A stretch of 64,000 nucleotides of DNA from Candidatus Magasanikiibacteriota bacterium (GTDB taxonomy: Bacteria; Patescibacteriota; Patescibacteriia; Magasanikbacterales; GWA2-37-8), in NCBI GenBank assembly GCA_963840935.1, contig CAWJAS010000001.1, positions 192,875-256,874 on the forward strand, written 5' to 3'. The position numbers and the translations under genes were made by a program. Positions within the stretch are counted from its first letter, which is position 1; the number at the start of each line of letters is the position of its first letter. The notes below the pieces were generated by a model. That model ran no database searches, was not told the origin of the DNA, and saw only the letters and a list, made by a program, of their open reading frames with translations. Below, piece after piece: positions 1 through 64,000 of this stretch.

Positions 1-2
1 CG

Positions 3-92
3 AGTGTTGTTGATTTATTGAATAATCAGGCGGTTATCATCAGCAAGATCGGTATTGAAGAAGTGGAAAAAGTTTTATCCAAAAAGGATTAA
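3..92 (+). CDS. rplD: 50S ribosomal protein L4, C-terminal fragment (gene continues upstream of window)
   Basis: Frame-3 ORF running off the 5' edge of the window, ending in TAA at 90-92, directly upstream of rplW in the conserved S10 operon order. Sequence ...VVDLLNNQAVIISKIGIEEVEKVLSKKD*. Confidence 0.5.
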   Translation, partial: SVVDLLNNQAVIISKIGIEEVEKVLSKKD

Positions 93-104
93 TATCTAAA
101 TGAT

Positions 105-494
105 ATGGGATTATTAAAAAGAAAAAAAACACCGGTTGAAGAACCCGTAAAAAAGACCGAAGAAATAGCGCCTATCGGCGCGGTCATTTCCGGTAAGTCG
201 GCGGGCGGTGTAAAAAATAGCCGTTTGATAATTCGTCCTTTAGTTACTGAAAAGGCGGCGGTGGCTCAGAGCCAAAACAAATATTCTTTTATCGTCAATC
301 GAAACGCCGATAAATTGGAAGTTAAAAGAGCAATAAAAGAAATTTTTGGCGTTGAACCGATTAGTGTTAACATAATAAATGTTGATGGAAAAATAAGACG
401 TTTCGGGCAATCTAAAGGCAGAAAACAAGATTACAAAAAAGCGGTTATTACTTTGCCTAAAGGAAAATCCATTTCAGTTCACGAAGGTGTATAA
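105..494 (+). CDS. rplW: 50S ribosomal protein L23 (with N-terminal Lys-rich extension)
   Basis: Motif LIIRPLVTEKA...YSFIVNRNADKLEVKRAIKEIFGVEPISVNI, typical of L23. Operon position between L4 and L2. Confidence 0.9.
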   Translation: MGLLKRKKTPVEEPVKKTEEIAPIGAVISGKSAGGVKNSRLIIRPLVTEKAAVAQSQNKYSFIVNRNADKLEVKRAIKEIFGVEPISVNIINVDGKIRRFGQSKGRKQDYKKAVITLPKGKSISVHEGV

Positions 495-504
495 ATGAAA
501 TATT

Positions 505-1350
505 ATGCCGATTAAAAAATACAAACCAACAACCAGCGGACGACGCTTTGCCAGCGTGGATGCTTTTTCCGATGTTACAAAACATAAGCCGGAAAAGTCT
601 TTGGTTAAAATATTGCACCCAAAATCAGGCAGAAATAATCAGGGTATTATTACCGTACGGCATAAATCGGGCGGAGCAAAAAAACTTTACCGTTTGGTTG
701 ATTTCAAACAAACAAAATTTAATGTCGAAGCGGAAGTTTTGGCCGTTGAGTATGATCCGAATCGTGGGCCGAGAATCGCTTTGATTAAATATGATGACGG
801 TGAAAAATCATATGTGCTTTGTCCGGAAGGTTTAAAAGTCGGTGATAAAATTGTTTCAACCGATAAAGCCATTGAAGCCAAAAATGGTGTGAGAATGTCT
901 CTTGAACATATTCCCGTCGGTTTGTTTGTCTATAACATTGAATTGACACCGGGTAAGGGCGGGCAATTGGTACGCGGAGCCGGTTTATCAGCGCAGTTGG
1001 TCGGCATAGAAAATGAATACGCCCAAATTAAATTGCCATCAGGAGAGATTAGGTCTGTAAAAAAGCAATGCGCCGCTTCAGTGGGTGTGATGAGCAACGC
1101 CGATAAGCGTTTGATCAGATATGGAAAAGCCGGAAGAATGCGCCACAGAGGTATTAAACCGACAGTAAAAGGTAAAAATATGAATCCGGTTGACCATCCG
1201 CATGGTGGTGGTGAAGGCCATTCTCCAATCGGTCAAAAACGTGGTCCTCAGACTGTTTATGGTAAAACCGCCATGGGCGTAAGAACCAGACAGAGGGGAA
1301 AATGGAGCGATAAATTTATTATTAAATCCAGACGAAAAAACAAGAAATAA
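505..1350 (+). CDS. rplB: 50S ribosomal protein L2
   Basis: N-terminus [15 protein letters not shown] and C-terminal [13 protein letters not shown]...[22 protein letters not shown] are hallmark L2 motifs. Confidence 0.95.
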
Positions 1351-1351
1351 T

Positions 1352-1645
1352 ATGTCCAGAAGTTTAAAAAAAGGTCCTTACGTTGACCCTCGCGTGTTAA
1401 AAAAAGTGCAAGTGCAAAAAGATAGCGGTAAAAGAGACCCGATAAAAACATGGTCTCGCGCTTGCGTTATCTCACCCGAAATGGTTGGTTCGACTTTTTT
1501 GGTTCACAACGGCAAGGATTTTATCAATGTTTATATTGAGGAAGATATGGTCGGTCATCGTTTGGGTGAATTTTCGCCGACTCGCAAGTTTATAAATCAC
1601 GGCGGAAAGATGGCCAAAGGTCAGGATGCCGAAAAAAAGCAATAA
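1352..1645 (+). CDS. rpsS: 30S ribosomal protein S19
   Basis: [19 protein letters not shown]...[32 protein letters not shown]. Confidence 0.95.
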
Positions 1646-1663
1646 TGAAATAAGAATTATTTT

Positions 1664-2041
1664 ATGACCAAGGAAGTTAAAGCCACATTAAGATTTTTAA
1701 AAATGGGACCGCGAAAAGTGCGGTTGATTGCCGATACTATGCGAGGCCATAAAGCGGTTATTTTGCTTGAGCGTTTGCCTTTAAAACATCAAAAAGCCGC
1801 TATTCCAATGCTCAAATTGTTAAAATCAGCGATTGCCAACGCCAAAATTAATCATAAATATGAAGCGGAAACTTTGCGTGTTAAGTCTGTTACGGTTGAC
1901 GGCGGACCGATGGTAAAGAGATGGATGCCAAAAGCGCATGGACGAGCGACGCCCTTAAGACAGAGAACATCGCATATTAATTTGGTTTTAATTTCCGAGG
2001 AGCCAAAAGCCAAAAAAATCAAAAAATCAGAAAAAAAATAA
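1664..2041 (+). CDS. rplV: 50S ribosomal protein L22
   Basis: LRFLKMGPRKVRLIADTMRG... with a Lys-rich C-terminus. Operon position. Confidence 0.9.
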   Translation: MTKEVKATLRFLKMGPRKVRLIADTMRGHKAVILLERLPLKHQKAAIPMLKLLKSAIANAKINHKYEAETLRVKSVTVDGGPMVKRWMPKAHGRATPLRQRTSHINLVLISEEPKAKKIKKSEKK

Positions 2042-2087
2042 AAATAAAATATTATCTATAACAGTTTAGAAAATTGAATAATCAAAT

Positions 2088-2783
2088 ATGGGACACAAAG
2101 TACATCCGAAAATTCATCGCACACCATATATTTTCGCTTGGGACTCGAAATGGTTTGCCAAAAAAGAAAATTTACCGATTTTTTTGAAACAGGAAATCAA
2201 TATCCGAGCTTTTTTGGATAAGAAATTTAAGGATGCCGGCATCGACGCTGTCTCTATTGAACGTTCGCCAAAAGAAATGACTGTAACCATACTCGCGGCA
2301 AAGCCGGGTGTTATTATCGGCCGTTCAGGCCAAGGGGTAGAAGTGGTGCGTAAAGAAATTGAAAAAAAATATTTACAGCAAAAATTAAGAGTTAAATTAA
2401 ATATCATTCCTTTAAAACAGCCGGCATTATCGGCCGCCGTGGTGGCGCAAGGTTGCGCTTCGGAGATTGAAAGGCGTTTGCCTTTCCGCCGGGTTATGAA
2501 ACAGGCTATCGAAAGAGTAATGGTCGCCGGTGCCAAGGGAGTGAAAATAAATATGGCTGGACGATTAAACGGCGTGGAAATCGCCCGAAGGGAAGTGCTT
2601 TCAGCCGGGAAAATGTCTTTGATCACCTTTCGAAGCGATGTTGATTATGCGATCACTGAAGCACAAACAATATATGGTAAAATCGGCGTAAAAGTATGGA
2701 TTTATCACGGCGAAGCTTTTGGCCGTCGTGATAAGTTTGATAAAAAAACAGACAAGGAAGAAACGAAAAATATAAATAAATAA
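2088..2783 (+). CDS. rpsC: 30S ribosomal protein S3
   Basis: [11 protein letters not shown]...KH domain...[22 protein letters not shown]. Confidence 0.95.
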
Positions 2784-2790
2784 AAAATGT

Positions 2791-3201
2791 ATGTTGATGC
2801 CTAAAAAAGTTGCACACCGCAAATGGCATAAAGGACGTAGACGAGGTTTGGGTGTGGCGACAAGAATAAATTCATTGGCCTTTGGAGAATATGGCTTAAA
2901 AAGCGATAGTCACGGTTGGGTTACAAGCCGTCAAATTGAATCAGCCAGACGCGTTTTGACTCGTTATGTCAGACGTGGAGGTAAGATTTGGATTCGTATT
3001 TTTCCGGATAAGCCAGTAACCAAAAAAGGAAATGAACAGCCGATGGGCGGTGGAAAAGGAGCGCCGGATCATTTTATCGCCGTAATCAAACCGGGCACCG
3101 TGCTTTTTGAAATGGGCGGAGTCACAAAAATTAACGCTCAAGAAGCGATTAAATTCGCCAGTTATAAATTGGGTATCAAAACAAAATTTATTGAAAAATA
3201 A
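2791..3201 (+). CDS. rplP: 50S ribosomal protein L16 (start possibly at 2797, MPKKV)
   Basis: [63 protein letters not shown]...MGGGKGAP. Confidence 0.95.
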
Positions 3202-3206
3202 TTTGA

Positions 3207-3401
3207 ATGAATATGGATTTTGATGAAATTAAAAATTTAAATGTTACGGAACTCAAAGAACTGCTTGAAAAACAAGCCGGTGAATTGCGCGAACTGCGTT
3301 TTAAAGTTAATAATCAGCAATTAAAAACAGTGCATAAGATTAAAGAAACGAGAAAAACGATTGCCAGAATAAAAACTCTATTAAAAAATAAAACAAAATA
3401 A
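3207..3401 (+). CDS. rpmC: 50S ribosomal protein L29
   Basis: 64 aa, ...LNVTELKELLEKQAGELRELRFKVNNQQLK..., between L16 and S17. Confidence 0.9.
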   Translation: MNMDFDEIKNLNVTELKELLEKQAGELRELRFKVNNQQLKTVHKIKETRKTIARIKTLLKNKTK

Positions 3402-3410
3402 AGCCGTTTT

Positions 3411-3677
3411 ATGAATACAGTAACTAACAAAAAAACAATCGCGCGTGAATTTTCTGGAATTGTATATTCTGTTGCCATGGATAAGACGATTACGGTTGTG
3501 ATTGAAAGGCGCAAATTGCACCCGAAATATAAAAAGTATTATCGCGTTTCCGATAAATACCATGTTCATGACGAAAAAAATGAAGCAAAAAAGGGTGACA
3601 AAGTAAGGTTCGTGGAATGCCGACCGATATCCAAAACAAAGAGATGGCGATTGTTAGAAATTTTGAAAAAACAATAA
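3411..3677 (+). CDS. rpsQ: 30S ribosomal protein S17
   Basis: FSGIVYSVAMDKTITVVIERRKLHPKYKKYYRVSDKYHVHDE...RFVECRPISKTKRWRL. Confidence 0.95.
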   Translation: MNTVTNKKTIAREFSGIVYSVAMDKTITVVIERRKLHPKYKKYYRVSDKYHVHDEKNEAKKGDKVRFVECRPISKTKRWRLLEILKKQ

Positions 3678-3688
3678 ATTAGAAATGT

Positions 3689-4060
3689 ATGATTCAACAC
3701 CGCTCAATGTTAGTAGTAGCTGATAATAGTGGCGCAAAACGCTTGCAGTGTTTGCGCGTGCTTGGCGGTTATAAAAAACGATACGCGCGCTTGGGAGACG
3801 TAATTACTTGTTCGGTAAAAATGGCCGCGCCACGAGGTTTGGTTAAAAAAGGCGAAGTGGTCCATGCCGTTATTGTCCGTCAGCGCAAAGAAACAAGACG
3901 CAAAGACGGTACCTACATTCGTTTTGACGAAAATGCCGCGGTAATTATTGATAAAAAATCAAAAGAACCGAAGGGTTCGCGCATTTTTGGGCCGGTTGCT
4001 CGCGAATTGAGAAGCAACGGTTATCAAAAAATTATTTCTTTGGCACCGGAAGTTCTTTAA
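3689..4060 (+). CDS. rplN: 50S ribosomal protein L14
   Basis: [27 protein letters not shown]... Confidence 0.95.
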
Positions 4061-4111
4061 TCAGTAACTAAATTTATTTATAAATAGAACGGTTTATTAA
4101 TAAGGGCGAAT

Positions 4112-4420
4112 ATGAAAATTAAAACAAATGACAAAGTAAAAATAATTACCGGGAAAGATGCCGGCAAAGAGGGTAAGGTAATTCAGGTTTTTTCCGACTC
4201 CAATAAAATAGTTGTTGAAGGCGCTAACCTTATGAAAAAACACATGCGTCCCAGACAAAAAGGCGAAAAGGGTCAGATTATTGAATTATCCGCTCCGTTG
4301 AATGCGTCAAACGCCATGGTAATTTGTGAAAAATGCGGAAAACCGACACGCCTTGGTTATAAACTTGACGGTGATGTCAAAAAAAGATTTTGTAAAAAAT
4401 GCAAAGAATTTATCGCTTAA
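4112..4420 (+). CDS. rplX: 50S ribosomal protein L24 (C-terminal CxxC...CxxC)
   Basis: KVKIITGKDAGKEGKVIQVF...KOW motif. C-terminal CEKCGKPTRLGYKLDGDVKKRFCKKC. Confidence 0.9.
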   Translation: MKIKTNDKVKIITGKDAGKEGKVIQVFSDSNKIVVEGANLMKKHMRPRQKGEKGQIIELSAPLNASNAMVICEKCGKPTRLGYKLDGDVKKRFCKKCKEFIA

Positions 4421-4424
4421 TATT

Positions 4425-4967
4425 ATGACTCCTAATTTATACGCAAAATACAAGAAAGAAATCGCGCCGGCCATGAAAAAAGAGCTTGGCTATAAAAGCG
4501 TGATGCAGGTTCCGAAGATAACAAAAATTGTTATCAATGTTGGCGTGGGAAAGTTTTTAAAGGAGCCAAATTATATTGAAAATGTTGAAAAGACATTAAA
4601 AAACATCACCGGGCAAAAGCCTGTTCGCACAAAATCCAAGAAAGCAATTTCTAACTTCAAGATTCGCGAGAATATGGATATTGGGGTGGTGGTTACTTTG
4701 CGAGGGCCGAAAATGTATTTCTTTTTAGAAAAATTATTGTCCGTAACATTGCCAAGAACACGCGACTTTCGTGGAATTTCTGCAAAATCTTTCGATAAAA
4801 GCGGTAATTATAATTTGGGTTTTAAAGAAAATATCGCCTTTCCGGAAATTAAAGCGGCTGAAATTGAAAAAAGCCATGGCTTGCAGATAGTGTTTGTCAC
4901 TAACGCAAAATCAAAAGATGAAAGCAAAATGCTCTTGGAAAAATTCGGTTTTCCCTTTGTAAAGTAA
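4425..4967 (+). CDS. rplE: 50S ribosomal protein L5 (start at internal ATG 4425, just after rplX stop)
   Basis: MTPNLYAKYKKEIAPAMKKELGYKSVMQVPKITKIVINVGVGK... The track ORF 4326..4967 overlaps rplX; the ATG at 4425 follows the rplX TAA at 4418-4420. Confidence 0.9.
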   Translation: MTPNLYAKYKKEIAPAMKKELGYKSVMQVPKITKIVINVGVGKFLKEPNYIENVEKTLKNITGQKPVRTKSKKAISNFKIRENMDIGVVVTLRGPKMYFFLEKLLSVTLPRTRDFRGISAKSFDKSGNYNLGFKENIAFPEIKAAEIEKSHGLQIVFVTNAKSKDESKMLLEKFGFPFVK

Positions 4968-4976
4968 TATTCTATT

Positions 4977-5162
4977 ATGGCTACCCAATCGCAAATAGCA
5001 AAATCTAATCGTAAACCAAAATTTTCAACACGGATAGTTCGCCGATGCTGGAAATGCGGGCGTCAACACGGATTTTTCAGAAAATTCGGTTTGTGCCGTA
5101 TTTGCTTTCGCGAATTAGCCAATGCCGGAAAAATTCCAGGCGTTCGAAAATCAAGTTGGTAA
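4977..5162 (+). CDS. rpsZ: 30S ribosomal protein S14 type Z (zinc-binding)
   Basis: 61 aa, [25 protein letters not shown]. Confidence 0.95.
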
Positions 5163-5199
5163 TAATCAATATAATCAAATAAATTATCTATAAAATGTT

Positions 5200-5589
5200 A
5201 TGATGACCGATCCTATCGCTGACATGTTAACCAGAATCAGGAACGCCTCAATGGTTCATAAAAAAGAGGTGGCTTTGCCATATTCAAAAATCAAATTGGC
5301 CATTGCCGAAATTTTGGTTCGTGAGGGCTTTTTGGAAAAAATTGAAGTTTCCGAAGATAAAAAGCCACAGATTTTGATAACATTAAAATATCAAGGTCGC
5401 GAATCGGCGATTAATTCTTTAAAAAGAATATCAAAACCGGGGCATCGCCAATATGTAAAATCTACCGAGATTGGCAAAGTGCTTAATGGTTTTGGTTTGG
5501 CTATCATATCAACGCCAAAAGGGGTAATGACTCACGCAGAAGCCAAGAAAGAAAAGATTGGCGGGGAATTGATTTGCGAGGTGTATTAA
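5200..5589 (+). CDS. rpsH: 30S ribosomal protein S8
   Basis: MTDPIADMLTRIRNA... Confidence 0.95.
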   Translation: MMTDPIADMLTRIRNASMVHKKEVALPYSKIKLAIAEILVREGFLEKIEVSEDKKPQILITLKYQGRESAINSLKRISKPGHRQYVKSTEIGKVLNGFGLAIISTPKGVMTHAEAKKEKIGGELICEVY

Positions 5590-5615
5590 TTTGTTACCAT
5601 AAATAAATAAAAAAT

Positions 5616-6161
5616 ATGTCCCGTATCGGCAAAAAAATTATAACTATTTCCGAAGGAATTACCGTTGAATTGAAGGGTAATAATTTAGTTGTTAAAGGCC
5701 CGAAAGGCGAATTGAAACAGCGAGTTCATCCGCGCGTTAATATTGGAATTAAAGATAATGAAATAACTATTGGCGTGGCAAATGAAAATCTCAAAAAAGA
5801 CCGCGCTCTTTGGGGTACATTCGCGAGCATTACGATTAATATGATTAAGGGTGTTTCCGAAGGTTATAAAAAACAACTGGAAATTAACGGTGTCGGTTAT
5901 AAGGCGAACATGAAGGGCGACACACTGGTTTTGGATGTCGGTTATTCTCACCAAGTTGAATTTAAAGCCCCTGAGGGAATTAAATTATCGGTTGAAAAAA
6001 ATCTTATTACCGTCGAAGGGATTGATAAACAAGTTGTTGGTGAAACCGCCGCTCAGATAAGAAAAATAAAAAAACCTGAGCCGTATAAAGGCAAAGGAAT
6101 AAAGTATTTAGATGAAGTGGTGCGCCGTAAAGCGGGTAAGACTGCAGCTAAATCTTCATAA
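5616..6161 (+). CDS. rplF: 50S ribosomal protein L6
   Basis: MSRIGKKIITISEGITVELKGNNLVVKGPKGEL... Confidence 0.95.
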   Translation: MSRIGKKIITISEGITVELKGNNLVVKGPKGELKQRVHPRVNIGIKDNEITIGVANENLKKDRALWGTFASITINMIKGVSEGYKKQLEINGVGYKANMKGDTLVLDVGYSHQVEFKAPEGIKLSVEKNLITVEGIDKQVVGETAAQIRKIKKPEPYKGKGIKYLDEVVRRKAGKTAAKSS

Positions 6162-6172
6162 AGATTAATTTT

Positions 6173-6556
6173 ATGTCCAGCAATATAAACAGCCAATCAA
6201 GAAATCAGGTAAGAAGCGTAAGACACGCGCGTGTTAGAGCGAAAGTCAAAGGCACCGCCGATCGTCCCAGATTATCGGTTTTTCGAAGTATTAAAAGCAT
6301 TTATCTGCAGATTATTGACGATGTAACCGGAAAAACCGTTTGTCAGGCGAATTCTGAAGAATTAAAAAATGCCAAAACAAAAGTAGAAGGTCGCGAAGGA
6401 AAGGTTGCTTTAGCCTATCTGACCGGTAAGAAAATTGCCGAACGCGCCAAAGAAAAAGGAGTGAAAGAAATTGTTTTTGACAGAGGCGGATATCGTTATC
6501 ACGGACGCGTCGCGGCAGTTGCCGACGGAATGCGCGAGGGCGGACTAATATTTTAA
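6173..6556 (+). CDS. rplR: 50S ribosomal protein L18
   Basis: RPRLSVFRSIKSIYLQIIDDVTGKTV...GGYRYHGRVAAVADGMREGGL. Confidence 0.9.
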   Translation: MSSNINSQSRNQVRSVRHARVRAKVKGTADRPRLSVFRSIKSIYLQIIDDVTGKTVCQANSEELKNAKTKVEGREGKVALAYLTGKKIAERAKEKGVKEIVFDRGGYRYHGRVAAVADGMREGGLIF

Positions 6557-6577
6557 TCGCCAAATAATCTCATAAAT

Positions 6578-7114
6578 ATGAAACCAATGCGGAAAAAAAG
6601 CAATCGACCCAAACGGGATGAAAAAAAGGAATTTGACCAGCATATTTTGGACCTGGCCAGAGTTACTCGTGTCACCAAAGGCGGAAAACACCTGAGTTTT
6701 CGTGCCTGCGTTGTTATTGGCGACAGAGCCGGACGCGTGGGCTTTGGCGTAGCTAAGGGCAAAGATGTGCAATTGGCGGTAGATAAATCCAGCCGTCAGG
6801 CAAAAAAGAATATTATTAAAGTACCGATTGTCAGAGAAACAATTCCGCATCAGATTTTATCAAAATATAAAGCGGCAAAAGTATTGCTCAAACCGGCGCC
6901 TGTCGGTTCCGGTATTATCGCCGGAGGAGCGGTGCGAACAGTTTTGGAGTTAGCTGGAATTCCCAATATTTCATCCAAAATTTTATCAAAAACAAAAAAT
7001 AAAATTACTGTGGTTAAAGCCACTTTTGAAGCCCTAAAAAGTTTCATGAAAAATAACGAAAAAGTGGTTCAAATTAAAATTGAAAACAAAGAAGATGAAA
7101 ATATTTCTGAATAA
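6578..7114 (+). CDS. rpsE: 30S ribosomal protein S5 (no rpmD/L30 gene follows)
   Basis: VTRVTKGGKHLSFRACVVIGDRAGRVGFGVAKGKDVQLAVDKS... The next gene is L15. Confidence 0.9.
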   Translation: MKPMRKKSNRPKRDEKKEFDQHILDLARVTRVTKGGKHLSFRACVVIGDRAGRVGFGVAKGKDVQLAVDKSSRQAKKNIIKVPIVRETIPHQILSKYKAAKVLLKPAPVGSGIIAGGAVRTVLELAGIPNISSKILSKTKNKITVVKATFEALKSFMKNNEKVVQIKIENKEDENISE

Positions 7115-7122
7115 ATATAAAT

Positions 7123-7626
7123 ATGAAACTGACTTTACACACAATTAAACCGTCCAAGGGGTCCAAAAAATCCAAAAAAAGAGTTGGTCGCGGTAACGCT
7201 TCCGGCCACGGAACATATTCCACTCGCGGTGGAAAAGGTCAGACCGCTCGCTCGGGTGGCAGTCATCGTTTGCGTCTCAAAGCTTTCAAGCGCTTGATGC
7301 AATCGACTCCGAAATTACGCGGTTTCAAAAGTTTGAATGAAAAACCGGCTGAAGTTAGTTTGGCAAAATTGGAAAAATATTTTGACAATGGAGCTGTTGT
7401 GAATATCGCCGTGCTGAAAGAGAAAAAATTAATCGGTGTCGGGCAAAAAAAGGCAAAGATTTTGGTTAAAGGAGAAATTACAAAAAAATTAATAATTGAT
7501 GGAATCGCTTGCACAAAATCAGCCAAAGAAATGATTGAAAAGGCCGGTGGTGAAGTCAAAACAGCGGTAGTTGAAAAGCCTGAAATTAAAAAAGGAAAAA
7601 AAGTTAAAGCAACCGATGCTGAATAA
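7123..7626 (+). CDS. rplO: 50S ribosomal protein L15
   Basis: KKRVGRGNASGHGTYSTRGGKGQTARSG... Confidence 0.9.
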   Translation: MKLTLHTIKPSKGSKKSKKRVGRGNASGHGTYSTRGGKGQTARSGGSHRLRLKAFKRLMQSTPKLRGFKSLNEKPAEVSLAKLEKYFDNGAVVNIAVLKEKKLIGVGQKKAKILVKGEITKKLIIDGIACTKSAKEMIEKAGGEVKTAVVEKPEIKKGKKVKATDAE

Positions 7627-7698
7627 GATTGGTGATTGAATTAAGATGATTTTGAGTGTATTATTGGATTACAGAGTTTATTTTATTGGTTAAATACT

Positions 7699-8976
7699 AT
7701 GTGGGAAAAAATAAGCCAAATTTGGAAAATAAAAGACGTACGCAAAAATATTTTAATAGTTTGCGGTTTGCTTGCTATCTATAGATTGGTGGTACATATT
7801 CCCGTACCTGGTGTTAATATTGATAATTTGCGTGATTTTTTATCCGGACAGCAAATTTTTCAACTTCTTGATGTGTTTTCCGGTGGCACGGTAAAGAATT
7901 TTTCATTGATCATGCTTGGCGTGGCTCCATATATTACTTCCTCGATTATTTTTCAGTTGTTGACCATGATTGTGCCGAAATTGGAAGAAATGCAAAAAGA
8001 AGGGGAATCGGGGCAAGCGAGAATCAACATGTATACTCGCTGGCTCACGGTACCGCTCGCATTTTTGCAATCATACGCCATGATAAGATTTTTGGCCGGC
8101 TCGTCAAATGATATTTTACCGGCTGATTTGGGGGGCATGGGAATGCTTACAATAATGTTCAGTATTACCGGTGGAACTATGTTTTTGGTTTGGATCGGTG
8201 AATTGATTTCCGAGAGAAAGGTTGGCAACGGTATTTCATTGTTAATCTTTGCCGGTATCGTGGCTTCTTTGCCGTCTGTTTTGGCCGGTGCGGTTGCCAA
8301 TTATACATCAGCGGATTTTTATACATTTATTATGTTTGGCGCGATAACCATAGCCACAGTAGTTGGCGTGGTATTTATTAACGAAGGACAAAGAAAAATT
8401 CCGGTTAATTATGCCAAACAAGTAAGAGGAACCCGTGTTTTTGGCGGAGGCACAACGCATTTGCCGATTCGCGTTAATATGGCCGGTGTTATTCCGATTA
8501 TCTTTGCCATTTCTTTGGTTATGGTCCCGCCGATGATAGCCCAGTTTTTTGTTTCGGCGAAGGCGGAATGGTTAAAGGATACAGCCATGTTTGTTATCAG
8601 AATTTTTAACAATCAGGCTTTTTACGGCATACTGTATTTCTTATTGGTTTTTGGTTTTACATTTTTCTACACCTCGGTAATTTTTAATCCTCACAAAGTT
8701 GCGGAGAATTTGCAAAAGAATGGCGGTTTTATTCCCGGAATCAGACCGGGTAAAGAAACTGAGGGGTATCTTACTTCAATTGTCAGTCGGATAAATCTTG
8801 TTGGCGCCAGCTTTTTGGGCTTGATTGCCGTTTTGCCTTTACTTTTACGCGCGGTTAGTGGTTCGCAGGTTTTAACAATCGGTGGCACCTCACTTTTAAT
8901 CGTTGTGGCGGTTGCCATTGAATCAGCCAAACAAATTGAATCGCAAGTGACAATGCACGAATACGACCGGGTTTAA
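7699..8976 (+). CDS. secY: Preprotein translocase subunit SecY
   Basis: 425-aa multi-TM protein with SecY motifs (GxxPYITSSII, plug, LVWIGELISERKVGNGISL). Operon position after L15. Confidence 0.95.
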   Translation: MWEKISQIWKIKDVRKNILIVCGLLAIYRLVVHIPVPGVNIDNLRDFLSGQQIFQLLDVFSGGTVKNFSLIMLGVAPYITSSIIFQLLTMIVPKLEEMQKEGESGQARINMYTRWLTVPLAFLQSYAMIRFLAGSSNDILPADLGGMGMLTIMFSITGGTMFLVWIGELISERKVGNGISLLIFAGIVASLPSVLAGAVANYTSADFYTFIMFGAITIATVVGVVFINEGQRKIPVNYAKQVRGTRVFGGGTTHLPIRVNMAGVIPIIFAISLVMVPPMIAQFFVSAKAEWLKDTAMFVIRIFNNQAFYGILYFLLVFGFTFFYTSVIFNPHKVAENLQKNGGFIPGIRPGKETEGYLTSIVSRINLVGASFLGLIAVLPLLLRAVSGSQVLTIGGTSLLIVVAVAIESAKQIESQVTMHEYDRV

Positions 8977-8996
8977 AATAATTCTTGAATTTGAAC

Positions 8997-9021
8997 AACC
9001 GGCGTTAATCGCCGGTTTTTG
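8997..9021 (+). terminator. Intrinsic terminator after secY (aaccggcg-ttaat-cgccggtt + T-run)
   Basis: Perfect 8-bp stem and T-run seen in sequence. Confidence 0.6.
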
Positions 9022-9087
9022 ATTGAAAAAACTAGTTAAATTTGGTACTATAGTAGCGTAAAAATTATTAAGAAATTAGCCAAAAAT

Positions 9088-9759
9088 GTGAAAAAAATTA
9101 TTTTTTTTGTCGGACCTCCGGGTTGCGGCAAGGGCACACAAGCCAAGAAAATAGCCAAAAAGAATCAGTATTTGCATGTTTCAACCGGAGATTTAATCCG
9201 TTCAATTGCCATTGACCCGGATGCCAGCGAGGCGGAAAAATCGATTCTTAGCGAAGTAAATACGCGGGGTAAATTGGCACCCGATTGGTTTGTTTGTGGA
9301 TTAATTTTTAGAACAATTGAAAGATTTCTAAAAAAACAAGATTACAAGGGAATCATTTTTGATGGCGCCATTCGGACGCTTGAACAAGCGATGCGAGTGA
9401 GTCAGTATTTGGAAACGAAAGATTTGGATAAAAGCTCTTTGGTAGTGGCTATTATGATTAGTGATGAAGAAGCGTTTAATCGTTTGACCAAAAGGCGGGT
9501 GTGCGTTAATTGCCGTGAAATTATTCCGTGGCTCGAAACTACAAAAAAAATCGTTGTTTGTCCTCAGTGCGGTGGTGATTTGCAAGTGAGGCCGGATGAT
9601 AAAGAAGAAACGATTAAAAAAAGGATTAAAGAGCAAGGAAATAGTGCGTTGATGAAAATTCTTGAATATTATGAGCGTTTGGGAATATTAAAAATGATAA
9701 ACGGGGAGCAACCCATTGAAGATGTGGCGCGAGATGTTGAAAAAACATTGGTTAAATAA
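9088..9759 (+). CDS. adk: Adenylate kinase (GTG start; Zn-binding LID with CxxC...CxxC)
   Basis: FFVGPPGCGKGTQAKKIA P-loop. LID CVNCREI...CPQCGG. Confidence 0.9.
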   Translation: MKKIIFFVGPPGCGKGTQAKKIAKKNQYLHVSTGDLIRSIAIDPDASEAEKSILSEVNTRGKLAPDWFVCGLIFRTIERFLKKQDYKGIIFDGAIRTLEQAMRVSQYLETKDLDKSSLVVAIMISDEEAFNRLTKRRVCVNCREIIPWLETTKKIVVCPQCGGDLQVRPDDKEETIKKRIKEQGNSALMKILEYYERLGILKMINGEQPIEDVARDVEKTLVK

Positions 9760-9767
9760 TTTATTGC

Positions 9768-10568
9768 ATGACTATCAAGACAAAAGATGAAATTAAAGTT
9801 TTGGCGGAAGGCGGAGAAATACTCGGCCGGGTTTTGTCTAACTTGATAAAAATGTGTTCCGTCGGGGTATCAACCTTGACTATCGATCAGGCGGCGGAGG
9901 AAATGATTTTATCGGCCGGCGGTCGTCCGTCTTTTAAAAATTATAAAAGCAGACCTTCCGACAAACCGTTTCCCGCCACAATTTGTTCGTCTTTGAATAG
10001 CGAGATTGTTCATGGAATTCCAAGTAAAGAAATAAAATTAAAAAATGGCGATATTTATTCCATAGATATTGGGATGGAGTGGCCGGTTGCAAAAAAGCAA
10101 CGCGGTTTATTTACCGACACCGCTGTAACGGTAGTGATCGGCAAAGTGCCAAAAAAGACCCACAAACTTATGAGCGTAACGGCCGATGCTTTGGAAGCCG
10201 GAATTAAGGCAATTAAGCCGGGTGTGAGTGTGGCTCAAATTGGCAGAGCAATAGAGCAATATGTGTTAAAACAGGGTAAATACGGCATAATTAGGGATTT
10301 ATCGGGGCATGGAGTCGGGTATGAGGTGCATGAAGACCCGTGGGTGCCAAATTATTACGACAGACGATTGGAGAGCCAAATTTTGAAGCCGGGCATGGTT
10401 CTTGCTCTTGAACCGATGATTACTTTGGGTGGCTATGAAATAGTTGTGGCAAAAGATGGTTGGACCATTGAAACGGCAGACAAATCTCTTTGCGCGCATT
10501 ATGAGCATACAGTGGCCGTGACTGAAACGGGCAGTCAGGTATTAACCAGACGACCGGAGGAATTGTAA
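9768..10568 (+). CDS. map: Methionine aminopeptidase type I
   Basis: KTKDEIKVLAEGGEILGRVL...HGVGYEVHEDPWVPNY... Confidence 0.9.
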   Translation: MTIKTKDEIKVLAEGGEILGRVLSNLIKMCSVGVSTLTIDQAAEEMILSAGGRPSFKNYKSRPSDKPFPATICSSLNSEIVHGIPSKEIKLKNGDIYSIDIGMEWPVAKKQRGLFTDTAVTVVIGKVPKKTHKLMSVTADALEAGIKAIKPGVSVAQIGRAIEQYVLKQGKYGIIRDLSGHGVGYEVHEDPWVPNYYDRRLESQILKPGMVLALEPMITLGGYEIVVAKDGWTIETADKSLCAHYEHTVAVTETGSQVLTRRPEEL

Positions 10569-10579
10569 ATAATTATATT

Positions 10580-10951
10580 ATGAATATTTTAGTCGTTGAT
10601 TTTGGCTCAAAAAATATCGGTTTGGCCTGGTGCGATACCGCAATCGGCGCTCCTTTGCCTTTTGGTGTTGCAAGTAGCATAAACGAGGTAATACAAATAG
10701 TGGAAGATGAGCGAATAGATAAAATTGTTGTTGGTTTACCCATCGGTCTTGACGGAAAAGAAAACAAAAATACCGAACGAGTTAGAAAATTTGCCAATGA
10801 ATTACAAAAAGCAACAGATGTTAGCGTTGATTTGTTTGATGAAAGATTCAGTTCGCAGGTGGCAGATAAAATGAAGGGTTTGGCCGGTAGAGATGAAAAG
10901 GCGGCGATGATTATACTTGACGATTATTTGGTAAAAAATAAAATTTTGTAA
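10580..10951 (+). CDS. ruvX: Putative pre-16S rRNA nuclease / Holliday junction resolvase-like YqgF
   Basis: MNILVVDFGSKNIGLAWCD...IVVGLPIGLDGKEN...AAMIILDDYL, RuvX/YqgF family. Confidence 0.8.
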   Translation: MNILVVDFGSKNIGLAWCDTAIGAPLPFGVASSINEVIQIVEDERIDKIVVGLPIGLDGKENKNTERVRKFANELQKATDVSVDLFDERFSSQVADKMKGLAGRDEKAAMIILDDYLVKNKIL

Positions 10952-10962
10952 GGTCTTAGTAT

Positions 10963-11682
10963 ATGTTATTTATTATTCTTGCTCGTCTGGATTTTCGCGA
11001 AAATGATCAGCTGATAACACTGTTCAGCCGTGAGTCGGGCAAAGAAGTCGCTCTTGCCAAAAGCGTTAAAAAAATAAACAGTAAAAATTCGGCTTTTTTG
11101 GAGCCGTTTTTTTTGGTTGAAGCGGAAATAGTATCCGGCAAAGAAATTAAACATATTTTTAAAGTTGTTGGCGTTAATGGCTTTAAAAATATTAGAAAAG
11201 ATTTTGATAAAAGTGTTTCCGCAAAAAAAATTGTTAACATTGTCAGTCGGTTAATTCCCGAAAATGGCAAGGAACCGGTGCTGTTTGATTTATTAAAACA
11301 GTGGCTTCTGTATATTGATGAATTTGATTTTAATCACAGTTTGGAATTGGGTTTTTATTGCCAGTCATTAAAAATACTAGGCATTGTTCCACAATTAAAT
11401 AAATGTGTTTATTGCGAAAAACCGGTTTCTTCAGGCGAACAAGAAAAAATTATTTTTTCGATTTAGGATGGTGGCGTAGTTTGTCGGAGTTGTGCGCCAA
11501 AGCAAAAAATACTCACGAGTGTTTGTTTACAAAAAGATGATTTGAATAATTGGGAAATATTTTTAAATTCTCCAATCAAAGAATGGCCTGTCTCAATATC
11601 AACGTCGCTTGTTCGAGCCATTGAGTTGTTTTTTGAGCATTATAGCGGTTCAAAACTTGCTAAAATTAGCCAAATAAGTTAA
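10963..11682 (+). pseudogene. recO: DNA repair protein RecO interrupted by an in-frame TAG at 11464-11466 (N part 10963..11466, C part continues in the same frame to the TAA at 11680-11682)
   Basis: N-terminal OB-fold-like region (LITLFSRESGKEVALAKSVKK...FLEPFFLVEAEIV). Zinc finger split by the stop: CVYCEKPV...IIFSI*DGGVVCRSCAPK. Combined length about 239 aa, typical of RecO. Confidence 0.7.
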
Positions 11683-11714
11683 TATACACAGATAACAATT
11701 ATTAAATATATTTT

Positions 11715-13109
11715 ATGCGCGAATTACAAGAAATAAAAGATATTTTTAAAAAAAGTTTTGATTATATCGGAAAGCAGATAAAAGTCGGTGGTTGGGTAAG
11801 AACTACACGCGAATCAAAAAATGCGAATTTTATTGAACTCAATGACGGTACATATTTTTCTAATTTACAGATTGTTTTTGACGATAATTTGGCTAACGCG
11901 GAAGAAATAAAAAAGGCTTCAATCGGCAGTGCCTTAATTATTACGGGCGACCTAGTTGAATCAACGGGCGCTGGTCAGTCGTTTGAATTAAAAGCAAAAG
12001 AAATTGAAATAATTGGCCATTCAACTTCGGAGTATCCCTTGCAAAAAAAACGCCACTCATTTGAATTTTTGCGTGAAATCGCTCATTTGCGTCCTCGTTC
12101 AAACACTTTTTCTGCCGTTTTTCGCGTTCGCTCGCTTGCCGCTTATGCCATTCACAAATTTTTTAATGATAAGGGTTTTGTTTATGCTCAAACCCCGATT
12201 ATATCCGGCAGTGATTGCGAGGGAGCGGGGGAGATGTTTCAGGTTACAACTCTTGATTTAAAAAACATGCCAAAAGATGAGCGAGGCGAAATTGATTTCA
12301 AGGATGATTTTTTTGGCAAACGCGTTGGGCTAACCGTTAGCGGACAACTCGAAGCCGAGGTTTTTGCCATGGCCTTCAAAAAAGTTTACACTTTCGGACC
12401 TACTTTTCGGGCGGAAAATTCAAACACCAAACGCCATGCGTCCGAGTTTTGGATGATTGAGCCGGAAATCGCTTTTGCCGATTTAACGGATGATAAAGCA
12501 CTGGCCGAAGAGTTTGTTAAATATATAATTAATTATGTGCGGGAAAACGCGCCCGAGGAAATGGCTTTTTTTAACAAATTTATTGATACCGAATTGTTTG
12601 AAAAGCTGGATGTTGTGGCGAATTCACCGTTTGAGCATATTACCTATACGGAAGCCGTTGAAATTTTGGAGAAGTCGGGCCAAAAATTTGAATTTCCGGT
12701 CGGCTGGGGCAAGGAATTACAAACCGAGCATGAAAAATACCTAACAGAGGTGGTTTATAAAAAACCGGTATTTGTTACCGATTATCCGAAAGAATTTAAA
12801 GCTTTTTATATGCGCCAAAATGATGATGGTAAGACCGTGGCCGCCATGGATTTATTAGTGCCGGGAATTGGCGAAATAATCGGAGGTAGTCAGCGTGAAG
12901 AGCGCTTGGAAAAATTGGAGTCGCGGATGAAGGAAATGAAATTGGACGCTAAGGATTATTGGTGGTATTTGGACCTTCGCCGTTACGGTGGTGTACCTCA
13001 TGCCGGGTTTGGTCTGGGTTTCGAAAGATTGATAATGTATTTAACCGGAATGGATAATATACGCGATGTAATACCATTTCCGAGAACTCCAAAAAATGCC
13101 GAATTTTAG
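11715..13109 (+). CDS. asnS: Asparaginyl-tRNA synthetase (class IIb)
   Basis: N-terminal OB domain. Motifs [34 protein letters not shown] and GFGLGFERL. Confidence 0.8.
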
Positions 13110-13117
13110 CCAAAAAA

Positions 13118-13147
13118 TCACCCTCAAATAGGAGGGTGATTTTTTAT
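13118..13147 (+). terminator. Bidirectional intrinsic terminator between asnS (+) and the phosphoesterase gene (-)
   Basis: tcaccctc-aaata-gagggtga flanked by an A-run and a T-run. Confidence 0.65.
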
Positions 13148-13155
13148 TCAAAAAT

Positions 13156-14115
13156 TTATTGCGTAAATTGAACTATCACTACTTCCGGAACGGCAAAAAA
13201 ACGTAAGGAAGTCCCTGATTCTCCGGCGCCGACAGAAGTGTAAACTGGCGCGTCATTAAAATAATTTAAACCGCGATAATATTCTTTTTGAAGTATTGTT
13301 TGCGCTCCGGCCAAAGGACCAAAAAATGGAATCCAAATTTGCCCGCCGTGCGTGTGTCCGGCAAGTGTTAAATCAGGGTAAGGTAAATTTGTTGGGTATT
13401 CCAAAATTCCATCCGGATTGTGAGTTACAAAAATTAAGGGAATATTTTTATCCCAATTTGTTAATTCAGAAAAATTCGGTTTGTTTTTCCAAATTTCCGC
13501 CAGTCCAAATAAGCAGATTTTTTGGTTTTTGATTTCTACGCACTCAAGTGAATTATTTAATAGTTTAAAACCAAAATTGTTAAAACGATTAATAACTAAT
13601 TCAGACCTGTCACCGGTGTATTTTTCCGGCTTGGTTCTCACAGTGCCCCCGATGCCGTATTCATGATTGCCAAGAACATAATAAACAGGATATTTTTGAA
13701 GAATTTGCAATGGCAAAAGATATTCACTTTCGTCCTCAAAAGTTCCTTCGTTGCTTATCATATCCCCGCCAAAGATAACAATATCTGGCTTGGCAGTATC
13801 TATTTTTTCGGCTACTTTTTTGCTCCAGCCGGTTTTTTTGTGCATTCCGACTTGAATGTCGCTCACAAAAGCGATTTTTATTCCTTCCAGTTTTTCATTT
13901 TTAATTTCAATTTTTTTTGTAACAAGCAAATAAGGCTCAACAAGTGTTGAATAAAGCGCCGTGATTATACCGGTAAAAAAAATAAAAATAAAAATTGCGC
14001 CAATAAATTTATTACGGTTGAAAAATAAATTCGGTTTTTTTCGGTCGCGGGCGATAAAAAAAATCAAGAGCCCTGCCACCAAAATATACCCGTACGTAAT
14101 TATTAAGAGAAACAT
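13156..14115 (-). CDS. Membrane-anchored calcineurin-like metallophosphoesterase (YkuE-like)
   Basis: N-terminal TM helices. Motifs GDMISNEG, VLGNHEYG and GHTHGGQIW. Confidence 0.75.
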   Translation of the reverse strand: MFLLIITYGYILVAGLLIFFIARDRKKPNLFFNRNKFIGAIFIFIFFTGIITALYSTLVEPYLLVTKKIEIKNEKLEGIKIAFVSDIQVGMHKKTGWSKKVAEKIDTAKPDIVIFGGDMISNEGTFEDESEYLLPLQILQKYPVYYVLGNHEYGIGGTVRTKPEKYTGDRSELVINRFNNFGFKLLNNSLECVEIKNQKICLFGLAEIWKNKPNFSELTNWDKNIPLIFVTHNPDGILEYPTNLPYPDLTLAGHTHGGQIWIPFFGPLAGAQTILQKEYYRGLNYFNDAPVYTSVGAGESGTSLRFFAVPEVVIVQFTQ

Positions 14116-14122
14116 ATTTGTG

Positions 14123-14205
14123 TGCCGAAGGAGAGAATCGAACTCTCACTCCCGAAGGAACACGATTTTGAGTCGTGCGCGTCTACCAATTCCGCCACTT
14201 CGGCA
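14123..14205 (-). tRNA. tRNA-Leu (anticodon CAA), long variable arm
   Basis: Reverse complement folds as GCCGAAGTGGCGGAATTGGTAGACGCGCACGACTCAAAATCGTG...GAGTTCGATTCTCTCCTTCGGCA. T-loop GTTCGATTC and anticodon loop CUCAAAA. Confidence 0.85.
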
Positions 14206-14318
14206 AAATAATGCTAATACTATAGTAAATTTAAGGCGTTTTGTCAAGCACAAGCAAAATACTTTGCTATTGTGATTATTTGATTATTACAATATTTATG
14301 ATATAATAATTACAAATT

Positions 14319-15083
14319 ATGCCTCCTGTAATTTCAATTGTCAATCAAAAAGGCGGAGTGGGTAAAACCACCACCGCCGTCAATCTGGCAGCCGGCTTAT
14401 CAGAGGCCGGTAAGTTTGTGTTATTGGTTGATTTGGACCCGCAGGGTAATGCCACATCGGGCTTGGGTATTAAATTAGATGAGGTTGAACAAGGACTTTA
14501 TCATTCTATTTCCGGTTTAGCCAGAATTCACGATGTCATCAGAAATACGGCTCATACCGGATTACGCGTGGTGCCGGCGACTCCGGATTTAGCCGGGGCA
14601 AACGTGGAATTGGTTAACGTGGAAGGAAGAGAAAATAAATTGAATGATATTTTATCGGAAGCTAAGCACGCCTATGATTATATTATAATTGATTGCCCTC
14701 CTTCTCTTGGACTTCTTACTTTGAACGGTTTGGTAGCCGCTGACCATGTACTCATACCGGTTCAGGCTGAATATTATGCCCTTGAGGGATTGGGACAGTT
14801 GTTGAAAACCATTGAATTAGTGAAAGATAATATTAAAGTTGATTTAAATGTTATCGGCGCGGTTCTTACCATGTTTGATTCCCGCAATCGTCTTTCAGAA
14901 GAAGTTTTGCATGAATTGTACAAATATTTTCCTAATAATATTTTTAGAACTGTGATTCCGCGCACTGTTCGTTTGGCCGAAGCGCCATCATATGGCCAAA
15001 GTATATTTCATTATGAACCGAGTGGCAAAGGAGCAAAATCATACGAACGACTGACGCGTGAATTGTTGGACAGGTTTGAATAA
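14319..15083 (+). CDS. parA: Chromosome partitioning ATPase ParA/Soj
   Basis: ISIVNQKGGVGKTTTAVNLAAGL deviant Walker A. Confidence 0.9.
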   Translation: MPPVISIVNQKGGVGKTTTAVNLAAGLSEAGKFVLLVDLDPQGNATSGLGIKLDEVEQGLYHSISGLARIHDVIRNTAHTGLRVVPATPDLAGANVELVNVEGRENKLNDILSEAKHAYDYIIIDCPPSLGLLTLNGLVAADHVLIPVQAEYYALEGLGQLLKTIELVKDNIKVDLNVIGAVLTMFDSRNRLSEEVLHELYKYFPNNIFRTVIPRTVRLAEAPSYGQSIFHYEPSGKGAKSYERLTRELLDRFE

Positions 15084-15143
15084 AAAATATTGCCGTTTAT
15101 CGGCGTTTATCGGAGGTAATTTTATAATTTTTTATTTTTATTT

Positions 15144-16013
15144 ATGGCTCTTGGACGTGGCTTGGGAGCGTTAATCGCTCCGACTATTTCAGCCAAACAA
15201 AAAAAAGAAATACCGGTTCAGACCAAAAAAAGTGAATCCGGAATAATAGATAAAATTTGGTCGATTCCCATATCGGAAATTTCACCAAACGCCAAACAAC
15301 CACGGCGGTATTTTGGAATGGAAGAATTAGAAGAATTGGCCGGTTCAATAAAAAAGCATGGAATTTTACAGCCGATTTTGGTTTCCGAAAAAAAAGACGG
15401 CGGTTACGAGATTATCGCCGGTGAAAGGCGTTGGCGCGCGGCAAAGTTGGCCGGTCTGACATCTGTTCAGGCGTTGGTAAAACAAATGGCTGATTTGGAA
15501 AAATTGGAAGTGGCATTGATTGAAAATATTCAGCGCACAGAATTAAATCCAATTGAAGAAGCATTCGCTTATGAGCGTTTGATTGAAGAATTTGGTTTGA
15601 CCCAGCAAGAAGTCTCGGAAAAAGTGGGTAAAAGCCGACCGGTAATTGCCAATACTATCAGATTATTGGAATTACCGGAAGAAGCGAAAAAAGCCCTGAT
15701 TGAGAAAAAAATAAACACCGGCCAAGCGCGTGCTTTGCTCGGTTTAAAAAGCGCGAACGAACAACTGGACGCGCTGTCTTCAATGCTCGGGCAAAAAATT
15801 TCTGTCAGAGAACTTGAAAGAAAAGTTCAAAAAACAAAACCGGTTGAGTCCCTTCGGAAAGACGCTAATTTGGTATATATAGAAAATAAATTGCGAGATG
15901 CGCTCAACACAAAAGTCGATATTACAAAGAAAGGCGAAAGCGGAAAAATAATGATTGATTATTATTCCAAAGAAGATTTGGGAAGAATTATAAAAAAAAT
16001 AATCAACGACTAG
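15144..16013 (+). CDS. parB: Chromosome partitioning protein ParB/Spo0J
   Basis: ParB box GERRWRAAKLAGL and an HTH motif. Confidence 0.9.
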   Translation: MALGRGLGALIAPTISAKQKKEIPVQTKKSESGIIDKIWSIPISEISPNAKQPRRYFGMEELEELAGSIKKHGILQPILVSEKKDGGYEIIAGERRWRAAKLAGLTSVQALVKQMADLEKLEVALIENIQRTELNPIEEAFAYERLIEEFGLTQQEVSEKVGKSRPVIANTIRLLELPEEAKKALIEKKINTGQARALLGLKSANEQLDALSSMLGQKISVRELERKVQKTKPVESLRKDANLVYIENKLRDALNTKVDITKKGESGKIMIDYYSKEDLGRIIKKIIND

Positions 16014-16027
16014 CTGGTTAATTAAAA

Positions 16028-16055
16028 AATAGCCGGAGTAAAGGCTATTTTTTTG
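16028..16055. terminator. Bidirectional terminator between parB (+) and rel (-)
   Basis: aatagcc-ggagtaaa-ggctatt + T-run. Confidence 0.55.
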
Positions 16056-17550
16056 TTGGCATTGGCCAGATTGAAGCCAGCCAATTTTTTTTCTGTGAGT
16101 TTAAGTAGTGCTTTATTTGTTGGCGAGCGGCGTTTGTTTTGATAAATTTCAACCAGTCACGGCTGGGTCCTTTTCTGTTTTTATCGACAATAATTTCCAC
16201 CACATCGCCACTCTTTAACGGAGTATCAAGCGATACCATTTGGTCGTTAACCAGAGTGCTGTTGCATTTGTTACCTATGTCTGAGTGAATTTGGTAGGCG
16301 AAGTCAACCGCGGTAGCGTTTTCCGGCAAATCAATCACATCGCCCTTTGGCGTGAAAACGAAAATTCTATTTTGAAAAAAATCAATTTTTAAAACATCCA
16401 AATCGGATAAATTATTAAATACGTCTTTTTGAATTTTTGCCAATTCTTGGGCCCAGGCGACGTTTTTATCAGAGCTTTTAACTGGTTTTTTATTTTCGTG
16501 ATAATGCCAATGAGCGGCGATACCGAATTCAGCCGCTTCGTGCATTTCCATAGTGCGTATTTGGAATTCGACGATATGCCCCTCATCGCAAAAAACAGTC
16601 GTGTGCAAAGATTTGTAGCCGTTAGGTTTCGGCTGGGATATATAGTCTTTTATTCTTCCTTTTAACGGCCTCCAAAGTTTATGAATAATACCAAGAACCG
16701 CATAACAATCGTTAATGTTTGAAACAATTATGCGGACAGCCACAATATCATAAATTTGCTCGGTATCCCAATTTTTTTGTTTTAATTTTAAGTATAAACT
16801 ATATAATCGCTTGTTACGGCCGTGTATGTCAATTATTTTTATGCCGGTGTTTTTGATTTCCTTTTTTACGAAGGACATTATTTTTTCCAAATAATTTTTT
16901 TCAACAGACGTAAATGACTCGCTGATATCACAAACTTTTTTATAGTCATTTGGAAAAACATATGGAAAAGACAAATCTTCCAATTGGCCTTTGAATTCAC
17001 CCATGCTTAAGCGGTTGGCGATTGGGGCATAAATTTCTAAGCTTTCAAGAGCGATGCGGTATTGTTTGTTCACGGGCATTGATTCAAGAGTTTTGAGATT
17101 GTGAATCCGGTCGGCAAATTTTATAATCATTACCCGAATATCCTCGGCCATGGCAATAAACATTTTGCGTAAATTTTCGATATATCTTTCAACCCCGCGG
17201 TATTTGATGGCGCTTAACTTAGTGATTCCTTTAATCATGTTTGACACGTCCTTTCCAAAGTTTTCTTCAATTTCTTCTAAAGTGATTTTTGTATCTTCGG
17301 GCACGTCGTGGAGCAGGGCGGCGATAATAATATTGATGTCGATTTTTAAAAGCGCGAGAATATAGGCGGTTGATAGGGGGTGAATAATATACGATTCTCC
17401 ACTATGCCTTAATTGACCACTATGGGCATTGGAGGCAAAATCAAAAGCTAACCGTGCCATTTCCAAGTCGTCGCGGTCGCAATATTGCTTTAATTCCTTA
17501 TATAGGTCGTTTTCAGTTATTTTCTTTGGCAATACAATTTCCGTATTCAT
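16045..17550 (-). CDS. rel: Bifunctional (p)ppGpp synthetase/hydrolase, RelA/SpoT homolog (short form, HD + synthetase + TGS)
   Basis: HD motif LLHDVPEDT, synthetase region (RIKDYISQPKPNGYKSLHTTV) and a C-terminal TGS-like region. Confidence 0.85.
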   Translation of the reverse strand: MNTEIVLPKKITENDLYKELKQYCDRDDLEMARLAFDFASNAHSGQLRHSGESYIIHPLSTAYILALLKIDINIIIAALLHDVPEDTKITLEEIEENFGKDVSNMIKGITKLSAIKYRGVERYIENLRKMFIAMAEDIRVMIIKFADRIHNLKTLESMPVNKQYRIALESLEIYAPIANRLSMGEFKGQLEDLSFPYVFPNDYKKVCDISESFTSVEKNYLEKIMSFVKKEIKNTGIKIIDIHGRNKRLYSLYLKLKQKNWDTEQIYDIVAVRIIVSNINDCYAVLGIIHKLWRPLKGRIKDYISQPKPNGYKSLHTTVFCDEGHIVEFQIRTMEMHEAAEFGIAAHWHYHENKKPVKSSDKNVAWAQELAKIQKDVFNNLSDLDVLKIDFFQNRIFVFTPKGDVIDLPENATAVDFAYQIHSDIGNKCNSTLVNDQMVSLDTPLKSGDVVEIIVDKNRKGPSRDWLKFIKTNAARQQIKHYLNSQKKNWLASIWPMPTKK

Positions 17551-17604
17551 AATTGATCATTTTTTTCACATCTTATTATTTAATTGTAAAGATTTATTGG
17601 AGTC

Positions 17605-17633
17605 TTGACAAGAGGCCGATTTTATGATATAAT
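17605..17633 (+). promoter_or_regulatory. Consensus sigma70-type promoter TTGACA-17 nt-TATAAT
   Basis: TTGACA at 17605-17610, 17-nt spacer, TATAAT at 17628-17633. No protein-coding gene follows. Confidence 0.6.
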
Positions 17634-17639
17634 AACGAA

Positions 17640-18147
17640 TGTGATGCTAAGGCTTAATGCCGCAAAGATCCGTCCCTTTATTGGGCCGGATCTTCTGTTT
17701 TTATTTGACATGTTTTTGATTTATGCTATACTTATTCAGCCACGAGAGGTTCTGGTCGCGCGCTCCTTCTGTTCCTTTATCAGGCACAGCCCAAACCCGG
17801 GGCGTGTGCGCTCGAAATCGCTCAATAGCAGAGCGGGCGATTTCAGATGAGTTCCTGCATGGTCCTGCGTTTTCGCGAAGTGCGATGTTTGATCCCCTCC
17901 TGGCTGGAGTGACACAAGGTTCGAATGTCCAAAAAAAGAGTTTTTCTGCAGTCCATGCAACGGGTAGCGGCTTCTCGCCTTTGGGGAAGCCGCGTTTTTA
18001 TTTCTGCTCGCTTATCTTGATTATTTATGCGAATTGTGATATATTCAAATTTGCGGGAGGCGATCGGTCCTTAGCATCACCTTTGGCATTAAGGTTAACC
18101 TTTCGCCCCCGCACTAAAAAACCATGCATCTAAGCATGGTTTTTTAT
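17640..18147 (+). ncRNA. Putative about 500-nt structured ncRNA of unknown class (GC-rich, promoter-driven, ends at a strong intrinsic terminator)
   Basis: GC-rich island with no credible ORF: the ORFs in this stretch are Ser/Arg/Ala-rich and lack an SD. The 5' segments GUGAUGCUAAGG and CUUAAUGCC(GC)AAAG are exactly complementary to the 3' segments CCUUAGCAUCAC (18069-18080) and CUUUGGCAUUAAG (18081-18093). There is an internal hairpin at 17665-17694. The terminator is ccatgcatctaagcatgg + T-run at 18122-18147. Confidence 0.4.
18111..18147. terminator. Bidirectional intrinsic terminator (A-run, ccatgcat-ct-aagcatgg, T-run) shared by the ncRNA (+) and topA (-)
   Basis: Perfect 8-bp stem flanked by an A-run and a T-run. 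Confidence 0.7.
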
Positions 18148-20391
18148 TTATTTCTTTTTTACTTTTTTTACTTTTTCTTTACTTATTTCTCCGGCGCATA
18201 ATTTGTTACTGCATTTAGTTTCGCCTTTTTTTGTTTCAACCATTGATTCACCACATTTTGGGCATTTGTCTCCGGTTGGTTTATCCCATAAAGCAAATTC
18301 ACATTTGGGATAGCGGTTACAGCCAAAAAATATTTTTCCGCGCTTTGTTTTTCGCTGGATCATTTCTCCTTCACCACATTTTGGGCATTTGATATTAATT
18401 TTAATTTCAATACTTTTTATATTTTTGCATTTTGGATAAGCGCTACAGCTCAAAAACGGTCCGTAGCGTCCGACTTTTCGTACCATCGGCTCACCGCATT
18501 TGTCGCATACTTCATCTGTTGGGGTAGCTTCAATTTCCGCCGGCAATTCCTCGCCGGGTAATGGTTTGGTGTTTTTGCAAGTCGGATAGGCGGAACAAGC
18601 CATAAATTTTCCGAACCGTCCAATCTTTATTATCATTGGCGCTCCACATTTATTGCACACTTCATCGGTTTTTTCTTCCGTCAATTCTTTTTTTGAAAGT
18701 TCCTTATCCTTTTTTTCCAAGTTATCACTGAATGGGCCGTAAAAATCCGCGATAATCGGTCGCCATTCTTTTTCACCGGATGCAATACTATCAAGGTTTT
18801 CTTCCATTTCCGCGGTGAATTTGTAATCAACAATATTTGGGAAATGTTCCACCAATAAGTCGTTAACCAAGTAGGCAATTTCTTTTGGAAACAGCTTTTT
18901 TTTATCATCGCGTTCCACATAGCCTCGGTCTTCAATTGTGGCAATTGTCGGGGCATATGTTGAAGGTCGACCAATGCCGTGTTCTTCCATAACTTTTACC
19001 AAAGTAGCGTCCGAGTATCTGCCCGGCGGTTCGGTAAAATGTTGTTCCGGTTTTAATTCTTCGCATTTTAAAGAAGTGCCTTTCTCAATTTTTGGCAAGA
19101 AATTTTCTTTTGTTTTTTCGGGATACAGTTTTAAAAAACCCGGGAAAACAATGTTTTGACCGTTCGCTCGAAAAACATATTTGTTATCCGAATCAATATC
19201 TATATTGGAATTATTTATTTTTGCCACGGCCATTTGCGAAGCCACCGCTCGACGCCATATCAAATCGTATAATTTATATTGGTTATTATCCAAATGACTC
19301 GCGATGCTTTCCGGATTAACGCTCGCTTCGGTCGGGCGAATAGCTTCATGCGCTTCTTGCGCGTTTTTGCTTTTTTTCTTAAAAGTTCTATATTCTCCGT
19401 TATAATAATCCGCGCCAAAATCACCCACAATAGCAATCTTCGCGTCCTCAAGGAATTTTTCTGATAAATTTGTTGAGTCGGTTCTCATATAGGTGATTAA
19501 ACCGACCGAACCGCTAGTTCCCAATTCAACTCCTTCATAAAGTTGTTGGGCGATGCGCATGGTTTGCTTGGCGGAAAAACCTAGACGGTGATTCGCTTCT
19601 TGTTGCAGGGTTGAAGTGGTGAAAGGCGGAGCCGGTTGGCGGTTTGTCAATTTGTCTTCGGTATTTTGCACCAAATATTTTGCACCGTTCAAATCACTTA
19701 AAATTTTATTGATGTCTTCGTTGTTTTTTAAATCCATTTTATCCAATTTTCCAGTAGGGGTAGAAATCAATTTTGCGGTAAATGGTTCGTTGATTGAGTC
19801 GGCAAATATTCCGTCCAAACTCCAATACTCTTCGGAAATAAAATTTTTAATTTCGCGTTCTCGTTCCACCACCAACCGCACGGCGACTGATTGCACTCGA
19901 CCGGCCGATAATCCTTTGGCCACTTTGCGCCAAAGAAAAGGGGAGAGCTTGTATCCGACCAATCTATCCAGTATGCGACGAGCTTGTTGGGCGTCCACCA
20001 GATTAAAATCCAACTTGCGGGGATTTTTTAGGGCGTGTTCTATGGCCGATTTGGTAATTTCATGAAAAGTGATTCGTTCGATTTTTTTTTCATTTACTCC
20101 GAGAATAGATGATAAGTGCCAAGAAATAGCTTCTCCTTCGCGGTCCTCATCGGTAGCGAATAGTATTTTATCGGATTTTTTTGCCGAATCTTTCAATTCT
20201 TTAACGGTTTTTGATTTATCTTTGGCGACAGTATATTTTGGTTCAAAATTATTTTCAATATCAATACCCAGTTCCTTTTTTGGCAAATCGCGCACATGGC
20301 CAAAAGAGGACTTTACAATAAAATCTTTTCCTAAAAATTTGGAAATGGTTTTGGCTTTTGCCGGCGACTCCACAATTACCAATGTTTTCAT
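18148..20391 (-). CDS. topA: DNA topoisomerase I with C-terminal zinc-ribbon repeats
   Basis: TOPRIM N-terminus MKTLVIVESPAKAKTI...GHVRDLP. Multiple C-terminal C4 zinc ribbons (CxxC...CxxC, four times). Confidence 0.9.
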   Translation of the reverse strand: MKTLVIVESPAKAKTISKFLGKDFIVKSSFGHVRDLPKKELGIDIENNFEPKYTVAKDKSKTVKELKDSAKKSDKILFATDEDREGEAISWHLSSILGVNEKKIERITFHEITKSAIEHALKNPRKLDFNLVDAQQARRILDRLVGYKLSPFLWRKVAKGLSAGRVQSVAVRLVVEREREIKNFISEEYWSLDGIFADSINEPFTAKLISTPTGKLDKMDLKNNEDINKILSDLNGAKYLVQNTEDKLTNRQPAPPFTTSTLQQEANHRLGFSAKQTMRIAQQLYEGVELGTSGSVGLITYMRTDSTNLSEKFLEDAKIAIVGDFGADYYNGEYRTFKKKSKNAQEAHEAIRPTEASVNPESIASHLDNNQYKLYDLIWRRAVASQMAVAKINNSNIDIDSDNKYVFRANGQNIVFPGFLKLYPEKTKENFLPKIEKGTSLKCEELKPEQHFTEPPGRYSDATLVKVMEEHGIGRPSTYAPTIATIEDRGYVERDDKKKLFPKEIAYLVNDLLVEHFPNIVDYKFTAEMEENLDSIASGEKEWRPIIADFYGPFSDNLEKKDKELSKKELTEEKTDEVCNKCGAPMIIKIGRFGKFMACSAYPTCKNTKPLPGEELPAEIEATPTDEVCDKCGEPMVRKVGRYGPFLSCSAYPKCKNIKSIEIKINIKCPKCGEGEMIQRKTKRGKIFFGCNRYPKCEFALWDKPTGDKCPKCGESMVETKKGETKCSNKLCAGEISKEKVKKVKKK

Positions 20392-20413
20392 AAAAATTCA
20401 TTAGAATTTCACT

Positions 20414-20442
20414 ATATTAGCGAAGCTTGACGCTTATGTCAA
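20414..20442 (-). promoter_or_regulatory. Consensus-like promoter for topA (minus strand: TTGACA-17-TAATAT)
   Basis: Seen on reverse complement: TTGACAtaagcgtcaagcttcgcTAATAT. Confidence 0.5.
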
Positions 20443-20445
20443 ATA

Positions 20446-21522
20446 TTACAATATAATGTAATGCAAATTACCCAGATTTTTTATTATTCCATTTATTTCC
20501 ATCATTACAAGATTACTGCTGATTTCTTGGCTTTCCAAACCGGTGCTTTCAATTATTTTATCGATATGAACCGGGTTATCGGATAAGCAAGAAATAATTG
20601 TTTTTTCCGTTTCATTAAGTGGTGGTAAAACTTTTTTTGTTTGGCCAATCACATCCGCCAGATTCAGCAACTGCGCCACATCTTCCGCTTCTGTTATTAA
20701 ATGCGCCCCTTGTTTCAAAATCTTGTTGCATCCTTCTCCCAAAATTGAATTAGCCTGGTGGGGCACAGCCATTACTTCGCGATTATAATCAAGAGCTAAT
20801 CGAGCCGTGATGAGCGCTCCCGAGGTGATAGGCGCTTCAATAACCAATGTTCCCGAAGATAATCCGGCGATAATTCTGTTTCTGGCCGGGAAAGTTGCTT
20901 TGTTTGGTTCAAAATATGGAGGATATTCGGAAACAAGGCATCCGCCGTTAAATACGATTTTTTCCGCCAATGCTCGGTTGGCGCCAGGACCGACAGTATT
21001 TTTATCAACTCCTCCGCCCAGCACGGCAATTGTTTTTCCGCCATTATTAATAGTTGTGTCATGCGCGACCGCGTCAAGTCCGAGCGCCAAACCGCTGACA
21101 ATCACAATATTTAATTTTACGAGGTCGGCGACAATTTTTTCAGCCATCAATTTTCCATAATGTGTGATTTTTCTTGTGCCGACAACGCCAAGATAAGAGT
21201 AATCTTTTTCCGGCCACTCACCCCGAATGAATAGAGTAACGGGAGAGTCGGGAATTTCTTTTAATAATTTCGGAAAATCCTTTTCATCAAATGATAATGT
21301 CCATATTTTTTCTTTTTCTAAAATTGCTTGCAATTTTTCCGGCGGATTTGTTTCTCGCCAAGAAACAAACTCGTGAGCGATATTTTCATCCCAGCCGATT
21401 TTTTGCAAATCATTTACCTCGGTCATCATTATTTCATTGGAATCAGAAAAATAATCCGCCAGCATTTTGAACCGGCGGTTGTTAAATTTTGGAAAAAAAG
21501 ATAAATAGGCTAAGGCGTTCAT
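20446..21522 (-). CDS. dprA: DNA processing protein DprA (Smf)
   Basis: Rossmann-like core VVGTRKITHYGKLMAEKIV...VSGLALGLDAVAH...PARNRIIAGLS. C-terminal winged-helix-like region. Confidence 0.85.
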   Translation of the reverse strand: MNALAYLSFFPKFNNRRFKMLADYFSDSNEIMMTEVNDLQKIGWDENIAHEFVSWRETNPPEKLQAILEKEKIWTLSFDEKDFPKLLKEIPDSPVTLFIRGEWPEKDYSYLGVVGTRKITHYGKLMAEKIVADLVKLNIVIVSGLALGLDAVAHDTTINNGGKTIAVLGGGVDKNTVGPGANRALAEKIVFNGGCLVSEYPPYFEPNKATFPARNRIIAGLSSGTLVIEAPITSGALITARLALDYNREVMAVPHQANSILGEGCNKILKQGAHLITEAEDVAQLLNLADVIGQTKKVLPPLNETEKTIISCLSDNPVHIDKIIESTGLESQEISSNLVMMEINGIIKNLGNLHYIIL

Positions 21523-22058
21523 AATTGCGAGATAGTTAATTTCGCCATAATTTCTTCTACCGCGTTATTAATCAGTTTTTTAATTGCTATTTTTTCTAAA
21601 GCGGTAAATTTTTTCAAAACAAAATCAGCCGTGTCTTTAATTTCCGTTTTTGGCTTTATGCCAAATCTTAATCTAAAAAAAGTTTTCACTCCCAAGCGGT
21701 CGATTATTGATTGGACGCCGTTATGGCCGGCCGAAGAACGGTTAAATTGAAGTTTGAATTCACCCAAAGCAATATCTTTGTCATCATGAATAATAATAAT
21801 GTCTTTTGTGTCGATTTTGAAAAATTTTGTAGCCTCGAACACCGCTACACCGGATTCGTTCATGTAGGTCATTGGTTTTAACAATATTATTTTTTGATTG
21901 TTAATTTTTATTTCCGCTATTTGAGAATTGAATTTTTTGTTAATAGCAAAGACAGCGCCGGTTGATTCGGCCAGTGCGTCGATAATGTCAAAACCGATAT
22001 TATGCCTCGTACCTTGATATTTTTTGTCGGGATTTCCCAAGCCGACCACAAGTTTCAT
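21519..22058 (-). CDS. pth: Peptidyl-tRNA hydrolase
   Basis: MKLVVGLGNPDKKYQGTRHNIGF... Confidence 0.9.
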   Translation of the reverse strand: MKLVVGLGNPDKKYQGTRHNIGFDIIDALAESTGAVFAINKKFNSQIAEIKINNQKIILLKPMTYMNESGVAVFEATKFFKIDTKDIIIIHDDKDIALGEFKLQFNRSSAGHNGVQSIIDRLGVKTFFRLRFGIKPKTEIKDTADFVLKKFTALEKIAIKKLINNAVEEIMAKLTISQL

Positions 22059-22059
22059 A

Positions 22060-23454
22060 TTAACGTTTTAATTTTCTCATTTTAATTATAATTGGAGCGG
22101 CGAAAAAATTCCACTGTTCTCGCATTCTTCTTTTTAGAAAATATATGTAAGAAACATGGAGCGAAGTTTTTTGTTTGATATCGATTTCAAAAACCGGAGG
22201 GTTTGAATCAATTTGTTTGAAACCAAGAATTTTTGGGTGGCGAACGCCTTTGCCACGCGATGGCTTGTGGACGCGCATCATTTTATTCAAAAATTCTTTT
22301 AATTCTTCTTTGGAAATCACTGTTTTTTTGCCTTCTTCCGCTTGTTTGATGAGGGGGAATATTTGATGTACCCGATATTGCGTCAAGGCACTCACAAAAA
22401 TAATCGGCGCGTAGTCCAAATGAGGAAAGTTTCTGATTACCATGGATTTCACTTCATTTCTGAAGGCGTCTTCATTATCTTCGGCCAAATCCCACTTGTT
22501 TACGATAATAATCACGCTTTTGGCATGTTGTTGCAAGAAACCGCCCAGTTGTTTGTCTTGGTCCGAAATCGGTTCAGAGGCGTCCAGGACAAATAGAATA
22601 ATGTCGGCTCTTTCAATTGCTTCCAAGCTTTTGCCGATGCCTTGGCGTTCAAGTTCATGGCCGACTTTTGTTTTTCGTCTAATTCCGGCTGTATCGATAA
22701 AAATAATTTGTTCATTATCCACCTCGACTAAAGTGTCGTGCGGTTCGCGAGTGGTGTGTGGCATATCAGAAACAATCACCCTGTCTTCCCCGATTAATTT
22801 ATTGAACAACATTGATTTGCCCACGTTTGGCTTTCCGATTAAAGCGACTTTGATAGCCGGTTTTTCAATAACTTTTTTGGGTCTAAGTTTTGCTTTTGAT
22901 AAATTCTTGAAAATCAAATCCAATAAATCACCGGCGTTACTGCCGTTTGTGGCTGATACCGGGAAAGGTGCGCCAAGAGCAAGCGACGCCCATTCTTTAT
23001 CGTAAACCCTTTCCCTGTCAACGGCGGTATCGGCTTTATTGCCAACCAAAATAATCGGTTTTTTGTTTTTATTTTTGGTGCGGATTTTTTTTGCCAGTTC
23101 TTTTTCCTGAGGAAGAATCCCGTTTTTTATATCGATAACAAACAATATCAAATCAGCCTCCTTTAAAGCAATATCCGTTTGCTCTATGATATCATTTTCA
23201 AGGCTAACGGTTTTGTCGAAAGTAAGTCCGCCCGTATCAACCAATTGGAAACTTTTGCCTCGCCAGACGACATTTTTTATGTTTCGTGTTCTCGTGGTGC
23301 CCGGCACATCAGAAACCAAAGCATGGGCTGATTCAGTCAAGCGGTTAAAAAGAGTAGATTTGCCCACGTTAACTCGTCCAATCAAAACAACGGAAGGTAA
23401 ATTTGATTTTTTAATTTTTGCGAGCGTTGCCATATTATTATTCTTTAATGTCAA
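22060..23454 (-). CDS. der: GTPase Der (EngA), tandem GTPase domains + KH-like domain
   Basis: Two G1 motifs (GRVNVGKSTLFNRL and GKPNVGKSMLFNKL). Confidence 0.9.
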   Translation of the reverse strand: MTLKNNNMATLAKIKKSNLPSVVLIGRVNVGKSTLFNRLTESAHALVSDVPGTTRTRNIKNVVWRGKSFQLVDTGGLTFDKTVSLENDIIEQTDIALKEADLILFVIDIKNGILPQEKELAKKIRTKNKNKKPIILVGNKADTAVDRERVYDKEWASLALGAPFPVSATNGSNAGDLLDLIFKNLSKAKLRPKKVIEKPAIKVALIGKPNVGKSMLFNKLIGEDRVIVSDMPHTTREPHDTLVEVDNEQIIFIDTAGIRRKTKVGHELERQGIGKSLEAIERADIILFVLDASEPISDQDKQLGGFLQQHAKSVIIIVNKWDLAEDNEDAFRNEVKSMVIRNFPHLDYAPIIFVSALTQYRVHQIFPLIKQAEEGKKTVISKEELKEFLNKMMRVHKPSRGKGVRHPKILGFKQIDSNPPVFEIDIKQKTSLHVSYIYFLKRRMREQWNFFAAPIIIKMRKLKR

Positions 23455-25132
23455 TTCCTAAAATAATTAAAATATCGGTTTCAGGATTAAATTTGGCGCC
23501 TACCTCAACTGTGCCTTCACCTTCGGATTGATAATTTTCATGGAGCCAATCGGGGATTGTCATTTCTAATCGCGCGGGAATTTGCTTGAGCAAATATTCC
23601 AAAAGTTCGTTGGAGACGGATTGATTAATTAAATATATTGTGGTGGTGGCGATTGGTCGTTTTGCGCAGTTGCCAATGGTAATAATGTTGAACCCTTGGT
23701 CGGCTAACTGGCTTTGAGTGCGACTGGCCAAGCCGGCTCGCCATGTGCCATTTTGAATTTCTATTTTGGCATTTTCCAAAAAAGCCAATTGCTGAGTTGT
23801 GGTTGTGGAGAAAGTGCTGGTCGGAATTAGCGCGCTTGAAGTGGTGTTTATCGCATTGTTATTAAATTGTGAATCACTGTTTGTTTGCTCATTATAAGCC
23901 AGGGGAGTGTCGCTTGGTATGGCGGAACTGAAGCTGGTTTGGAAAATGTTTGTGATTGCCAGATTAATCGCGGAATAATCTCCGCCTTTGGGCGCAAGCA
24001 TAAAGGCGCCATTTGGCGCGATATATGAATAAAGGTATCCTTCGGGTGATGAATCGATAACCAAGTTTTTAATTTTTGAAGAGTCGATATCTTTGGCAAT
24101 GGAAGCCAAATAAATCATTTGTGAAAATTCAAGATTTGTATCGATATTATCAGAAAGCGATGTCCATATTTTGTGCAAAGTCGTCGGGCTGGTAAGCGTG
24201 CCAAAAGACATTATTTTGTCTTTTAAGGCGGAAATTATTTGTTGTTGCCGTCTTGAGCGAGCAAAATCAGAATTTTCACCATTGGTACCGTGTCTTGAAC
24301 GAGCGAATTTTAAAGCCAAGTCGCCGTTAAATTGCTGTGTGCCGGATGTGAAAGTAATGGTTTGATAAGAATAATTTTCTCCCGGGTATGAATAATCGGA
24401 AAAGGGTTGGGCGACATTTACCTCAATACCGCCAACAGCGTCAATCATTTGTTCAAATGCGTTAAAATTAACTCGCGCATAATACGGTATCTCCAGCCCG
24501 AATGTTTCGGCAAAAATTTGTCGCGCGTAATCTCCGCCTTGACCGGGGTTTAATTTTTCGCCTAGCGCATCAGCATAATTTATGCGTTGGGTGCCGTAGT
24601 TTGCGATTTTCACTCCCAGGTCCCGAGGGATGGAAACCATTGATACTTCTTTGGTGCTTGGTTTAATACTCACGATAATATTTGTATCTGAAAGGTAAGG
24701 TCCGTCATGCCCCGGTCCGCCGATTCCAAGAAGCAAAATATTGATTCTGTCTTCTTCCTCGCCGATTAATGATTTATCGTTGTAAAATAAAATATTTTTT
24801 ACAGTATCAAAAAAACCGATTTTTTTTGACCTGAGAAGTCCGCCGTTTTCACCACCGGTTCCGGCGACGACAAGCGCTCGAATACCCAAAATAGCAACCA
24901 AAATAATCGTTAAGCCGACAAAAAAATAAAGAAGTGTAATTCTTTTGTTTTTTATTGGGTTATTATCATTGGTTTTAATCAGGCTTTTTTCGCTTTCCGG
25001 AGCCAAAAAATTGACTGATTGTGATTTTGCTTTCAGTTCGCGCATAAATAACATAAACACGGCCATTGTATCATATATATAGCCTTTAATCAAATAATGG
25101 CCAAAAGTATAAATATTGATGTTTTTTGGCAA
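23438..25132 (-). CDS. LytR-CpsA-Psr (LCP) family cell-envelope transferase with extended C-terminal domain
   Basis: N-terminal TM helix. LCP core INILLLGIGGPGHDGPYLSDTNIIVSI...SIPRD. Overlaps der by 17 nt. Confidence 0.7.
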   Translation of the reverse strand: MPKNINIYTFGHYLIKGYIYDTMAVFMLFMRELKAKSQSVNFLAPESEKSLIKTNDNNPIKNKRITLLYFFVGLTIILVAILGIRALVVAGTGGENGGLLRSKKIGFFDTVKNILFYNDKSLIGEEEDRINILLLGIGGPGHDGPYLSDTNIIVSIKPSTKEVSMVSIPRDLGVKIANYGTQRINYADALGEKLNPGQGGDYARQIFAETFGLEIPYYARVNFNAFEQMIDAVGGIEVNVAQPFSDYSYPGENYSYQTITFTSGTQQFNGDLALKFARSRHGTNGENSDFARSRRQQQIISALKDKIMSFGTLTSPTTLHKIWTSLSDNIDTNLEFSQMIYLASIAKDIDSSKIKNLVIDSSPEGYLYSYIAPNGAFMLAPKGGDYSAINLAITNIFQTSFSSAIPSDTPLAYNEQTNSDSQFNNNAINTTSSALIPTSTFSTTTTQQLAFLENAKIEIQNGTWRAGLASRTQSQLADQGFNIITIGNCAKRPIATTTIYLINQSVSNELLEYLLKQIPARLEMTIPDWLHENYQSEGEGTVEVGAKFNPETDILIILGIDIKE

Positions 25133-25196
25133 TTGACTTGTTTAGCCGGTAAATTTATGCTATGATGAACAAGACGCAAGGGAGGAGCGCTCAAAC

Positions 25197-25270
25197 GGAC
25201 TCATAGCTCAGCTGGTTAGAGCGTACGGTTCACATCCGTAAGGTCAGAGGTTCGATCCCTCTTGGGTCCA
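25197..25270 (+). tRNA. tRNA-Val (anticodon CAC)
   Basis: GGACTCATAGCTCAGCTGGTTAGAGCGTACGGTTCACATCCGTAAGGTCAGAGGTTCGATCCCTCTTGGGTCCA cloverleaf. Anticodon loop UUCACAU. Confidence 0.85.
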
Positions 25271-25292
25271 CGATTTTTTTGACCTATATTTT

Positions 25293-25799
25293 ATGGCGCA
25301 AGACATTACCAAAACTAACGTTAATACCGGCGATATTATTTTTTATTGGCAAATTAGAGAGTATGAAAAATATTATCGAAGCAAGCGCTGGTATTTGGTA
25401 ATGAGTTTAGTCGCCATTCTATTGATTATTTACGCGGTTTATTCGGCGAATTATTTGTTTGCTTTAATGATCGTGCTTTTTGGCATTATTCTTATAATGC
25501 AGGAAATGAATGAACCCGGAGAAATTGATTTTGGTATTTGCGAAACTGGTATTATTGTCGGGAATAAATATTATTCATTTTCGGAATTGGAGAAATATTG
25601 GATTGTATATAGCCCACCAGACACAAAAACTTTGTATTTTGAATTAAAAGGAATAATATTTCATCGATTGAGTATAAATTTAGAAGATGCCAATCCTAAT
25701 GAAATTAGGACGTTTTTGAACCAATATTTATTTGAAGATTTGGAAAAAGAAGAAGAGCCGTTAAGCGATCGGATTGGTCGATTGTTGAAGTTGCAATAA
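25293..25799 (+). CDS. Hypothetical 2-TM membrane protein (AT-rich, native-like)
   Basis: ORF with two hydrophobic helices, flanked by tRNA-Val and tRNA-Arg. Terminator hairpin at 25820-25850. Confidence 0.5.
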   Translation: MAQDITKTNVNTGDIIFYWQIREYEKYYRSKRWYLVMSLVAILLIIYAVYSANYLFALMIVLFGIILIMQEMNEPGEIDFGICETGIIVGNKYYSFSELEKYWIVYSPPDTKTLYFELKGIIFHRLSINLEDANPNEIRTFLNQYLFEDLEKEEEPLSDRIGRLLKLQ

Positions 25800-25852
25800 T
25801 TCAAGAAATATGCTATATTGAACCTCGATTATTTCGAGGTTTTTTATTGGAT

Positions 25853-25924
25853 GGCCTCGTCGTTCAACGGATAGGACGCAAGCTTGCGGAGCTTGTAATC
25901 TAGGTTCGATTCCTAGCGAGGTCA
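25853..25924 (+). tRNA. tRNA-Arg (anticodon GCG as read from the loop UUGCGGA)
   Basis: GGCCTCGTCGTTCAACGGATAGGACGCAAGCTTGCGGAGCTTGTAATCTAGGTTCGATTCCTAGCGAGGTCA. Followed by terminator hairpin cccgtcagcc-caag-gctgacggg. Confidence 0.75.
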
Positions 25925-25965
25925 CAAACCCGTCAGCCCAAGGCTGACGGGTTTTATGGTATAAT

Positions 25966-28089
25966 TTGTTTATGAATATGGATTTTAATTTGCCAGTGGG
26001 AAAAATCAACAAGGTTGGCGCGGTAACGGCCAAAAAGTTAAAACGTCTTGGTATAGAAAAAGCCGGAGATTTGTTATATTGGTTTCCTTTTCGCTATGAA
26101 GATTATCGCAAAATATTGCCGATAAAAGATCTTGCCGATGGTGTGGAAGCGACCATTCGCGGACGTGTGGAGATGATTGCCAACAGGCGAAGCTTTCGAA
26201 GTCGTAAAAATATAACCGAAGCCTTGGTCCATGACGATTCAGGTAGTATTAGAGTTACTTGGTTTAATCAGCCATTTATAATTAAAAATATTAAAGCGGG
26301 AGAAGTTATTTTTTTGTCGGGTAAAATAAAATCAGACATGCTCGGGGCTAGGCTCCTAAGCCCGATGTATGAAAAAGAGACAAAAAAAGAAACAACACAC
26401 ACGGCTCGCTTGGTGCCAATATATCCTTCAACCGGCGGGCTAACTCAAAAACAAATTCGATATTTGATATCACAAGTTTTGCCGATTGCCGAATCGGTTA
26501 AAGATTGGATGCCTAGCGAAATAATAAAAAGATTTTCTCTTATTCCTATTTCATCGGCATTACTTGGAATTCATTTTCCAAAAAATGAAAGTGAATTAAA
26601 AAAAAGCACGGAAAGACTTAAATTTGATGAATTATTTTTGATACAATTAAGAGCGCAGATTGCCAGAAAAAAGCAAAAAAAAGAGAAAGCTCCAGCAATA
26701 GTTTTTCACGAACAAGAAATTAAAAAATTTGTTGGCAGTTTACCGTTTGCTTTAACCGTTACACAAAAAATATCGGCCTGGGAAATACTCAGAGATTTGG
26801 AAAAAAATAATCCAATGAACCGATTACTGTCGGGTGATGTTGGGTCGGGGAAAACTATTGTTGCAACCATTTCTCTTTTAAATGTTATTTTGAGCGGTTA
26901 TCAAGGTGTGCTTTTGGCGCCAACAGAAATTTTAGCCCGTCAGCATTTTGATACCATAAGCGGTCTTTTGGGTGATAAATTAAAAATCGCGCTTTTGACT
27001 CGCTCACAATATTTTTTAGCTGGTCATTCGAGTCCTCGTGGGGATGACACAGCAGAGCTTTTTTCGAAGAAACAAATAATTGAAGAAATAAGCGAAGGGA
27101 AGGTCGATATTGTAATAGGCACTCACGCTTTGCTTTCCGAAAAAGTACGGTTCAAAGACATCGGTTTGATTATTGTTGACGAACAGCATCGTTTTGGAGT
27201 TAATCAAAGAAAGGCGATTAAAGACAAAACAAAAGAAATATCCGCTCATTATTTGAGTATGACAGCCACTCCGATTCCGCGTTCGCTTGCTCTTACAATT
27301 TATGGCGATTTGGATTTATCAATTATCAATGAGATGCCTGTGGGAAGAAAACCGATTATAACTCGTTTGGTGGAGCCAAAGAACAGAGCGAAAGCTTATG
27401 AATTTATTCGCGGGCAAATTAAAAATGGCAGACAAGCTTTTGTTGTCTGCCCCTTGATTGAAGACACAAACGAAACAGAGAATATTTTGCCCGGCTTGTC
27501 ATTTAATGAAGAAAAAAAGACCGTAATGAAAGAATATGAAAAATTAGTCAAAGAAATTTTTCCTGATTTGGTGGTCGGGTTTATTCATGGTAAATTAAAA
27601 CCACCGGAAAAAGAATTGGCAATGAAAAAATTTAAAAATAATGAAATTAATATTTTGATTTCAACATCGGTTGTTGAAGTGGGAGTGAATATTCCAAATG
27701 CCAGTGTGATGATGATAGAGGGTGCGGAAAGATTTGGTATGGCCCAATTACATCAGTTTAGGGGGCGTGTTGGTCGTTCAATTTATCAATCATATTGCTT
27801 GTTATTTACCGAATCAAAGTCAGAAAAAGTATCCGACCGACTTCAGTATTTTGAAAAAAATATTGATGGGTTTAAATTGGCGGAAAAGGATTTGGAAACG
27901 CGAGGGCCGGGCGAAGTATATGGCATTCGACAAAGCGGACTTATGAATTTGCGTTTGGCTAAATTAACAGACCAAGATATTATAAAAAAATCCCGCCAAG
28001 CGGCGGAGCAAATTGCGCTAAAGGCCGATAATCATTCATTGTTAGTTAGTAAGCTGGTTGACTGGGAAAAAACTTTGCACTTGGAATAA
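25966..28089 (+). CDS. recG: ATP-dependent DNA helicase RecG
   Basis: Wedge domain plus helicase motifs GDVGSGKT and DEQHRFG. Confidence 0.9.
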   Translation: MFMNMDFNLPVGKINKVGAVTAKKLKRLGIEKAGDLLYWFPFRYEDYRKILPIKDLADGVEATIRGRVEMIANRRSFRSRKNITEALVHDDSGSIRVTWFNQPFIIKNIKAGEVIFLSGKIKSDMLGARLLSPMYEKETKKETTHTARLVPIYPSTGGLTQKQIRYLISQVLPIAESVKDWMPSEIIKRFSLIPISSALLGIHFPKNESELKKSTERLKFDELFLIQLRAQIARKKQKKEKAPAIVFHEQEIKKFVGSLPFALTVTQKISAWEILRDLEKNNPMNRLLSGDVGSGKTIVATISLLNVILSGYQGVLLAPTEILARQHFDTISGLLGDKLKIALLTRSQYFLAGHSSPRGDDTAELFSKKQIIEEISEGKVDIVIGTHALLSEKVRFKDIGLIIVDEQHRFGVNQRKAIKDKTKEISAHYLSMTATPIPRSLALTIYGDLDLSIINEMPVGRKPIITRLVEPKNRAKAYEFIRGQIKNGRQAFVVCPLIEDTNETENILPGLSFNEEKKTVMKEYEKLVKEIFPDLVVGFIHGKLKPPEKELAMKKFKNNEINILISTSVVEVGVNIPNASVMMIEGAERFGMAQLHQFRGRVGRSIYQSYCLLFTESKSEKVSDRLQYFEKNIDGFKLAEKDLETRGPGEVYGIRQSGLMNLRLAKLTDQDIIKKSRQAAEQIALKADNHSLLVSKLVDWEKTLHLE

Positions 28090-28110
28090 TAAATGATGCA
28101 CTTTAACGGG

Positions 28111-28139
28111 TTGACATAATTACGTTTTTGTGCTATTTT
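28111..28139 (+). promoter_or_regulatory. Promoter TTGACA-17-TATTTT upstream of the GC-rich small gene
   Basis: TTGACA at 28111-28116. Followed by a 5' UTR hairpin ttccggcaa-gggttat-ttgccggaa (28152-28176) and an AAGGAGG SD. Confidence 0.5.
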
Positions 28140-28206
28140 TTTTTCATCAAGTTCCGGCAAGGGTTATTTGCCGGAAGCAAACGGTTGGCAAAAAAAGGAG
28201 GGAAAC

Positions 28207-28665
28207 ATGGGTGCTCGTCAAAGAAGGGACTTGGAACATGCGGTCGCGCCAGTGTCGGGGAGGCGCGAAAAGGAGACCGACAAGATCAAGGTGATGATCA
28301 TGAGGCCGGGAAACGGCCATTACGAACCTTTTTTGTTCCGGCTTAGCTTGACCGACTTTTTTCAAGGGAAAATGGTTCAGGTCTACGGGCGTCCGGATCC
28401 TGACGCGAGCGATCGGATAATAAAAGTGCAGAAGCTCGTTTTCCGTTCGAATAAGGATTTGGACAAGGTTGTTCAGTTGGCAACCGACAGCATCATCGGT
28501 TTTCACCGTGCGAAAGCGGTTGTCCGCTACGGAGAAAAGCCCGACCTGTCCGGTGTGGGCGACCAAGTCAGTCGTTTTCTCGACAAGCTCGTTCGGCATC
28601 CGGCGATTGAAGTGAACGCTTCTTTGTTCCCCAACTTTTCTCGCCTCGGCACCAAACCCGCCTAG
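28207..28665 (+). CDS. Hypothetical 152-aa protein encoded in a GC-rich (about 53% GC) island
   Basis: Strong SD AAGGAGG 5 nt upstream of the ATG at 28207. Own promoter and terminator (agtcccac...gtgggact + T-run, 28701-28739). No recognizable family. Confidence 0.55.
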   Translation: MGARQRRDLEHAVAPVSGRREKETDKIKVMIMRPGNGHYEPFLFRLSLTDFFQGKMVQVYGRPDPDASDRIIKVQKLVFRSNKDLDKVVQLATDSIIGFHRAKAVVRYGEKPDLSGVGDQVSRFLDKLVRHPAIEVNASLFPNFSRLGTKPA

Positions 28666-28752
28666 AATTGCAATCAACCCCAAATAGCTCTTTACGAAAA
28701 AGTCCCACCTCGCGTCATGTGAAGTGGGACTATTTTTTTATTTGAAATTTTT

Positions 28753-30090
28753 TTATGTGTGTTTAATAATTTCCTGGATATTTTTTATATTCAATACTTT
28801 TAAGTTTTTTGTTTTAATATCTTTTTTCCCTGTATTAGCCAAAGCTCTTTTCAGACCGAGTTGTTCGCATTCTCTCAGCCGTTTTTCGGTGAAAGAAACA
28901 GGCCTGATTTCTCCGGATAATCCGATTTCGCCAAAGGCGGCCATATCGCTTCCAAGGGGCTTGTCTTTGTAGGCGCTCGCAATAGCAAGTGCCGCGGCCA
29001 AATCCGCCGCCGGTTCGTCGGCAGTTAGCCCACCTACCACATTAAGATGAATATCATATTGAGCCAGACTGAGTCCGGCTCGGCGTTCAAGCACGGCCAC
29101 AAGCATGTGCAAACGATTCAAATCAAAACCGCTTGCTTTGCGCACCGGATAGCCGAATGAAGTTTTATTGACGAGCGCTTGAACCTCGCAAAGAATCGGT
29201 CGACTTCCTTCCATCAGGCAGGCCACCACATTTCCGGGTGCGTCTTCCACCCTTTCTCCCAAAAAAGCGGCTGAAGGATTTTTTACTTCTACAAGTCCGT
29301 TTTCTTCCATGGTGAAAACACCGACCTCATCGGTTGAACCAAAACGATTTTTTGCCGCTCGCAAGATTCTGAATTGATGGAAACGGTCTCCTTCCAAGTA
29401 AAGAACAGTATCAACCAGATGCTCCAAAGTTTTTGGGCCGGCAACATTTCCGTCTTTTGTGACTTGGCCGATCAAAACAACAGTCAAGTGTTCGCTTTTT
29501 GCCATTTCCATTAGTTTGACCGTGCAAGCGCGCACCTGGGCCAAATTGCCGGCTTCTCCTTCTGAATCAATTGAAAATATTGTTTGGATGGAATCAACCA
29601 CGGTAAGCGTTGGCCGTTCTTTTTTTATGGTGGTAATAATCGTTTCTATATTTGATTCATTTCCGATTTTTAGTCCGGCGGATTTAATATTTAATCTGTC
29701 GGCTCGCATTTTTATTTGTTCGGCTGATTCTTCTCCGGAAATATATAGAGCAGGGGAGAGTAATCCGGTAAGTTGAAGCGCCAAAGTTGATTTGCCGATT
29801 CCCGGTTCTCCGCCAAGAAGAATAAGTGAACCCGGCACAAGACCGTTTCCAAGAACCCTGTCCAGTTCACTGATGTTGGTTTTTATTCGAATTGTATTTT
29901 CATTTTTAATTTCATTTAGATTCGATAATTTTGCCGGCGTGAAATTATTTTCAGAGGGCTGTTCTTTGGCGATTGCTTTTTGCTCTTTTTCGATTGTTCC
30001 CCATTTACCGCATTCCAAACAGCGCCCAACCCATTTCTGGAATTGAGCGCCACAATTGTTGCAGGTGAAAATAGTTTGATTATTTTTCAT
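28753..30090 (-). CDS. radA: DNA repair protein RadA/Sms
   Basis: N-terminal C4 zinc finger CNNCGAQFQKWVGRCLECGKWG. RecA-like GGEPGIGKSTLALQ. KNRFG motif. C-terminal Lon-like domain. Confidence 0.9.
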   Translation of the reverse strand: MKNNQTIFTCNNCGAQFQKWVGRCLECGKWGTIEKEQKAIAKEQPSENNFTPAKLSNLNEIKNENTIRIKTNISELDRVLGNGLVPGSLILLGGEPGIGKSTLALQLTGLLSPALYISGEESAEQIKMRADRLNIKSAGLKIGNESNIETIITTIKKERPTLTVVDSIQTIFSIDSEGEAGNLAQVRACTVKLMEMAKSEHLTVVLIGQVTKDGNVAGPKTLEHLVDTVLYLEGDRFHQFRILRAAKNRFGSTDEVGVFTMEENGLVEVKNPSAAFLGERVEDAPGNVVACLMEGSRPILCEVQALVNKTSFGYPVRKASGFDLNRLHMLVAVLERRAGLSLAQYDIHLNVVGGLTADEPAADLAAALAIASAYKDKPLGSDMAAFGEIGLSGEIRPVSFTEKRLRECEQLGLKRALANTGKKDIKTKNLKVLNIKNIQEIIKHT

Positions 30091-30107
30091 TTTTTTCCAC
30101 TCTTTAT

Positions 30108-31649
30108 TTATGGCTTAATTCCAATTATTCTATAAATATAGCATCCTTTGTTTTTTGCATATTTTTTCATTACCCAATAATCGCTAATTGTTTTTGCTAC
30201 TCTAACGCATGTTTTTGGTGTGAAGTCATACCCTGGTATTGGTATCGGACCGTATGAAGCGCAAGACCCCGATGAACCACCACCCATTTCAACCATTTCA
30301 TAAGGTAAGCCGGCGCCACCAGTATACATAAACCAATGTCCGGCATTCGGAGACCAAAAAAAATCACCAAATTTTAATCCATCTTTCTTGTTTTTGACAT
30401 CTTCAATGGCCTCAGCGCATGTTTTATCTTTTCCTCCACCCATAAAATACGGTTCTTTTTCGGAAGTTTTTAATTGGGGCAATGGCTCTTGTTTCCCGGG
30501 GAATCCGGCACATTTATACAATTGATAGATCCAAGTTCCGCAATCTCCGCACATCCTTCCTTTATAATAGCTTAATTCTTTGCTGTTATAAATTGCCAGT
30601 AATTCGGCTTGATATGTTTTGTCTTTATTTAATAATTTTGCTTGATCTGATGTCAGGGCTTTTAAACTTTCCTTGGTATAATTATTTGGATTTGGGAAAG
30701 GAATTCCCACTGATAGCAAGTGATTAATCATCCAATTGACTTGCGCGCCAGTTGCTTTGCATCCATTCGCGACGGTATTTCCTCCGCGCACATAAACAGC
30801 CCCACCCTTTTGACCTAATTCAACCCATGTGGGCAATACTGCTTTTAATGAAGCCTCTGTTAATGGTCCACTTATACAAACACTTCGCATTTTTGAATAG
30901 GGGTTTTCTCCTTCGGCCATAGGTAAGGCTGTGTTTGCCATTTCGGTCAAATCAACATCATCGTCAACCGTGCCAATAAATTCAGGCATAGGTTGGTTCT
31001 CTATAAATTTTATTTTTAAAGATTTAAATACAGTCAAATCGGGATTAATCGCAAAAAGAATTGCATAAGACCCCCAGGCAATAAATAATCCGATAACAAT
31101 TTGGCTTATTCTTTTATATGCGTCAGCCTTTGCCGGCCCGCCTCCGGAAGTAATTATTTTTATGCCCATCATTATGAGCATTACAATTCCGATAATGCTT
31201 ACGGCCAGAACCGTAAAATTATAAACAGCAGACAAATATTCTCCTATCCAAGAAATATAAATATTACCTTCACTATCAACTTCTGATGGTGGCGCTGAAA
31301 ATTGCAAAGAAGGGACAGTAACACCAAGAATGACATCTTTAAATCCTTCAAATTCTGACTCAAGCTCGGTGGTTTCCACAATTATCTCACCACATTCTTT
31401 CATTTTTCCTATTGAACAGGAGGCACCAAATCCGCTTTTGGATTCGCACATAGTAGCATCAGTAATCAAATTACCCTCAGTGTCTTTTGGAAGAGTATTG
31501 TAAGATGAACCCTCTCCTGTTGTATCAACATTTATACACACACAACAGGAATTATATTCAACCGCTGATGTGTAATTCGGAAATAAAAAAATACCGGCTG
31601 AAACAGTAAATAACAAGGTAAAATATATTATTTTAAAGCGTAAAGACAT
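30108..31649 (-). CDS. Cys-rich membrane protein with C-terminal CHAP/NlpC-P60-like (papain-fold) putative peptidoglycan hydrolase domain
   Basis: Signal/TM. Central hydrophobic hairpin (VLAVSIIGIVMLIMMGIKIITSGGGPAKADAYKRISQIVIGLFIAWGSYAILFAI) resembling VirB2/TrbC-like pilins. C-terminal motifs CGDCGTWIYQLYKC and FWSPNAGHWFMYTGG resemble the CHAP Cys/His motifs. Confidence 0.5.
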   Translation of the reverse strand: MSLRFKIIYFTLLFTVSAGIFLFPNYTSAVEYNSCCVCINVDTTGEGSSYNTLPKDTEGNLITDATMCESKSGFGASCSIGKMKECGEIIVETTELESEFEGFKDVILGVTVPSLQFSAPPSEVDSEGNIYISWIGEYLSAVYNFTVLAVSIIGIVMLIMMGIKIITSGGGPAKADAYKRISQIVIGLFIAWGSYAILFAINPDLTVFKSLKIKFIENQPMPEFIGTVDDDVDLTEMANTALPMAEGENPYSKMRSVCISGPLTEASLKAVLPTWVELGQKGGAVYVRGGNTVANGCKATGAQVNWMINHLLSVGIPFPNPNNYTKESLKALTSDQAKLLNKDKTYQAELLAIYNSKELSYYKGRMCGDCGTWIYQLYKCAGFPGKQEPLPQLKTSEKEPYFMGGGKDKTCAEAIEDVKNKKDGLKFGDFFWSPNAGHWFMYTGGAGLPYEMVEMGGGSSGSCASYGPIPIPGYDFTPKTCVRVAKTISDYWVMKKYAKNKGCYIYRIIGIKP

Positions 31650-31651
31650 AT

Positions 31652-32329
31652 TTAGTTATATTCTTTCATGATTTCTTTGAGCAAATCTTCAATTTTTATT
31701 TCATCTAGGTAATTGACTCGTTTATTATTAATAAAAATCTCCGGAGCCTTTTTTAAGCCAATGAGTTCTGCCAATTCAGTTGATTGGTTTATTTTTGTTT
31801 TTATTTGCTCCGCTTCAAGGCAAGATGTCCATAAATTTGTGTTAATCTGTATTGTTTCTGCGACTTTCAACAAAACACTATCTTTGGTTAAATTTTTGCC
31901 GATTTTATTCAATTCATCCAGATAACTAAAAAATAATTTATTATTTTGTTCAAAAGCGCAACGCGCCGCTACATGAGGTTTCATATTGTCGGAAGCAAAT
32001 AATCCCGCCCGCGGAAAATCCAAGATAATTAAGCGGAATTTTTGCGGGTATTGCAAAGTGTAATTAGCCAGTTTGGCGTGCATTGCCCTGCTTTCGGCAG
32101 AATTAATATCCAAAAATTCTATTATCGTAATAGGCGCGCCGGGATTTCCCAAAATCGGGTCGGTCGCATTTGTTATGATGGGGGTAAAGGCATAGTCAAT
32201 CAATGGTTTCTCGGCAATTTCAACGGAAATTTCATTAACTTTTTTTATTTGATAATACAAAATTAAAACCGTGGCGAATATTGCGATTATGAGAATTAAA
32301 AAGATTTTTTTAAAATTTGTTTTTGTCAT
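31652..32329 (-). CDS. DsbA-like thioredoxin-fold protein with SxxS in place of the CxxC active site (membrane anchored)
   Basis: GNPGAPITIIEFLDINSAESRAMHAKL aligns to DsbA EFSDFQCPFCAR with both cysteines replaced. Confidence 0.55.
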   Translation of the reverse strand: MTKTNFKKIFLILIIAIFATVLILYYQIKKVNEISVEIAEKPLIDYAFTPIITNATDPILGNPGAPITIIEFLDINSAESRAMHAKLANYTLQYPQKFRLIILDFPRAGLFASDNMKPHVAARCAFEQNNKLFFSYLDELNKIGKNLTKDSVLLKVAETIQINTNLWTSCLEAEQIKTKINQSTELAELIGLKKAPEIFINNKRVNYLDEIKIEDLLKEIMKEYN

Positions 32330-32331
32330 AT

Positions 32332-33555
32332 TTATAACTGTACCTCATATATTCCCGTCTGGTATGTATCAACGAACAAAAGGCGATTATTTGTTTCGTC
32401 AAACGAGACACTATCTATTGAATAATCTCCGCCAGTATCAATTGGTGTTTTTAATCCGGTGGTCAGATCGATTTTATATAAATTATCAGGAATGCCGTCG
32501 GCAATTTTTGGTTGGATGCCGGCGCCTTGGGGCAGGTAGCTGGGTACTGCGCAATATACCGTGGTATCGCCGGCAAATGCGCATTTTTCCGGCCAGGTAT
32601 TAATTTCCAGATTCTGCCTGTGAGACCCGATTTCTTGGCCGTAGGAATTCACAATCCATAATTCCGGTTTTAAGTCCGAGCGGTTGCTGTATACGCTATA
32701 AAGAAGTTTTTTGCCGGTCGGTGACCACTCTGATTCAAAACCCATACCTTCAACCACTAATGATTTGAAATTTTCTCCGTTTAACCCGACAAGCAAAACT
32801 TCTTTGCGGTACATTCCCAAAGCTTCTCCAGTCATGGAAAAAGCGACTGTTTGTCTGCTCGGGGACCAGTCGATAGTTACTTTGTCTTGGTTACTACCCA
32901 TTTCTTCAATTATTTTTGTTCCCGTTCCGTCGTCGTTCACCGTAACAAGCCAGCGATTTTCTTCCGACAAACCGATCGCTTTGGCGGCAATTTGCGAGCT
33001 GTCATCGGAAAAAGAAAATTCTTCCCAATGTTTTGGTAAAGTGTATTGTTTTTGCGTGTCAAAGTTATAAATAATTTTTGAGTTATCCGGATACTCCAAA
33101 ACCGCCTTGTCGGCATTTTTTGCCCAAGTTACGTTTTCAACATTATAAAAAGTTTCCCCGCTCAAATCTTTGGTTGAACCGTCCGGCAAAACTTTGTAAA
33201 ACTTTCCGTCGAAAGAATTGTAATAACGCATATCGCCAGCTTTGCCCAAGGAAGAATAGTTTGCCGGCTCGCTGGTTAATTGTTTTACCGGTTCGGGGCG
33301 ATAATAGCTTGGCTCCACTCCGGGGATATATCCGGCTACCGGTAAAGCCGTTTCACCGGTGACTCCCGGTACCGTAGTGGTCGCTCTTTCGCCGGCAGGG
33401 GGGAGGGCGCCCGGAGTTCCGGGTTCACCTGGTTCGGTTGGCACATAAGCCAGTGGGCCCGCTTTTTTAAAAAAATAATACAAAGCAAAAGCTAATAGGG
33501 CGGTCACAACTATTAAGCCAATGATTAGTAATATTCTTTTTAGTTTTGCGGACAT
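32332..33555 (-). CDS. TolB-like WD40/PD40 beta-propeller protein, N-terminal membrane anchor and Pro-rich linker
   Basis: PD40-like repeats (IDWSPSRQTVAF, SEWSPTGKKLLY). Confidence 0.55.
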   Translation of the reverse strand: MSAKLKRILLIIGLIVVTALLAFALYYFFKKAGPLAYVPTEPGEPGTPGALPPAGERATTTVPGVTGETALPVAGYIPGVEPSYYRPEPVKQLTSEPANYSSLGKAGDMRYYNSFDGKFYKVLPDGSTKDLSGETFYNVENVTWAKNADKAVLEYPDNSKIIYNFDTQKQYTLPKHWEEFSFSDDSSQIAAKAIGLSEENRWLVTVNDDGTGTKIIEEMGSNQDKVTIDWSPSRQTVAFSMTGEALGMYRKEVLLVGLNGENFKSLVVEGMGFESEWSPTGKKLLYSVYSNRSDLKPELWIVNSYGQEIGSHRQNLEINTWPEKCAFAGDTTVYCAVPSYLPQGAGIQPKIADGIPDNLYKIDLTTGLKTPIDTGGDYSIDSVSFDETNNRLLFVDTYQTGIYEVQL

Positions 33556-33559
33556 ATTT

Positions 33560-34255
33560 TTATTTTATTGATTTTTTAATTTTTTTAATTCTATCGTTTT
33601 TTTGTTTTATGAGCGCTTTTTTCTCGTTTTTGAATCTATTTTGTAATTCCCGGGTTTTTGCTGAATAAACACCAAGATTAAGTCCGCATCCCCAAACAAG
33701 CACACCGAGCGCGATTGTGATGGTTAAAGCCAAAATAAGAGGTATTAGCAACAGCCACCAATAAACTAAAGCCACTCCCCAAATCGCCCTGATTATTCGA
33801 ACAGCATTTTTTGTTCTATCGGAAATTTTTGATAATTTAATATTATTTTCGGATTTTTTTATTTTTTTTAGTGCAGTTTGCTCCTCGATTTTTATCGCTC
33901 TTTGAATTTTAAGTTGCCTAATTTGCGACTTGGTCAATTGAAGACTGCGCATTTCTTCCTCACTCATATCCTCGTCTCCTTCAGGCTGTTCTCCTTCCGA
34001 TTCCTCCTCGCCTTCTTTTGGCTCTTCTTCCGGTTCTTCTTTGCCTTTTTCTTCAGTTGGCTGGCCGTATTCTTGTGGTAATAATTCCGCTTCTTCGGTT
34101 TTTGGCGCTCGACTTTCACTTTCGGCAACATCTTCTGTCCCAATAAGTCCATCGCTATAAAGCATGTCTAAATCCGAAAAACTTCGCTTTGCTTGCGCCC
34201 TTTTTTTTGCCAGTTCAACCGCTTGATTTTGCTCAGTATCTGAATTTTCCGGCAT
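33560..34255 (-). CDS. Hypothetical Glu-rich protein with C-terminal TM helices
   Basis: EEPEEEPKEGEEESEGEQPEGDEDMSEEE acidic tract. Two C-terminal TM helices. Confidence 0.4.
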   Translation of the reverse strand: MPENSDTEQNQAVELAKKRAQAKRSFSDLDMLYSDGLIGTEDVAESESRAPKTEEAELLPQEYGQPTEEKGKEEPEEEPKEGEEESEGEQPEGDEDMSEEEMRSLQLTKSQIRQLKIQRAIKIEEQTALKKIKKSENNIKLSKISDRTKNAVRIIRAIWGVALVYWWLLLIPLILALTITIALGVLVWGCGLNLGVYSAKTRELQNRFKNEKKALIKQKNDRIKKIKKSIK

Positions 34256-34256
34256 A

Positions 34257-36770
34257 TTATTTTAAAATTATTCTATTGTCGGAAGAAGCGTTCATTGAGT
34301 ATGATTTTTCTGGCGAGCCGTTTAATATCAAGTCGGACATTATTTTCTCTGTTTCAGTTCGAATTTTTTGACGAATATTGCGAGCGTTAATATTTTTTTC
34401 TTCCATGGCATTGACCAGTTTTTTTATGGCGTCTTTTTGCGGTAATATTTTAGTTTTGTATTTTTTGAGCTGTTCATTAAGCGCGTTTATTTCTAAAGCG
34501 CCGATTTTTGCCAGGTCGTCGGCCGTTAGTTCTTTGAAAATACATATTTTATCCAAACGGTTGATTAATTCCGGCGAAAATCTTTCTTTTAATTTTTCTG
34601 TCAAACGTTCGCGATTCTCAAAGCTTGACGCTTCTGAATGCCAAAATCCAAGCGAGCCCTTTTTGAACTCGTCAAAACCAAATGAAGTGGTCAATATTAT
34701 TATAGCATGTTTTAAGGATATTTTCTTGCCCGTGGCGTCAGTAATTTCACCTTCATCAAGAATCTGCAAAAGGAGCTTCAAGATGTCGGGATGAGCTTTA
34801 TCAATTTCATCAAAAAGTACCACCGAATAGGGGTTTAGTTTGAGCCGGTCGGTAAATTGATTCGCTTCTTTGTAACCCACATAACCGGCCGGTGAGCCGA
34901 GTAATTTGGAAGCGCCATATGACTCACCAAATTCCGACATATCCAGACGAATAAGAGCATCTTGATTGGGATAAACAAATTTGGCGATTGTTTTGGCCAG
35001 TTCGGTTTTGCCGACTCCGGAGGCTCCGACAAATAATAGTGAAGCATACGGACGGTTAGGGCTTGAAAGTCCCAATTCCGCTCTTCTGATTAAAGCAACC
35101 GCTTCGTCAATCGCTTCGTTTTGGCCGATGACTGATTTTTTGAGTTGGTCGGCAATTTTTATGAATTTATTGCCATTAGCAGAAATAATCTCTGAAGGTT
35201 CATTGCCTGTGATTTTGGCCACTTGATTCGCGATATCTTTTGCGGTGATTTCTCCGTAAAATTTTATTTTTTCTTTTGAGGTGATTAATTCCAGTTTGGT
35301 AATTTCTTCGGTAATTTTCTGTTCATCCTCTTTTAATTTTAAGGCATCGCCAAATCGGTCGCTTAAAGCCGCTTTTTCTTTTTCGGTTTTTATCAGGCGT
35401 AATTTATGGCGAAGTTCATATAGTGAATTTTCTTCCGGCGTATTTTTTGCCAGTAGCCGTTTGGCGGCGGCTGTTTCGTCCAAAATATCGATTGCCTTGT
35501 CCGGCAAAAATTTGCCGGAAATATATCGGTCGGACAATTCCGTTGCCGCTATTATCGCTTGGTCGCTAATTTTGATTTGATGGAATTCTTCGTATTTGCT
35601 TTTTATGCCTTTTAATATTTTTTCTGTTTCATGTGTGCTTGGTTCACGGATGATTATCGGCATAAAGCGCCTTTCCAGGGCGGCGTCGTTTTCAATAAAT
35701 TTTTTGAATTCAGCCGGAGTGGTTGACCCGATGCAATGGATATCGCCACGCGCCAGAGCCGGTTTGAGTAAATTGGCGGCATCCATGGTGCCTTGGCTGG
35801 AACCGGCCCCAACAATGTTGTGAATTTCATCAATAAAAAGAATCACATTTTGATCATTAACCGCCTCATCAACCAGTTCTTTTAATCTGGCCTCAAACTC
35901 TCCGCGATAAATCGTTCCGGCAATCATAAGACCAATATCAACCGAATAGATTTTTTTTCCACGCAATTTATCGGGAACTTTATTTTCGGTGATTTTTTTG
36001 GCCAAACCCTCGACAATAGCCGTTTTGCCGACGCCCGGGTCGCCCAAAAGCACGGGATTATTTTTTGTTCGCCTGGATAATATTTGGATTAATCTTTCCA
36101 CCTCGGCATCACGACCGATAAGCGGGTCGATTTTTTTTTGCAGTTCTGTGTCACAAAGATTAACGGCAAAATATTCCAAAGCGGTTTCTTGTTTTTTCCC
36201 TTTTTGCATTTGTCGGGGTAATCCGGGAATACTCGAGCCCGCCATATTATCTTGAATATTTTCGGTTACGTCGGCAATGTCACCTAAACTCGGGAATTGC
36301 GAAGCACTTGCATATATTGCATCAAGCTCTTTCATCACCTGTTCATTTTTAAAATTGCTTTTTGCAAAAAATTCGTTCAATTTTGAATCTTCGCAATCAA
36401 GTAAGGCGCCAAGCAGATGCTCGCTTCCCAAAAAGTTTTGCTCATTTTTTTGGGCGATAATCAAAGCTTTTTCCAGGATTATCTTTGACGCGCCGGAAAG
36501 CGGTGGCAGTTGAACTTCCGCAGTTATGTTTATTTGTTTTGTTTTTGTGAATTCGTCTTTGATTGGAAGAGTGGCGATAAATTCGCGTAATAATTCAAGA
36601 TTCGGAGTAAATCGGTTAACGATTTCTGAAGCGAGCGATCCTTTTTCGGCGGTTACGGCAAAAAAAAGATGCAAAGGTTCGACTTCGGCATTTTTTAATT
36701 CGGTAGCCATCTGCATGGCGCGAGCCAAAATTTCTTTCAGGTGAGTGGAAAATCTATTGAGAATATCCAT
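34257..36770 (-). CDS. clpC: Clp/Hsp100 AAA+ chaperone (ClpC/ClpB family, two AAA+ modules); likely start at MDILNRF
   Basis: Clp N-domain. Walker A motifs [15 protein letters not shown] and [15 protein letters not shown]. Confidence 0.85.
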
Positions 36771-36867
36771 ATATTTAACCGTAATTTTTAATATTATTAT
36801 TGACACCCATATTGTTTTTTAATTTTGTATATTATATAATGATTTTGCCGTTAATGTAAAGAAAATT

Positions 36868-38232
36868 ATGCTAAATTCAAATATTTTTAAGGCTTATGAT
36901 GTGCGCGGAATTTATGGTTCGGAACTGACCGAAGATTTGGCGTACAAAATCAGCCGAGCCTACGCGGTTTTGCGTCAAAAAGAATTGGGTAGAACGAATT
37001 TAACAATTATTGTCGGTCGAGACATGCGTTTATCTTCACCTTCATTAAGCGAGGCGGTCATTCGCGGTTTGATTGAACAAGGCGCCAATGTGATTGAAAT
37101 AGGGCTTGCTTCAACTCCGACTTTTTATTTTGCGGTTTGCCATTTAAAAGCGGACGGTGGAATGATAGTGTCGGCATCGCATAATCCAAAAGAATACAAC
37201 GGAATAAAAATTACTCGTGAAAACGCAAAGCCTCTTGGCGCGGGGAGCGGGATGGAAGAATTAAAATTATTGGTGGAAGAAGGTGCCTGGCCCGAGCCGG
37301 CTTCCATGGGTGAAGTAACACAGCACGCGGGGGTTATCCACGAGCAAGTTAAATATGAAGAACAAGGGATTGATTTATCAAAAATAAAAAAATTTAAAAT
37401 TGTGGCAGACACGGCGAGTGCCATGGGTGCAGATTATTTGGAAAGATTATTTGCCGATTTGCCTCAAGTTGATTTGGTAAAAATGAATTTTGAATTTGAC
37501 GGCACTTTTCCGGTTCATGAGGCAGACCCTTTTCGAGAAGAAAATGTTTCTGATTTAAAAAAACGGGTGGTGGCCGAGAAAGCGGATTTGGGAATTGCCA
37601 CTGATGGCGATGGCGACAGAATATTTTTTGTGGACAATAATGGCGAAATGGTAGAACCGGCAATTTTACGAGGTGTTTTGGCGAAAATTTTTCTGCGCGA
37701 CTATCCGGGCGCGACAATTTGCTATGATATTCGGCCGGGCAAAATTACCGAAGATATGATTTTGGAAAATGGCGGGGTGCCGAGCGTGACTCGCGTCGGG
37801 CATTCACTTATCAAAAAACAAATGATTGAAACCGGAGCCGTGTTTGGTGGGGAATCGTCCGGGCATTTTTTTGTGAAGTTTCCGCACGGTGTTTATGAAG
37901 CGCCCATGGTGATAATTTTAAAATTACTTTTGGAATTATCAGAGAATAATGTTAGTTTGGCCGATTATGTTCGTCCTTTAAAAAAATATTTTCATTCCGG
38001 TGAAATTAATTTTAAGGGCGCGGAAAAAGAAAAAGTTTTTGCTGTTCTGAAAGAAAAATATTCGGATGCAAAAATAAATGATTTGGACGGACTCACTTTT
38101 ACATATCCGGATTTTTGGTTTAATGTGCGTGGTTCAAATACCGAGGCGCTTGTCCGATTAAATTTGGAAGCCGTAGATAAAAAAACAATGGAAGAAAAAA
38201 CAAAAGAGATTAGCCAAATAATTAATTTATAA
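36868..38232 (+). CDS. glmM: Phosphohexomutase (phosphoglucosamine/phosphomannomutase family)
   Basis: Active-site Ser loop SASHNPKEYNGIK. Mg loop DGDGDR. Specificity not determinable from sequence. Confidence 0.8.
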   Translation: MLNSNIFKAYDVRGIYGSELTEDLAYKISRAYAVLRQKELGRTNLTIIVGRDMRLSSPSLSEAVIRGLIEQGANVIEIGLASTPTFYFAVCHLKADGGMIVSASHNPKEYNGIKITRENAKPLGAGSGMEELKLLVEEGAWPEPASMGEVTQHAGVIHEQVKYEEQGIDLSKIKKFKIVADTASAMGADYLERLFADLPQVDLVKMNFEFDGTFPVHEADPFREENVSDLKKRVVAEKADLGIATDGDGDRIFFVDNNGEMVEPAILRGVLAKIFLRDYPGATICYDIRPGKITEDMILENGGVPSVTRVGHSLIKKQMIETGAVFGGESSGHFFVKFPHGVYEAPMVIILKLLLELSENNVSLADYVRPLKKYFHSGEINFKGAEKEKVFAVLKEKYSDAKINDLDGLTFTYPDFWFNVRGSNTEALVRLNLEAVDKKTMEEKTKEISQIINL

Positions 38233-38236
38233 ATAT

Positions 38237-38548
38237 ATGTCCATAAAAAGTAGAAGCAGTGTGGCAAAAAGAGACAGCGCTTGGCAAAAAAGACGAGCTG
38301 ACGCGTTTGGCAAAGTGGCGGACGGTTTGGTTGATATCGCGAACGCAAAAAAGCAGAGAGTGGCCGAGCGAATAAAGACTGCGGGAATAAAAATTAAAAA
38401 TACATATAAAGCAAAATTGGGCGATGATTTGCGCGCTTTTGAATATACGGTAACAAAAATCGATCGATTTGAAGGCGAAGTTTGGCTCAAATCAGAGCGA
38501 GGCACGGTACGCAAACTCCGGGTGTCCAATGAAATTTTTGATAAGTAA
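38237..38548 (+). CDS. Hypothetical basic 103-aa protein (no SD; possibly co-transcribed with the preceding gene)
   Basis: ORF only. Terminator hairpin cccgtcagtcgcgactgacggg + T-run at 38601-38630. Confidence 0.4.
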   Translation: MSIKSRSSVAKRDSAWQKRRADAFGKVADGLVDIANAKKQRVAERIKTAGIKIKNTYKAKLGDDLRAFEYTVTKIDRFEGEVWLKSERGTVRKLRVSNEIFDK

Positions 38549-38630
38549 AAATGTACTGTATTTTATAGTACACATAGTACACAAATATTGTTTGTATGAT
38601 AAACCCGTCAGTCGCGACTGACGGGTTTAT

Positions 38631-38659
38631 TTGACAAATAAAATATTAAGTACTATTAT
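38631..38659 (+). promoter_or_regulatory. Promoter TTGACA-17-TATTAT
   Basis: TTGACA at 38631-38636, TATTAT at 38654-38659. Upstream of the GC-rich 80-aa ORF. Confidence 0.5.
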
Positions 38660-38704
38660 TTTTTAATCGAATTTGTTTGGAAATCCGAAAAACAGGAGGG
38701 GCAG

Positions 38705-38947
38705 ATGAGTCGCAAGAAAAAGGAGGGATCAGTGTCGTTCAAAGAGGCAAAAGACAAGGCTGTTTACAAGCCAAGGTACGACGGAGTAACCGGAAGAGCG
38801 CCCAGTCGTCGTAAGCCCGCAGCCCGTGATTCTTGGTTGCCGGAGGCCATGCCCAAGGGAGCCAATTTTTATGGAGGTGATGACGAGCCAGAGCTCTCTC
38901 CCGAAGAGCTCCATTTGGCACGAGAAATCTCCAACGCCCGACGGTAG
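38705..38947 (+). CDS. Hypothetical 80-aa basic, low-complexity protein in a GC-rich island
   Basis: SD AGGAGG 5 nt upstream of the ATG. Terminator agagccgctcc-acg-gagcggctct + T-run (38976-39008). Confidence 0.5.
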   Translation: MSRKKKEGSVSFKEAKDKAVYKPRYDGVTGRAPSRRKPAARDSWLPEAMPKGANFYGGDDEPELSPEELHLAREISNARR

Positions 38948-39021
38948 TCAGTTCTTTTTTTGTTCATTAATTATTAGAGCCGCTCCACGGAGCGGCTCTT
39001 GTGTTTTTAATTAATTCTATT

Positions 39022-39924
39022 TTATACACCCATTGTTCGTAATTTTTTTATTCTTTCCTCTGTTGGTGGGTGAGTGGAAAAAAGATTTTTGAATTTTTTC
39101 TTTCCATTAGAAAACGGACTGGCAATAAACAAGTGAGCGGTGGCGGTGGAAGCGCTTTTCATTGGTGTGTTTTCAGCAGAAATTTTTTCCAGCGCGCTTG
39201 CCAGGCCATCCGGATAGCGGGTGAGTAAGGCACCGGAAGCGTCAGCCAAATATTCTCTTTTGCGCGAAATCGCCAATTTAATCAGTTCGGCGATCAAGGG
39301 CGAGAGAATGGCGAGAATAATGCCGGCAATCATAAGAATGGCAAAAAGTTGTGAACCGCCTTCGCGGTTATTGCCACCTTTGCCACGCATAAAACCGCCG
39401 GAGCGCAGTAAAATGTTTGACATAATAACAATCGCTCCGACCATTACCGCCACAAGCATCATGAAACGGATATCAAGATTTTTTATATGCGATAATTCAT
39501 GAGCGATTACTCCTTCAAGTTCTTCGTTGGTTAATTTTTCAATCGCTCCGCGAGTCAAAGCGATGGAAGCGTTTTTTGGGTCGCGTCCGGTGGCAAAAGC
39601 ATTGATGGCCGAGTCTTCGATAATATATATTTTTGGCATTGGCAATCCGGCGGTAATGCAGAGATTTTCAACCAAATGATAAACATATTTATTTTCGTCA
39701 TGAGTAACCGGTTTGGCGCCGGTGGCTGTCAAAGCGATTTTATCGCCTGAAAAAAATGAAATGGCGGTCATCAAAAGCGCGATAAAAATCGCAAAAACAA
39801 TTCCGGTATAACCGCCCGAACCGTATAGTTGGTCAAACACCCAGCCCAAAGCGATGATGACGGCAATAAAAATCATCATCAAAAGAATTGATTTGCGTTT
39901 GTTGGAAGAAATCTCAGAGTACAT
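39022..39924 (-). CDS. htpX: Zinc metalloprotease HtpX (M48)
   Basis: HELSHIKNLD (HExxH), TM helices. Confidence 0.85.
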   Translation of the reverse strand: MYSEISSNKRKSILLMMIFIAVIIALGWVFDQLYGSGGYTGIVFAIFIALLMTAISFFSGDKIALTATGAKPVTHDENKYVYHLVENLCITAGLPMPKIYIIEDSAINAFATGRDPKNASIALTRGAIEKLTNEELEGVIAHELSHIKNLDIRFMMLVAVMVGAIVIMSNILLRSGGFMRGKGGNNREGGSQLFAILMIAGIILAILSPLIAELIKLAISRKREYLADASGALLTRYPDGLASALEKISAENTPMKSASTATAHLFIASPFSNGKKKFKNLFSTHPPTEERIKKLRTMGV

Positions 39925-39942
39925 GTTTTGCCTGTTTATTTA

Positions 39943-40509
39943 TTAGAATTTCACCTGCACATTTTGCTTTTCGCCTTCTGACGCTTGGAAGAAATCGTAT
40001 TTAGAGAATTTTAAAGCGCCGGCAATCATGTTGGTCGGGAAAACTTGAATTTTGGTGTTGAAGTCGCGAACATTGCCGTTGTAAAATCTGCGAGACGCTT
40101 GAATTTTGTTTTCAGTGTCCGACAATTCATCTTGAAGTTGTAAAAAGTTTTGGCTGGCTTTCAAATCAGGATAATTTTCCGAAACAGCGAATAAAGATTT
40201 TAAAGTATTGGAAAGCATATTTTCCGCATTTTCTCGGTCGGCCATAGAGGCATTTTTATTGTCGTGCACTTGCATGGCGGAGGCGCGCGCTTCGGTAACT
40301 TTTTGCAAAGTTCCTTGTTCGTGCGTCATATAACCTTTGACTGTTTCCACCAAATTGGGGATTAAGTCATATCGGCGTTTAAGTTGGACATCAATGTCGC
40401 TATAAGCTTCATCAACTTGATTTTTACTTCTGATTAACCCGTTATATGTGGCGATTAACCATATAATAACTATTGCCAAAATAATCAGGACAATATAAGA
40501 TATACCCAT
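39943..40509 (-). CDS. lemA: LemA family membrane protein
   Basis: N-terminal TM helix. LemA conserved region NGLIRSKNQVDEAYSDIDVQLKRRYDLIPNLVETVKGY. Confidence 0.8.
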   Translation of the reverse strand: MGISYIVLIILAIVIIWLIATYNGLIRSKNQVDEAYSDIDVQLKRRYDLIPNLVETVKGYMTHEQGTLQKVTEARASAMQVHDNKNASMADRENAENMLSNTLKSLFAVSENYPDLKASQNFLQLQDELSDTENKIQASRRFYNGNVRDFNTKIQVFPTNMIAGALKFSKYDFFQASEGEKQNVQVKF

Positions 40510-40590
40510 ACTTTTTATTATTTAGCCGGTTGCTTAAGCGCAACCATAACCGTTTTATTATAGCATTTTGACGAGAAAAGTAAATATATT

Positions 40591-41772
40591 ATGACTACAT
40601 TACTTATTTTTATCGCCGTACTCGCCGTCTTGGTATTGTCGCATGAATTCGGGCATTTTATTGCTGCGCGCAAGAGTGGAATGAGAGTTTATGAATTCGG
40701 CTTTGGATTTCCTCCGAGGATTTTTGGTTTTCAACGATTAACAAAAGGAAAAGAAAAGAAGTGGCGGTTTATTCGGGGCAACAAAGAAATGATAGAAGAG
40801 ATTACTCCGGATGGTTTTGAGTGTGATACATTGTATTCTTTTAATTGGATTCCGGTCGGTGGATTTGTGCGCGTTAAAGGTGAAGAAAAAGAAAGCGGTG
40901 ATAAAGATTCTTTTAACACGGCCAAAACTTGGAAAAAGGCGATTTTTATTTCTGCCGGTGTTTTGTGTAATATTATTTTGGCGGCCGTTTTATTTTCTAT
41001 CGGTTATTTGGTCGGGTCGCCGGCTTTGGTTGATAACTATAAAGACGTGAGCCATGTTAAAGATAGACAACTGACCATTATGCAAATTTTGCCTGATAAG
41101 CCGGCCGATGTCGCCGGTATTCAGAACGAAGATGTGATTGTTCAAATCGGTGAAATTCAAAATCCGCGTCTAAAAGAAATGCAAAATTACGTTGATGCGA
41201 ACAAAGATTCTGAAATCGCTTTTGTTATTAAAAGAGGCGAAGAATTATTAACAATAAATATCCAGCCGATGACTTATGAAGATACCGGCAAGGGCGGAAT
41301 TGGCGTCGGTATCGCCGAAATCGGAACGGTAAAATATCCTTGGTATTCGGCTTTGTTTTATGGTTTTAAAGACGCGATTATTTATTTAAAAGCAATATTT
41401 GTCGCTTTTTATCATTTAATCATCGGTTTATTTGCCGGCAAAGGAGGCGGGGACGCGGTGTCCGGCCCGATTGGCATCGCGATAATGGCCGGTCAAGTTG
41501 CCAAAATGGGTCTGGTATATTTATTGCAGTTTATGGCCGTGTTATCTTTAAATTTGGCGGTAATAAATATTTTACCAATTCCGGCGCTTGATGGCGGACG
41601 CTTGCTTTTTTTGGCTCTCAATAAATTCAAAAAAATTAATTTTGCCAAATACGAACAAATGGCGCATGCCGTTGGTTTTGCCTTGCTCATGCTTTTGGTT
41701 GTGGCGGTGACGGTCAAGGATATCGGCAATTTTAAAGGCGTGTTTTTGGATTTTTTTAAAAGAATTTTTTAG
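40591..41772 (+). CDS. rseP: Site-2 protease RseP (M50) with PDZ domain
   Basis: HEFGHF (HExxH) in the first TM helix, PDZ-like region, LDG motif near the C-terminus. Confidence 0.85.
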   Translation: MTTLLIFIAVLAVLVLSHEFGHFIAARKSGMRVYEFGFGFPPRIFGFQRLTKGKEKKWRFIRGNKEMIEEITPDGFECDTLYSFNWIPVGGFVRVKGEEKESGDKDSFNTAKTWKKAIFISAGVLCNIILAAVLFSIGYLVGSPALVDNYKDVSHVKDRQLTIMQILPDKPADVAGIQNEDVIVQIGEIQNPRLKEMQNYVDANKDSEIAFVIKRGEELLTINIQPMTYEDTGKGGIGVGIAEIGTVKYPWYSALFYGFKDAIIYLKAIFVAFYHLIIGLFAGKGGGDAVSGPIGIAIMAGQVAKMGLVYLLQFMAVLSLNLAVINILPIPALDGGRLLFLALNKFKKINFAKYEQMAHAVGFALLMLLVVAVTVKDIGNFKGVFLDFFKRIF

Positions 41773-41781
41773 TTTTAAAAT

Positions 41782-42813
41782 ATGAAAAACGATTTGGAAT
41801 CATTAAAAAAGTCTGCCCTTCTTAATATTGGCCAAGCGTCTGACGCAATGGCGCTTGAACAAATAGAAAATGAATTACTTGGCCGTAAAAACGGACGCTT
41901 GACGGAAATTATGAAGGGGCTGAAAGATTTGTCGCCGGAAGAGAAAAAAACGATCGGCCAATCAGCCAATGACATAAAAAATGAAATTGAAAAAGCCATA
42001 AGTGTTCGAAGTTCTGAATTAAACAAGGAAACTTGGTCGGCGCAGTGTGAAAAAGAAAAAATTGATTTGTCGGCGCCTTCTTTACCCAAACAAGAATTCG
42101 GCCATTTTCACCCAAACACAATAGTCCAAAAAAATTTGGAAGATTTTTTTGCTTCAATGGGTTTCATGGTTCTTGACGGACCGGAGCTGGAAAGCGAATA
42201 TTTTAATTTTACCGCTTTGAACATTCCGGCCGAACATCCGGCTCGCGATACACAGGACACATTCTACATAAAAAATCATCCGGATTGGGTGATGCGAACT
42301 CACACTTCGCCCATGCAGGTGAGAGCGATGCAAAAATACGGCGCCCCTTTGCGGGTAATCGGTCCGGGACGGTGTTTTAGAAACGAATCAACCGACGCGC
42401 GGCATGAACATACTTTTTTGCAACTTGAAGGATTTGCCATTGATGAACATTTAACTCTGGCTAATTTAAAAGGTGTTTTTGAAGCGGTGGCAAAATTTTT
42501 GTATGGTCCTGAAACAAAAATTCGTTTGCGTCCAAAACACTACCCGTTCGTGGAACCCGGAGTAAACGGCGAAGTTTCGTGTTTTTTATGCGGGGGTAAA
42601 GGATGTCGGGTTTGCAAACAGACCGGCTGGATGGAAATATTCGGCGCCGGCATGATTCACCCGGATGTGCTAAAAGAAGGTGGAATCGATCCGGCCAAGC
42701 ATCAAGGGTTCGCTTTTGGTTTTGGCTTAACGAGGATGGCGATGCTAAAGTATGATATTGACGACGTGCGTTTGACGCAGGGCGGGGACATGAGATTTTT
42801 AAAACAATTTTAA
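41782..42813 (+). CDS. pheS: Phenylalanyl-tRNA synthetase alpha subunit
   Basis: Class II motifs (FRNESTDARHEHTFLQLEG, GFAFGFGLTRMAM). Confidence 0.9.
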   Translation: MKNDLESLKKSALLNIGQASDAMALEQIENELLGRKNGRLTEIMKGLKDLSPEEKKTIGQSANDIKNEIEKAISVRSSELNKETWSAQCEKEKIDLSAPSLPKQEFGHFHPNTIVQKNLEDFFASMGFMVLDGPELESEYFNFTALNIPAEHPARDTQDTFYIKNHPDWVMRTHTSPMQVRAMQKYGAPLRVIGPGRCFRNESTDARHEHTFLQLEGFAIDEHLTLANLKGVFEAVAKFLYGPETKIRLRPKHYPFVEPGVNGEVSCFLCGGKGCRVCKQTGWMEIFGAGMIHPDVLKEGGIDPAKHQGFAFGFGLTRMAMLKYDIDDVRLTQGGDMRFLKQF

Positions 42814-42825
42814 TTCTCGGCATTT

Positions 42826-45288
42826 ATGAAAATTTCATTTAATTGGCTTAAACAATACGTTAGTCTGCCGGATTCAATCAGCCCGGAAGAAGTGGGCGAG
42901 AAATTAAAATTGGCCACGGTTGAAGTGGAAGAAATTACGAGTCAAGGAAAAAATTTGGAAAATATTGTCGTCGGCAAAGTCCTGTCGGTTGAAAAGCATC
43001 CGCAAGCGGATAAATTTAAAATTTGCCAAGTGGATGTCGGCGATGAAAAATTGAAAATTGTTTGCGGTGGTAGCAATGTTTATGAAAAAATGATTACCGT
43101 CGTGGCAAAAATCGGCGCCAAAGTTAAATGGCACGGGGAAGGCGACTTGGTTGAATTGAAACTAACCGCCATTCGGGGAGAAGAATCAAAAGGTATGATT
43201 TGCGGAGCTTCGGAAGTCGGTTTTGAAGACCTATTCCCGCCAAAAGACGACCATGAAATTTTGGATTTAACCGGCGTAGTGGCCGACAAATTCATCGGCA
43301 AGCCGATTGCTTCGGCGCTCGGACTTAATGATTCGGTTTTTGAAATCGACAACAAGTCGCTCAGCAACCGTCCGGATTTGTGGGGGCATTATGGTATGGC
43401 GCGTGAAACGGCAACACTGTTTTCAAAAACATTAAAAGAATATCCGATTGAAGCGATTAAAAAAATAAAAAATGAATTGGATTTGAAAGTTGAAATTGAA
43501 GATGTTAAATTGTGCCCGCGATATATGGCGGTCGCCGTTGCCGGTGTGGAGGTGGGTGAATCGCCCGGTTGGTTAAAACAATATTTGTTATCGGCCGGTT
43601 TGCGCCCGATAAACAATATTGTTGACATTACAAATTATGTGATGCTTGATTTGGGCGAACCGATGCACGCGTTTGATGCGGACCAGCTCACAAAAAACAA
43701 GGAACAAGGAATAAACATTATGGTTCGTAAAGCAAAGAAAGAAGAAGTTTTAAAACTGCTTGACGGAGAAGAAATAAAGCTTGTTGAAGAAGACCTGGTA
43801 ATCGCCAATTCGCAAAAAGCATTGGCTTTGGCCGGTGTGATGGGCGGAGAAAAAAGCGGAATAAACGATAAGACGGAAACAATAATTTTTGAAGCGGCGA
43901 ATTTTAATGCTTCTTCAATCAGAAAAACTTCGGTTCGTTTGGGCGTGCGCACGGATTCTTCGGCCAGATTCGAAAAAAGCCTTGATCCGAATTTGTGCGA
44001 AACAGCCATTAAAAAAGCCGTGCAGTTGGTGCTGGAGTTTTGCCCCAAAGCCAAAGTGACGAGTAAAATAATTGATGAGAAAAATTTTTCTTTGGCTGTC
44101 GGGCCTTTGATGGTTGAAAAAAATATTTTTGCCAAAAAATTAGGTATTGAAATTCCGGAAAAAAAGATAGTTGAAATTTTTGAACGTCTTGGTTTTGTGG
44201 TGGTGGACAAAGGGGATAAATTATCGATTAAAATTCCGACTTGGAGGGCGACCAAAGACGTGAGTATTGCCGAAGATTTGGTGGAAGAGGTAGCCAGAAT
44301 TTATGGTTATGAAAATATTCCATCGGATTTGCCCAAAATGACCATAACACCTCCGATTCTCAATCGTTTGCGCGATGTTGAGCACGAAGTCAGAGATTGC
44401 TTGACCCGTGACCTTGGTTATTGTGAAACAAATAATTACGCTTTTGTCAGCAAAGAGCAAATAGAAAAAATGGGAGACAAATCGCAGTATTTGGAATTGG
44501 ACAACCCGTTGTCAAAAGAAAAACCGTTTTTGTGCCGTTCTCTTACGCCCAATTTGATTGAAAACGCTGTAAAAAATATCGAATTTTTTGACACAGTGGC
44601 TTTGTATGAAATAGCCAAAGTTTTTTGGCCGGAAGAACCGGGAGTTCGGTCCGGTGAAAATGATTCCGAGCTTTTGCCCAGGCAAGATGTATTTTTGACC
44701 GTCTTGTTCGCGCAAAAGAAAAATGAAAATCCGTTAGTGGAAATCAGGCGAGCTTTGGAAAGAATTGCCGGTCAATTTAATATTGATTATTCAGTTAATG
44801 AATTATCAAGCGTCAAAGAATGGCAACACGCGGGCAGAAGCGGAGAGGTCTTAATGAACGACGGAAGTGTTGGTTCAATATATGAACTTAATCCGTTCAC
44901 GGCCGATAAATTCGGATTAAAGCCGGTGAGAGCCGCTATTTTGGAAATTAATTTAAGTATTTTTGCCGGTTTGCCGATAAAAGAAAAAAAATACAAAAAA
45001 ATACCCCAATTTCCGGAGATGATTCGCGACTTGTCATTTGTTGCCGATAAAAAAATTGTTCATAGTCAAATTGTGAGCGCGGTCAAAGAAATTGATAATC
45101 TTTTGGAAGGGATTGAATTATTTGATGTTTATGAAGGAAAGAATTTGCCGGAAAACAAAAAAAGCTTGGCTTATAGATTTATTTTTTCTCATCCGGATAA
45201 AACATTAAACGCTGATGAAGTGGAAGAGGCGATGAAAAAAATTGAAACCAAATTAAAAAAAGAATTGGGAATTGAAATCAGAAAGTAA
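42826..45288 (+). CDS. pheT: Phenylalanyl-tRNA synthetase beta subunit
   Basis: 820 aa with tRNA-binding, B3/4, B5 and FDX-ACB regions. Adjacent to pheS. UUCG-tetraloop terminator at 45298-45324. Confidence 0.9.
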   Translation: MKISFNWLKQYVSLPDSISPEEVGEKLKLATVEVEEITSQGKNLENIVVGKVLSVEKHPQADKFKICQVDVGDEKLKIVCGGSNVYEKMITVVAKIGAKVKWHGEGDLVELKLTAIRGEESKGMICGASEVGFEDLFPPKDDHEILDLTGVVADKFIGKPIASALGLNDSVFEIDNKSLSNRPDLWGHYGMARETATLFSKTLKEYPIEAIKKIKNELDLKVEIEDVKLCPRYMAVAVAGVEVGESPGWLKQYLLSAGLRPINNIVDITNYVMLDLGEPMHAFDADQLTKNKEQGINIMVRKAKKEEVLKLLDGEEIKLVEEDLVIANSQKALALAGVMGGEKSGINDKTETIIFEAANFNASSIRKTSVRLGVRTDSSARFEKSLDPNLCETAIKKAVQLVLEFCPKAKVTSKIIDEKNFSLAVGPLMVEKNIFAKKLGIEIPEKKIVEIFERLGFVVVDKGDKLSIKIPTWRATKDVSIAEDLVEEVARIYGYENIPSDLPKMTITPPILNRLRDVEHEVRDCLTRDLGYCETNNYAFVSKEQIEKMGDKSQYLELDNPLSKEKPFLCRSLTPNLIENAVKNIEFFDTVALYEIAKVFWPEEPGVRSGENDSELLPRQDVFLTVLFAQKKNENPLVEIRRALERIAGQFNIDYSVNELSSVKEWQHAGRSGEVLMNDGSVGSIYELNPFTADKFGLKPVRAAILEINLSIFAGLPIKEKKYKKIPQFPEMIRDLSFVADKKIVHSQIVSAVKEIDNLLEGIELFDVYEGKNLPENKKSLAYRFIFSHPDKTLNADEVEEAMKKIETKLKKELGIEIRK

Positions 45289-45375
45289 AATAGTGGAACA
45301 TCCGCTTCGGCGGATGTTTTGTTTTATAGCAAAATCGTGGTATAATTATGGCAAGTTAAAAATTAATATTTATTT

Positions 45376-45762
45376 ATGATTGAGACATCAAAAGATATTT
45401 TATATATCGTAATTTCATTTTGTGTTTTGTGGGCGACAGTATTTCTTTGTTGGATGTTTTATTATGCCGGTAAAATTTTAAAAAATACCAGCCAGATTAT
45501 TGAAGAATTCAGAGTTCGCCTGCAAGCATTGGCCGACGCCATCGGATATATTCAAGAAAAAGTCGAGTATTTGTCGCTCGCCATGAGTTCTGTTTTTAAG
45601 GGCGTGGGTGAAACAGTCAAAGACACGGTTATAAAAAAAGCAAAAAGTTGGATGAATAAAAAATCCGATGACTGCGACAGTTCGGCCAAAGAAGCGGTAG
45701 ACCGAGCGGTGGCAAAAACTGCCGAAGGGATAAATAATATCACAAAAAAGATTAAAGAATAG
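45376..45762 (+). CDS. Hypothetical small membrane protein
   Basis: One N-terminal TM helix. Terminator cgcccgc-ttgtttg-gcgggcg + T-run at 45778-45805. Confidence 0.45.
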   Translation: MIETSKDILYIVISFCVLWATVFLCWMFYYAGKILKNTSQIIEEFRVRLQALADAIGYIQEKVEYLSLAMSSVFKGVGETVKDTVIKKAKSWMNKKSDDCDSSAKEAVDRAVAKTAEGINNITKKIKE

Positions 45763-45860
45763 ACATAACAAATCAAATCGCCCGCTTGTTTGCGGGCGTT
45801 TTTTATTAAAAAAGCATGCCTTGCTTTTGCCCAAAAATTACGGTAAGATAAGCCCACAAT

Positions 45861-48800
45861 ATGAGTAATTTTGTTCACTTGCATGTGCATAGCCATTATT
45901 CTTTGCTTGATGGCTTGCCGAAGATTAAGGAATTAGTTTCAACCGCCAAAAAGCGCGGTTTTTCGGCATTGGCTTTGACCGACCACGGCAACATGTATGG
46001 AGCGATTGAGTTTTACGAGCAGTGTCTGAAAAATGAAATAAAACCGATAATCGGCATGGAGGCCTATGTGGCGCCAGGGTCGCGATTTGAAAAAAATGGA
46101 CCGGATAATAAATATTATCATTTGGTTTTGCTTGCGCTTAATTACACCGGTTACAAAAATTTAATGAAGTTGACTTCGCTTGCCAATTTGGAAGGATTTT
46201 ATTACAAACCGCGGATGGACAAGGAGTTATTGAAACAATACAGCGAAGGGTTAGTGGCCAGCTCCGCCTGCATGGGTGGAGAAATAGCTCGGGCGATTTA
46301 AAAAGAAAATAATTATGCCAAAGCAAAAAAAGTCGCTCTTGAATATCAAGAAATTTTTGGCGTGGGTAATTTTTATTTGGAGATGATGGATTTGCCGGCG
46401 CTTGAAGGGCAAACCGAGCTTAATAATAATTTAATTAAACTGTCGGAAGAAACAAAAATTCCTTTGATCGTGACGCGCGATGTTCATTATTTGAACCCCG
46501 AGGATTCCGAGGCGCAGGATATTTTGACCTGTATTAGAGACGGCGTTACTTTGGATGACCCGAATCGGCCGACCGATGCGGGCATTGATTGTTCTTTTGC
46601 CACAGGCGAAGAAATTGCCAAGCGTTTTAAGCATTGCCCGCAAGCGGTTGAAAATACGGCCAAAATCGCCGAGCGAGTTGATTTGCAGATTGAACTTAAT
46701 AAATGGCATTTTCCGCCGATTGCATTGCCCCCCGGAAAAACGGCCGACGAACATTTGCGCGACGAAGTTTATGGGCGTTTACCCGGTTTGACCGAAATTA
46801 CCGATGAAGTAAGAAAAAGAGTTGAGTATGAGTTGGAAATTATTTCTACCAAAGGTTACTCCCCGTATTTTATTGCTGTCGCAGATTATGTGAATTACGC
46901 CAAAGACAATGGTATTATCGAAACAACTCGCGGATCAGCTGCCGGTTCCATGGTTTCATACGCCATGGGAATTGTCACGGTTAATCCAATGTTTTTTAAA
47001 CTTCCTTTTGAGAGATTTTTAAATCCGTTCAGACCGAGTCCGCCGGATATTGATACTGATTTTGCCGATGACAGACGCGACGATATGATTGCTTATGTGA
47101 CAAAAAAATACGGTGAAGACAAGGTGGCGCAAATTATCACTTTTGGTACGATGATGGCGAGAGGTGCCGTGCGCGATGTTGGGCGCGCCTTGGGTTATTC
47201 ATATTCGTTTTGCGACCAAGTGGCAAAATTGATTCCGGCCGGCGCGCAGGGGTTTCAGGTGACCATTGCCACAGCAATGGAAAAAGAAAAAGATTTGCAA
47301 AAAATGTATGATGAAAATGCCCAGGTAAAACGCCTTTTGGATTTGGCGCAAAAAATTGAAGGATGCAATCGGCATACTTCCATTCACGCCGCCGGCGTGG
47401 TAATTTCTCCAACCGCGTTAACGGATTTTACACCGGTTCAGCGTGAAACAGGTGGAGAAAGAATTGTGACACAATACGAAATGCACGCGGTGGAGGCGGC
47501 CGGTGTTTTAAAAATGGATTTTCTAGGTATTCGCAATTTATCTATTTTGGGACATGCGGTTGTAATTATAGAAAAAACAACCGGCAAAAAAGTTGATATA
47601 TTTAAAATTCCTTGGGACGATAAAAAAACCTATGACATGCTTGCCCGTGGTGAAACAGTCGGTGTGTTTCAGCTTTCCAGTTCGGGCATGACCCGTTATT
47701 TAAAAGAATTAAAACCGGCTTCCATTTTTGACATTATGGCCATGGTGGCGCTTTTTCGACCGGGCCCGATGGAAGTTATTCCCGAATACATTAACCGCCG
47801 GCATCATCCCGAAATGATTGAGTATCTGGATCCGAGAATGAAAGATTATTTGGATCAGTCGCTTGGGCTTATTGTTTATCAAGATGATGTACTTTTGACT
47901 GCCATAAATTTGGGCGGATACAATTGGGAAGAAGCGGACAAATTCAGAAAAGCGATGGGCAAAAAAATTCCCGAAGAAATGGCCAAGCAAAAAGAAAAGT
48001 TTTTTAACGGTTGTCGTGAATTCGGAAAATTGCCGGAAGTGAAAATCAATGTGCTTTGGGAACGCATCGCGCCTTTTGCCGCTTATGGTTTTAACAAAGC
48101 GCACGCTTCAAGTTATGCCGTGGTTGCCTATCAAACCGCCTATCTTAAAGCCAATTTTCCGATTCAGTATATGACGGCTATTTTGATTGCCGAGTCGGGC
48201 GATATTGATAAAGTGCCGGCTATTATCGCCGAGTGCGAAAAAATGGGGATAAAAGTTTTGCCTCCGGATGTGAATGAAAGTTTCAAAAATTTTGCCATGA
48301 TTCAAGCCGAGTCGGGCGAATCCGCGCATATTCGTTTTGGTTTGCAAGGAATAAAAAATTTGGGCGAACATATTGCCGAGGTGATTTATCGAGAAAGAAA
48401 AAATAATGGAAAATATAAAGATTTGGAAGATTTTTTGGGTCGAGTGCAGGATAAAGATTTGAATAAAAAATCATTGGAGTCACTGGTCAAATGCGGAGCG
48501 ATGGATTCTTTTGGTTATGACCGCGGTTTACTTTTGGCAAATATCGATAACTTGCTTGCTTTTGTCAGGTCAATAAATGAAAGCACAACCACCAAGCAAG
48601 ATTCATTATTTTTCGGTACGGCCATTGATTTGAATAAAAAAGTCAGATTGGATCCTGCCCATGAAGCCACGGACACAGATAAAATGAATTGGGAAAAAGA
48701 ATTGCTTGGTCTTTATGTTTCGGCCCATCCATTTTCAGAGGTTGAGCAAATTATGAGAAATGTTTTGACTCCGCTAAATGATTTGCAAAGCAAGCCAAGA

Positions 48801-49382
48801 GGCGATTGGGTGGTAGTGGGAGGAGTGATCGATAAGGCAAAAAAGAAAATTACTCGCAAAGGCGACACCATGATGTTTGTTACAATTCAGGATTTGAGCG
48901 GAAGTTTGGAATTATTGGTTTTCCCTCGCACATATGAAACAACCAAAGATGTTTGGGTTGAAGGCAGATTGGTTTGCGTGGTTGGGAAAACTTCGGAAGA
49001 AGAAGGCGATGATAAATTGTTTGTGGAAAAGGCCTATGAATTAAATGAAAATAACGCGCCCGTGATTGCCATGCAGATGAACGCCGGAGTTCAAGCAACA
49101 ACATCTTTTTCTAGGCGCGCCGCGCAAATACCAAATGATTATTATCCGTCAGAGCCGGAAAATTATTATCCGGAAACCGGGCTTTTGATTACGCTTGCGT
49201 CGGCTGAAGTCAAAGAAAAAGCGGATGCCATTAAAGAAATTTTGGAGAAATATCCGGGTGATAAGCAGGTTTATTTGGCCGTCGCGGGAAAAAGAATAAA
49301 AACATCATATTTAATTAAAATGACGGCTGATTTGGCGAATGAATTGGATGAACTTTTGGGGAAAGGGAAGTTGAAGTATTAG
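45861..49382 (+). CDS. dnaE: DNA polymerase III alpha subunit; reading frame contains an in-frame TAA at 46299-46301, and the same frame continues (track ORF 46362..49382)
   Basis: PHP N-terminus HLHVHSHYSLLDG. After the stop, the same frame reads KENNYAKAKKVALEYQEIFG...NFYLE, matching the conserved ...EYQEIFG...FYLE region of DnaE. Total about 1173 codons. Confidence 0.85.
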
Positions 49383-49424
49383 CGCGCTTTTTATTTCAGA
49401 ATTATTACCTTTCGCAAACAGCGT

Positions 49425-49512
49425 CGGTCGACTCCTGCGGTCGACCGCGCTTCTTCGCTCGCCCGGATATCCGCCTTCGGCGGAACCGAGCTATCCGGGC
49501 TGCGCGACGTTG
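49425..49512. repeat. GC-rich palindromic repeat element (intergenic copy) with nested hairpins
   Basis: cggtcgac-tcctgcg-gtcgaccg and cccggata[tccgcc-ttcg-ggcgga]accgagctatccggg. Shares the ATCCGCC-N4-GGCGGA hairpin and cgcttc(g)ctc motifs with the elements inside fpg and tsaD. Confidence 0.5.
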
Positions 49513-56867: not shown

Positions 56868-57218
56868 ATGCAAACAACACCAAGCCATTTTATGATTTCC
56901 GTGGTTAAGGATATGGATAAGGTAATTGATTTTTATGAGAATGTTTTGGGTTTAAAAGTATTGTACAAAACCGATGATTGGGCCGAACTTTCTTTTAATG
57001 ATGATTTGGAATTGGCTTTGCACAAAGTGGGCGGTGACGAGCATTTCTCCAATGCCGGAATTGGATTCCAAGTGGAGAATTGCGAAGAAGCGACAAAGTA
57101 TTATGAGTCAAAAGGCGTAAAAATTGACACAAGATGCCAAGAAAGAGGCAATAATATCCTTACTCAATTCGCCGACCCTGAAGGAAATGTGATTTGGCTG
57201 GCGCAAAAAATAAAATAA
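56868..57218 (+). CDS. Glyoxalase/bleomycin-resistance/VOC family protein
   Basis: 116 aa. VOC-like beta-alpha-beta-beta-beta pattern (FYENVLGLKVLYKTDDWAEL...). Confidence 0.6.
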   Translation: MQTTPSHFMISVVKDMDKVIDFYENVLGLKVLYKTDDWAELSFNDDLELALHKVGGDEHFSNAGIGFQVENCEEATKYYESKGVKIDTRCQERGNNILTQFADPEGNVIWLAQKIK

Positions 57219-57378
57219 ATTCGTAATGTTACGAATTAGGCGAATAAAAAACTGATTTTCTATATTTATGATTTTGGCGACGGTTGCTTTTATTGTGTAT
57301 AAATAATTGCGTTATTTATGGATATCATGTATAATATAGCAAGTATTATTTAGCGTTTATTTTTAATTTATTAATTTT

Positions 57379-57660
57379 ATGGCAGGCATGACCAAATCAG
57401 CCCTGTTATCCGCCTTAGCGGACAAGACAGGACTTAGCAAAAAAGATGTGGTTGGTCTCATGGACGCTATGGTTGACATGGCGTATCACGAGGTCAAAAA
57501 GAGTGGAGTTTTCGTCGTACCGGGAATCGGTAAATTGGTGAAAGTTAATCGCGCCGCGCGCCAGGGTCGCAACCCGGCTACCGGAGCCACCATTCAGATT
57601 CCGGCCAAGACCGTGGTTAAATTCCGCGTTGCCAAGGCCGCGAAAGAAGCCGTACTCTAA
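57379..57660 (+). CDS. hup: HU family DNA-binding protein (GC-rich paralog, about 52% GC; start may be 57388)
   Basis: LSKKDVVGLMDAMVDMAYHEVKKSGVFVVPGIGKLVKVNRAARQGRNPATGATIQIPAKTVVKF. Terminator caagac...gtcttg + T-run. Confidence 0.9.
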   Translation: MAGMTKSALLSALADKTGLSKKDVVGLMDAMVDMAYHEVKKSGVFVVPGIGKLVKVNRAARQGRNPATGATIQIPAKTVVKFRVAKAAKEAVL

Positions 57661-57778
57661 TTTTTTTAGAAATAGAAACAAGACTGGGATTTCCGGTCTT
57701 GTTTTTTTTCGTCAGTCGCGACTGATAAATAAAAAACCCGCGCAAAGGCGGGTAAAGAGAACGGTCATATTCGGTAGG

Positions 57779-58096
57779 TTAACGGCGGGGTTGAGCACAT
57801 GAGGAATAGCGTCGCTTGGGCTTCTCCATGAAAGCGCAACGTTTGAGAGAACAGTAGCGGTTGGCGCGGTTCCAAACTCGGTAATTCATCCAAGGATTCG
57901 CGAACCGGCTGGCTCTCATGGTTTCAATTACCCTGACAGGAACGCACCAAACATAGTGAATATTGCCATTCGAATCAGCAATACCGCAATAATTTTCTTC
58001 CGTATTATCGCCTTCAATCGCCAGTGAACCGGAAACAGCATCGTTCGTCATGCTATTCAACGGCTCAATGAACCATTGTATTTTATCTTGGTCCAT
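57779..58096 (-). CDS. Hypothetical 105-aa basic Cys-containing protein (second gene of a two-gene cassette)
   Basis: Its ATG directly abuts the upstream gene's TAA (TAAATG) with SD AAGGAGGG. Terminator acccgc-gcaaag-gcgggt (57736-57753). Confidence 0.5.
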   Translation of the reverse strand: MDQDKIQWFIEPLNSMTNDAVSGSLAIEGDNTEENYCGIADSNGNIHYVWCVPVRVIETMRASRFANPWMNYRVWNRANRYCSLKRCAFMEKPKRRYSSCAQPRR

Positions 58097-58636
58097 TTAT
58101 CCCTCCTTGATTTTTGCCATCACGCCCAGTTCGCGAGCGATTTTTTTTAGGTTGGCCCGTTCTCTATCGGAACGAGCGGTCAAAGCCATTTTTTGATAGG
58201 CAAAACGCTTGAGAGCAAAAAAGTTGTATGGAGAAGATGAAGCCATATGGAAAAGAGTCGTCCAGTCGGAGTAAGAAGTCGCGGTGTATGTCATCATGAT
58301 GAAAGCCAACAGTTCTCGGTATTTGCCGTTGGTGTTGGATTCATAATAAAACCTGAACCAGCCGTTGAAATCAGTGATGTCTTTGGCGTCCGAAATGGAA
58401 TTTCGAAACCGCCTAACAAAACGGTCCAGTTCATTTTGCCTTTCTTCGGGCAAATAGCATCTGATTAAAAGGGCTTCTTCAAGCTCCAAATATTCGGGTA
58501 TTTCTTCTTTGCCCACGATTATATCGTAAAGCAACTGCCCTTCGCAGATGCGCTGAAGAAGGTCGGTTTTTACCTTAAAAGAAAGACTGCTCTCATCATC
58601 GATGAGAATTGAATCCAGAAGGATTTCTTGCTCCAT
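58097..58636 (-). CDS. Hypothetical 179-aa acidic protein (first gene of the cassette; start at the SD-supported ATG, M5 of the track ORF)
   Basis: SD GGGAGGG 4 nt upstream of the ATG at 58636. Minus-strand promoter TTGACA-18-TAATAT at 58669-58698. Confidence 0.5.
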   Translation of the reverse strand: MEQEILLDSILIDDESSLSFKVKTDLLQRICEGQLLYDIIVGKEEIPEYLELEEALLIRCYLPEERQNELDRFVRRFRNSISDAKDITDFNGWFRFYYESNTNGKYRELLAFIMMTYTATSYSDWTTLFHMASSSPYNFFALKRFAYQKMALTARSDRERANLKKIARELGVMAKIKEG

Positions 58637-58773
58637 CTTCCCTCCCACTTGTTGTAAAAGAACTAGTTATATTAAACATATTTTTTAATAAATGTCAATC
58701 TAAAAAAGTAAATCAAAATTTTATTATCGCGTCAATTTATATATACGATTTTATTTGTCGGTAGGCAGGCAGG

Positions 58774-58845
58774 TGTTGTGGAACGCTCAGCGTTCCTATT
58801 ACAACGCTCAGTGTTCCTATTACAACGCTAAGCGTTGTGGACAAC
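58774..58845. repeat. Three tandem 21-bp direct repeats, each containing the 11-bp palindrome ACGCTnAGCGT, upstream of the second HU gene
   Basis: ACGCTCAGCGTTCCTATTACA / ACGCTCAGTGTTCCTATTACA / ACGCTAAGCGTTGTGGACAAC. Flanking TGTGGA motifs. Confidence 0.6.
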
Positions 58846-58921
58846 TTTTGCCTATTTATAGCCAAAATATGTTATACTTTTATATGTAATAATTAATCCC
58901 AATAAGAAAGGGGGTGACCAT

Positions 58922-59203
58922 ATGAATAAAGCCAGCTTGGCGCAAGTGTTATCAGAAAAATTAAACATTTCCAAAAAGGACGCCGAGGATACAATTAATA
59001 CAATGGTTGATGTAATTATCGATACCTTAAAAAAAGGAGAAGAAGTGGTTTTAACGGGTTTTGGGGCGTTTAGCGCAAAAACACGAGCCGGACGCATTGG
59101 AGTTAATCCACAAAATCCTTCGGAAAAAATTACGATTCCTTCAGTTGTCGTCCCAAAATTCAAGGCCGGGAAAGCGCTTAAAGACGCATTAAAAGGTAAA
59201 TAA
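58922..59203 (+). CDS. hup: HU family DNA-binding protein (AT-rich, native-like paralog)
   Basis: MNKASLAQVLSEKLNISKKDAEDTINTMVDVIIDTLKKGEEVVLTGFGAFSAKTRAGRIGVNPQNPSEKITIP. Confidence 0.9.
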   Translation: MNKASLAQVLSEKLNISKKDAEDTINTMVDVIIDTLKKGEEVVLTGFGAFSAKTRAGRIGVNPQNPSEKITIPSVVVPKFKAGKALKDALKGK

Positions 59204-59261
59204 AAAAAAGATAAATCTTTCAGAAAGAAAACAAGCCGTAGTCCCGCACAAGTTGCCGGGG

Positions 59262-59304
59262 CAAGGCCGGGAAAGCGCTTAAAGACGCATTAAAAGGTAA
59301 ATAA
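59262..59304 (+). repeat. Direct repeat of the last 43 bp of the HU gene (59161-59203), 58 bp downstream
   Basis: Exact duplication caaggccgggaaagcgcttaaagacgcattaaaaggtaaataa. Confidence 0.7.
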
Positions 59305-59359
59305 TCTTAGCAACACAAATAAAAAACCGCAGAAATAATTCCCGCGGTTTTTTTTATTT

Positions 59360-60886
59360 TTATTTGGCGTATTCAATCACTCTGGTTTCACGAATTAATG
59401 TAATTTTTATTTCACCCGGATATTGCAATTCCTGCTCAACTTTTCTGGCAATATCTTTTGCCAGTTGGTAAGCGGCATAATCATCAATTTCGCCCGGTTT
59501 CACAAAAATCCTAACTTCGCGACCGGCCTGAATAGCGTAAACTTTTTCTATGCCCGGAAATTCCCCGGCCACTTTTTCTAGTTCTTCCAAGCGGGCAACG
59601 AATTGTTCGTATGAATCTTTGCGCGCTCCAAATCTGGCACCCGAAATTGCGTCGGCCGATTTCACCACCACGGAATAAATATTGTACGGCTTATCCAAAT
59701 GATGGGTGAGTGCGGCTTGGGCCAAGTCCTCATCCATGTTGAACTTTTTCATGATGGCATAGCCGATTTCCGGGTGTGACCCTTGAGTTTCCTGGTCAAC
59801 GGATTTTCCGATGTCGTGAAAGAATCCGCATTTTTTTGCTTTGGCTGAATCCAATCCCAATTCAGCGGCAATGATTCCCGATAAATATCCGACTTCCATT
59901 GAATGGTTCAAAATGTTTTGGCCGTATGAGGTGCGGTATTTGAGCCGACCGACAATGCCGACCAATTTGGGGTCAATGCCTGTGATGCTCATTTTATAGA
60001 GTGCTTCTTCGCCGGCCTTTTTGATGTCGAGCGCCAAATCCTGTTTGGCTTTTTCAACAAATTCTTCGATTCGGGCCGGTTGGATTCTGCCGTCCTCCAT
60101 TAATTTTTCGAGCGATAATTTTGCCACTTGCCTTCGGATGGGGGAGAATCCGGATACTGTTATTACTTCCGGTGTTTCGTCAATAATAAGCTCGCAACCG
60201 GTCAGTTTTTCAATCGCTTTGATGTTTCGTCCTTCTTTGCCGATGATGCGTCCCTTCATTTCTTCGTTTGGAAGAGCGACCGTGGTTGAGGTTGTTTCGG
60301 CGGCGTGCGATGAAGCGCAACGCTGAATGGCTGAAACAATAATTTCACGGGCCTTGTCTTCGTAGGATTCGGTGCTTTCTTTTTCCAATTTAATTATTCG
60401 TCCCATTAAATCGGTTTTGCTTTCTTCTTCGACTTTGACCATTAAAACCTTTTTTGCTTCTTCACGAGTCATTTCGGCCACGCTTTGAAGCTTGGCCATT
60501 TCTTGGTCGTGAATTTTTTCAAGCGCTGTTTTAATTTTGTTGATGTGGTCTATTTTCTCTTGGAGTTTTGTTTGCTTATCTTGGAATTCCAAAAGTTTTT
60601 GGTCAAACATGCCTTCGCGTTTTTCCAAACGCTGTTGCGCCGATTGCAGGTCTTGGCGCATTTTTCTTTCTTCGCGCTTTGCTTCTTCAAGCATTTGCAC
60701 CGCTTTTTCTTTGGCCGTCAAAATAGTTTCTTGGTATTTTGTTTTGGCCTCGGCCATTATTTTTTCGGCCTTAGCTTCAATTGAATGAGCTTTTGCTTTG
60801 GCGGTTTTCTTGCGCCAAAAATAACCGGCGGTGACTCCAAGCCCGGTAGAAATTACGGCGATAACAATCCAAATAATGTTTTGCAT
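59360..60886 (-). CDS. rny: Ribonuclease Y
   Basis: N-terminal TM, coiled coil, KH domain, HD domain (GFFHDIGK). Confidence 0.9.
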   Translation of the reverse strand: MQNIIWIVIAVISTGLGVTAGYFWRKKTAKAKAHSIEAKAEKIMAEAKTKYQETILTAKEKAVQMLEEAKREERKMRQDLQSAQQRLEKREGMFDQKLLEFQDKQTKLQEKIDHINKIKTALEKIHDQEMAKLQSVAEMTREEAKKVLMVKVEEESKTDLMGRIIKLEKESTESYEDKAREIIVSAIQRCASSHAAETTSTTVALPNEEMKGRIIGKEGRNIKAIEKLTGCELIIDETPEVITVSGFSPIRRQVAKLSLEKLMEDGRIQPARIEEFVEKAKQDLALDIKKAGEEALYKMSITGIDPKLVGIVGRLKYRTSYGQNILNHSMEVGYLSGIIAAELGLDSAKAKKCGFFHDIGKSVDQETQGSHPEIGYAIMKKFNMDEDLAQAALTHHLDKPYNIYSVVVKSADAISGARFGARKDSYEQFVARLEELEKVAGEFPGIEKVYAIQAGREVRIFVKPGEIDDYAAYQLAKDIARKVEQELQYPGEIKITLIRETRVIEYAK

Positions 60887-61150
60887 ATAAAAAAATTTCC
60901 CAAAGATTTTTAAGGGAAACTAATCGCGGGCGAACTGATGTTCGCGCGCCAAAGAAGCGGGTTTTAGTTGAACACAAAAATTAACCGACCTGACTTTCGG
61001 TCGCAAAATAAATTGCGGTTATACGGTTTGATATATTAATTAAGTCAGCTTTCATATTTCCTTATTTGCCAAATCTTTCACTGATTTTTGCGTTTTTTTC
61101 CGTTTCTTCTGCGATTTGTTCCTTAAAAATCAATAATTATTAACTTCTGT

Positions 61151-61179
61151 ATTATACCACAAAAACGGGTCCGTGTCAA
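61151..61179 (-). promoter_or_regulatory. Consensus promoter TTGACA-17-TATAAT (minus strand) for rny; the -35 overlaps the truB stop
   Basis: Reverse complement TTGACAcggacccgtttttgtggTATAAT. About 250-nt leader to the rny start. Confidence 0.5.
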
Positions 61180-61871
61180 ATATGAAAATCATTCGGAAAA
61201 ATAGCATTTTCCACTGAGTAGTCCCCAATTTTTGTTCGACGCAATTGATCGCAATAAGCGCCCGTGCCAAGCGCTTCGCCAATATCGCGCGCCAACGTGC
61301 GAATGTAGGTGCCGGTTGAACAGTCGATTTTAACGGTCAGATTCGGCCATTCATAATCGATTAGTTCTATGTTATAAATATTAATCTTACTCGGTTCGCG
61401 GTGTACGATTTTGCCTTGGCGGGCGAGTGAATATAATTTTTTGCCGTTTATTTTTTTTGCCGAATACATCGGCGGAATTTGTTCCTGTTCGCCCAAAAAG
61501 TTTTTGAGTGTTTTTTTAATTACTATTTTTGACCTGTCGCTCACGAGCGACGGGTTTGAATTTTGATTTTTTGTATGTGTAATTACACCATCTCTGTCAT
61601 CGGTGTCTGAAACAGCGCCAAGTCGAATTGTTGCCAAATATGTTTTTGGCAAGTTTTTGAATTCGTCCAATTTTTTTGTCGCTTCGCGTCCGACTCCGAT
61701 GATCAAAAGACCGGTGGCAAACGGGTCGAGAGTACCGGCATGGCCGACACGAATGGTTTTTTCTTCGGGATTTTTTTGACGTGCTATTTTTCGGACAACA
61801 TTAACCGCGTCAAAACTGGTCCAACCGGCCGGCTTGTCAATCAAAAAATAATTGTCCGAAATTTTTTTCAT
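61176..61871 (-). CDS. truB: tRNA pseudouridine(55) synthase TruB
   Basis: GHAGTLDPFATGLLIIGVG catalytic Asp motif. Confidence 0.85.
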   Translation of the reverse strand: MKKISDNYFLIDKPAGWTSFDAVNVVRKIARQKNPEEKTIRVGHAGTLDPFATGLLIIGVGREATKKLDEFKNLPKTYLATIRLGAVSDTDDRDGVITHTKNQNSNPSLVSDRSKIVIKKTLKNFLGEQEQIPPMYSAKKINGKKLYSLARQGKIVHREPSKINIYNIELIDYEWPNLTVKIDCSTGTYIRTLARDIGEALGTGAYCDQLRRTKIGDYSVENAIFPNDFHI

Positions 61872-61977
61872 ATGAAATTATCAGATTGTATTAATCATAC
61901 CAGATATTTTTTAAAAAAATAACCACCTCGGACGAGGTGGTGAGGTGGGGTTGCGGAAGAAGAAAGCCATCTTCCGT

Positions 61978-62316
61978 TTAAAGGGTGTTGATTTTGGTGA
62001 GAAGCATGTAAAAAAGCGCAGTTTCATGGCGCGAGAGTTTGAACCACAGCAATTCGGGATGCTGACCGCTCGTACGCGCGATGAATTTCTGGCAGAACAG
62101 GTCTTGCTCGTCTTCGGAAGTGACTCCCAACGCCTCAAACAGAGCGGAAAGTTTCGCCGGACAGCGATTTTTCCCTTTGTTCACGGGAATCATTACCACC
62201 CGATCTTTTGAACAGATTGGTTTTCCGGAGATGTAGCACTGTCCTTCGGGCGCTTCTTTTGCAAGAAAAGGCGTGATTCTTTCATGCGGTGGTGGAACAG
62301 AGCTTGTGCTTTGCAT
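61978..62316 (-). CDS. Hypothetical 112-aa Cys-containing protein (second gene of a GC-rich two-gene cassette)
   Basis: SD GGAGGA upstream. ATG 2 nt after the upstream gene's TAA. Terminator ccacctcg-gac-gaggtgg at 61925-61947. Confidence 0.5.
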   Translation of the reverse strand: MQSTSSVPPPHERITPFLAKEAPEGQCYISGKPICSKDRVVMIPVNKGKNRCPAKLSALFEALGVTSEDEQDLFCQKFIARTSGQHPELLWFKLSRHETALFYMLLTKINTL

Positions 62317-62318
62317 CT

Positions 62319-62510
62319 TTAACCATTGTCCTCCTTTTTCTTTTCCGGACCGATGATGTGCGAATTCATCCCGAGTTCCGCGATGACCTTGCCGTCGTTC
62401 AGGTTGTCACCCGCACGGCTCTGCATCTGGAAGCTCGGAGGAGAGGAAGACCGCTCCTCGTGAATAATCGCCCTTCGCACTTCTTCGCTCCGGTTTACGC
62501 GTGTTTTCAT
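62319..62510 (-). CDS. Hypothetical 63-aa basic protein (first gene of the cassette; start at the SD-supported ATG, M15 of the track ORF)
   Basis: SD AAGGAG 8 nt upstream of the ATG at 62510. N-terminus MKTRVNRSEEVRRAIIHEE is compatible with a small DNA-binding (RHH-like) protein; that is a guess. Confidence 0.45.
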   Translation of the reverse strand: MKTRVNRSEEVRRAIIHEERSSSPPSFQMQSRAGDNLNDGKVIAELGMNSHIIGPEKKKEDNG

Positions 62511-62588
62511 TTTTCCGCTCCTTGGTTCGTGCCTTACCCTTGTCCTGTACACCCTTTTGTAAAAGAACAGACCTCCTTATGGTTCAAC

Positions 62589-62617
62589 ATACTACCTATT
62601 GTAGTATATTTTGTCAA
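62589..62617 (-). promoter_or_regulatory. Promoter TTGACA-17-TAGTAT (minus strand) with the palindrome ATACTAC-N5-GTAGTAT (62589-62607) overlapping the -10
   Basis: Seen on reverse complement TTGACAaaatatactacaataggTAGTAT. Confidence 0.5.
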
Positions 62618-62644
62618 CATATATCAACGGTCATGGCGCTATAA

Positions 62645-62673
62645 TTTGACTAAATCGGCAAAAACAAGTATAA
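62645..62673 (+). promoter_or_regulatory. Promoter TTGACT-17-TATAAT for infB
   Basis: Seen in sequence. Confidence 0.5.
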
Positions 62674-62717
62674 TTTACTAAATTTTTTAACACTTTTTAT
62701 ATTAATGAATAAATACC

Positions 62718-64000
62718 ATGAATGTTTCCGATTTGGCCAGACAATTGAGGGTTCATCCGCAAAAACTCCTTTCCATTTTACCTGAGTTTGGTTTTGATAT
62801 TGGCGCGCGGGCGGTGAAGATTGACGACCGAGTGGGTGAGCAAATCAAAAAAGAATGGCGCCGAATAAAATATATTTTGGAAGAAAGAGAAAAAAAGGAA
62901 AGAGAAAAAGAAAAAGAATTAGAAAAAGAAATGCGCCGTCAAAGTGGAGCGACCGTAAAAATTCCCGGTAAGATTACGGTTAAAGATTTGGCTTCAGTAC
63001 TTGATGTCCCGCTTAACAAATTGATTTTGGAGTTAATGAAAAATGGAATTTTGGCCACGCAAAATGAATATCTTGACCACGACACGGCGGTTATTATGGC
63101 CAATGATTTGGGTTTCAAAGTCGAACAAGAAGATGAAAAACCAGAAACAGACAGGTCGGAAGAACACGCCGTTGTTTTGGAATCTATTTTAAAAGACAAA
63201 GTCGAACCGCGCTCGCCGGTGATTGTGGTAATGGGTCATGTCGACCACGGTAAAACAAAATTGCTTGACGCGGTCAGGCGTACGGATGTGGTTGCTACGG
63301 AAGCCGGTGGAATCACGCAACATATTGGCGCTTATCAAGTAAATTGGGTTAATCCCAAAAGCAAAGAAAATCGCGCCATTACTTTTATTGATACTCCGGG
63401 CCACGAAGCTTTTACTGTCATGCGCAGTCGCGGAGCCAAAGTGGCTGATATTGCCATCTTGGTGGTGGCGGCCGATGATGGAGTAAAACCGCAAACCATT
63501 GAAGCGATAAATATTGCCAAGGCGGCAAAATTGCCGATTCTTGTGGCCATAAATAAAATTGACAAAGAAGGCGCCGACCCAACGCGCGTGCGCACCGAAC
63601 TCTCGCAAAACGGAGTGATTAGCGATGAATGGGGAGGCGATGTGCCGATGGTAGAAATTTCTGCAAAGCAAGATGTTAATATTGATAAATTATTAGATAC
63701 TTTGCTTTTAATCGCCGATATGCACGACGCGGAAATTCGTGCTAATCCCAATCGAGCCGCCGCCGGAATGGTGATTGAAGCTCACGTGGACAAAGGCGAA
63801 GGACCGGTTGCCACTTTGCTTGTGCAATCGGGTACTTTGCGTTTGAATGACCCGCTTGTGGTTAACGGAGAGATTTATGGCAAAGTTAGAGCAATGAAAA
63901 ATTATAAAGGCGAATCAATTCTTGAAGCGGGCCCAAGTTGCCCGGTCAGAGTTTTGGGTTTTAAAGTGGCGCCACAAGTCGGTGATGTTTTGGATGTCGG
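62718..64000 (+). CDS. infB: Translation initiation factor IF-2, 5' partial (runs off the window)
   Basis: [21 protein letters not shown]... N-domain. G-domain [29 protein letters not shown]. Not in the ORF track because there is no stop in the window. Confidence 0.9.

Follow-up and report, generated by a model that had tools for sequence, protein, structure and literature searches.

An in-frame TAG codon in recO of a Candidatus Magasanikiibacteriota genome is private to one assembly and may be of technical origin

The recO gene in the 64,000-nucleotide stretch of Candidatus Magasanikiibacteriota DNA analysed here (the window, 40.8% GC) is interrupted by an in-frame TAG that, judging from the comparison with related sequences, is private to one assembly and derives from the CAG codon of the species by a single and very recent C>T change. 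The best explanation of this T, to which we would give about an even chance, is that it is not biological and represents a context-specific base-call or consensus error in the deposited assembly. If so, the organism would make a normal RecO of 239 aa with Gln168, the artefact would act systematically at the level of the reads, and two more lesions of the window, an in-frame TAA in dnaE and a 1-nt insertion in a prs-like gene, would be errors of the same kind. The technical cause is what we infer from the features of the change described below.

On the plus strand the frame reads ...CVYCEKPVSSGEQEKIIFSI, then the TAG, then DGGVVCRSCAPK..., and it continues past the stop to its closing TAA as described in the initial annotation (Table 1). 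The TAG does lie between the two CxxC halves of the zinc finger (codons 148/151 and 174/177), and the total of about 239 aa, taken at first sight as the length of RecO, corresponds to 239 sense positions, the same number as in every close homologue. With the stop masked, the product matches the RecO model TIGR00613 with 125 bits (cut-off 48.7) from residue 4 to residue 232, so that the 71 codons following the stop are part of recO and not a frame open by chance, for which a base-composition estimate gives a probability of about 1%. RecO_N (PF11967) was found with 53 bits (cut-off 27) at residues 4-70 and RecO_C (PF02565) with 45 bits in the masked product, and for codons 1-167 the values are 53 bits for PF11967 and 42-45 bits for PF02565. 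A profile of 21 homologues aligns with the RecO of D. radiodurans (1U5K, 4JCV) over the OB fold and the helical region and through both CxxC pairs, and the four cysteines of the zinc motif (C148, C151, C174 and C177) are all in frame and conserved in the homologues. Domain order, the length of 239 aa and the four-Cys motif are therefore shared with known bacterial RecO proteins (TIGR00613; D. radiodurans 1U5K/1W3S/2V1C and RecOR 4JCV), but the window gene differs from them in having the frame broken at codon 168, something seen at that place in 0 of 41 other homologue matches. Of the RecO features tested, an uninterrupted frame is the only one that the locus lacks.

The gene order spc operon-secY-adk-map-ruvX-recO-asnS, with the S10/spc ribosomal operon, is common to the window and its relatives, so that ruvX and asnS flank recO in those genomes too, and the named homologues belong to Patescibacteria, Magasanikbacteria among them. 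By annotation rules the deposited recO is a pseudogene, and the assignment of the locus to the RecO family is unaffected by this. Translated as written, it would give a product of 167 aa without two of the four zinc ligands and without the C-terminal domain. An identical 167-aa RecO is in the public record as P0005, on an NCBI/ENA contig of 770,905 bp. A split RecO produced by reinitiation was considered and rejected, the next in-frame start past the TAG being a TTG at 11542, beyond the second CxxC.

Table 1 Features of recO and of the two other interrupted genes in the window.
Feature	Position	Strand	Description
recO frame	10963-11682	+	ATG at 10963, TAA at 11680-11682; 239 sense positions; TAG at 11464-11466 is codon 168
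recO codons 1-167	10963-11463	+	OB-fold N-domain, helical region and first CxxC; predicted 167-aa product
First zinc-finger pair, Cys148-x2-Cys151	11404-11415	+	TGT...TGC; C148 and C151 invariant or nearly invariant in 21 homologues
In-frame TAG, codon 168	11464-11466	+	CAG (Gln) in same-species strains; TCC/TCT (Ser) or CCA/CCT (Pro) farther off
recO codons 169-239 and natural TAA	11467-11682	+	Second CxxC and C-terminal helices; in frame, without decay
Second zinc-finger pair, Cys174-x2-Cys177	11482-11493	+	TGT, TGT; absent from the truncated product
dnaE (Pol III alpha, 1173 codons)	45861-49382	+	In-frame TAA at 46299-46301, codon 147, context GCG ATT TAA
prs-like gene	52909-53971	-	One extra nucleotide at about 53329-53330, coding-strand context AAG ATT C TCG

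The comparison with related genomes foreseen in the initial annotation was made at codon 168. The 90% cluster of P0005 includes the 239-aa protein P0042, which is found on 10 Logan contigs, and eight of them (L007-L014, from eight runs) were compared. They are 97-98.6% identical to the window at the nucleotide level and all eight have CAG (Gln) at this codon. The close full-length RecO homologues are all of 239 aa and at 69-83% identity have Ser or Pro at the site, in the codons listed in Table 1. Four close relatives have one or the other of these two residues, and the other aligned full-length homologues have a sense residue with the exception of one gap. By contig, TCC/TCT is found in L001 and L006, and CCN (Pro) in L005 and in the more distant L002. 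The most similar strain comes from run ERR15459710, in which RuvX, AsnS and a protein of 128 aa are identical to those of the window. There the recO gene call covers 198 codons from the contig edge, through codon 168, to a normal stop located 32 nt before asnS. Since Pro is found in L005 and L002 and the ERR15459710 strain has a sense codon, CCG>CAG>TAG on the terminal branch is the shorter history. Two of the possibilities originally raised for the TAG, a nonsense codon and a sequencing error, are in agreement with a single C>T from the CAG of the species that is absent from a near-identical strain; the third one, programmed readthrough, is not supported, as detailed below.

Exact look-ups of the truncated 167-aa RecO and of a predicted partial product of 126 aa retrieved no match, and exact look-ups of full-length RecO with Q, K, E or W at position 168 found none of these versions in the protein collection. 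In ERR12035938 as in ERR15459710, the Logan contig with the RuvX of the window ends 150 nt into recO. Both contigs break at 11084-11114, in a common 31-mer that ends in the T8 run of recO; contigs of SRR267867xx/SRR268xx traverse this run, and the break may reflect strain variants or homopolymer noise. The shared break at T8 has the look of homopolymer noise; elsewhere, Logan contigs do not systematically end at homopolymers. No relative was detected in a set with one genome per GTDB species by a scan with six RecO peptide patterns, of which several are conserved in the closest homologues. The lineage is seemingly absent from this set and occurs in JGI, ENA and Logan metagenomes.

Downstream of the stop, the comparison with the sister strain shows 2 synonymous changes specific to the window and no non-synonymous ones; Gly171, which is nearly invariant, has been retained, and no further lesions are present. 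By these counts recO appears to be free of decay, over an interval too short to weigh much or for a formal dN/dS. A separate observation concerns codon 171 (window position 11473), which is Arg (CGC) in all eight of L007-L014 and Gly in the window and in at least 90% of the homologues. Arg171 falls in the GG just ahead of the second CxxC: the "intact" sister allele is itself unusual in the zinc-finger region.

We have counted the changes along each branch over 13 kb, comparing the window with the sister strain and taking L001 for the outgroup. On the branch of the window 64 changes are synonymous, 14 conservative non-synonymous and 16 intergenic, and on that of the sister strain 71, 14 and 5, respectively; coding indels are absent over the 13 kb compared. 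By this measure the sequence of the window is otherwise clean and under purifying selection, and given such normal purifying selection elsewhere, three disruptive lesions in about 60 genes stand out. Three gene-breaking lesions in constrained sequence need a process that is blind to coding, either error or unselected mutation. The early remark that three disrupted housekeeping genes in 64 kb are unusual was a fair one, and it provided the most informative clue, through the GATT context of the lesions and the involvement of dnaE.

The in-frame TAA of dnaE was confirmed at the position first given for it. Codon 147 of dnaE is a variable position of the PHP domain: R, S, Q, H, M or K occurs there in relatives, and a gap in more remote ones. 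In the relatives of 77% identity or less the residue is Q, R, K or H. Going by these residues, CAA>TAA and AAA>TAA are both possible origins of the stop. A Logan contig of ERR12035938 has the same dnaE fragment of 146 aa followed by the remainder of the gene, and on an ERR15459710 contig with an identical upstream gene dnaE is listed as intact, with 1173 aa. For DnaE, the protein collection has no exact match to the versions with Q, K, E, L, S or Y at position 147. The annotated ORFs of the window revealed no second polymerase gene, dnaE being the only Pol III alpha there. The gene is presumably essential. If it is, a dnaE null cannot dominate a living population, and the stop would have to be either an artefact or suppressed.

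The frameshift originally ascribed to prs corresponds to a prs-like gene that changes frame at the place given in Table 1. Its homologues are of 353 aa (best identity 86%), and by alignment the extra nucleotide was placed between ...EEEFKI and SFPIIIG...; the C-terminal piece has a weak match to PF14572. No close (>90%) intact copy of this gene was found, and a search for the lesion in other runs through TsaD gave nothing, the TsaD product not being on record. The GC content around the lesion, 49% versus about 40%, is the highest of any stretch of the window. Two other places were examined as candidate lesions and discarded. At 58097-58099 the TAA-ATG joins two normally coupled genes, with AGGAGG as ribosome-binding site, and the region from 62.7 to 64 kb holds an intact infB that runs off the window. 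The two coupled ORFs (57779-58648, minus strand; 183 and 105 aa) have no Pfam match, and the AGGAGG lies inside the end of the upstream gene, in an arrangement of translational coupling. Also on the minus strand, an ORF of 361 aa without Pfam match (55656-56741) contains about 7 tandem copies of a motif of about 24 aa (GSEPLELSDGDYSDVSPEDSL...) followed by a Cys-rich C-terminus, and looks like a secreted or surface repeat protein.

All three lesions are located directly 3' of GATT (at 11459-11466, 46294-46301 and 53326-53334). In recO the context is TCG ATT TAG, and CGATT-TA is common to two of them, recO and dnaE. Positions adjoining GATT on either strand make up about 1.4% of the window, and the probability for the other two lesions to fall in the same context as the first one is about 4e-4, a post hoc figure that allows for the ambiguity in the position of the indel. 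With the C restored, recO reads GATTC, an instance of GANTC. The coincidence could be due to a base-calling problem linked to a methylation motif, or to chance. Nanopore errors tied to methylation motifs consist mainly of G>A and A>G changes (C>T as seen from the opposite strand), can be present in more than 50% of the reads and resemble SNPs (bioRxiv 10.64898/2026.01.14.699587). The lesions described here are like those artefacts in the G>A/C>T type of change, in the single short context (GATT/GATTC), in affecting a presumably essential gene and in that the genes are intact in a near-identical strain from another run. That the contig of 770,905 bp is a single piece lends some further, indirect support. 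They are unlike those artefacts in that there is no general enrichment next to GATT and that one lesion is an insertion. Differences with the sister strain adjacent to GATT are in fact not enriched (2 seen, 3 expected). A universal conversion of CGATTC to CGATTT was rejected on the grounds that CGATTCA remains 6 times in the window and that there is no enrichment among the 76 differences with T in the window and C in the sister. Furthermore, only 3 of the 118 remaining coding GATTC/GAATC sites could become stops by the same change, so that two stops exceed what a uniform GATTC-specific error rate predicts.

The shared GATT context together with the hit in dnaE favours a technical cause over a biological one, and the same context together with a near-identical strain in which recO and dnaE are intact tilts the balance to a systematic artefact at the read level. 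Several observations speak against an artefact. The dnaE stop recurs in an independent k-mer assembly (Logan) of ERR12035938, which indicates that it is the dominant allele of the read set and not a slip of polishing; an artefact must therefore be a systematic error in the reads. The sequence is otherwise clean: the T8 run of recO is in frame, and the coding sequence, about 54 kb in all, contains a single frameshift. For every nonsense change a coding-blind process should yield some 20 that are silent or missense. Besides, no real mutation gives rise to amber codons more often than C>T at CAG.

The T might be a genuine and very recent nonsense allele, which is quite possible but in our view less probable than the error. 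In that case a spontaneous C>T (CAG>TAG) would have cut RecO at residue 167, leaving a null or nearly null allele that has not been purged. The stop is one step away from the CAG of the species, the quality of the sequence is otherwise high and the truncated protein is publicly recorded; moreover, the read support of the dnaE stop in the Logan assembly indicates that lesions of this kind can be real alleles of the read set. Many bacteria can do without RecO. Classical CAG>TAG amber mutation is exemplified by the hotspots of lacI at methylated cytosines, and the recO change, if it exists in the DNA of the organism, would be like it: the initial C of one Gln codon is replaced by T, in a single step and in one lineage only. 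Against a nonsense allele, the stop in dnaE and the GATT context of all three lesions would need a separate explanation, the near-identical strain has neither of the two stops, and other genes of repair and recombination (recG, radA, fpg, dprA and topA) are intact in the window. The lack of relaxed constraint downstream also speaks against it, with the little weight that so short an interval allows.

It is also conceivable, but unlikely, that the stop is real and decoded, either by a Gln-suppressor tRNA (CUA/UUA) encoded elsewhere in the 0.77-Mb genome or by near-cognate tRNA-Gln after AUU. Gln would then be restored at codon 168 of recO, and possibly at codon 147 of dnaE, giving full-length proteins at a reduced level. 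Such decoding would account for the dnaE stop as a majority allele and fits the Gln that the species has at the recO site and some relatives have at the dnaE site; both stops are at variable positions that tolerate other residues, both follow an AUU codon and neither has a strong +4U. Among near-cognate tRNAs, tRNA-Gln is the chief one to read UAG and UAA (PMC5289835), and there is a report of bacterial in-frame stops kept under purifying selection (PMC7918605). However, the stop is conserved in no relative or sister strain, these having Gln, Ser, Pro or another sense residue at the site apart from one gap. Neither stop is followed by a stimulatory RNA structure (MFE z against shuffled sequences of -0.02 for recO and -0.64 for dnaE). 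The five tRNAs of the window, Leu(CAA), Val(CAC), Arg(GCG), Met(CAT) and Glu(TTC), are all ordinary, and within the 64 kb no CUA/UUA suppressor tRNA, tRNA-Pyl or pyl genes were detected, with nothing further from Rfam. With 25 of the 49 TAA stops, TAA-A outnumbers every other natural terminator context here, so it is not obviously leaky, and basal readthrough of UAA, the lowest of the three stops (PMC5289835), seems too low to supply DnaE. The frameshift in the prs-like gene would be left unexplained. That the recO TAG and the dnaE TAA are both decoded as Gln in a viable strain, by an ochre-type tRNA-Gln (UUA) or by leaky termination after AUU, is a still more doubtful proposition. As for programmed readthrough or recoding of the recO TAG, the sequence of the window and its relatives does not appear to support either of them.

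The stop could alternatively be older than the CAG, by a path TCG (Ser) > TAG > CAG (Gln) with repair in the sister strains, following the stop-intermediate double-substitution route of Belinky et al. (PMC7918605). We regard this as very improbable. The first position of the codon is T in the window, L001 and L006, and parsimony against L001 makes the C derived in the sister, but with CCN (Pro) in L005 and L002 the path CCG>CAG>TAG is equally short and has no stop intermediate, and the sense codon of the closest strain would require two independent repairs. The recO stop resembles those studied by Belinky et al. 2021 (PMC7918605) in being an in-frame stop in a constrained gene that looks otherwise functional. 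Their argument is based on a conserved stop plus a low dN/dS, whereas the one described here is found in one assembly and is too recent for dN/dS.

The least credible reading of all is a dedicated recoding, either pyrrolysine at UAG, since TAG is the Pyl codon, or a code in which TAG (and TAA) is sense, as in some phages, for which TAG>Gln codes are described in bioRxiv 10.1101/2021.08.26.457843. In a census of 60 curated genes with 18,129 codons, the natural stops were TAA in 49, TAG in 8 and TGA in 3, and the only in-frame stops were the recO TAG and the dnaE TAA, against 540 CAA/CAG codons. TAG is thus a genuine terminator elsewhere, as had been pointed out for parB (15144-16013) and fpg (49510-50487), and the ends of the eight genes that finish in it are conserved in orthologues: asnS ends in TAG in every relative, relA does so in the window and L001, and parB has TAG where L001 has TAA. 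A reassigned codon would be frequent within genes and unused as terminator, and TAG is neither. At the site the orthologues carry a standard residue, Gln, Ser or Pro, no downstream element was seen, and pyl genes and tRNA-Pyl are missing from the window. The same superphylum includes the Gracilibacteria/Absconditabacteria, with their UGA>Gly code. In these and in the phage TAG>Gln codes the reassigned codon is found in many genes and dropped as terminator; the window is like them in having Gln in relatives at the site of the stop, but unlike them in that TAG terminates 8 of 60 genes and is in frame once. From these data, a change of code appears effectively refuted, and it and Pyl can be considered excluded for practical purposes.

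At face value the recO stop would suggest loss of RecO or UAG readthrough in Patescibacteria. From the comparisons presented here, the species appears to have a normal recO and the stop to be peculiar to one deposited assembly, where it looks like a common amber mutation or an artefact of the consensus. Its practical use is as a quality flag, being part of a public genome of 0.77 Mb with at least three gene-breaking lesions in 64 kb, all of them beside GATT, and inferences of gene loss or pseudogenes drawn from this assembly (recO, dnaE, prs) should not be trusted without checks at the level of the reads. If the stops are real, dnaE would be an interesting case of natural suppression in a reduced genome. 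If both were decoded as Gln, suppression would be sustaining an essential replication gene, perhaps as an early step towards the reassignment of a stop codon.

Follow-up and report, generated by a model that had tools for sequence, protein, structure and literature searches.

Predicted Small RNA Genes with Co-Evolving Complementarity in the relA–topA Spacer of a Magasanikbacterial Genome

Introduction

The described systems that lie closest to the locus analysed here are antisense pairs, RNA sponges and a toxin–antitoxin locus, as follows. RNA-OUT and RNA-IN of IS10 form an antisense pair in which a loop pairs with a 5′ end, and CopA and CopT form a kissing-loop antisense system. Sponges, or anti-sRNAs, titrate a trans-acting sRNA by base-pairing, as SroC does with GcvB and RosA with RoxS and FsrA; known sponges have usually been recognized through the mRNA targets of their sRNA. 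The par locus of plasmid pAD1 is a type I toxin–antitoxin system of two RNAs, RNA I and RNA II, the first of which encodes the Fst toxin peptide.

CPR bacteria have tiny genomes and few known regulators. To our knowledge, no small regulatory RNA has been characterized in any CPR/Patescibacteria lineage, and our literature search turned up no report of such RNAs in Magasanikbacteria, nor of comparable RNAs from CPR bacteria. Here we describe the spacer between relA and topA in a 64-kb stretch of DNA from an uncultivated member of Candidatus Magasanikbacteria, the whole of which was analysed and is called the window. We consider that the region is best explained by three ncRNA genes on the + strand, A, B and C, with A and C pairing in trans, and we give this reading a probability of roughly 0.6.

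Organization of the relA–topA Region

The neighbouring genes are parA, parB, relA, topA and dprA, and the relA relatives of the window come from Magasanikbacteria and other Patescibacteria. A promoter and terminator scan of the intergenic region (17551–18147) found three tandem promoter-to-terminator units, all on the + strand (Table 1), and eight promoter-like sites, compared with 2.1 ± 1.6 in shuffles. Each of the three putative genes would have its own sigma-70-type promoter and Rho-independent terminator, and none contains an ORF conserved between the window and its relatives, the pattern of a stand-alone sRNA gene. Promoters, 5′ ends and terminators were all predicted from consensus, and we infer that A, B and C are transcribed. 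The locus is present once in the window, and no phage or plasmid match was found.

Table 1. Predicted features of the relA–topA region (window coordinates).
Feature	Position	Strand	Description
sRNA A promoter	17605–17633	+	TTGACA, 17-nt spacer, TGaTATAAT; 12/12 with TG extension
sRNA A (predicted)	17641–17702	+	~62 nt; unpaired 5′ seed, then intrinsic terminator; transcript ends predicted
Helix I strand of A, GUGAUGCUAAGG	17641–17652	+	Pairs with 18069–18080; exact complement
Helix II strand of A, CUUAAUGCC	17653–17661	+	Pairs with 18085–18093; exact complement
A intrinsic terminator	17662–17702	+	Stem 17662–17698, U-run 17698–17702; from fold and inverted repeat
sRNA B promoter	17705–17732	+	TTGACA, 16-nt spacer, TGcTATACT; 11/12 with TG
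sRNA B (predicted)	17739–17999	+	~260 nt, GC-rich; accessory structured RNA, an insertion in the A–C interval
B conserved CU-rich stretch, CUCCUUCUGUUCC	17763–17775	+	Kept in all four B sequences
B most conserved hairpin, GGCACAGCCCAAACCCGGGGCGUGUGC	17783–17809	+	Nearly invariant; one compensatory A-U to G-C change
B long-range helix	17856–17959	+	UGCAUGG (17856–17862) with CCAUGCA (17953–17959); encloses variable domain
B intrinsic terminator	17967–17999	+	10 pairs (7 G-C) at 17967–17993, then T-run
sRNA C promoter	18017–18045	+	TTGATT, 17-nt spacer, TGtgaTATATT; 9/12 with TG
sRNA C (predicted)	18052–18150	+	~100 nt; long hairpin (18053–18112), then terminator
C apex	18069–18093	+	Helix I strand 18069–18080, 4-nt linker 18081–18084, helix II strand 18085–18093
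Bidirectional intrinsic terminator	18115–18146	both	Common to sRNA C (+) and topA (−)

A first-pass annotation had taken the region for one promoter-driven, non-coding RNA of about 500 nt. Its outer signals hold, namely the TTGACA-17-TATAAT promoter at 17605–17633 and the 3′ intrinsic terminator, whose 13-pair stem is followed by a T-run. The latter has A-runs and T-runs on both flanks and ends 1 nt short of the stop codon of topA (18148–18150). The single transcript is not supported, as it is split in three by internal consensus promoters (17705–17732 and 18017–18045) and intrinsic terminators, of which that at 17967–17993 had been overlooked together with both promoters. It follows that the 5′ hairpin and U-run at about 17662–17702, which is real (−23.7 kcal/mol, z = −3.97) but had been called an attenuator, would be the terminator of a first short RNA. 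Similarly, the GC-rich island exists, with a peak of 58% in 150-nt windows at 17714–17947, but the surrounding DNA averages 40.8% GC across the window rather than the 37% given, and the island is not the body of one structure; it would be a third, separable RNA gene, absent from L001, L009, L202, L203 and other relatives. The view of the region as promoter-driven and non-coding is supported; no ORF in it is conserved, and frame-shifting indels occur in B.

No Rfam family, including RNase P RNA, tmRNA, SRP RNA, 6S, OLE, ROOL, GOLLD, raiA and HEARO, matches the region at its gathering threshold, and the only matches in the whole window at these thresholds are five tRNAs. At E ≤ 10, positions 17500–18250 give only sub-threshold matches of no relevance, on terminators or promoters, so that the earlier statement that no family could be recognized is upheld. 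Among these, a weak RNA-OUT match (21.7 bits against a gathering threshold of 41) lies over a promoter and is attributed to chance. Scans of eight relatives returned tRNAs only, and L002 gave sub-threshold matches only. A one- or two-piece tmRNA was also considered and rejected: ARAGORN makes no call in the window, in agreement with the first reading, and inspection of the sequence finds no T-arm before the putative acceptor strand in C. A proposed likeness to GC-rich modules in tsaD and fpg was not sustained, since the 19-mer quoted for it occurs once, at 51488, and a blastn comparison of the region with the window gives only short AT-rich words.

The Predicted sRNAs A and C

The layout of A would be that of a classic base-pairing sRNA, with an unstructured seed at the 5′ terminus and a terminator hairpin after it. 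Relatives keep both promoter boxes, −35 and −10, and in every relative the seed, which is also the start of helix I (see below), begins 6–7 nt past the −10 box, that is, at the predicted 5′ end. The terminator varies in sequence among relatives, with a hairpin and U-run present in all. A is 100% identical to its L201 counterpart, against 65.5% at relA third codon positions. When the translation-initiation regions of the 64-kb window were compared with A, the best reached −19.8 kcal/mol (mean −11.0 ± 3.9), and no mRNA target stands out within the window. As a separate observation, a minus-strand site that resembles a promoter and faces relA (17611–17583, 10/12) overlaps the −35 box of the A promoter.

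C would be a long covarying hairpin carrying a conserved 14-nt apical loop, with no ORF or other obvious effector element. Its fold has a z score of −7.4 with the terminator included and −4.8 for the hairpin alone. In the alignment, 90.5% of the hairpin cells are paired, double changes occur in 14 of the 20 pairs, and none of 500 shuffles reaches the score. The hairpin is 96.8% identical to that of L201 (against the same 65.5%), and the most conserved sequence is the loop core, AUCACC..GGCAU. A promoter-like site lies immediately 5′ of C in every relative, the TTGATT box being invariant in five aligned sequences.

A covariance model found C in 18 relatives. In related CPR genomes C occupies the same locus in 20, of which 19 also have A; in L003, C is present and A is missing within the locus. 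The distribution of the pair is patchy, with C in only 13 of the 63 CPR relA loci searched, and in L004, L008 and L016 the relA–topA spacer is short and lacks C. What lies between A and C ranges from nothing to inserts of about 1 kb, as follows. The two are about 100 nt apart, with an empty interval, in L001, L009, L011, L012, L030, L202, L203 and L206; B is found between them in L201, L204 and L205, other GC-rich units in L002, L336 and L337, and an ORF in L049. Whatever the interval, the A terminator and the C promoter are retained in all relatives.

Conserved Complementarity and Proposed Pairing of A and C

The two exact complementarities pointed out in the first-pass annotation are present, and they cross as claimed. 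The first 12 nt of A, GTGATGCTAAGG (17641–17652), match the 5′ half of the C apical hairpin, CCTTAGCATCAC (18069–18080), and would form helix I; the next 9 nt, CTTAATGCC (17653–17661), match its 3′ half, GGCATTAAG (18085–18093), and would form helix II. Both helices covary across relatives. An AAAG/CUUU extension proposed for the second does not: there is no covariation, L203 has AAAG in A but CAUA in C, and AAAG sits within the A terminator stem.

Across 17 genomes, 96.6% of the helix I cells are paired, a percentage that is inflated because the alignment register was picked by maximizing pairing; the double compensatory changes, seen in 7 of the 12 pairs, are not so inflated. The helix I score is reached by none of 500 shuffles, and slid registers are only 22–53% paired. 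Contiguous runs of 11–14 pairs are found in 18 of 18 genomes, save one internal mismatch in each of two. Examples are GGUGAUAUUUGGG/CCCAAAUAUCACC in L030, AAAUGUAAGGGU/ACCCUUACAUUU in L041 and GGUAAUAAUAAGGU/ACCUUAUUAUUACC in L025 and L029. Helix II, between the middle segment of A and the 3′ half of the C apex, likewise beats shuffles in all 18 genomes, with z scores of −2.0 to −5.9 (mean −3.6). Cognate A:C duplexes average −22.2 kcal/mol and non-cognate ones −15.0.

Complementarity is thus kept by compensatory changes across species, as in base-pairing RNA partners. The two intermolecular helices and the stem of C itself contain many G.U pairs, which places the selection on + strand RNA. As judged by sequence comparison, the A–C pairing is conserved and co-evolving, and it matches no described RNA family. 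Since the middle unit may be absent or replaced while the two ends keep their promoter and terminator and continue to covary, the best reading is an intermolecular one, in which two distinct small RNAs would pair in trans and not in cis. Should transcription read through from A into C, as it may, the same helices could form in cis. For the window, the summed energy of the A:C complex is about −18.7 kcal/mol (roughly −19 net); standard cofolding, without a pseudoknot, shows little or no net gain and cannot model this complex. With no linker in A and one of only 4 nt in C, the two helices make high topological demands in this genome and may form alternately and not together.

The Accessory Unit B

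B is probably an RNA gene in its own right, structured and accessory, which entered the interval between A and C by insertion in part of the clade. Homologs in L201, L204 and L205 make, with the window, a four-member family. Compared with L202, L203 and L001, B is a clean indel of about 300 nt, and genomes with RelA identities of 95% and 90% lack it. Its promoter is kept both in L201 and in L337 (88.6% over 35 nt). Frame-shifting indels rule out a conserved ORF, and identity to L201 is 84.8%, against 65.5% at relA third positions; as far as the alignments tell, B is non-coding and under purifying selection. A direct repeat of 10 nt, GTTTTTATTT, flanks the insertion.

On its own, B folds no better than shuffles (z = −1.1). 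The MFE folds of the window, of L204 and of L205 each predict the long-range helix independently, and reading of the sequences shows that its extension covaries, being GCAUGaUUUU/AAAACAUGC in L204 and GCAUGuUCUCG/CGAGACAUGC in L205. The terminator has compensatory U-A to C-G changes in relatives. The conserved CU-rich stretch resembles an anti-Shine-Dalgarno sequence and could serve as a seed, so that B may possibly be a trans-acting sRNA that uses it.

Proposed Mechanism and Alternatives

Our best guess is that A is an antisense sRNA whose 5′ seed opens the apex of C, the two forming a sponge-like pair of an sRNA and its partner sRNA. We infer the following order of pairing events and biological outcome. 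The 5′ end of A would first contact the exposed loop of C, and pairing would then spread down the 5′ strand of the top stem, giving a helix I of 12–16 bp. The next segment of A would then pair with the 3′ strand so freed and with the remaining half of the loop, giving a helix II of 9–16 bp. The C apical stem would thereby be replaced by two intermolecular helices standing on an intact lower stem, a three-way junction with pseudoknot topology. The likely outcome would be mutual sequestration or duplex-dependent cleavage, with C acting as the dedicated partner of A, either a sponge or decoy or the regulated RNA.

A second reading, which we think unlikely, is that A and C are two obligatory halves of one bipartite structured RNA that works as a unit, for example as a protein scaffold. 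The covariation of both intermolecular helices fits this proposal, as do the strong, apparently constitutive promoters of two genes that are always side by side. The loop and seed sequences AUCACC/GGUGAU and GGCAU/RUGCC are conserved beyond the needs of pairing alone, and no non-coding sequence nearby is as constrained as A and C. However, no one-piece version and no associated protein gene were found, free C is already a very stable hairpin, and L003 has C without an adjacent A. The pair is also absent from many close lineages, so that it is not a universal housekeeping RNA. One may go further and propose that A and C make an obligate two-piece, pseudoknotted three-way junction, a new bipartite class confined to CPR, with the interval between them a preferred landing site for GC-rich ncRNA cassettes that bring their own promoter and terminator, namely B and the unrelated units of L002, L336 and L337; this extended proposal is somewhat more doubtful.

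The original reading, a single promoter-driven RNA of about 510 nt (17641–18150) whose ends close as a pseudoknot and whose internal hairpins are attenuators or structural elements, now seems improbable. Both the outer promoter and the outer terminator are real, the whole stretch folds better than shuffles (z = −4.3) with the 5′/3′ helix in the MFE structure, and some read-through is plausible, terminators never being fully efficient. Against this reading are the two internal consensus promoters with TG extensions, that of C being conserved in all relatives, and the two internal canonical terminators. Moreover, the middle 300 nt is a clean indel, missing from the genomes of 95% and 90% RelA identity, and in other relatives unrelated units, or ORFs as long as about 1 kb, occupy the interval with the pairing still covarying.

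Finally, complementarity acting at the DNA level, in an invertible promoter switch, MITE ends or protein-binding sites, is very improbable: inverted repeats do flank a promoter-carrying segment that is an insertion hot spot, with GTTTTTATTT at the borders of B, but the repeat pairs are not mirror-ordered and their differing centres (about 17860 and 17873) leave no single palindromic site, the departures from Watson–Crick pairing are mostly G.U on the + strand (which between DNA arms are G.T-type mismatches, with A.C as the counterpart on the opposite strand), the left repeat starts exactly at the predicted transcription start, and the sequence is single-copy in the window, with no recombinase or transposase gene nearby and no phage or plasmid match.

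Implications

The locus offers three concrete CPR sRNA candidates with covariation support. The co-evolved complementarity of neighbouring sRNAs, in two blocks of permuted order, extends to at least two candidate phyla (Magasanikbacteria and Falkowbacteria), and the A:C pairing is precise enough for compensatory-mutation tests to be designed directly. The locus is also dynamic, in that structured RNA genes have been gained or lost in one intergenic spacer among near-identical genomes. If A and C prove to be a regulatory switch or a bipartite RNP, they would provide a new entry point to RNA-based control in ultra-small symbiotic bacteria; if they are only an sRNA and its sponge, they would be a neat but unremarkable example of a familiar theme.

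Comparison with Known Systems

B is like OLE, ROOL, GOLLD, raiA and 6S RNAs in being GC-rich, non-coding, bounded by a promoter and a terminator and a few hundred nucleotides long, with conserved hairpins, in an AT-rich genome. It differs from them in having no match to any of these families even at E ≤ 10 and in its narrow distribution (four genomes here), fast evolution, and presence or absence among near-identical genomes.

The A–C pair shares with two-piece (permuted) tmRNA the feature of adjacently encoded RNA pieces joined by conserved helices, one of them at a 5′ end. Unlike two-piece tmRNA, it has no tRNA-like domain, T-arm, tag reading frame, ARAGORN call or Rfam tmRNA match; each RNA would have its own promoter and terminator, with no processing from one precursor, and the pair is missing from many close relatives. 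The par locus of pAD1 is similar in having two small RNAs in one short locus, dispersed blocks of complementarity and a bidirectional terminator at the end. In contrast to par, whose RNAs are convergent, A and C are co-directional and A, B and C lack a conserved ORF; a type I toxin–antitoxin locus was rejected, as no small toxin ORF is conserved in any of the three.

In the manner of a sponge, C would be a dedicated ncRNA, encoded in trans, in which a long site is complementary to another sRNA's seed. The differences from known sponges are that no mRNA target of A stands out in the window, that the partner genes are adjacent in every genome, which is unusual, and that the pairing, 21–30 nt in two blocks, is far longer than a typical seed match.

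The resemblance to RNA-OUT/RNA-IN and CopA/CopT lies in the recognition step, since a free 5′ end would recognize the apical loop of a stable hairpin and pairing can enter the stem; in those systems the hairpin RNA is short, abundant and terminator-ended, as is proposed for the predicted C. A cis-antisense pair was rejected, since A and C share a strand, do not overlap and lie about 400 nt from each other. Unlike the partners in those systems, which are transcribed from opposite strands of one locus, A and C are separate genes on the same strand, so that selection must maintain their complementarity, which covaries. The target, moreover, would be a non-coding hairpin RNA rather than the translation start of an mRNA, and consecutive segments of A would take both strands of the C stem, giving a three-way junction in place of one long duplex.

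The relA–topA Spacer

The spacer between relA and topA, two minus-strand genes, is 597 nt long. The relatives of its RelA protein place the organism in Candidatus Magasanikbacteria, within the Patescibacteria/CPR. GC content, which has a mean of 40.8% for the window, reaches 58% in the segment 17714-17947. The neighbors parA, parB, relA, topA, and dprA are housekeeping genes, present with or without the RNAs described here.

The first-pass annotation read this region as one structured ncRNA of about 500 nt, with two crossing 5′/3′ helices read as a pseudoknot or as alternative folds. The underlying sequence observations are largely real, including a perfect outer promoter, to which our consensus scan adds a TG extension, and a canonical 3′ terminator, which also serves topA. 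It is the one-transcript interpretation that fails. Promoter-like sites occur in the region at fourfold the shuffle frequency, and the hairpin previously taken for an attenuator is a terminator, which has a bulged stem and was passed over by the strict rules of the scan. A small AAAG/CUUU helix, also suggested earlier, shows no covariation and overlaps the stem of this terminator. Given three promoters and three terminators, the region comprises three tandem units, here called A, B, and C.

Features of the relA–topA region (window positions)
Feature	Position	Strand	Remarks
RelA/SpoT-family gene	16045-17550	minus	start codon at 17550
topA	18148-20391	minus	stop codon at 18148
Promoter-like site, TG extension	17605-17633	plus	12/12 in consensus scan
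Promoter-like site, TG extension	17705-17732	plus	11/12 in consensus scan
Promoter-like site, TG extension	18017-18045	plus	9/12 in consensus scan
Terminator of A	17662-17698	plus	bulged stem, then five U; just 5′ of second promoter
Canonical terminator	17967-17993	plus	consensus scan
Canonical terminator, common to C and topA	18115-18146		bidirectional; consensus scan
A	~17641-17702	plus	predicted promoter-to-terminator unit
B	~17739-17999	plus	predicted promoter-to-terminator unit
C	~18052-18150	plus	predicted promoter-to-terminator unit
Helix I (A:C)	17641-17652/18069-18080		exact
Helix II (A:C)	17653-17661/18085-18093		exact; crosses helix I
B, CU-rich stretch	17763-17775	plus	conserved
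B, first hairpin	17783-17809	plus	nearly invariant, one compensatory change
B, second hairpin			sequence varies between subgroups
B, long-range helix	17856-17862/17953-17959		covarying extension; predicted independently in 3/4 sequences
B, AACGGGUAGCGGC motif			conserved; runs into terminator

The −35 box of A, TTGACA (17605-17610), lies within a near-palindrome, TCTTGACAAGA. On the minus strand, a promoter-like sequence directed toward relA, TTGTCA-17-TACAAT (17611-17583, 10/12), overlaps these −35 bases, and the ATTGTA and CTTGACAAG blocks of this divergent promoter region (17583-17633) are invariant among close relatives. Since −35 bases are shared and the blocks are invariant, the promoter of A and the relA-facing site may compete for RNA polymerase.

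Predicted Pairing of A with C

The two 5′/3′ complementarities reported earlier are exact and do cross. By our own arithmetic, the chance expectation for a 12-nt exact inverted repeat within 600 nt is about 0.01. The predicted A transcript starts with the helix I block, and both target strands lie within the apex of C, the upper part of its long hairpin. In every genome, helix I starts 6–7 nt 3′ of the −10 box of A, a spacing that corresponds to the RNA 5′ end.

The pairing extends to the relatives. Helix I is found in 18/18 genomes with A, its 11–14 pairs being contiguous except for a single mismatch in each of two genomes. Among 17 genomes aligned without gaps, pairing holds in 96.6% of cells and 7 of the 12 pairs carry double changes; the covariation score was reached by none of 500 shuffles, and slid registers are 22–53% paired. 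In two related relA loci, pairing is kept despite near-total sequence turnover (L041, AAAUGUAAGGGU/ACCCUUACAUUU; L030, GGUGAUAUUUGGG/CCCAAAUAUCACC). Helix II is more stable than with a shuffled A segment in every genome with A (z −2.0 to −5.9). Distant members have a longer, interrupted helix II, accompanied in A by an additional hairpin or a lengthened linker. Pairing A with its cognate C rather than with a non-cognate one yields duplexes that are more stable by 7 kcal/mol on average. G·U pairs are frequent in helix I, helix II, and the hairpin of C, which points to selection on the plus-strand RNA rather than on DNA.

Alone, C forms a very stable hairpin (fold z −4.8, or −7.4 when its terminator is included), with pairing in 90.5% of cells and double changes at 14 of its 20 pairs. 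Its covariation score was likewise reached by 0/500 shuffles, slid registers being 42–54% paired.

The strands of helices I and II follow in the order I–II in A and in the identical order in C. This order, together with the lower stem of C, would make the A:C complex a three-way junction with pseudoknot topology, in which the apical stem of C is swapped for two intermolecular helices. In the window, there is no linker between the helix strands in A and one of only 4 nt in C, so that simultaneous helices I and II would be sterically tight; their formation may be sequential or alternating. Simple addition of energies (helix I, −18.9, plus helix II, −11.0, minus the cost of opening the apex of C and a small A hairpin) gives about −18.7 kcal/mol for the complex. 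RNAcofold of A plus C understates it because crossing helices are not representable.

Distribution of A and C

The comparison set comprised 80 relA loci from species-representative genomes and nine from close RelA homologs. A covariance model of C matched in 18 relatives, and blastn added two further copies. In these 18, as in the window, C always lies upstream of relA on the opposite strand. A adjoins C in every carrier except L003, where no partner A was found within the 9.5-kb locus. Among the carriers are genomes assigned by label to Magasanikbacteria or Falkowbacteria. The distribution of the pair is patchy, since in many other relatives the spacer between relA and topA is short and lacks both RNAs.

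From the terminator of A to the promoter of C, the distance ranges from almost nothing (L001, L009, L011, L012, L030, L041, L202, L203, L206), through ~300 nt where B is present (the window, L201, L204, L205), up to ~1 kb in L002, L336, and L337, which hold other GC-rich promoter/terminator units, and in L049, which holds an ORF. Whatever the interval, A retains a terminator and C a promoter without exception, which is strong evidence against an obligatory single A–C transcript and for separate A and C genes, as predicted from these signals, with some read-through possible.

The other GC-rich units lie at 2930-3800 in L002, 1960-2330 in L336, and 1480-2330 in L337, on the minus strand of each locus; one, ending ...CGCGCCTAGYCATTG..GGGCGAAGTCGGG.., is common to L002 and L337. 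Unrelated ORFs of ~200–230 aa occupy the interval in L003 (3270-3870) and L049 (2740-3720). The A–C spacer seems to be a hot spot for insertions.

B, an Accessory Unit

Alignment with close relatives shows B as a clean indel of ~300 nt: L201 (RelA 96% identical) has it, L202 (95%) and L203 (90%) lack it, and homologs occur in L204 and L205 (RelA 76–78% identical). The inserted segment, bounded by a 10-nt direct repeat, GTTTTTATTT, has a promoter and a terminator of its own. Several indels (1, 2, and 10 nt) that distinguish the window from L201 shift the frame, ruling out a conserved reading frame in B, in line with the earlier view that the region has no credible coding potential. Between the same two sequences, identity is 100% for A, 96.8% for the C hairpin, 84.8% for B, and 65.5% for relA third codon positions; B is therefore constrained, less than A and C. 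Its folding alone is no better than that of shuffles (z −1.1), and duplex predictions of B against A or C with long inputs gave uninterpretable long-loop solutions.

No relatives of B were detected elsewhere in the data searched (0 matches to its signature in viral contigs). Pairwise alignment and a profile nhmmer search gave no support for homology of B to the GC-rich units in L002, L336, and L337; all that recurs is a promoter and junction of the B type, in L337. The proposed likeness of B to GC-rich repeat modules elsewhere in the window also found no support. The most GC-rich non-RNA island near the locus (33218-33524, 65% GC) is not an RNA gene; it encodes the N-terminal portion, rich in Gly and Pro, of an ORF on the minus strand.

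Other Repeats in the Window

After a tRNA-Glu gene (55152-55224), its 3′ end recurs twice, as CGATTCCCGTTGGGGCTAC at 55396 and as a partial copy at 55633. The copies are separated by 65–71% GC inserts sharing CCCGAAGGGGTCCCTTTGGGA, with a terminator-like hairpin after each copy. The region 55152-55660 looks like serial insertions at the tRNA-Glu 3′ end or a tRNA-linked repeat array. A 63-nt tandem repeat at 55901-56467 (seven copies, 61–100% identity) is probably within a coding region, and a pair of identical direct repeats of 43 nt occurs at 59161-59203 and 59262-59304, spaced 101 nt apart.

Identity and Possible Roles

For the A–C region, Rfam returned no family at gathering thresholds and only chance sub-threshold matches at E ≤ 10, and ARAGORN found no tmRNA, in line with the first-pass annotation. 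On these searches, and on the absence of B from close relatives, tmRNA, RNase P, SRP, and 6S RNA were rejected as identities of B and of A plus C; the same absence means that B cannot be an essential housekeeping RNA. A metagenome scan with a 14-base loop pattern, CATCACCNNTGGCATT, matched at least 80 loci, and the matches listed were loop-only by the covariance model, which also rejected all matches in viral contigs to this and a longer pattern. By blastn, the region had no match in phages and plasmids. A replication origin or terminus was considered and rejected; cumulative GC skew follows gene orientation only.

The locus is, as predicted from sequence comparison, a small cluster of three new candidate sRNA genes: A and C are a putative RNA–RNA pair, conserved and covarying, of unusual geometry, and B is a mobile or accessory candidate structured RNA. 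The most economical reading is that A would be a 5′-seed antisense sRNA and C its dedicated partner, which would be a sponge/decoy or a regulated RNA. No mRNA target of the seed of A or the loop of C stands out among the window's translation starts, relA and topA included, and we found nothing in the literature on sRNAs in these organisms. A real alternative is that A and C together form an obligate two-piece structural RNA, which is favored by the invariable adjacency of their genes and by sequence conservation exceeding pairing needs. Complementarity at the DNA level, as inversion sites or MITE ends, fits poorly, since the repeats are not mirror-ordered, mismatches are of the G·U type, the left repeat starts where transcription is predicted to begin, the surroundings hold no recombinase, and the window has a single copy. 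With A as an antisense sRNA, the A:C contact would resemble that of loop-to-5′-end antisense systems, the 5′ end of A recognizing the loop of C, followed by strand invasion.

Follow-up and report, generated by a model that had tools for sequence, protein, structure and literature searches.

Four membrane-anchored genes between clpC and radA in Magasanikbacteria-type Patescibacteria include one with an exchangeable C-terminal cassette

The 64-kb window, i.e., the whole stretch of DNA analyzed here, contains four minus-strand genes (called G1 to G4 below) that fill positions 30108-34255 between clpC on one side and radA on the other, which raises the question of what these genes do there and whether their products act together. 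An ORF check recovered all six reading frames on the minus strand (Table 1), and the same five products emerged when two other assemblies were annotated independently. The tight spacing described in the initial annotation is real, with gaps of 1, 4, 2, and 2 nt from clpC through G4 and a longer one of 17 nt before radA. Judging from gene spacing only, G1-G4 would be co-transcribed, and a promoter-like site upstream of clpC is a candidate start of a clpC-to-radA transcript. Promoter-like and terminator-like sites in this region showed no excess over shuffled sequence in our scan. ClpC itself has the Pfam domains Clp_N (two repeats), AAA, AAA_lid_9, AAA_2, and ClpB_D2-small.

Table 1. Features of the clpC-radA region, in window coordinates (aa, residues of the respective protein).
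Feature	Position	Strand	Residues	Remarks
Promoter-like site	36831-36860	-		TTTACA-18-TATAAT; best such site, by consensus match (11/12) only
clpC	34257-36770	-	837 aa	first gene of the string; ATG chosen by independent gene callers
G1	33560-34255	-	231 aa
G1 TM hairpin	33665-33802	-	aa 152-197	from hydrophobicity
G2	32332-33555	-	407 aa
G2 TM anchor	33460-33549	-	aa 3-32	N-terminal helix
G2 stalk	33328-33459	-	aa 33-76	disordered, Pro-rich
G2 beta-propeller	32335-33288	-	aa 90-407	AF2 model
G3	31652-32329	-	225 aa
G3 SAES	32090-32101	-	aa 77-80	S77-A-E-S80, replaces active-site CxxC
G4	30108-31649	-	513 aa
G4 signal peptide	31563-31649	-	aa 1-29	hydrophobic N-terminus ending TSA-VEY, read from sequence
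G4 N-terminal ectodomain	31368-31562	-	aa 30-94	Cys-rich: C35, C36, C38, C68, C78, C86
G4 conserved hairpin module	30999-31367	-	aa 95-217	T4SS_pilin/VirB2-like
G4 C-terminal cassette	30111-30986	-	aa 222-513	putatively catalytic, ~290 aa, no Pfam family; motifs in NlpC/P60 order
G4 Y286	30792-30794	-		in VYVRGG, invariant
G4 C370	30540-30542	-		in GDCGTW, invariant
G4 FGD429				head motif
G4 H438	30336-30338	-		in GHWFMYTGG, invariant
G4 E454	30288-30290	-		in EMG, 95% conserved
radA	28753-30090	-	445 aa	last gene of the string; Pfam
Divergent tract vs L022	28013-30999	.		blastn and protein comparison; flanks on both sides 94-97% identical

The order clpC-G1-G2-G3-G4-radA recurs in 13/13 genome loci that are long enough to show it, in two distant loci (L020 and L021), and in the sister strain L022. 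It is thus kept in every informative related locus, down to ca. 41% ClpC identity, and the arrangement is not a product of chance. Across related loci, ClpC identity is 54-67% and RadA identity 62-84%. The module occupies a single locus among core genes that is present in every relative examined. The surrounding gene content varies, with htpX directly upstream of clpC in L020 and L021 and a large extra ORF separating radA from recG in L007 and L010. Some genomes carry one to three tandem G4 paralogues with different C-terminal domains (heads), and the downstream neighbor of G4 is either radA or another such paralogue.

The first three products all carry membrane anchors. G1 has no family match in profile searches including Pfam. 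It begins with an acidic, low-complexity, disordered region (35 Asp+Glu within the first 110 residues), continues through a basic helix into a TM hairpin, and ends in a tail that is again basic. Its 46-residue hydrophobic stretch has room for two helices, in agreement with its first description as a Glu-rich protein with two C-terminal TM helices, and both ends are probably cytoplasmic. The G1 slot shows the same architecture with little sequence identity in the 13 genome loci covering it as well as in L020 and L021. G2 is the module's most conserved gene, with 54-72% identity in Magasanikbacteria loci and ca. 40% in distant ones, and keeps pace with ClpC. Its AF2 model (pLDDT 85.6) retrieves the propellers of tricorn protease (5.9e-10) and oligogalacturonate lyase (2.4e-09) from the PDB by Foldseek, while PD40 and TolB models match below threshold. 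G2 is thus a TM-anchored propeller of PD40/tricorn type, with both its fold and its conservation established. The label "PD40/TolB-like" given to it earlier was right about the anchor and the propeller but too specific in invoking TolB, since G2 reaches 22 bits with the TolB equivalog model, which requires 343, and Tol-Pal genes are absent.

G3 is a TM-anchored protein of DsbA/Thioredoxin_4 fold (Pfam Thioredoxin_4 1.6e-12, 48.4 bits versus a cutoff of 23.2; DSBA 8.8e-06). The NCPYC of a solved DsbA-like protein (PDB 3gyk) aligns with its NSAES, and SAES aligns with an intact CxxC in 9/17 orthologs. The proposal of a redox-dead DsbA-like scaffold hence describes the window's subclade, in which the site is SxxS-like, but not the family as a whole; in the relatives that keep CxxC, G3 is probably an oxidase. 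G3 of the window retains the cis-Pro loop (P196, conserved in orthologs) and a Cys124/Cys170 pair. Loss of the redox site with the substrate-binding cis-Pro loop kept suggests a non-redox holdase or structural role in this clade. A simple oxidase-substrate relation does not hold here because the window's G4 keeps 15 Cys while G3 has lost its CxxC.

G4 had been described as a Cys-rich membrane protein with a VirB2/TrbC-like hairpin, and this description was confirmed, for the hairpin at the family level. Its orthologs have N-termini equivalent to the putative signal peptide, followed by an ectodomain that varies among them and is replaced by a Metallophos domain in L009a and L014. In the hairpin module, the helices TM1 and TM2 are joined by the short basic loop PAKADAYKR; a conserved segment precedes TM1, and an exit motif that closes with KFIE follows TM2. 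T4SS_pilin is matched by 50 of 83 family members at E<=0.01 (best 4.2e-08, always the same part of the profile) and TrbC by three; hydrophobic hairpins can match one another through composition, and the window's own hairpin stays below the T4SS_pilin threshold (17.9 versus 26.6 bits). A signal peptide followed by a two-helix hairpin with a basic loop would make both soluble parts of G4 face outward.

The head of G4 has no match in Pfam, NCBIfam, or PHROG, and a PDB profile search returned nothing relevant. It forms a family of 119 cluster representatives among 1.84 billion and is nearly confined to positions behind this hairpin (104/122 family members). Alignment of 110 members confirmed the proposed catalytic residues in the DCGTW and GHWFMY motifs, with C370 and H438 (as well as Y286) conserved in 100% and E454 in 95%. 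In hhalign, GDC370, FGD429, and GH438 fall on DCSG, GDLVFF, and HVGIY of MepS (P=5.8e-4, though with a probability of only 29%), and the four NlpC/P60 proteins of E. coli take ranks 1, 3, 8, and 14 among 83 control ORFs. Foldseek with the AF2 model of the head (pLDDT 80.8, pTM 0.82) gave weak E-values overall (0.011-0.4), with MepS on top in the PDB; a phage tail lysin (probability 0.85) led the viral library, and a P60 "invasion associated endopeptidase" ranked third. From these motifs and weak profile and fold matches, none of them significant for NlpC/P60 or CHAP in sequence or fold, we infer a divergent papain-fold cysteine peptidase (NlpC/P60 or CHAP type) with Cys370/His438/Glu454 that would cut peptidoglycan peptide stems. 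The earlier CHAP/NlpC-P60-like assignment was thus retained on this basis, as a papain-type Cys/His hydrolase.

The locus is most informative in a feature that the initial annotation had not noted: beyond its hairpin, G4 consists of an exchangeable cassette at a fixed chromosomal position. By their C-domains, the 83 G4-family proteins sort into 13 or more unrelated clusters, the largest of which (19 members) has no family assignment, and only 14/51 hairpin pairs that are >=85% identical have a homologous head in common. Heads recognizable by Pfam (M15_4, SLT, VanY, C39_2, GDSL, and Glucosaminidase) are mostly peptidoglycan hydrolases, and some other G4 domains such as Metallophos are not wall hydrolases. 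Sister strain L022 carries an SLT-like head instead of the window's head, and its 94.3% nucleotide identity to the window ends by blastn at position 30999, i.e., residue 217 of G4 and the 3' end of the hairpin module, beyond which the sequences are unrelated. Within the divergent tract, nucleotide identity is only 86.4% in radA, protein identity is 27% for a small ORF, and no similarity is left in the G4 cassette. The block of 94% nucleotide identity includes G2 and G3 although the head differs, so these partners do not track the cassette.

We consider it fairly probable, taking the explanation as a whole, that the insert, placed inside an otherwise classical clpC-radA pair, forms a cell-envelope operon particular to the Magasanikbacteria-type lineage of Patescibacteria, and that it works as a wall-breaching device with a membrane-held wall cutter whose head can be swapped. 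G4 would be exported by its signal peptide and held in the cytoplasmic membrane by the VirB2/TrbC-like two-helix hairpin, which would act as a constant socket for the head as a cassette. Recombination at the hairpin end would swap heads, even between strains, so that relatives present a lytic transglycosylase, an M15/VanY peptidase, C39-like, GDSL esterase, glucosaminidase, or still unclassified domains at the same position. The stalked propeller of G2, with its ClpC-like slow evolution, may be a scaffold or wall-binding subunit. The other constant partners are the DsbA-derived G3 and the acidic G1, which sits in the membrane and is oriented toward the cytoplasm. Since the head does not keep to one bond specificity, this points to a device for which any cut suffices rather than to a growth autolysin.

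Nevertheless, the module could be a housekeeping autolysin complex acting in cis. G4 would then be the hydrolase that the cell itself uses for growth or division, with a tether that limits cutting to the wall above its own membrane, with G1-G3 as its regulators, and with ClpC perhaps setting its amount. MepS, CwlO, and LytE are examples of NlpC/P60 endopeptidases that serve as growth autolysins and are tightly controlled by proteolysis or by membrane complexes, and the single locus among core genes in every relative, the housekeeping rate of G2 evolution, and a membrane tether that favors cis action would all fit. We still regard it as rather unlikely because endopeptidase, lytic transglycosylase, D-Ala-D-Ala peptidase, glucosaminidase, and esterase heads interchange at one locus, even between strains with 94-97% identical flanks, which is unexpected for an enzyme whose specific cut growth needs, and because of the tandem paralogues with different heads.

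It is improbable that G4 is a functional VirB2-type pilin which a type IV secretion system encoded elsewhere extracts and polymerizes or places at a pilus tip, presenting exchangeable lytic enzymes to a host surface. The family-level T4SS_pilin matches agree with such a role, and the rapid turnover of heads, like the tandem variants, is reminiscent of diversification at a host-facing surface. VirB2-like pilins are also widespread in Patescibacteria, form variable arrays, and proved essential for epibiotic growth in the only system where this was tested (PMC12102498, PMC10633639, PMC12857230). However, VirB4, VirB6, and VirD4 genes are absent from the 64-kb window, with no type IV secretion ATPase nearby, and a scan of the nine large ORFs left unassigned in seven of the related loci did not find them either. 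A 290-aa head plus N-terminal domain on each subunit is further hard to reconcile with helical pilus packing, and our literature search found no published pilin-hydrolase fusion, which leaves this reading without precedent.

Alternatively, the clpC-radA interval of a streamlined genome might by chance contain four unrelated envelope genes, whose order vertical inheritance alone has preserved. Patescibacterial genomes are dense, the window is filled throughout with closely packed housekeeping genes that have no relation to one another, the promoter and terminator scans stayed within shuffled expectation, and synteny in such tiny genomes can persist without functional coupling of the four proteins. 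This is quite improbable given that the order outlasts changes in nearby genes, that the 1-4 nt gaps imply translational coupling, and that each of the four products has a membrane anchor, with domains facing outward in three cases. A DsbA-family gene beside a Cys-rich exported protein, as with G3 and G4, is also a recognized functional pairing. Finally, a polymorphic toxin-immunity locus with G4 as contact-dependent antibacterial effector and G3 or G2 as cognate immunity protein is highly improbable: the conserved N-terminal part, hypervariable enzymatic heads, and tandem variants of G4 would fit, and wall-degrading heads are common in T6SS and T7SS effectors, but no gene co-varies with the head, G2 and G3 fall in the 94%-identical block of two strains with unrelated heads, and G3 has one fold across all head types.

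For the wall-breaching device that we favor, the tie to attachment or host interaction proposed in the initial annotation may be one of two readings. The target could also be the cell's own wall, opened to let surface machines through, and a head on a linker of ca. 20-30 residues seems badly placed to reach the wall of another cell unless G4 is released or polymerized. We nonetheless lean slightly, and tentatively, toward the wall of a host or neighbor as the one that would be breached.

The clpC and radA genes of this Candidatus Magasanikiibacteriota contig enclose a conserved four-gene membrane module (G1 to G4) built around a hairpin-anchored protein, G4, whose C-terminal "heads" are drawn from a pool of mostly peptidoglycan-cleaving domains. 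As the initial annotation had described, the genes are tightly packed: all six ORFs from clpC to radA are present, with gaps of 1, 4, 2 and 2 nt inside the module and 17 nt between G4 and radA (see the table), and independent gene calls on two other assemblies yield the same products of 837, 231, 407, 225 and 513 aa. The best promoter-like site on the minus strand (36860-36831) lies just upstream of clpC. However, none of the promoter-like or terminator-like sites in the region rises above the level of shuffled sequence, so that a single transcript from clpC to radA is plausible but can only be inferred. The clpC operon of Bacillota runs ctsR-mcsA-mcsB-clpC-radA-disA, and the window shares with it a clpC and a radA on the same strand and in the same order. 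It differs by the four envelope genes between them and by having no same-strand gene upstream of clpC, where a divergently transcribed phosphoglucomutase gene (pgm) is found instead. By analogy with the Bacillota operon, the module may have been inserted into an ancestral clpC-radA pair.

Features of the clpC-radA region and its surroundings, parts of the G4 protein, and segments compared with the sister-strain contig L022
Feature	Position	Strand	Description
clpC	34257-36770	-	ORF, 837 aa, ATG to TAA
G1	33560-34255	-	ORF, 231 aa, ATG to TAA
G2	32332-33555	-	ORF, 407 aa, ATG to TAA
G3	31652-32329	-	ORF, 225 aa, ATG to TAA
G4	30108-31649	-	ORF, 513 aa, ATG to TAA
radA	28753-30090	-	ORF, ATG to TAA
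Small GC-rich gene	28207-28665	+	152 aa, between recG and radA
LytR-CpsA-Psr (LCP) family gene	23438-25132	-	~3.6 kb downstream of radA, beyond recG
Metallophos gene	13156-14115	-	separate from the module
ORF	25293-25799	+	no Pfam match at E<=0.001
ORF	53282-53995	-	no Pfam match at E<=0.001
ORF	55656-56741	-	no Pfam match at E<=0.001
ORF	58097-58648	-	no Pfam match at E<=0.001
G4 signal peptide	aa 1-29		
G4 Cys-rich ectodomain	aa 30-94		65 aa, six Cys
G4 hairpin module	aa 95-217		strongly conserved; pre-TM segment, TM1, loop, TM2, exit motif ending KFIE
G4 TM1	aa ~138-171		followed by the basic loop PAKADAYKR
G4 TM2	aa 181-203		
G4 head	aa 222-513		~290 aa, after a short acidic linker
pgm, clpC, G1, G2, G3, G4 to residue 217	38628 to 30999		94.3% nt identity to L022
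G4 head segment	30999 to 30095		no similarity to L022
radA segment	30095 to 28753		86.4% nt identity to L022 8527-9881
Small ORF segment	28753 to 28013		none to L022 at nt level; 27% protein identity
recG and beyond	28013 onward		96.9% nt identity to L022

We scanned 36 of the 52 window ORFs of at least 150 aa for protein families, and eight of the 36 had no match. Every assignable ORF is a housekeeping gene, i.e., those for ribosomal proteins, an aminoacyl-tRNA synthetase and an LCP-family protein as well as secY, adk, map, parB, relA/spoT, topA, dprA, pth, der, recG, pgm, htpX, lemA, rseP, pheST, dnaE, fpg, tsaD, rny and truB. The LCP gene suggests that the organism attaches secondary polymers to its own wall. 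The window also contains a separate Metallophos gene and four ORFs of 168-361 aa without a Pfam match.

A scan of one genome per species, using the conserved part of G4 as query, resulted in 15 loci; 11 of them come under the names Candidatus Magasanikbacteria or Magasanikiibacteriota, and the others under Patescibacteria, Parcubacteria, Gammaproteobacteria or Udaeobacter. The order pgm(-) / clpC, G1-like, G2, G3, G4, radA / recG(-) is found in all 13 loci that are long enough to show it, at identities to the window proteins of 54-67% for ClpC, 54-72% for G2, 28-50% for G3, 38-53% for the hairpin module of G4 and 60-84% for RadA. Two far more distant loci, L020 and L021, have the same gene order with lower identities (ClpC ~41%, G2 ~40%, G3 21-27%, hairpin 24-30%) and two or three tandem G4 paralogues. 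The arrangement is thus not random, and its persistence across related and distant loci marks the module as a unit under conservation. Three metagenome-assembled genomes with a typical Magasanikbacteria locus (L004, L011 and L013) are titled "uncultured Gammaproteobacteria" or "Candidatus Udaeobacter", and these records are probably mislabelled or mis-binned. Two loci carry an additional ORF of ~810-820 aa between radA and recG (L007 13241-15700 and L010 2603-5035, both minus strand) that has no family match except a weak NUDIX signal in L007, where the copy also contains a Walker A motif.

The cleaved signal peptide of G4 and the basic loop between its transmembrane helices suggest that both soluble parts of the protein, the Cys-rich ectodomain and the head, should lie outside the cell. 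The initial annotation had described the hairpin as VirB2/TrbC-like, and this holds at the level of the family, though the window protein itself, at 17.9 bits, stays under the 26.6 cutoff of T4SS_pilin (PF18895). This model matches 50 of 83 G4-family members at E<=0.01 (best 4.2e-08) and covers the same part of the profile, positions ~4-63, in all per-protein scans, while TrbC (PF04956)/VirB2 matches three of the 83. Judging from these profile matches, we accept a VirB2-like origin of the hairpin for the family. With the VirB2/TrbC-like pilins of Patescibacteria (PF18895, PF04956), which are abundant and variable in the same phylum (PMC12102498), G4 has in common a signal peptide and a pair of hydrophobic helices with a short basic loop in between. 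Unlike these proteins of ~100 aa, G4 is not a small stand-alone pilin but a protein of 513 aa with catalytic and Cys-rich domains flanking the hairpin.

Homolog searches revealed that the widely conserved part of G4 comprises only its first ~45% and that the C-terminal domains of its relatives differ. At the same chromosomal position, the head is a Peptidase_M15_4 domain in L002, M15 in L010, VanY in L013b and L015 (a and b denote paralogues), SLT in L006 and SLT with a GDSL esterase in L007; L009a and L014 carry a Metallophos domain on the N-terminal side, and other orthologs have C-terminal domains without family assignment. Across 83 G4-family proteins, Pfam reports M15_4 in 10, SLT in 8, VanY in 6, Metallophos in 5, C39_2 and GDSL in 2 each and Glucosaminidase in 1, and an all-against-all comparison of these proteins separates at least 13 unrelated clusters of C-terminal domains. 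Even among the 51 pairs with a hairpin-module identity of 85% or more, just 14 have homologous heads. The metallophosphoesterase, which is calcineurin-like and sits N-terminal to the hairpin in L009 (8888-11152), L014 (4630-6591) and the family members P0045, P0046, P0062 and P0063, hints at wall polymers with phosphodiester links as further targets.

The clearest example of such an exchange is P0003, a G4-family protein. Its residues 1-217 are ~95% identical to those of window G4, whereas the part that follows is unrelated and gives a weak SLT signal. We compared its contig, L022 from a sister strain, with the window by blastn and protein alignment (see the table). The identity of 94-97% breaks at 30999 and resumes at 28013, which defines a replacement tract of ~3 kb whose start coincides exactly with the last residue, 217, of the hairpin module. 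Besides the new head, the small ORF and a radA allele of foreign origin apparently arrived with this tract. The small ORF is convergent with radA. Its ribosome-binding site (AAAGGAGGG) is strong, and it is accompanied by a promoter-like site at 28111-28139 and, by eye, a hairpin followed by a T-run at ~28700-28745; it has no Pfam or Rfam match, and its homologue in the same place in L022 is 27% identical amid flanks of 94-97% identity. A structured RNA in the GC-rich gap at 28100-28700 was rejected, as there is no Rfam match at E<=1 and the gap holds this small protein gene instead.

Two or three tandem G4 paralogues with differing heads lie between G3 and radA in L009 (8888-12998), L013 (2914-6194), L020 (8001-11295) and L021 (6356-11541); those of L021 carry an NlpC/P60-like head, a VanY head and a third head of no recognised type, in this order. 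Variable effector domains could bring to mind polymorphic toxins with cognate immunity proteins, but here the heads vary and the neighbours do not: G2 and G3 belong to the 94%-identical block shared with L022 and stay unchanged when the head changes, so that neither is a head-specific immunity or inhibitor protein, and what follows downstream is radA or another paralogue.

The head of window G4 itself has no match in Pfam or NCBIfam at E<=1, and PHROGs contains nothing useful for it or for any other module protein. A sequence-profile search of the PDB found nothing relevant, its sole match being to Kelch by chance (E 1.2). A word-indexed search with the head alone retrieved two proteins, and we used an exhaustive profile search instead, which found 119 relatives among 1.84 billion representatives. 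The domain directly follows the hairpin in 104 of 122 family members, and most of the others are short enough to be fragments. An alignment of 110 members bears out the putative catalytic pair expected by the initial annotation, with C370 and H438, like Y286, conserved in 100%, C258 and G456 in 98%, D369, C380 and G428 in 97% and E454 in 95%; in the FGD motif, the Gly is present in 97% and the Asp in 86%. In the window head, the Cys and His are thus invariant across the family and the Glu is nearly so.

The initial annotation had called this domain a CHAP/NlpC-P60-like hydrolase, and several comparisons point the same way although no family, PDB-profile or fold match is significant. The motifs VY286VRGG, then after ~80 residues GDC370GTW, FGD429, GH438WFMYTGG and E454MG follow the same order as YxxGG, DCSG, GDLVFF, HVGIY and a third polar residue in four E. 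coli NlpC/P60 proteins. When the family profile was aligned to these four with hhalign, the Cys, GD and His motifs fell into register (P=5.8e-4, probability 29%), pairing C370 with the Cys of the MepS DCSG motif and, in all four, FGD429 with GDLVFF and H438 with HVGIY. The four proteins rank 1, 3, 8 and 14 against 83 E. coli control ORFs, and by our arithmetic the chance of finding all of them within the top 14 is ~5e-4. In the AlphaFold2 model of the head (pLDDT 80.8, pTM 0.82), a helix at domain residues 149-159 begins at C370. The best fold matches in the PDB are MepS and a related peptidase (weak, E ~0.4), followed by papain-fold deubiquitinases. In a viral library, the tail lysin of a Listeria phage leads (E 0.011, probability 0.85), with an endopeptidase of the P60 type also among the best matches. 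Each of these comparisons is non-significant alone, but all are concordant, and we are fairly confident that the head is a papain-fold peptidase of the NlpC/P60 or CHAP type.

With such enzymes, e.g., MepS, MepH and NlpC, Listeria P60, or phage tail lysins and endolysins, the head shares the succession of YxxGG, D-C, GD-hydrophobic and H-x-x-x-Y-x-G motifs and an acidic or His third residue, and these enzymes are its best, though weak, fold matches. The spacing of 16 residues between H438 and E454 resembles the Cys-His-Glu arrangement of CHAP domains. The head differs from these enzymes by a largely helical insertion of ~80 residues between the YxxGG and DC motifs, by its size of ~290 rather than ~120 aa, by matching no existing family model significantly and by occurring almost only behind the hairpin module. 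By these likenesses, the head would cut peptidoglycan.

The propeller protein G2 is the most constant part of the module, evolving as slowly as ClpC. Its AlphaFold2 model (pLDDT 85.6, and >90 over most of residues 90-407) starts with a transmembrane helix (aa 3-32), which a Pro-rich stalk without ordered structure (aa 33-76) connects to the propeller (aa 90-407), a fold with 1427 PDB matches at E<=0.001, led by the propeller of tricorn protease (5.9e-10) and then the seven-bladed oligogalacturonate lyase. Pfam gives a sub-threshold PD40 match (16.8 bits vs 20.9) and a weak Tricorn_N signal. The initial annotation had proposed a membrane-anchored PD40/TolB-like propeller, and we retain the anchor and the PD40-type fold but not the likeness to TolB: the match to the TolB equivalog TIGR02800 reaches 22.1 bits, far from the cutoff of 343, and is confined to the propeller blades. 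The genomic context and the N-terminus, a membrane helix and stalk in place of the N-terminal alpha/beta domain of TolB, likewise exclude TolB, with no Tol-Pal genes among the 36 scanned window ORFs of this monoderm organism. G2 is therefore a PD40-type propeller that shares its fold and extracytoplasmic placement with tricorn, TolB and oligogalacturonate lyase but is anchored by a helix and a Pro-rich stalk. It would serve as a constant scaffold or wall-binding partner. Across 44 orthologs, polar residues including R110, E154, D157, H176, R201, R250, E261, N262, E269, R313 and D363 are invariant, as is the Cys325/Cys335 pair; the propeller may contain a ligand-binding or even catalytic site.

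G3 clearly has the DsbA fold, scoring 48.4 bits against Thioredoxin_4 (PF13462, threshold 23.2) and 26.1 bits against DSBA (PF01323, threshold 25.6), and its closest solved protein is the DsbA-like 3gyk (4.6e-08). The active-site CxxC is absent: NCPYC of 3gyk aligns with NSAES of G3, which has S77-A-E-S80 at this position. With both cysteines replaced, thiol-disulfide chemistry at this site is impossible, and the protein is redox-dead, as initially suggested, in the subclade of the window (L001-L005, L007 and L022). Beyond this clade the claim does not hold, as 9 of 17 G3 orthologs retain CxxC (CAEC, CARC, CPKC, CSDC, CPAC, CPDC, CIAC or CEYC), and the ancestor of G3 very probably acted as an oxidase. 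C124 and C170 form a second Cys pair, which 17 of 17 orthologs keep, and the cis-Pro position P196 (KKAPEIFINN) of the substrate-binding loop is present in all 14 aligned ones. G3 thus resembles DsbA/BdbD-type oxidases such as 3gyk or Wolbachia alpha-DsbA1 (3f4r) in its above-threshold fold, cis-Pro loop, membrane anchoring, extracytoplasmic placement and the CxxC of its orthologs, and differs from them by the SAES of the window clade. It would assist or hold the Cys-rich exported G4, in the window clade without redox chemistry. Loss of the CxxC is not coupled to the NlpC/P60-like head, as L020 and L021 combine this head with a CxxC-positive G3.

G1 has no family match in Pfam or NCBIfam. The slot between clpC and G2 is always filled by a gene of its architecture (214-575 aa). 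The N-terminal region of the encoded protein is disordered or of low complexity and, in most loci, acidic; one to three transmembrane helices follow, usually with a basic helix before and a basic tail after them, and sequence conservation is minimal. The charge pattern around the transmembrane hairpin would place both ends of G1 in the cytoplasm, and the protein may be the link of the module to the cytoplasm.

The pilin-like hairpin raises the question of a type IV secretion system (T4SS). VirB2-like pilins are widespread and variable in Patescibacteria and essential in one case (PMC12102498, PMC10633639, PMC12857230). If the hairpin were a working VirB2-type module, G4 would be an enzyme-armed pilin or pilus-tip subunit that a T4SS encoded elsewhere extracts from the membrane, delivering the exchangeable heads to the host wall, and G1 to G3 would form a loading platform. 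Strain-level cassette exchange would then track host wall chemistry, and the locus would be a host-range determinant of an episymbiont. T4SS loci of the class ABY1 are indeed often found near recG and radA (PMC12102498), yet an adjoining T4SS can be dismissed for the window, where none of the 36 scanned ORFs matches VirB4, VirB6, VirD4 or any other T4SS family, and no T4SS ATPase turned up in a scan of nine large ORFs without assignment from seven related loci. As for the large Walker A ORFs that relatives have near recG, they are PilB-type T2SSE, FtsH, GlmS or unassigned. In L008 (14665-16389, minus strand) and L011 (15576-17333, minus strand), a gene for a type IV pilus ATPase of the PilB type (T2SSE) is located a few kb from recG; the window has none. 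A pilus-borne G4 hence stays a minority possibility that we regard as rather improbable.

The VirB1-like multidomain hydrolases of conjugation systems in monoderms, e.g., PrgK of pCF10, TraG of pIP501 and CwlT of ICEBs1, offer another parallel. Like G4, they are membrane-anchored and modular, mixing SLT, CHAP or NlpC/P60 and metallopeptidase domains, and they are thought to open the wall locally (PMC12102498). They differ in having a single N-terminal anchor instead of a pilin-like hairpin and in being encoded in transfer clusters, whereas the surroundings of G4 are housekeeping genes only. To our knowledge, strain-level head swapping at a fixed chromosomal site is unreported for them. Since head specificity is freely exchanged among glycosidic, peptide and ester bonds, the module would be a wall-breaching device, like phage lysins or VirB1-type hydrolases, and not a growth autolysin. 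Rapid diversification at the level of strains and the variants in tandem speak for the wall of another cell, be it host or neighbour, as the target of this putative device. The shortness of the membrane tether and the housekeeping genes around the module speak for the own wall.

Most envelope proteins of Patescibacteria lack annotation, and how these bacteria handle their own walls and those of their hosts is largely obscure. The parts of the module are all of known kinds. What appears to be new is the combination of an unchanging hairpin socket with lytic heads that can be exchanged, the conservation of the surrounding operon and a family of probable peptidases that lacks a model. The literature searched contains no description of a pilin-hairpin/hydrolase fusion, of the four-gene operon between clpC and radA or of head swapping at this locus, though absence there is no proof of novelty. 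In this new architecture, a conjugative-pilin-type hairpin provides a constant membrane anchor for wall-degrading enzymes that replace one another, among them a peptidase family without any database model that has 119 cluster representatives among 1.84 billion. The operon is easily recognised, conserved and common to the Magasanikbacteria-type genomes sampled, its clade-specific change from CxxC to SxxS in an otherwise unchanged setting is a clean case for non-redox functions of the DsbA fold, and the ~95%-identical strains with different heads provide a natural experiment. Should host walls be the substrate of the heads, the type of cassette would be a candidate host-range marker that can be tested in metagenomes; should it be the own wall, the locus shows that these cells can breach it with enzymes of any bond specificity.

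Follow-up and report, generated by a model that had tools for sequence, protein, structure and literature searches.

How does a bacterium come to carry an in-frame stop codon in dnaE, the essential, single-copy gene for the alpha subunit of its replicative DNA polymerase? The question is raised by a 64,000-nt stretch (hereafter, the window) of a 770,905-bp contig from a Candidatus Magasanikiibacteriota bacterium, in which the dnaE reading frame is broken once by TAA and continues directly behind it. An earlier note on this DNA, made from the sequence alone, had placed the stop within the PHP domain and had offered a sequence error, readthrough or reinitiation downstream as explanations, which proved to be the right three options to weigh. 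We followed them up by comparing the locus with its closest orthologue, with a wider set of relatives and with independently assembled contigs, and by analysing selection on the gene, the nucleotide context of the stop and the use of TAA elsewhere in the window.

A single in-frame TAA divides dnaE

Translation of the dnaE frame from ATG 45861 to the terminal TAG at 49380–49382 revealed one internal stop, the TAA at 46299–46301, which lies inside the PHP domain (Table 1) in the coding context ...GCGATTTAAAAAGAA... The 5′ product ends in ...GGEIARAI (...SSACMGGEIARAI) directly before this TAA, and the zero frame after it reads KENNYAKAKKVALEYQEIFGVGNFYLE... and stays open as far as the TAG, in agreement with the earlier observation that the frame resumes at once. 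Comparison with NCBIfam profiles assigned the N-terminal piece to positions 3–148 of NF005298 and the C-terminal piece to positions 181–1149, and the product of 46392–49379 alone scored 1011 bits against NF004226, for which the curated cutoff is 1002. DnaE homologues contain the Pfam domains PF02811 (PHP), PF07733 (DNA_pol3_alpha), PF17657 (finger), PF14579 (HHH_6) and PF01336 (OB); the collinear architecture of PHP domain, pol III alpha core, fingers, HHH and OB is present in the window as well, spread over more than a single ORF, and the deposited 996-aa product (P0002) starts only at TTG 46392. Because the frame aligns end to end with intact DnaE proteins of 1150–1190 aa, at up to 92% identity, the break is not a matter of chance. 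Together, the translation, the profile matches of both pieces and the full-length alignment bear out both the identity of the gene and the in-frame stop described in the earlier note.

Table 1. Features of the dnaE locus (positions are those of the window)
Feature	Position	Strand	Description
Upstream hypothetical gene	45376..45762	+	128 aa; anchor for contigs of the same or a near-identical organism
Complete dnaE frame	45861..49382	+	DNA polymerase III alpha; 1173 codons plus TAG, one interruption
5′ ORF	45861..46301	+	146 aa; first half of the PHP domain
In-frame TAA (codon 147)	46299..46301	+	T46299 is C in the closest orthologue (CAA, Gln)
30 conserved codons, KENNYAKAKKVALEYQEIFGVGNFYLEMMD	46302..46391	+	Between the TAA and the restart called in databases
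Candidate restart codons, in frame	46362..46394	+	GTG 46362, ATG 46383, ATG 46386, TTG 46392
3′ ORF, GTG start	46362..49382	+	1006 aa; remainder of PHP domain (D207/H209), polymerase core, fingers, HHH, OB, C-terminal tail

The closest orthologue has a glutamine codon at the site

A homologue search of 5.8 billion proteins yielded thousands of intact DnaE proteins of approximately 1150–1190 aa whose sources are named as Magasanikbacteria or Patescibacteria. The best homologue (P0001, 1186 aa) aligned with the dnaE of the window in one tblastn high-scoring segment pair (HSP) covering residues 1–1186 at 91.7% identity, and its contig, L001 (JGI 3300005077), is syntenic with the window, the order M48 peptidase, LemA, M50 peptidase, PheS, PheT, 128-aa protein, DnaE and Fpg being common to both. 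At the position of the TAA, L001 has CAA within a gap-free 38-nt stretch that is otherwise identical (18 nt on the 5′ side and 19 nt on the 3′ side), so that GATTCAAAAAG in L001 stands opposite GATTTAAAAAG in the window. The three nearest proteins (91–92% identity) have Q, Q and A at residue 147. The most parsimonious event suggested by this comparison would be a single C>T transition that turned CAA (Gln) into TAA; the origin from TTA that had been put forward earlier conflicts with both the CAA of L001 and the residues of the three nearest proteins. The altered base is flanked by a T run on one side and an A5 run on the other (GATT[C>T]AAAAAG).

Position 147 is variable and the stop is absent from relatives

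For the comparison with relatives, we drew on metagenome and genome collections for the dnaE loci of related Patescibacteria, 161 in all. No stop was present in codons 1–461 of any of the 161, none of them was broken at the position at which the dnaE of the window is split, and the conservation of the stop among orthologues that would mark a recoding site was thus found at 0 of 161 loci. Column 147 of the alignment is hypervariable and ranks among the least constrained of the region: besides 18 gaps it contains 17 different residues, among them L (37), A (25), R (15), V (13), M (10) and Q (9). Alignment to the structures of Thermus aquaticus DnaE (2HPI) and M. tuberculosis DnaE1 (5LEW) placed residue 147 in the PHP domain, just after the Cys motif (SSAC) and before the (D/N)DxHY motif. 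The residues at PHP ligand positions are accordingly divided by the TAA, with H6, H8, D17, H42, E67, H87 and C137 encoded on its 5′ side and D207 and H209 on its 3′ side; in view of the 2HPI and 5LEW structures, we take these conserved residues at metal-ligand positions to have a catalytic role.

A 129-aa truncated DnaE N terminus (P0122, on contig L002), which clusters with the 5′ fragment, was considered as a second nonsense case and rejected, as it belongs to a different relative, lies on a contig of 604 bp and diverges at its end into unrelated sequence. In that contig (ENA ERZ27282986 k141_2012223) conserved DnaE is lost after ...DKEILK, with unrelated DNA beyond, and its end is probably chimeric or rearranged. 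The DnaE of another relative from the same clade, P0059, is 1590 aa long and contains the intein domains PF14890 (Intein_splicing) and PF14528 (LAGLIDADG_3), which are unrelated to the TAA site.

The stop recurs in one run and an intact allele occurs in another

The exact 146-aa product of the 5′ ORF was found on the source contig and on a 2,862-bp Logan contig of run ERR12035938, an independent k-mer assembly in which the downstream ORF starts as it does in the window; the run may hold the reads of the metagenome-assembled genome (MAG) itself. Its presence in this assembly indicates that the T is shared by several reads from one run or more and is not confined to a polished consensus; an error of the assembler or polisher alone becomes less plausible, and a real allele stays in contention. 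The identical 128-aa protein encoded upstream of dnaE was found on three contigs only, namely the 770,905-bp source contig, the Logan contig of ERR12035938, in which dnaE is broken, and a Logan contig of run ERR15459710, in which it is intact. The last of these (6,049 bp) contains an uninterrupted dnaE ORF of 3522 nt and 1173 aa, a length that equals the total of the window exactly, compared with 1186 aa in the next relative. Its geometry also equals that of the window, the end of pheT and the 128-aa gene being 88 nt apart and the starts of the 128-aa gene and of dnaE 485 nt apart. Judged by the length of its ORF, the ERR15459710 contig should have a sense codon at position 147, and the intact 1173-codon dnaE on this near-identical contig indicates that the stop is not fixed in the organism.

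Exact look-ups of repaired DnaE proteins with Q, K, E, L, S or Y at residue 147 gave zero matches in the collection. The 38-nt pattern with N at the site gave 0 matches in the metagenome and genome contig collections; as the scan missed even the contig of L001, those collections do not contain these records. Protein-based scans of metagenome and genome contig collections recovered relatives of at most 80% identity and no allele of the same species, and exact look-ups of PheS, PheT and Fpg found no further contigs of the same strain on record, the deposited 996-aa product being likewise absent from the contig index. The literature searched contained no mention of ERR12035938 and no relevant work on in-frame stops within the dnaE of Patescibacteria.

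Both halves of dnaE are under purifying selection

Relative to L001, dN/dS was 0.017 for codons 1–146, 0.048 for codons 178–1000 and 0.078 for the C-terminal tail, with dS at about 0.9 overall; both halves of dnaE are under strong purifying selection. A single lesion in a gene with dN/dS of 0.02–0.08 points to strong constraint until very recently and is incompatible with an old pseudogene, and the multiple lesions and relaxed selection of a decaying pseudogene were not seen in dnaE (one lesion; dN/dS of 0.017 and 0.05–0.08).

The longest near-identical run between the dnaE of the window and that of L001, which share 85% nucleotide identity overall, is found at 46281–46361 (81 nt with at most 2 mismatches), where local dS is 0.13 against about 0.9. 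A nucleotide element embedded at 46281–46361 was considered and rejected, as comparable runs of 59–68 nt are present at other positions and the synonymous sites of this stretch differ among more distant relatives; the low synonymous divergence after the TAA probably reflects conserved Lys, Glu, Asn and Tyr residues encoded by AT-biased two-fold codons. The predicted RNA fold of 46285–46430 is somewhat more stable than that of shuffled sequences (z = −3.1) and includes the mutated base, which pairs in the window only and would form a C·A mismatch in L001; comparison with relatives gives this fold no support. Of the hallmarks of recoding, neither a leaky stop context nor a conserved downstream stimulatory structure was found, the context being TAAA, as in 23 of 44 genuine TAA terminators, and the fold being unconserved. 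We also considered a base-calling artefact caused by GANTC methylation, the restored site being GATTC, and rejected it, as the motif is depleted neither in the window (197 observed versus 206 ± 11 expected) nor in L001. The GANTC counts thus lend no support to a systematic loss and leave room for a context-specific error.

TAA is the ordinary terminator and the other genes examined are intact

The window has a G+C content of 40.8%. Stop usage across its 59 long ORFs is TAA 45, TAG 9 and TGA 5, the 45 including the 5′ piece of dnaE; without that piece, TAA ends 44 of 58. Among the stop tetranucleotides TAAA and TAAT predominate, and TAAA, the commonest context among the genuine TAA terminators, is also that of the in-frame stop in dnaE. 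Because TAA is the main terminator and the in-frame TAAA is its commonest genuine context, reassignment is out; a TAA left unused as terminator, or frequent in frame within conserved genes, was not observed in the window. Its five tRNAs (Leu-CAA, Val-CAC, Arg-GCG, Met and Glu-UUC) include no suppressor tRNA and no UUA anticodon.

Each of the 16 other genes shared with L001 aligned as one collinear HSP without stops or frameshifts. A Pfam scan of 20 further ORFs gave 16 full-length domain matches, among them a Clp-type ATPase, TopA, RecG, Der, RadA, RelA/SpoT, RNase Y, ParA/ParB, DprA and Pth; four had no match and none seemed split. The integrity of these genes indicates that the break in dnaE is isolated and that the assembly is not generally error-ridden. 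Elsewhere in the window, two ORFs are nearly coextensive on opposite strands, 28147–28683 on the minus strand (178 aa) and 28168–28665 on the plus strand (165 aa), and the product of the former had no Pfam match.

Neighbourhood of dnaE

Directly after the 128-aa gene, at 45775–45806, a G+C-rich hairpin is followed by a T run (GCCCGCttgttTGCGGGCGTTTTTT), which looks like an intrinsic terminator; dnaE would therefore probably have its own promoter in the spacer of approximately 55 nt. A Shine–Dalgarno (SD)-like motif was present within 25 nt upstream in 5 of 46 ORFs with an ATG start, mostly at unsuitable spacing, and A/T-rich stretches precede the starts, a pattern suggestive of initiation independent of SD motifs in this Patescibacteria genome.

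Downstream of dnaE, the Fpg homologue of the window (49564–50484) has 307 aa compared with 270 aa in L001, differs from it by 37 gap positions and matches TIGR00577 in two stretches, and it appears to be a glycosylase with an insertion of approximately 37 residues. Between fpg and tsaD, L001 encodes a 203-aa protein (12802–13413) that has no counterpart at 50599–51100 of the window, where the fpg–tsaD gap of approximately 600 nt holds only a 70-aa and a 44-aa ORF. A 225-aa gene of L001 (495–1172) is also missing from the window.

The TAA is probably a private single-base lesion

On our best reading of these data, the TAA reflects neither programmed recoding nor codon reassignment nor a split of the gene by design. 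Most probably it is a private lesion of a single base, which arose either as an artefact in reads or consensus or as a deleterious allele that has not become fixed. One C>T change at 46299 would have made the Gln codon CAA into TAA at a non-conserved surface position of the PHP domain, and this change would be private to the source assembly and its read set. The working dnaE of the organism would then be the uninterrupted 1173-codon form, as on the ERR15459710 contig and in every relative examined. The change may be a systematic read or consensus artefact, the C lying between a T run and an A5 run, or it may be a real, recent, unfixed and probably deleterious allele in that sample; either way, the lesion would be without function. 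With an intact allele on a near-identical contig and no conservation of the stop, there is no reason to expect a real, dominant TAA allele, and we consider one highly improbable. If it were real and in the majority in the sample, such a null allele in the sole replicative polymerase would demand some mechanism of rescue.

One such mechanism is readthrough of a real nonsense allele, in which near-cognate decoding of UAA keeps the cell alive. For example, a tRNA-Gln(UUG) that mispaired with the first base of the codon could reinsert the ancestral Gln, and little full-length DnaE might suffice, a replicative polymerase being needed in few copies; as position 147 tolerates almost any residue, any insertion by readthrough would give a functional protein. 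The reproduction of the TAA in the independent ERR12035938 assembly and the intact, constrained remainder of dnaE would fit this explanation. However, both release factors recognize UAA, which leaks less than the other stops in the bacteria studied, TAAA is the commonest genuine terminator context of this genome, the stop is present in none of the 161 relatives and the near-identical contig has an intact allele. The predicted fold (z = −3.1) is unconserved, and the nucleotide conservation is explained by AT-biased codons. On balance, we regard readthrough as unlikely, and its full form, with a majority TAA allele in a single dnaE and a Magasanikbacteria-like cell surviving by near-cognate tRNA-Gln readthrough, as somewhat less likely again. 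Still less probability attaches to a DnaE in two pieces, in which translation stops at the TAA and restarts at GTG 46362, ATG 46383/46386 or TTG 46392, and the 146-aa and approximately 1000-aa fragments reassemble non-covalently. Start codons do lie in frame 61–91 nt 3′ of the TAA, databases annotate both ORFs separately, and a restart at any of these codons is conceivable given largely SD-less initiation on AT-rich leaders, the sequence after the TAA being AT-rich too; with so few SD motifs at gene starts, their presence cannot discriminate among the candidates, and we found no supporting evidence for the use of any of the four. Against a restart, 20–30 conserved residues would be lost, including the ALEYQEIFG...FYLE segment, and the PHP barrel would be split between the ligand-position motifs of C137 and D207/H209. 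No relative is split at the TAA site, an intact allele exists, and the site shows neither a gap in the alignment nor an intein or other added sequence. The specific reinitiation at GTG 46362 that the earlier note had named falls on the same grounds: no relative is broken there, and at least 20 conserved residues would be deleted and the PHP ligand residues separated.

If, instead, dnaE were a young pseudogene, a second C-family polymerase (polC or another dnaE) would be needed elsewhere in the 770-kb genome. One recent lesion is how a very young pseudogene would be expected to look, but dN/dS of 0.02–0.08 gives no sign of relaxation, relatives keep an intact dnaE in the same synteny, and the 64-kb window holds no second polymerase, its other ORFs above 700 aa encoding the Clp-type ATPase, TopA, RecG and PheT. 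Patescibacteria genomes normally have one dnaE, which also speaks against this explanation, and we consider it very unlikely, if a shade less so than the two-piece DnaE. Decoding of TAA as sense, by an alternative code or a dedicated suppressor tRNA, has nothing in its favour beyond the in-frame stop itself. In 44 of the 58 other long ORFs the terminator is a TAA, located where homologues would place it, the other conserved genes examined in the window have no in-frame TAA, and no tRNA in the window has a UUA anticodon; within the window, sense decoding is effectively refuted, and we give it almost no credence. A frameshift or bypass was rejected because the conserved protein runs on in the zero frame without a gap.

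Implications for the deposited genome

The deposited genome will show dnaE as two ORFs or as a pseudogene, and surveys of completeness or of essential genes in Patescibacteria could then wrongly score an intact replicative polymerase as lacking. A real and dominant allele would be of modest interest as an essential gene that tolerates a nonsense codon, and if readthrough were true, a natural essential replication gene would be running on basal stop-codon leakiness in a bacterium with a reduced genome. Unless the TAA allele proves to be real and dominant, there is nothing new here.

Comparison with known systems

The locus most resembles an ordinary nonsense or base error in a MAG, of the kind that leads to a split or 'pseudo' annotation. 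It consists of one transition, isolated, unconserved and without added sequence, in a gene that is otherwise intact and constrained and of which an intact allele exists on a near-identical contig. It differs from the ordinary case in that an essential single-copy replication gene is affected, and the reproduction of the TAA in an independent assembly of one run makes a trivial polishing error less likely than usual. With programmed readthrough, as in the A1 protein of phage Q-beta at a leaky UGA/UAG, it shares an in-frame stop behind which the coding frame continues at once. In the known cases, however, the stop is conserved in relatives and as a rule is UGA or UAG, leaky and in weak surroundings, whereas here it is UAA in the standard terminator context of the genome and is unique to one assembly. 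The split DnaE of cyanobacteria (DnaE-n/DnaE-c) similarly has its coding capacity spread over two ORFs, but there the split lies in the polymerase core and the halves are encoded at separate loci with the halves of a split intein, whereas the ORFs of the window are contiguous, in the same frame and one codon apart, with the break in the PHP domain and no intein. No intein halves flank the TAA site, across which the alignment is gap-free and contains no extra sequence. Last, the programmed +1 frameshift of the prfB type also involves an internal stop in an essential gene, but the coding sequence downstream of the stop in dnaE continues in the same frame and not in +1, and the +1 frame closes after approximately 29 codons.
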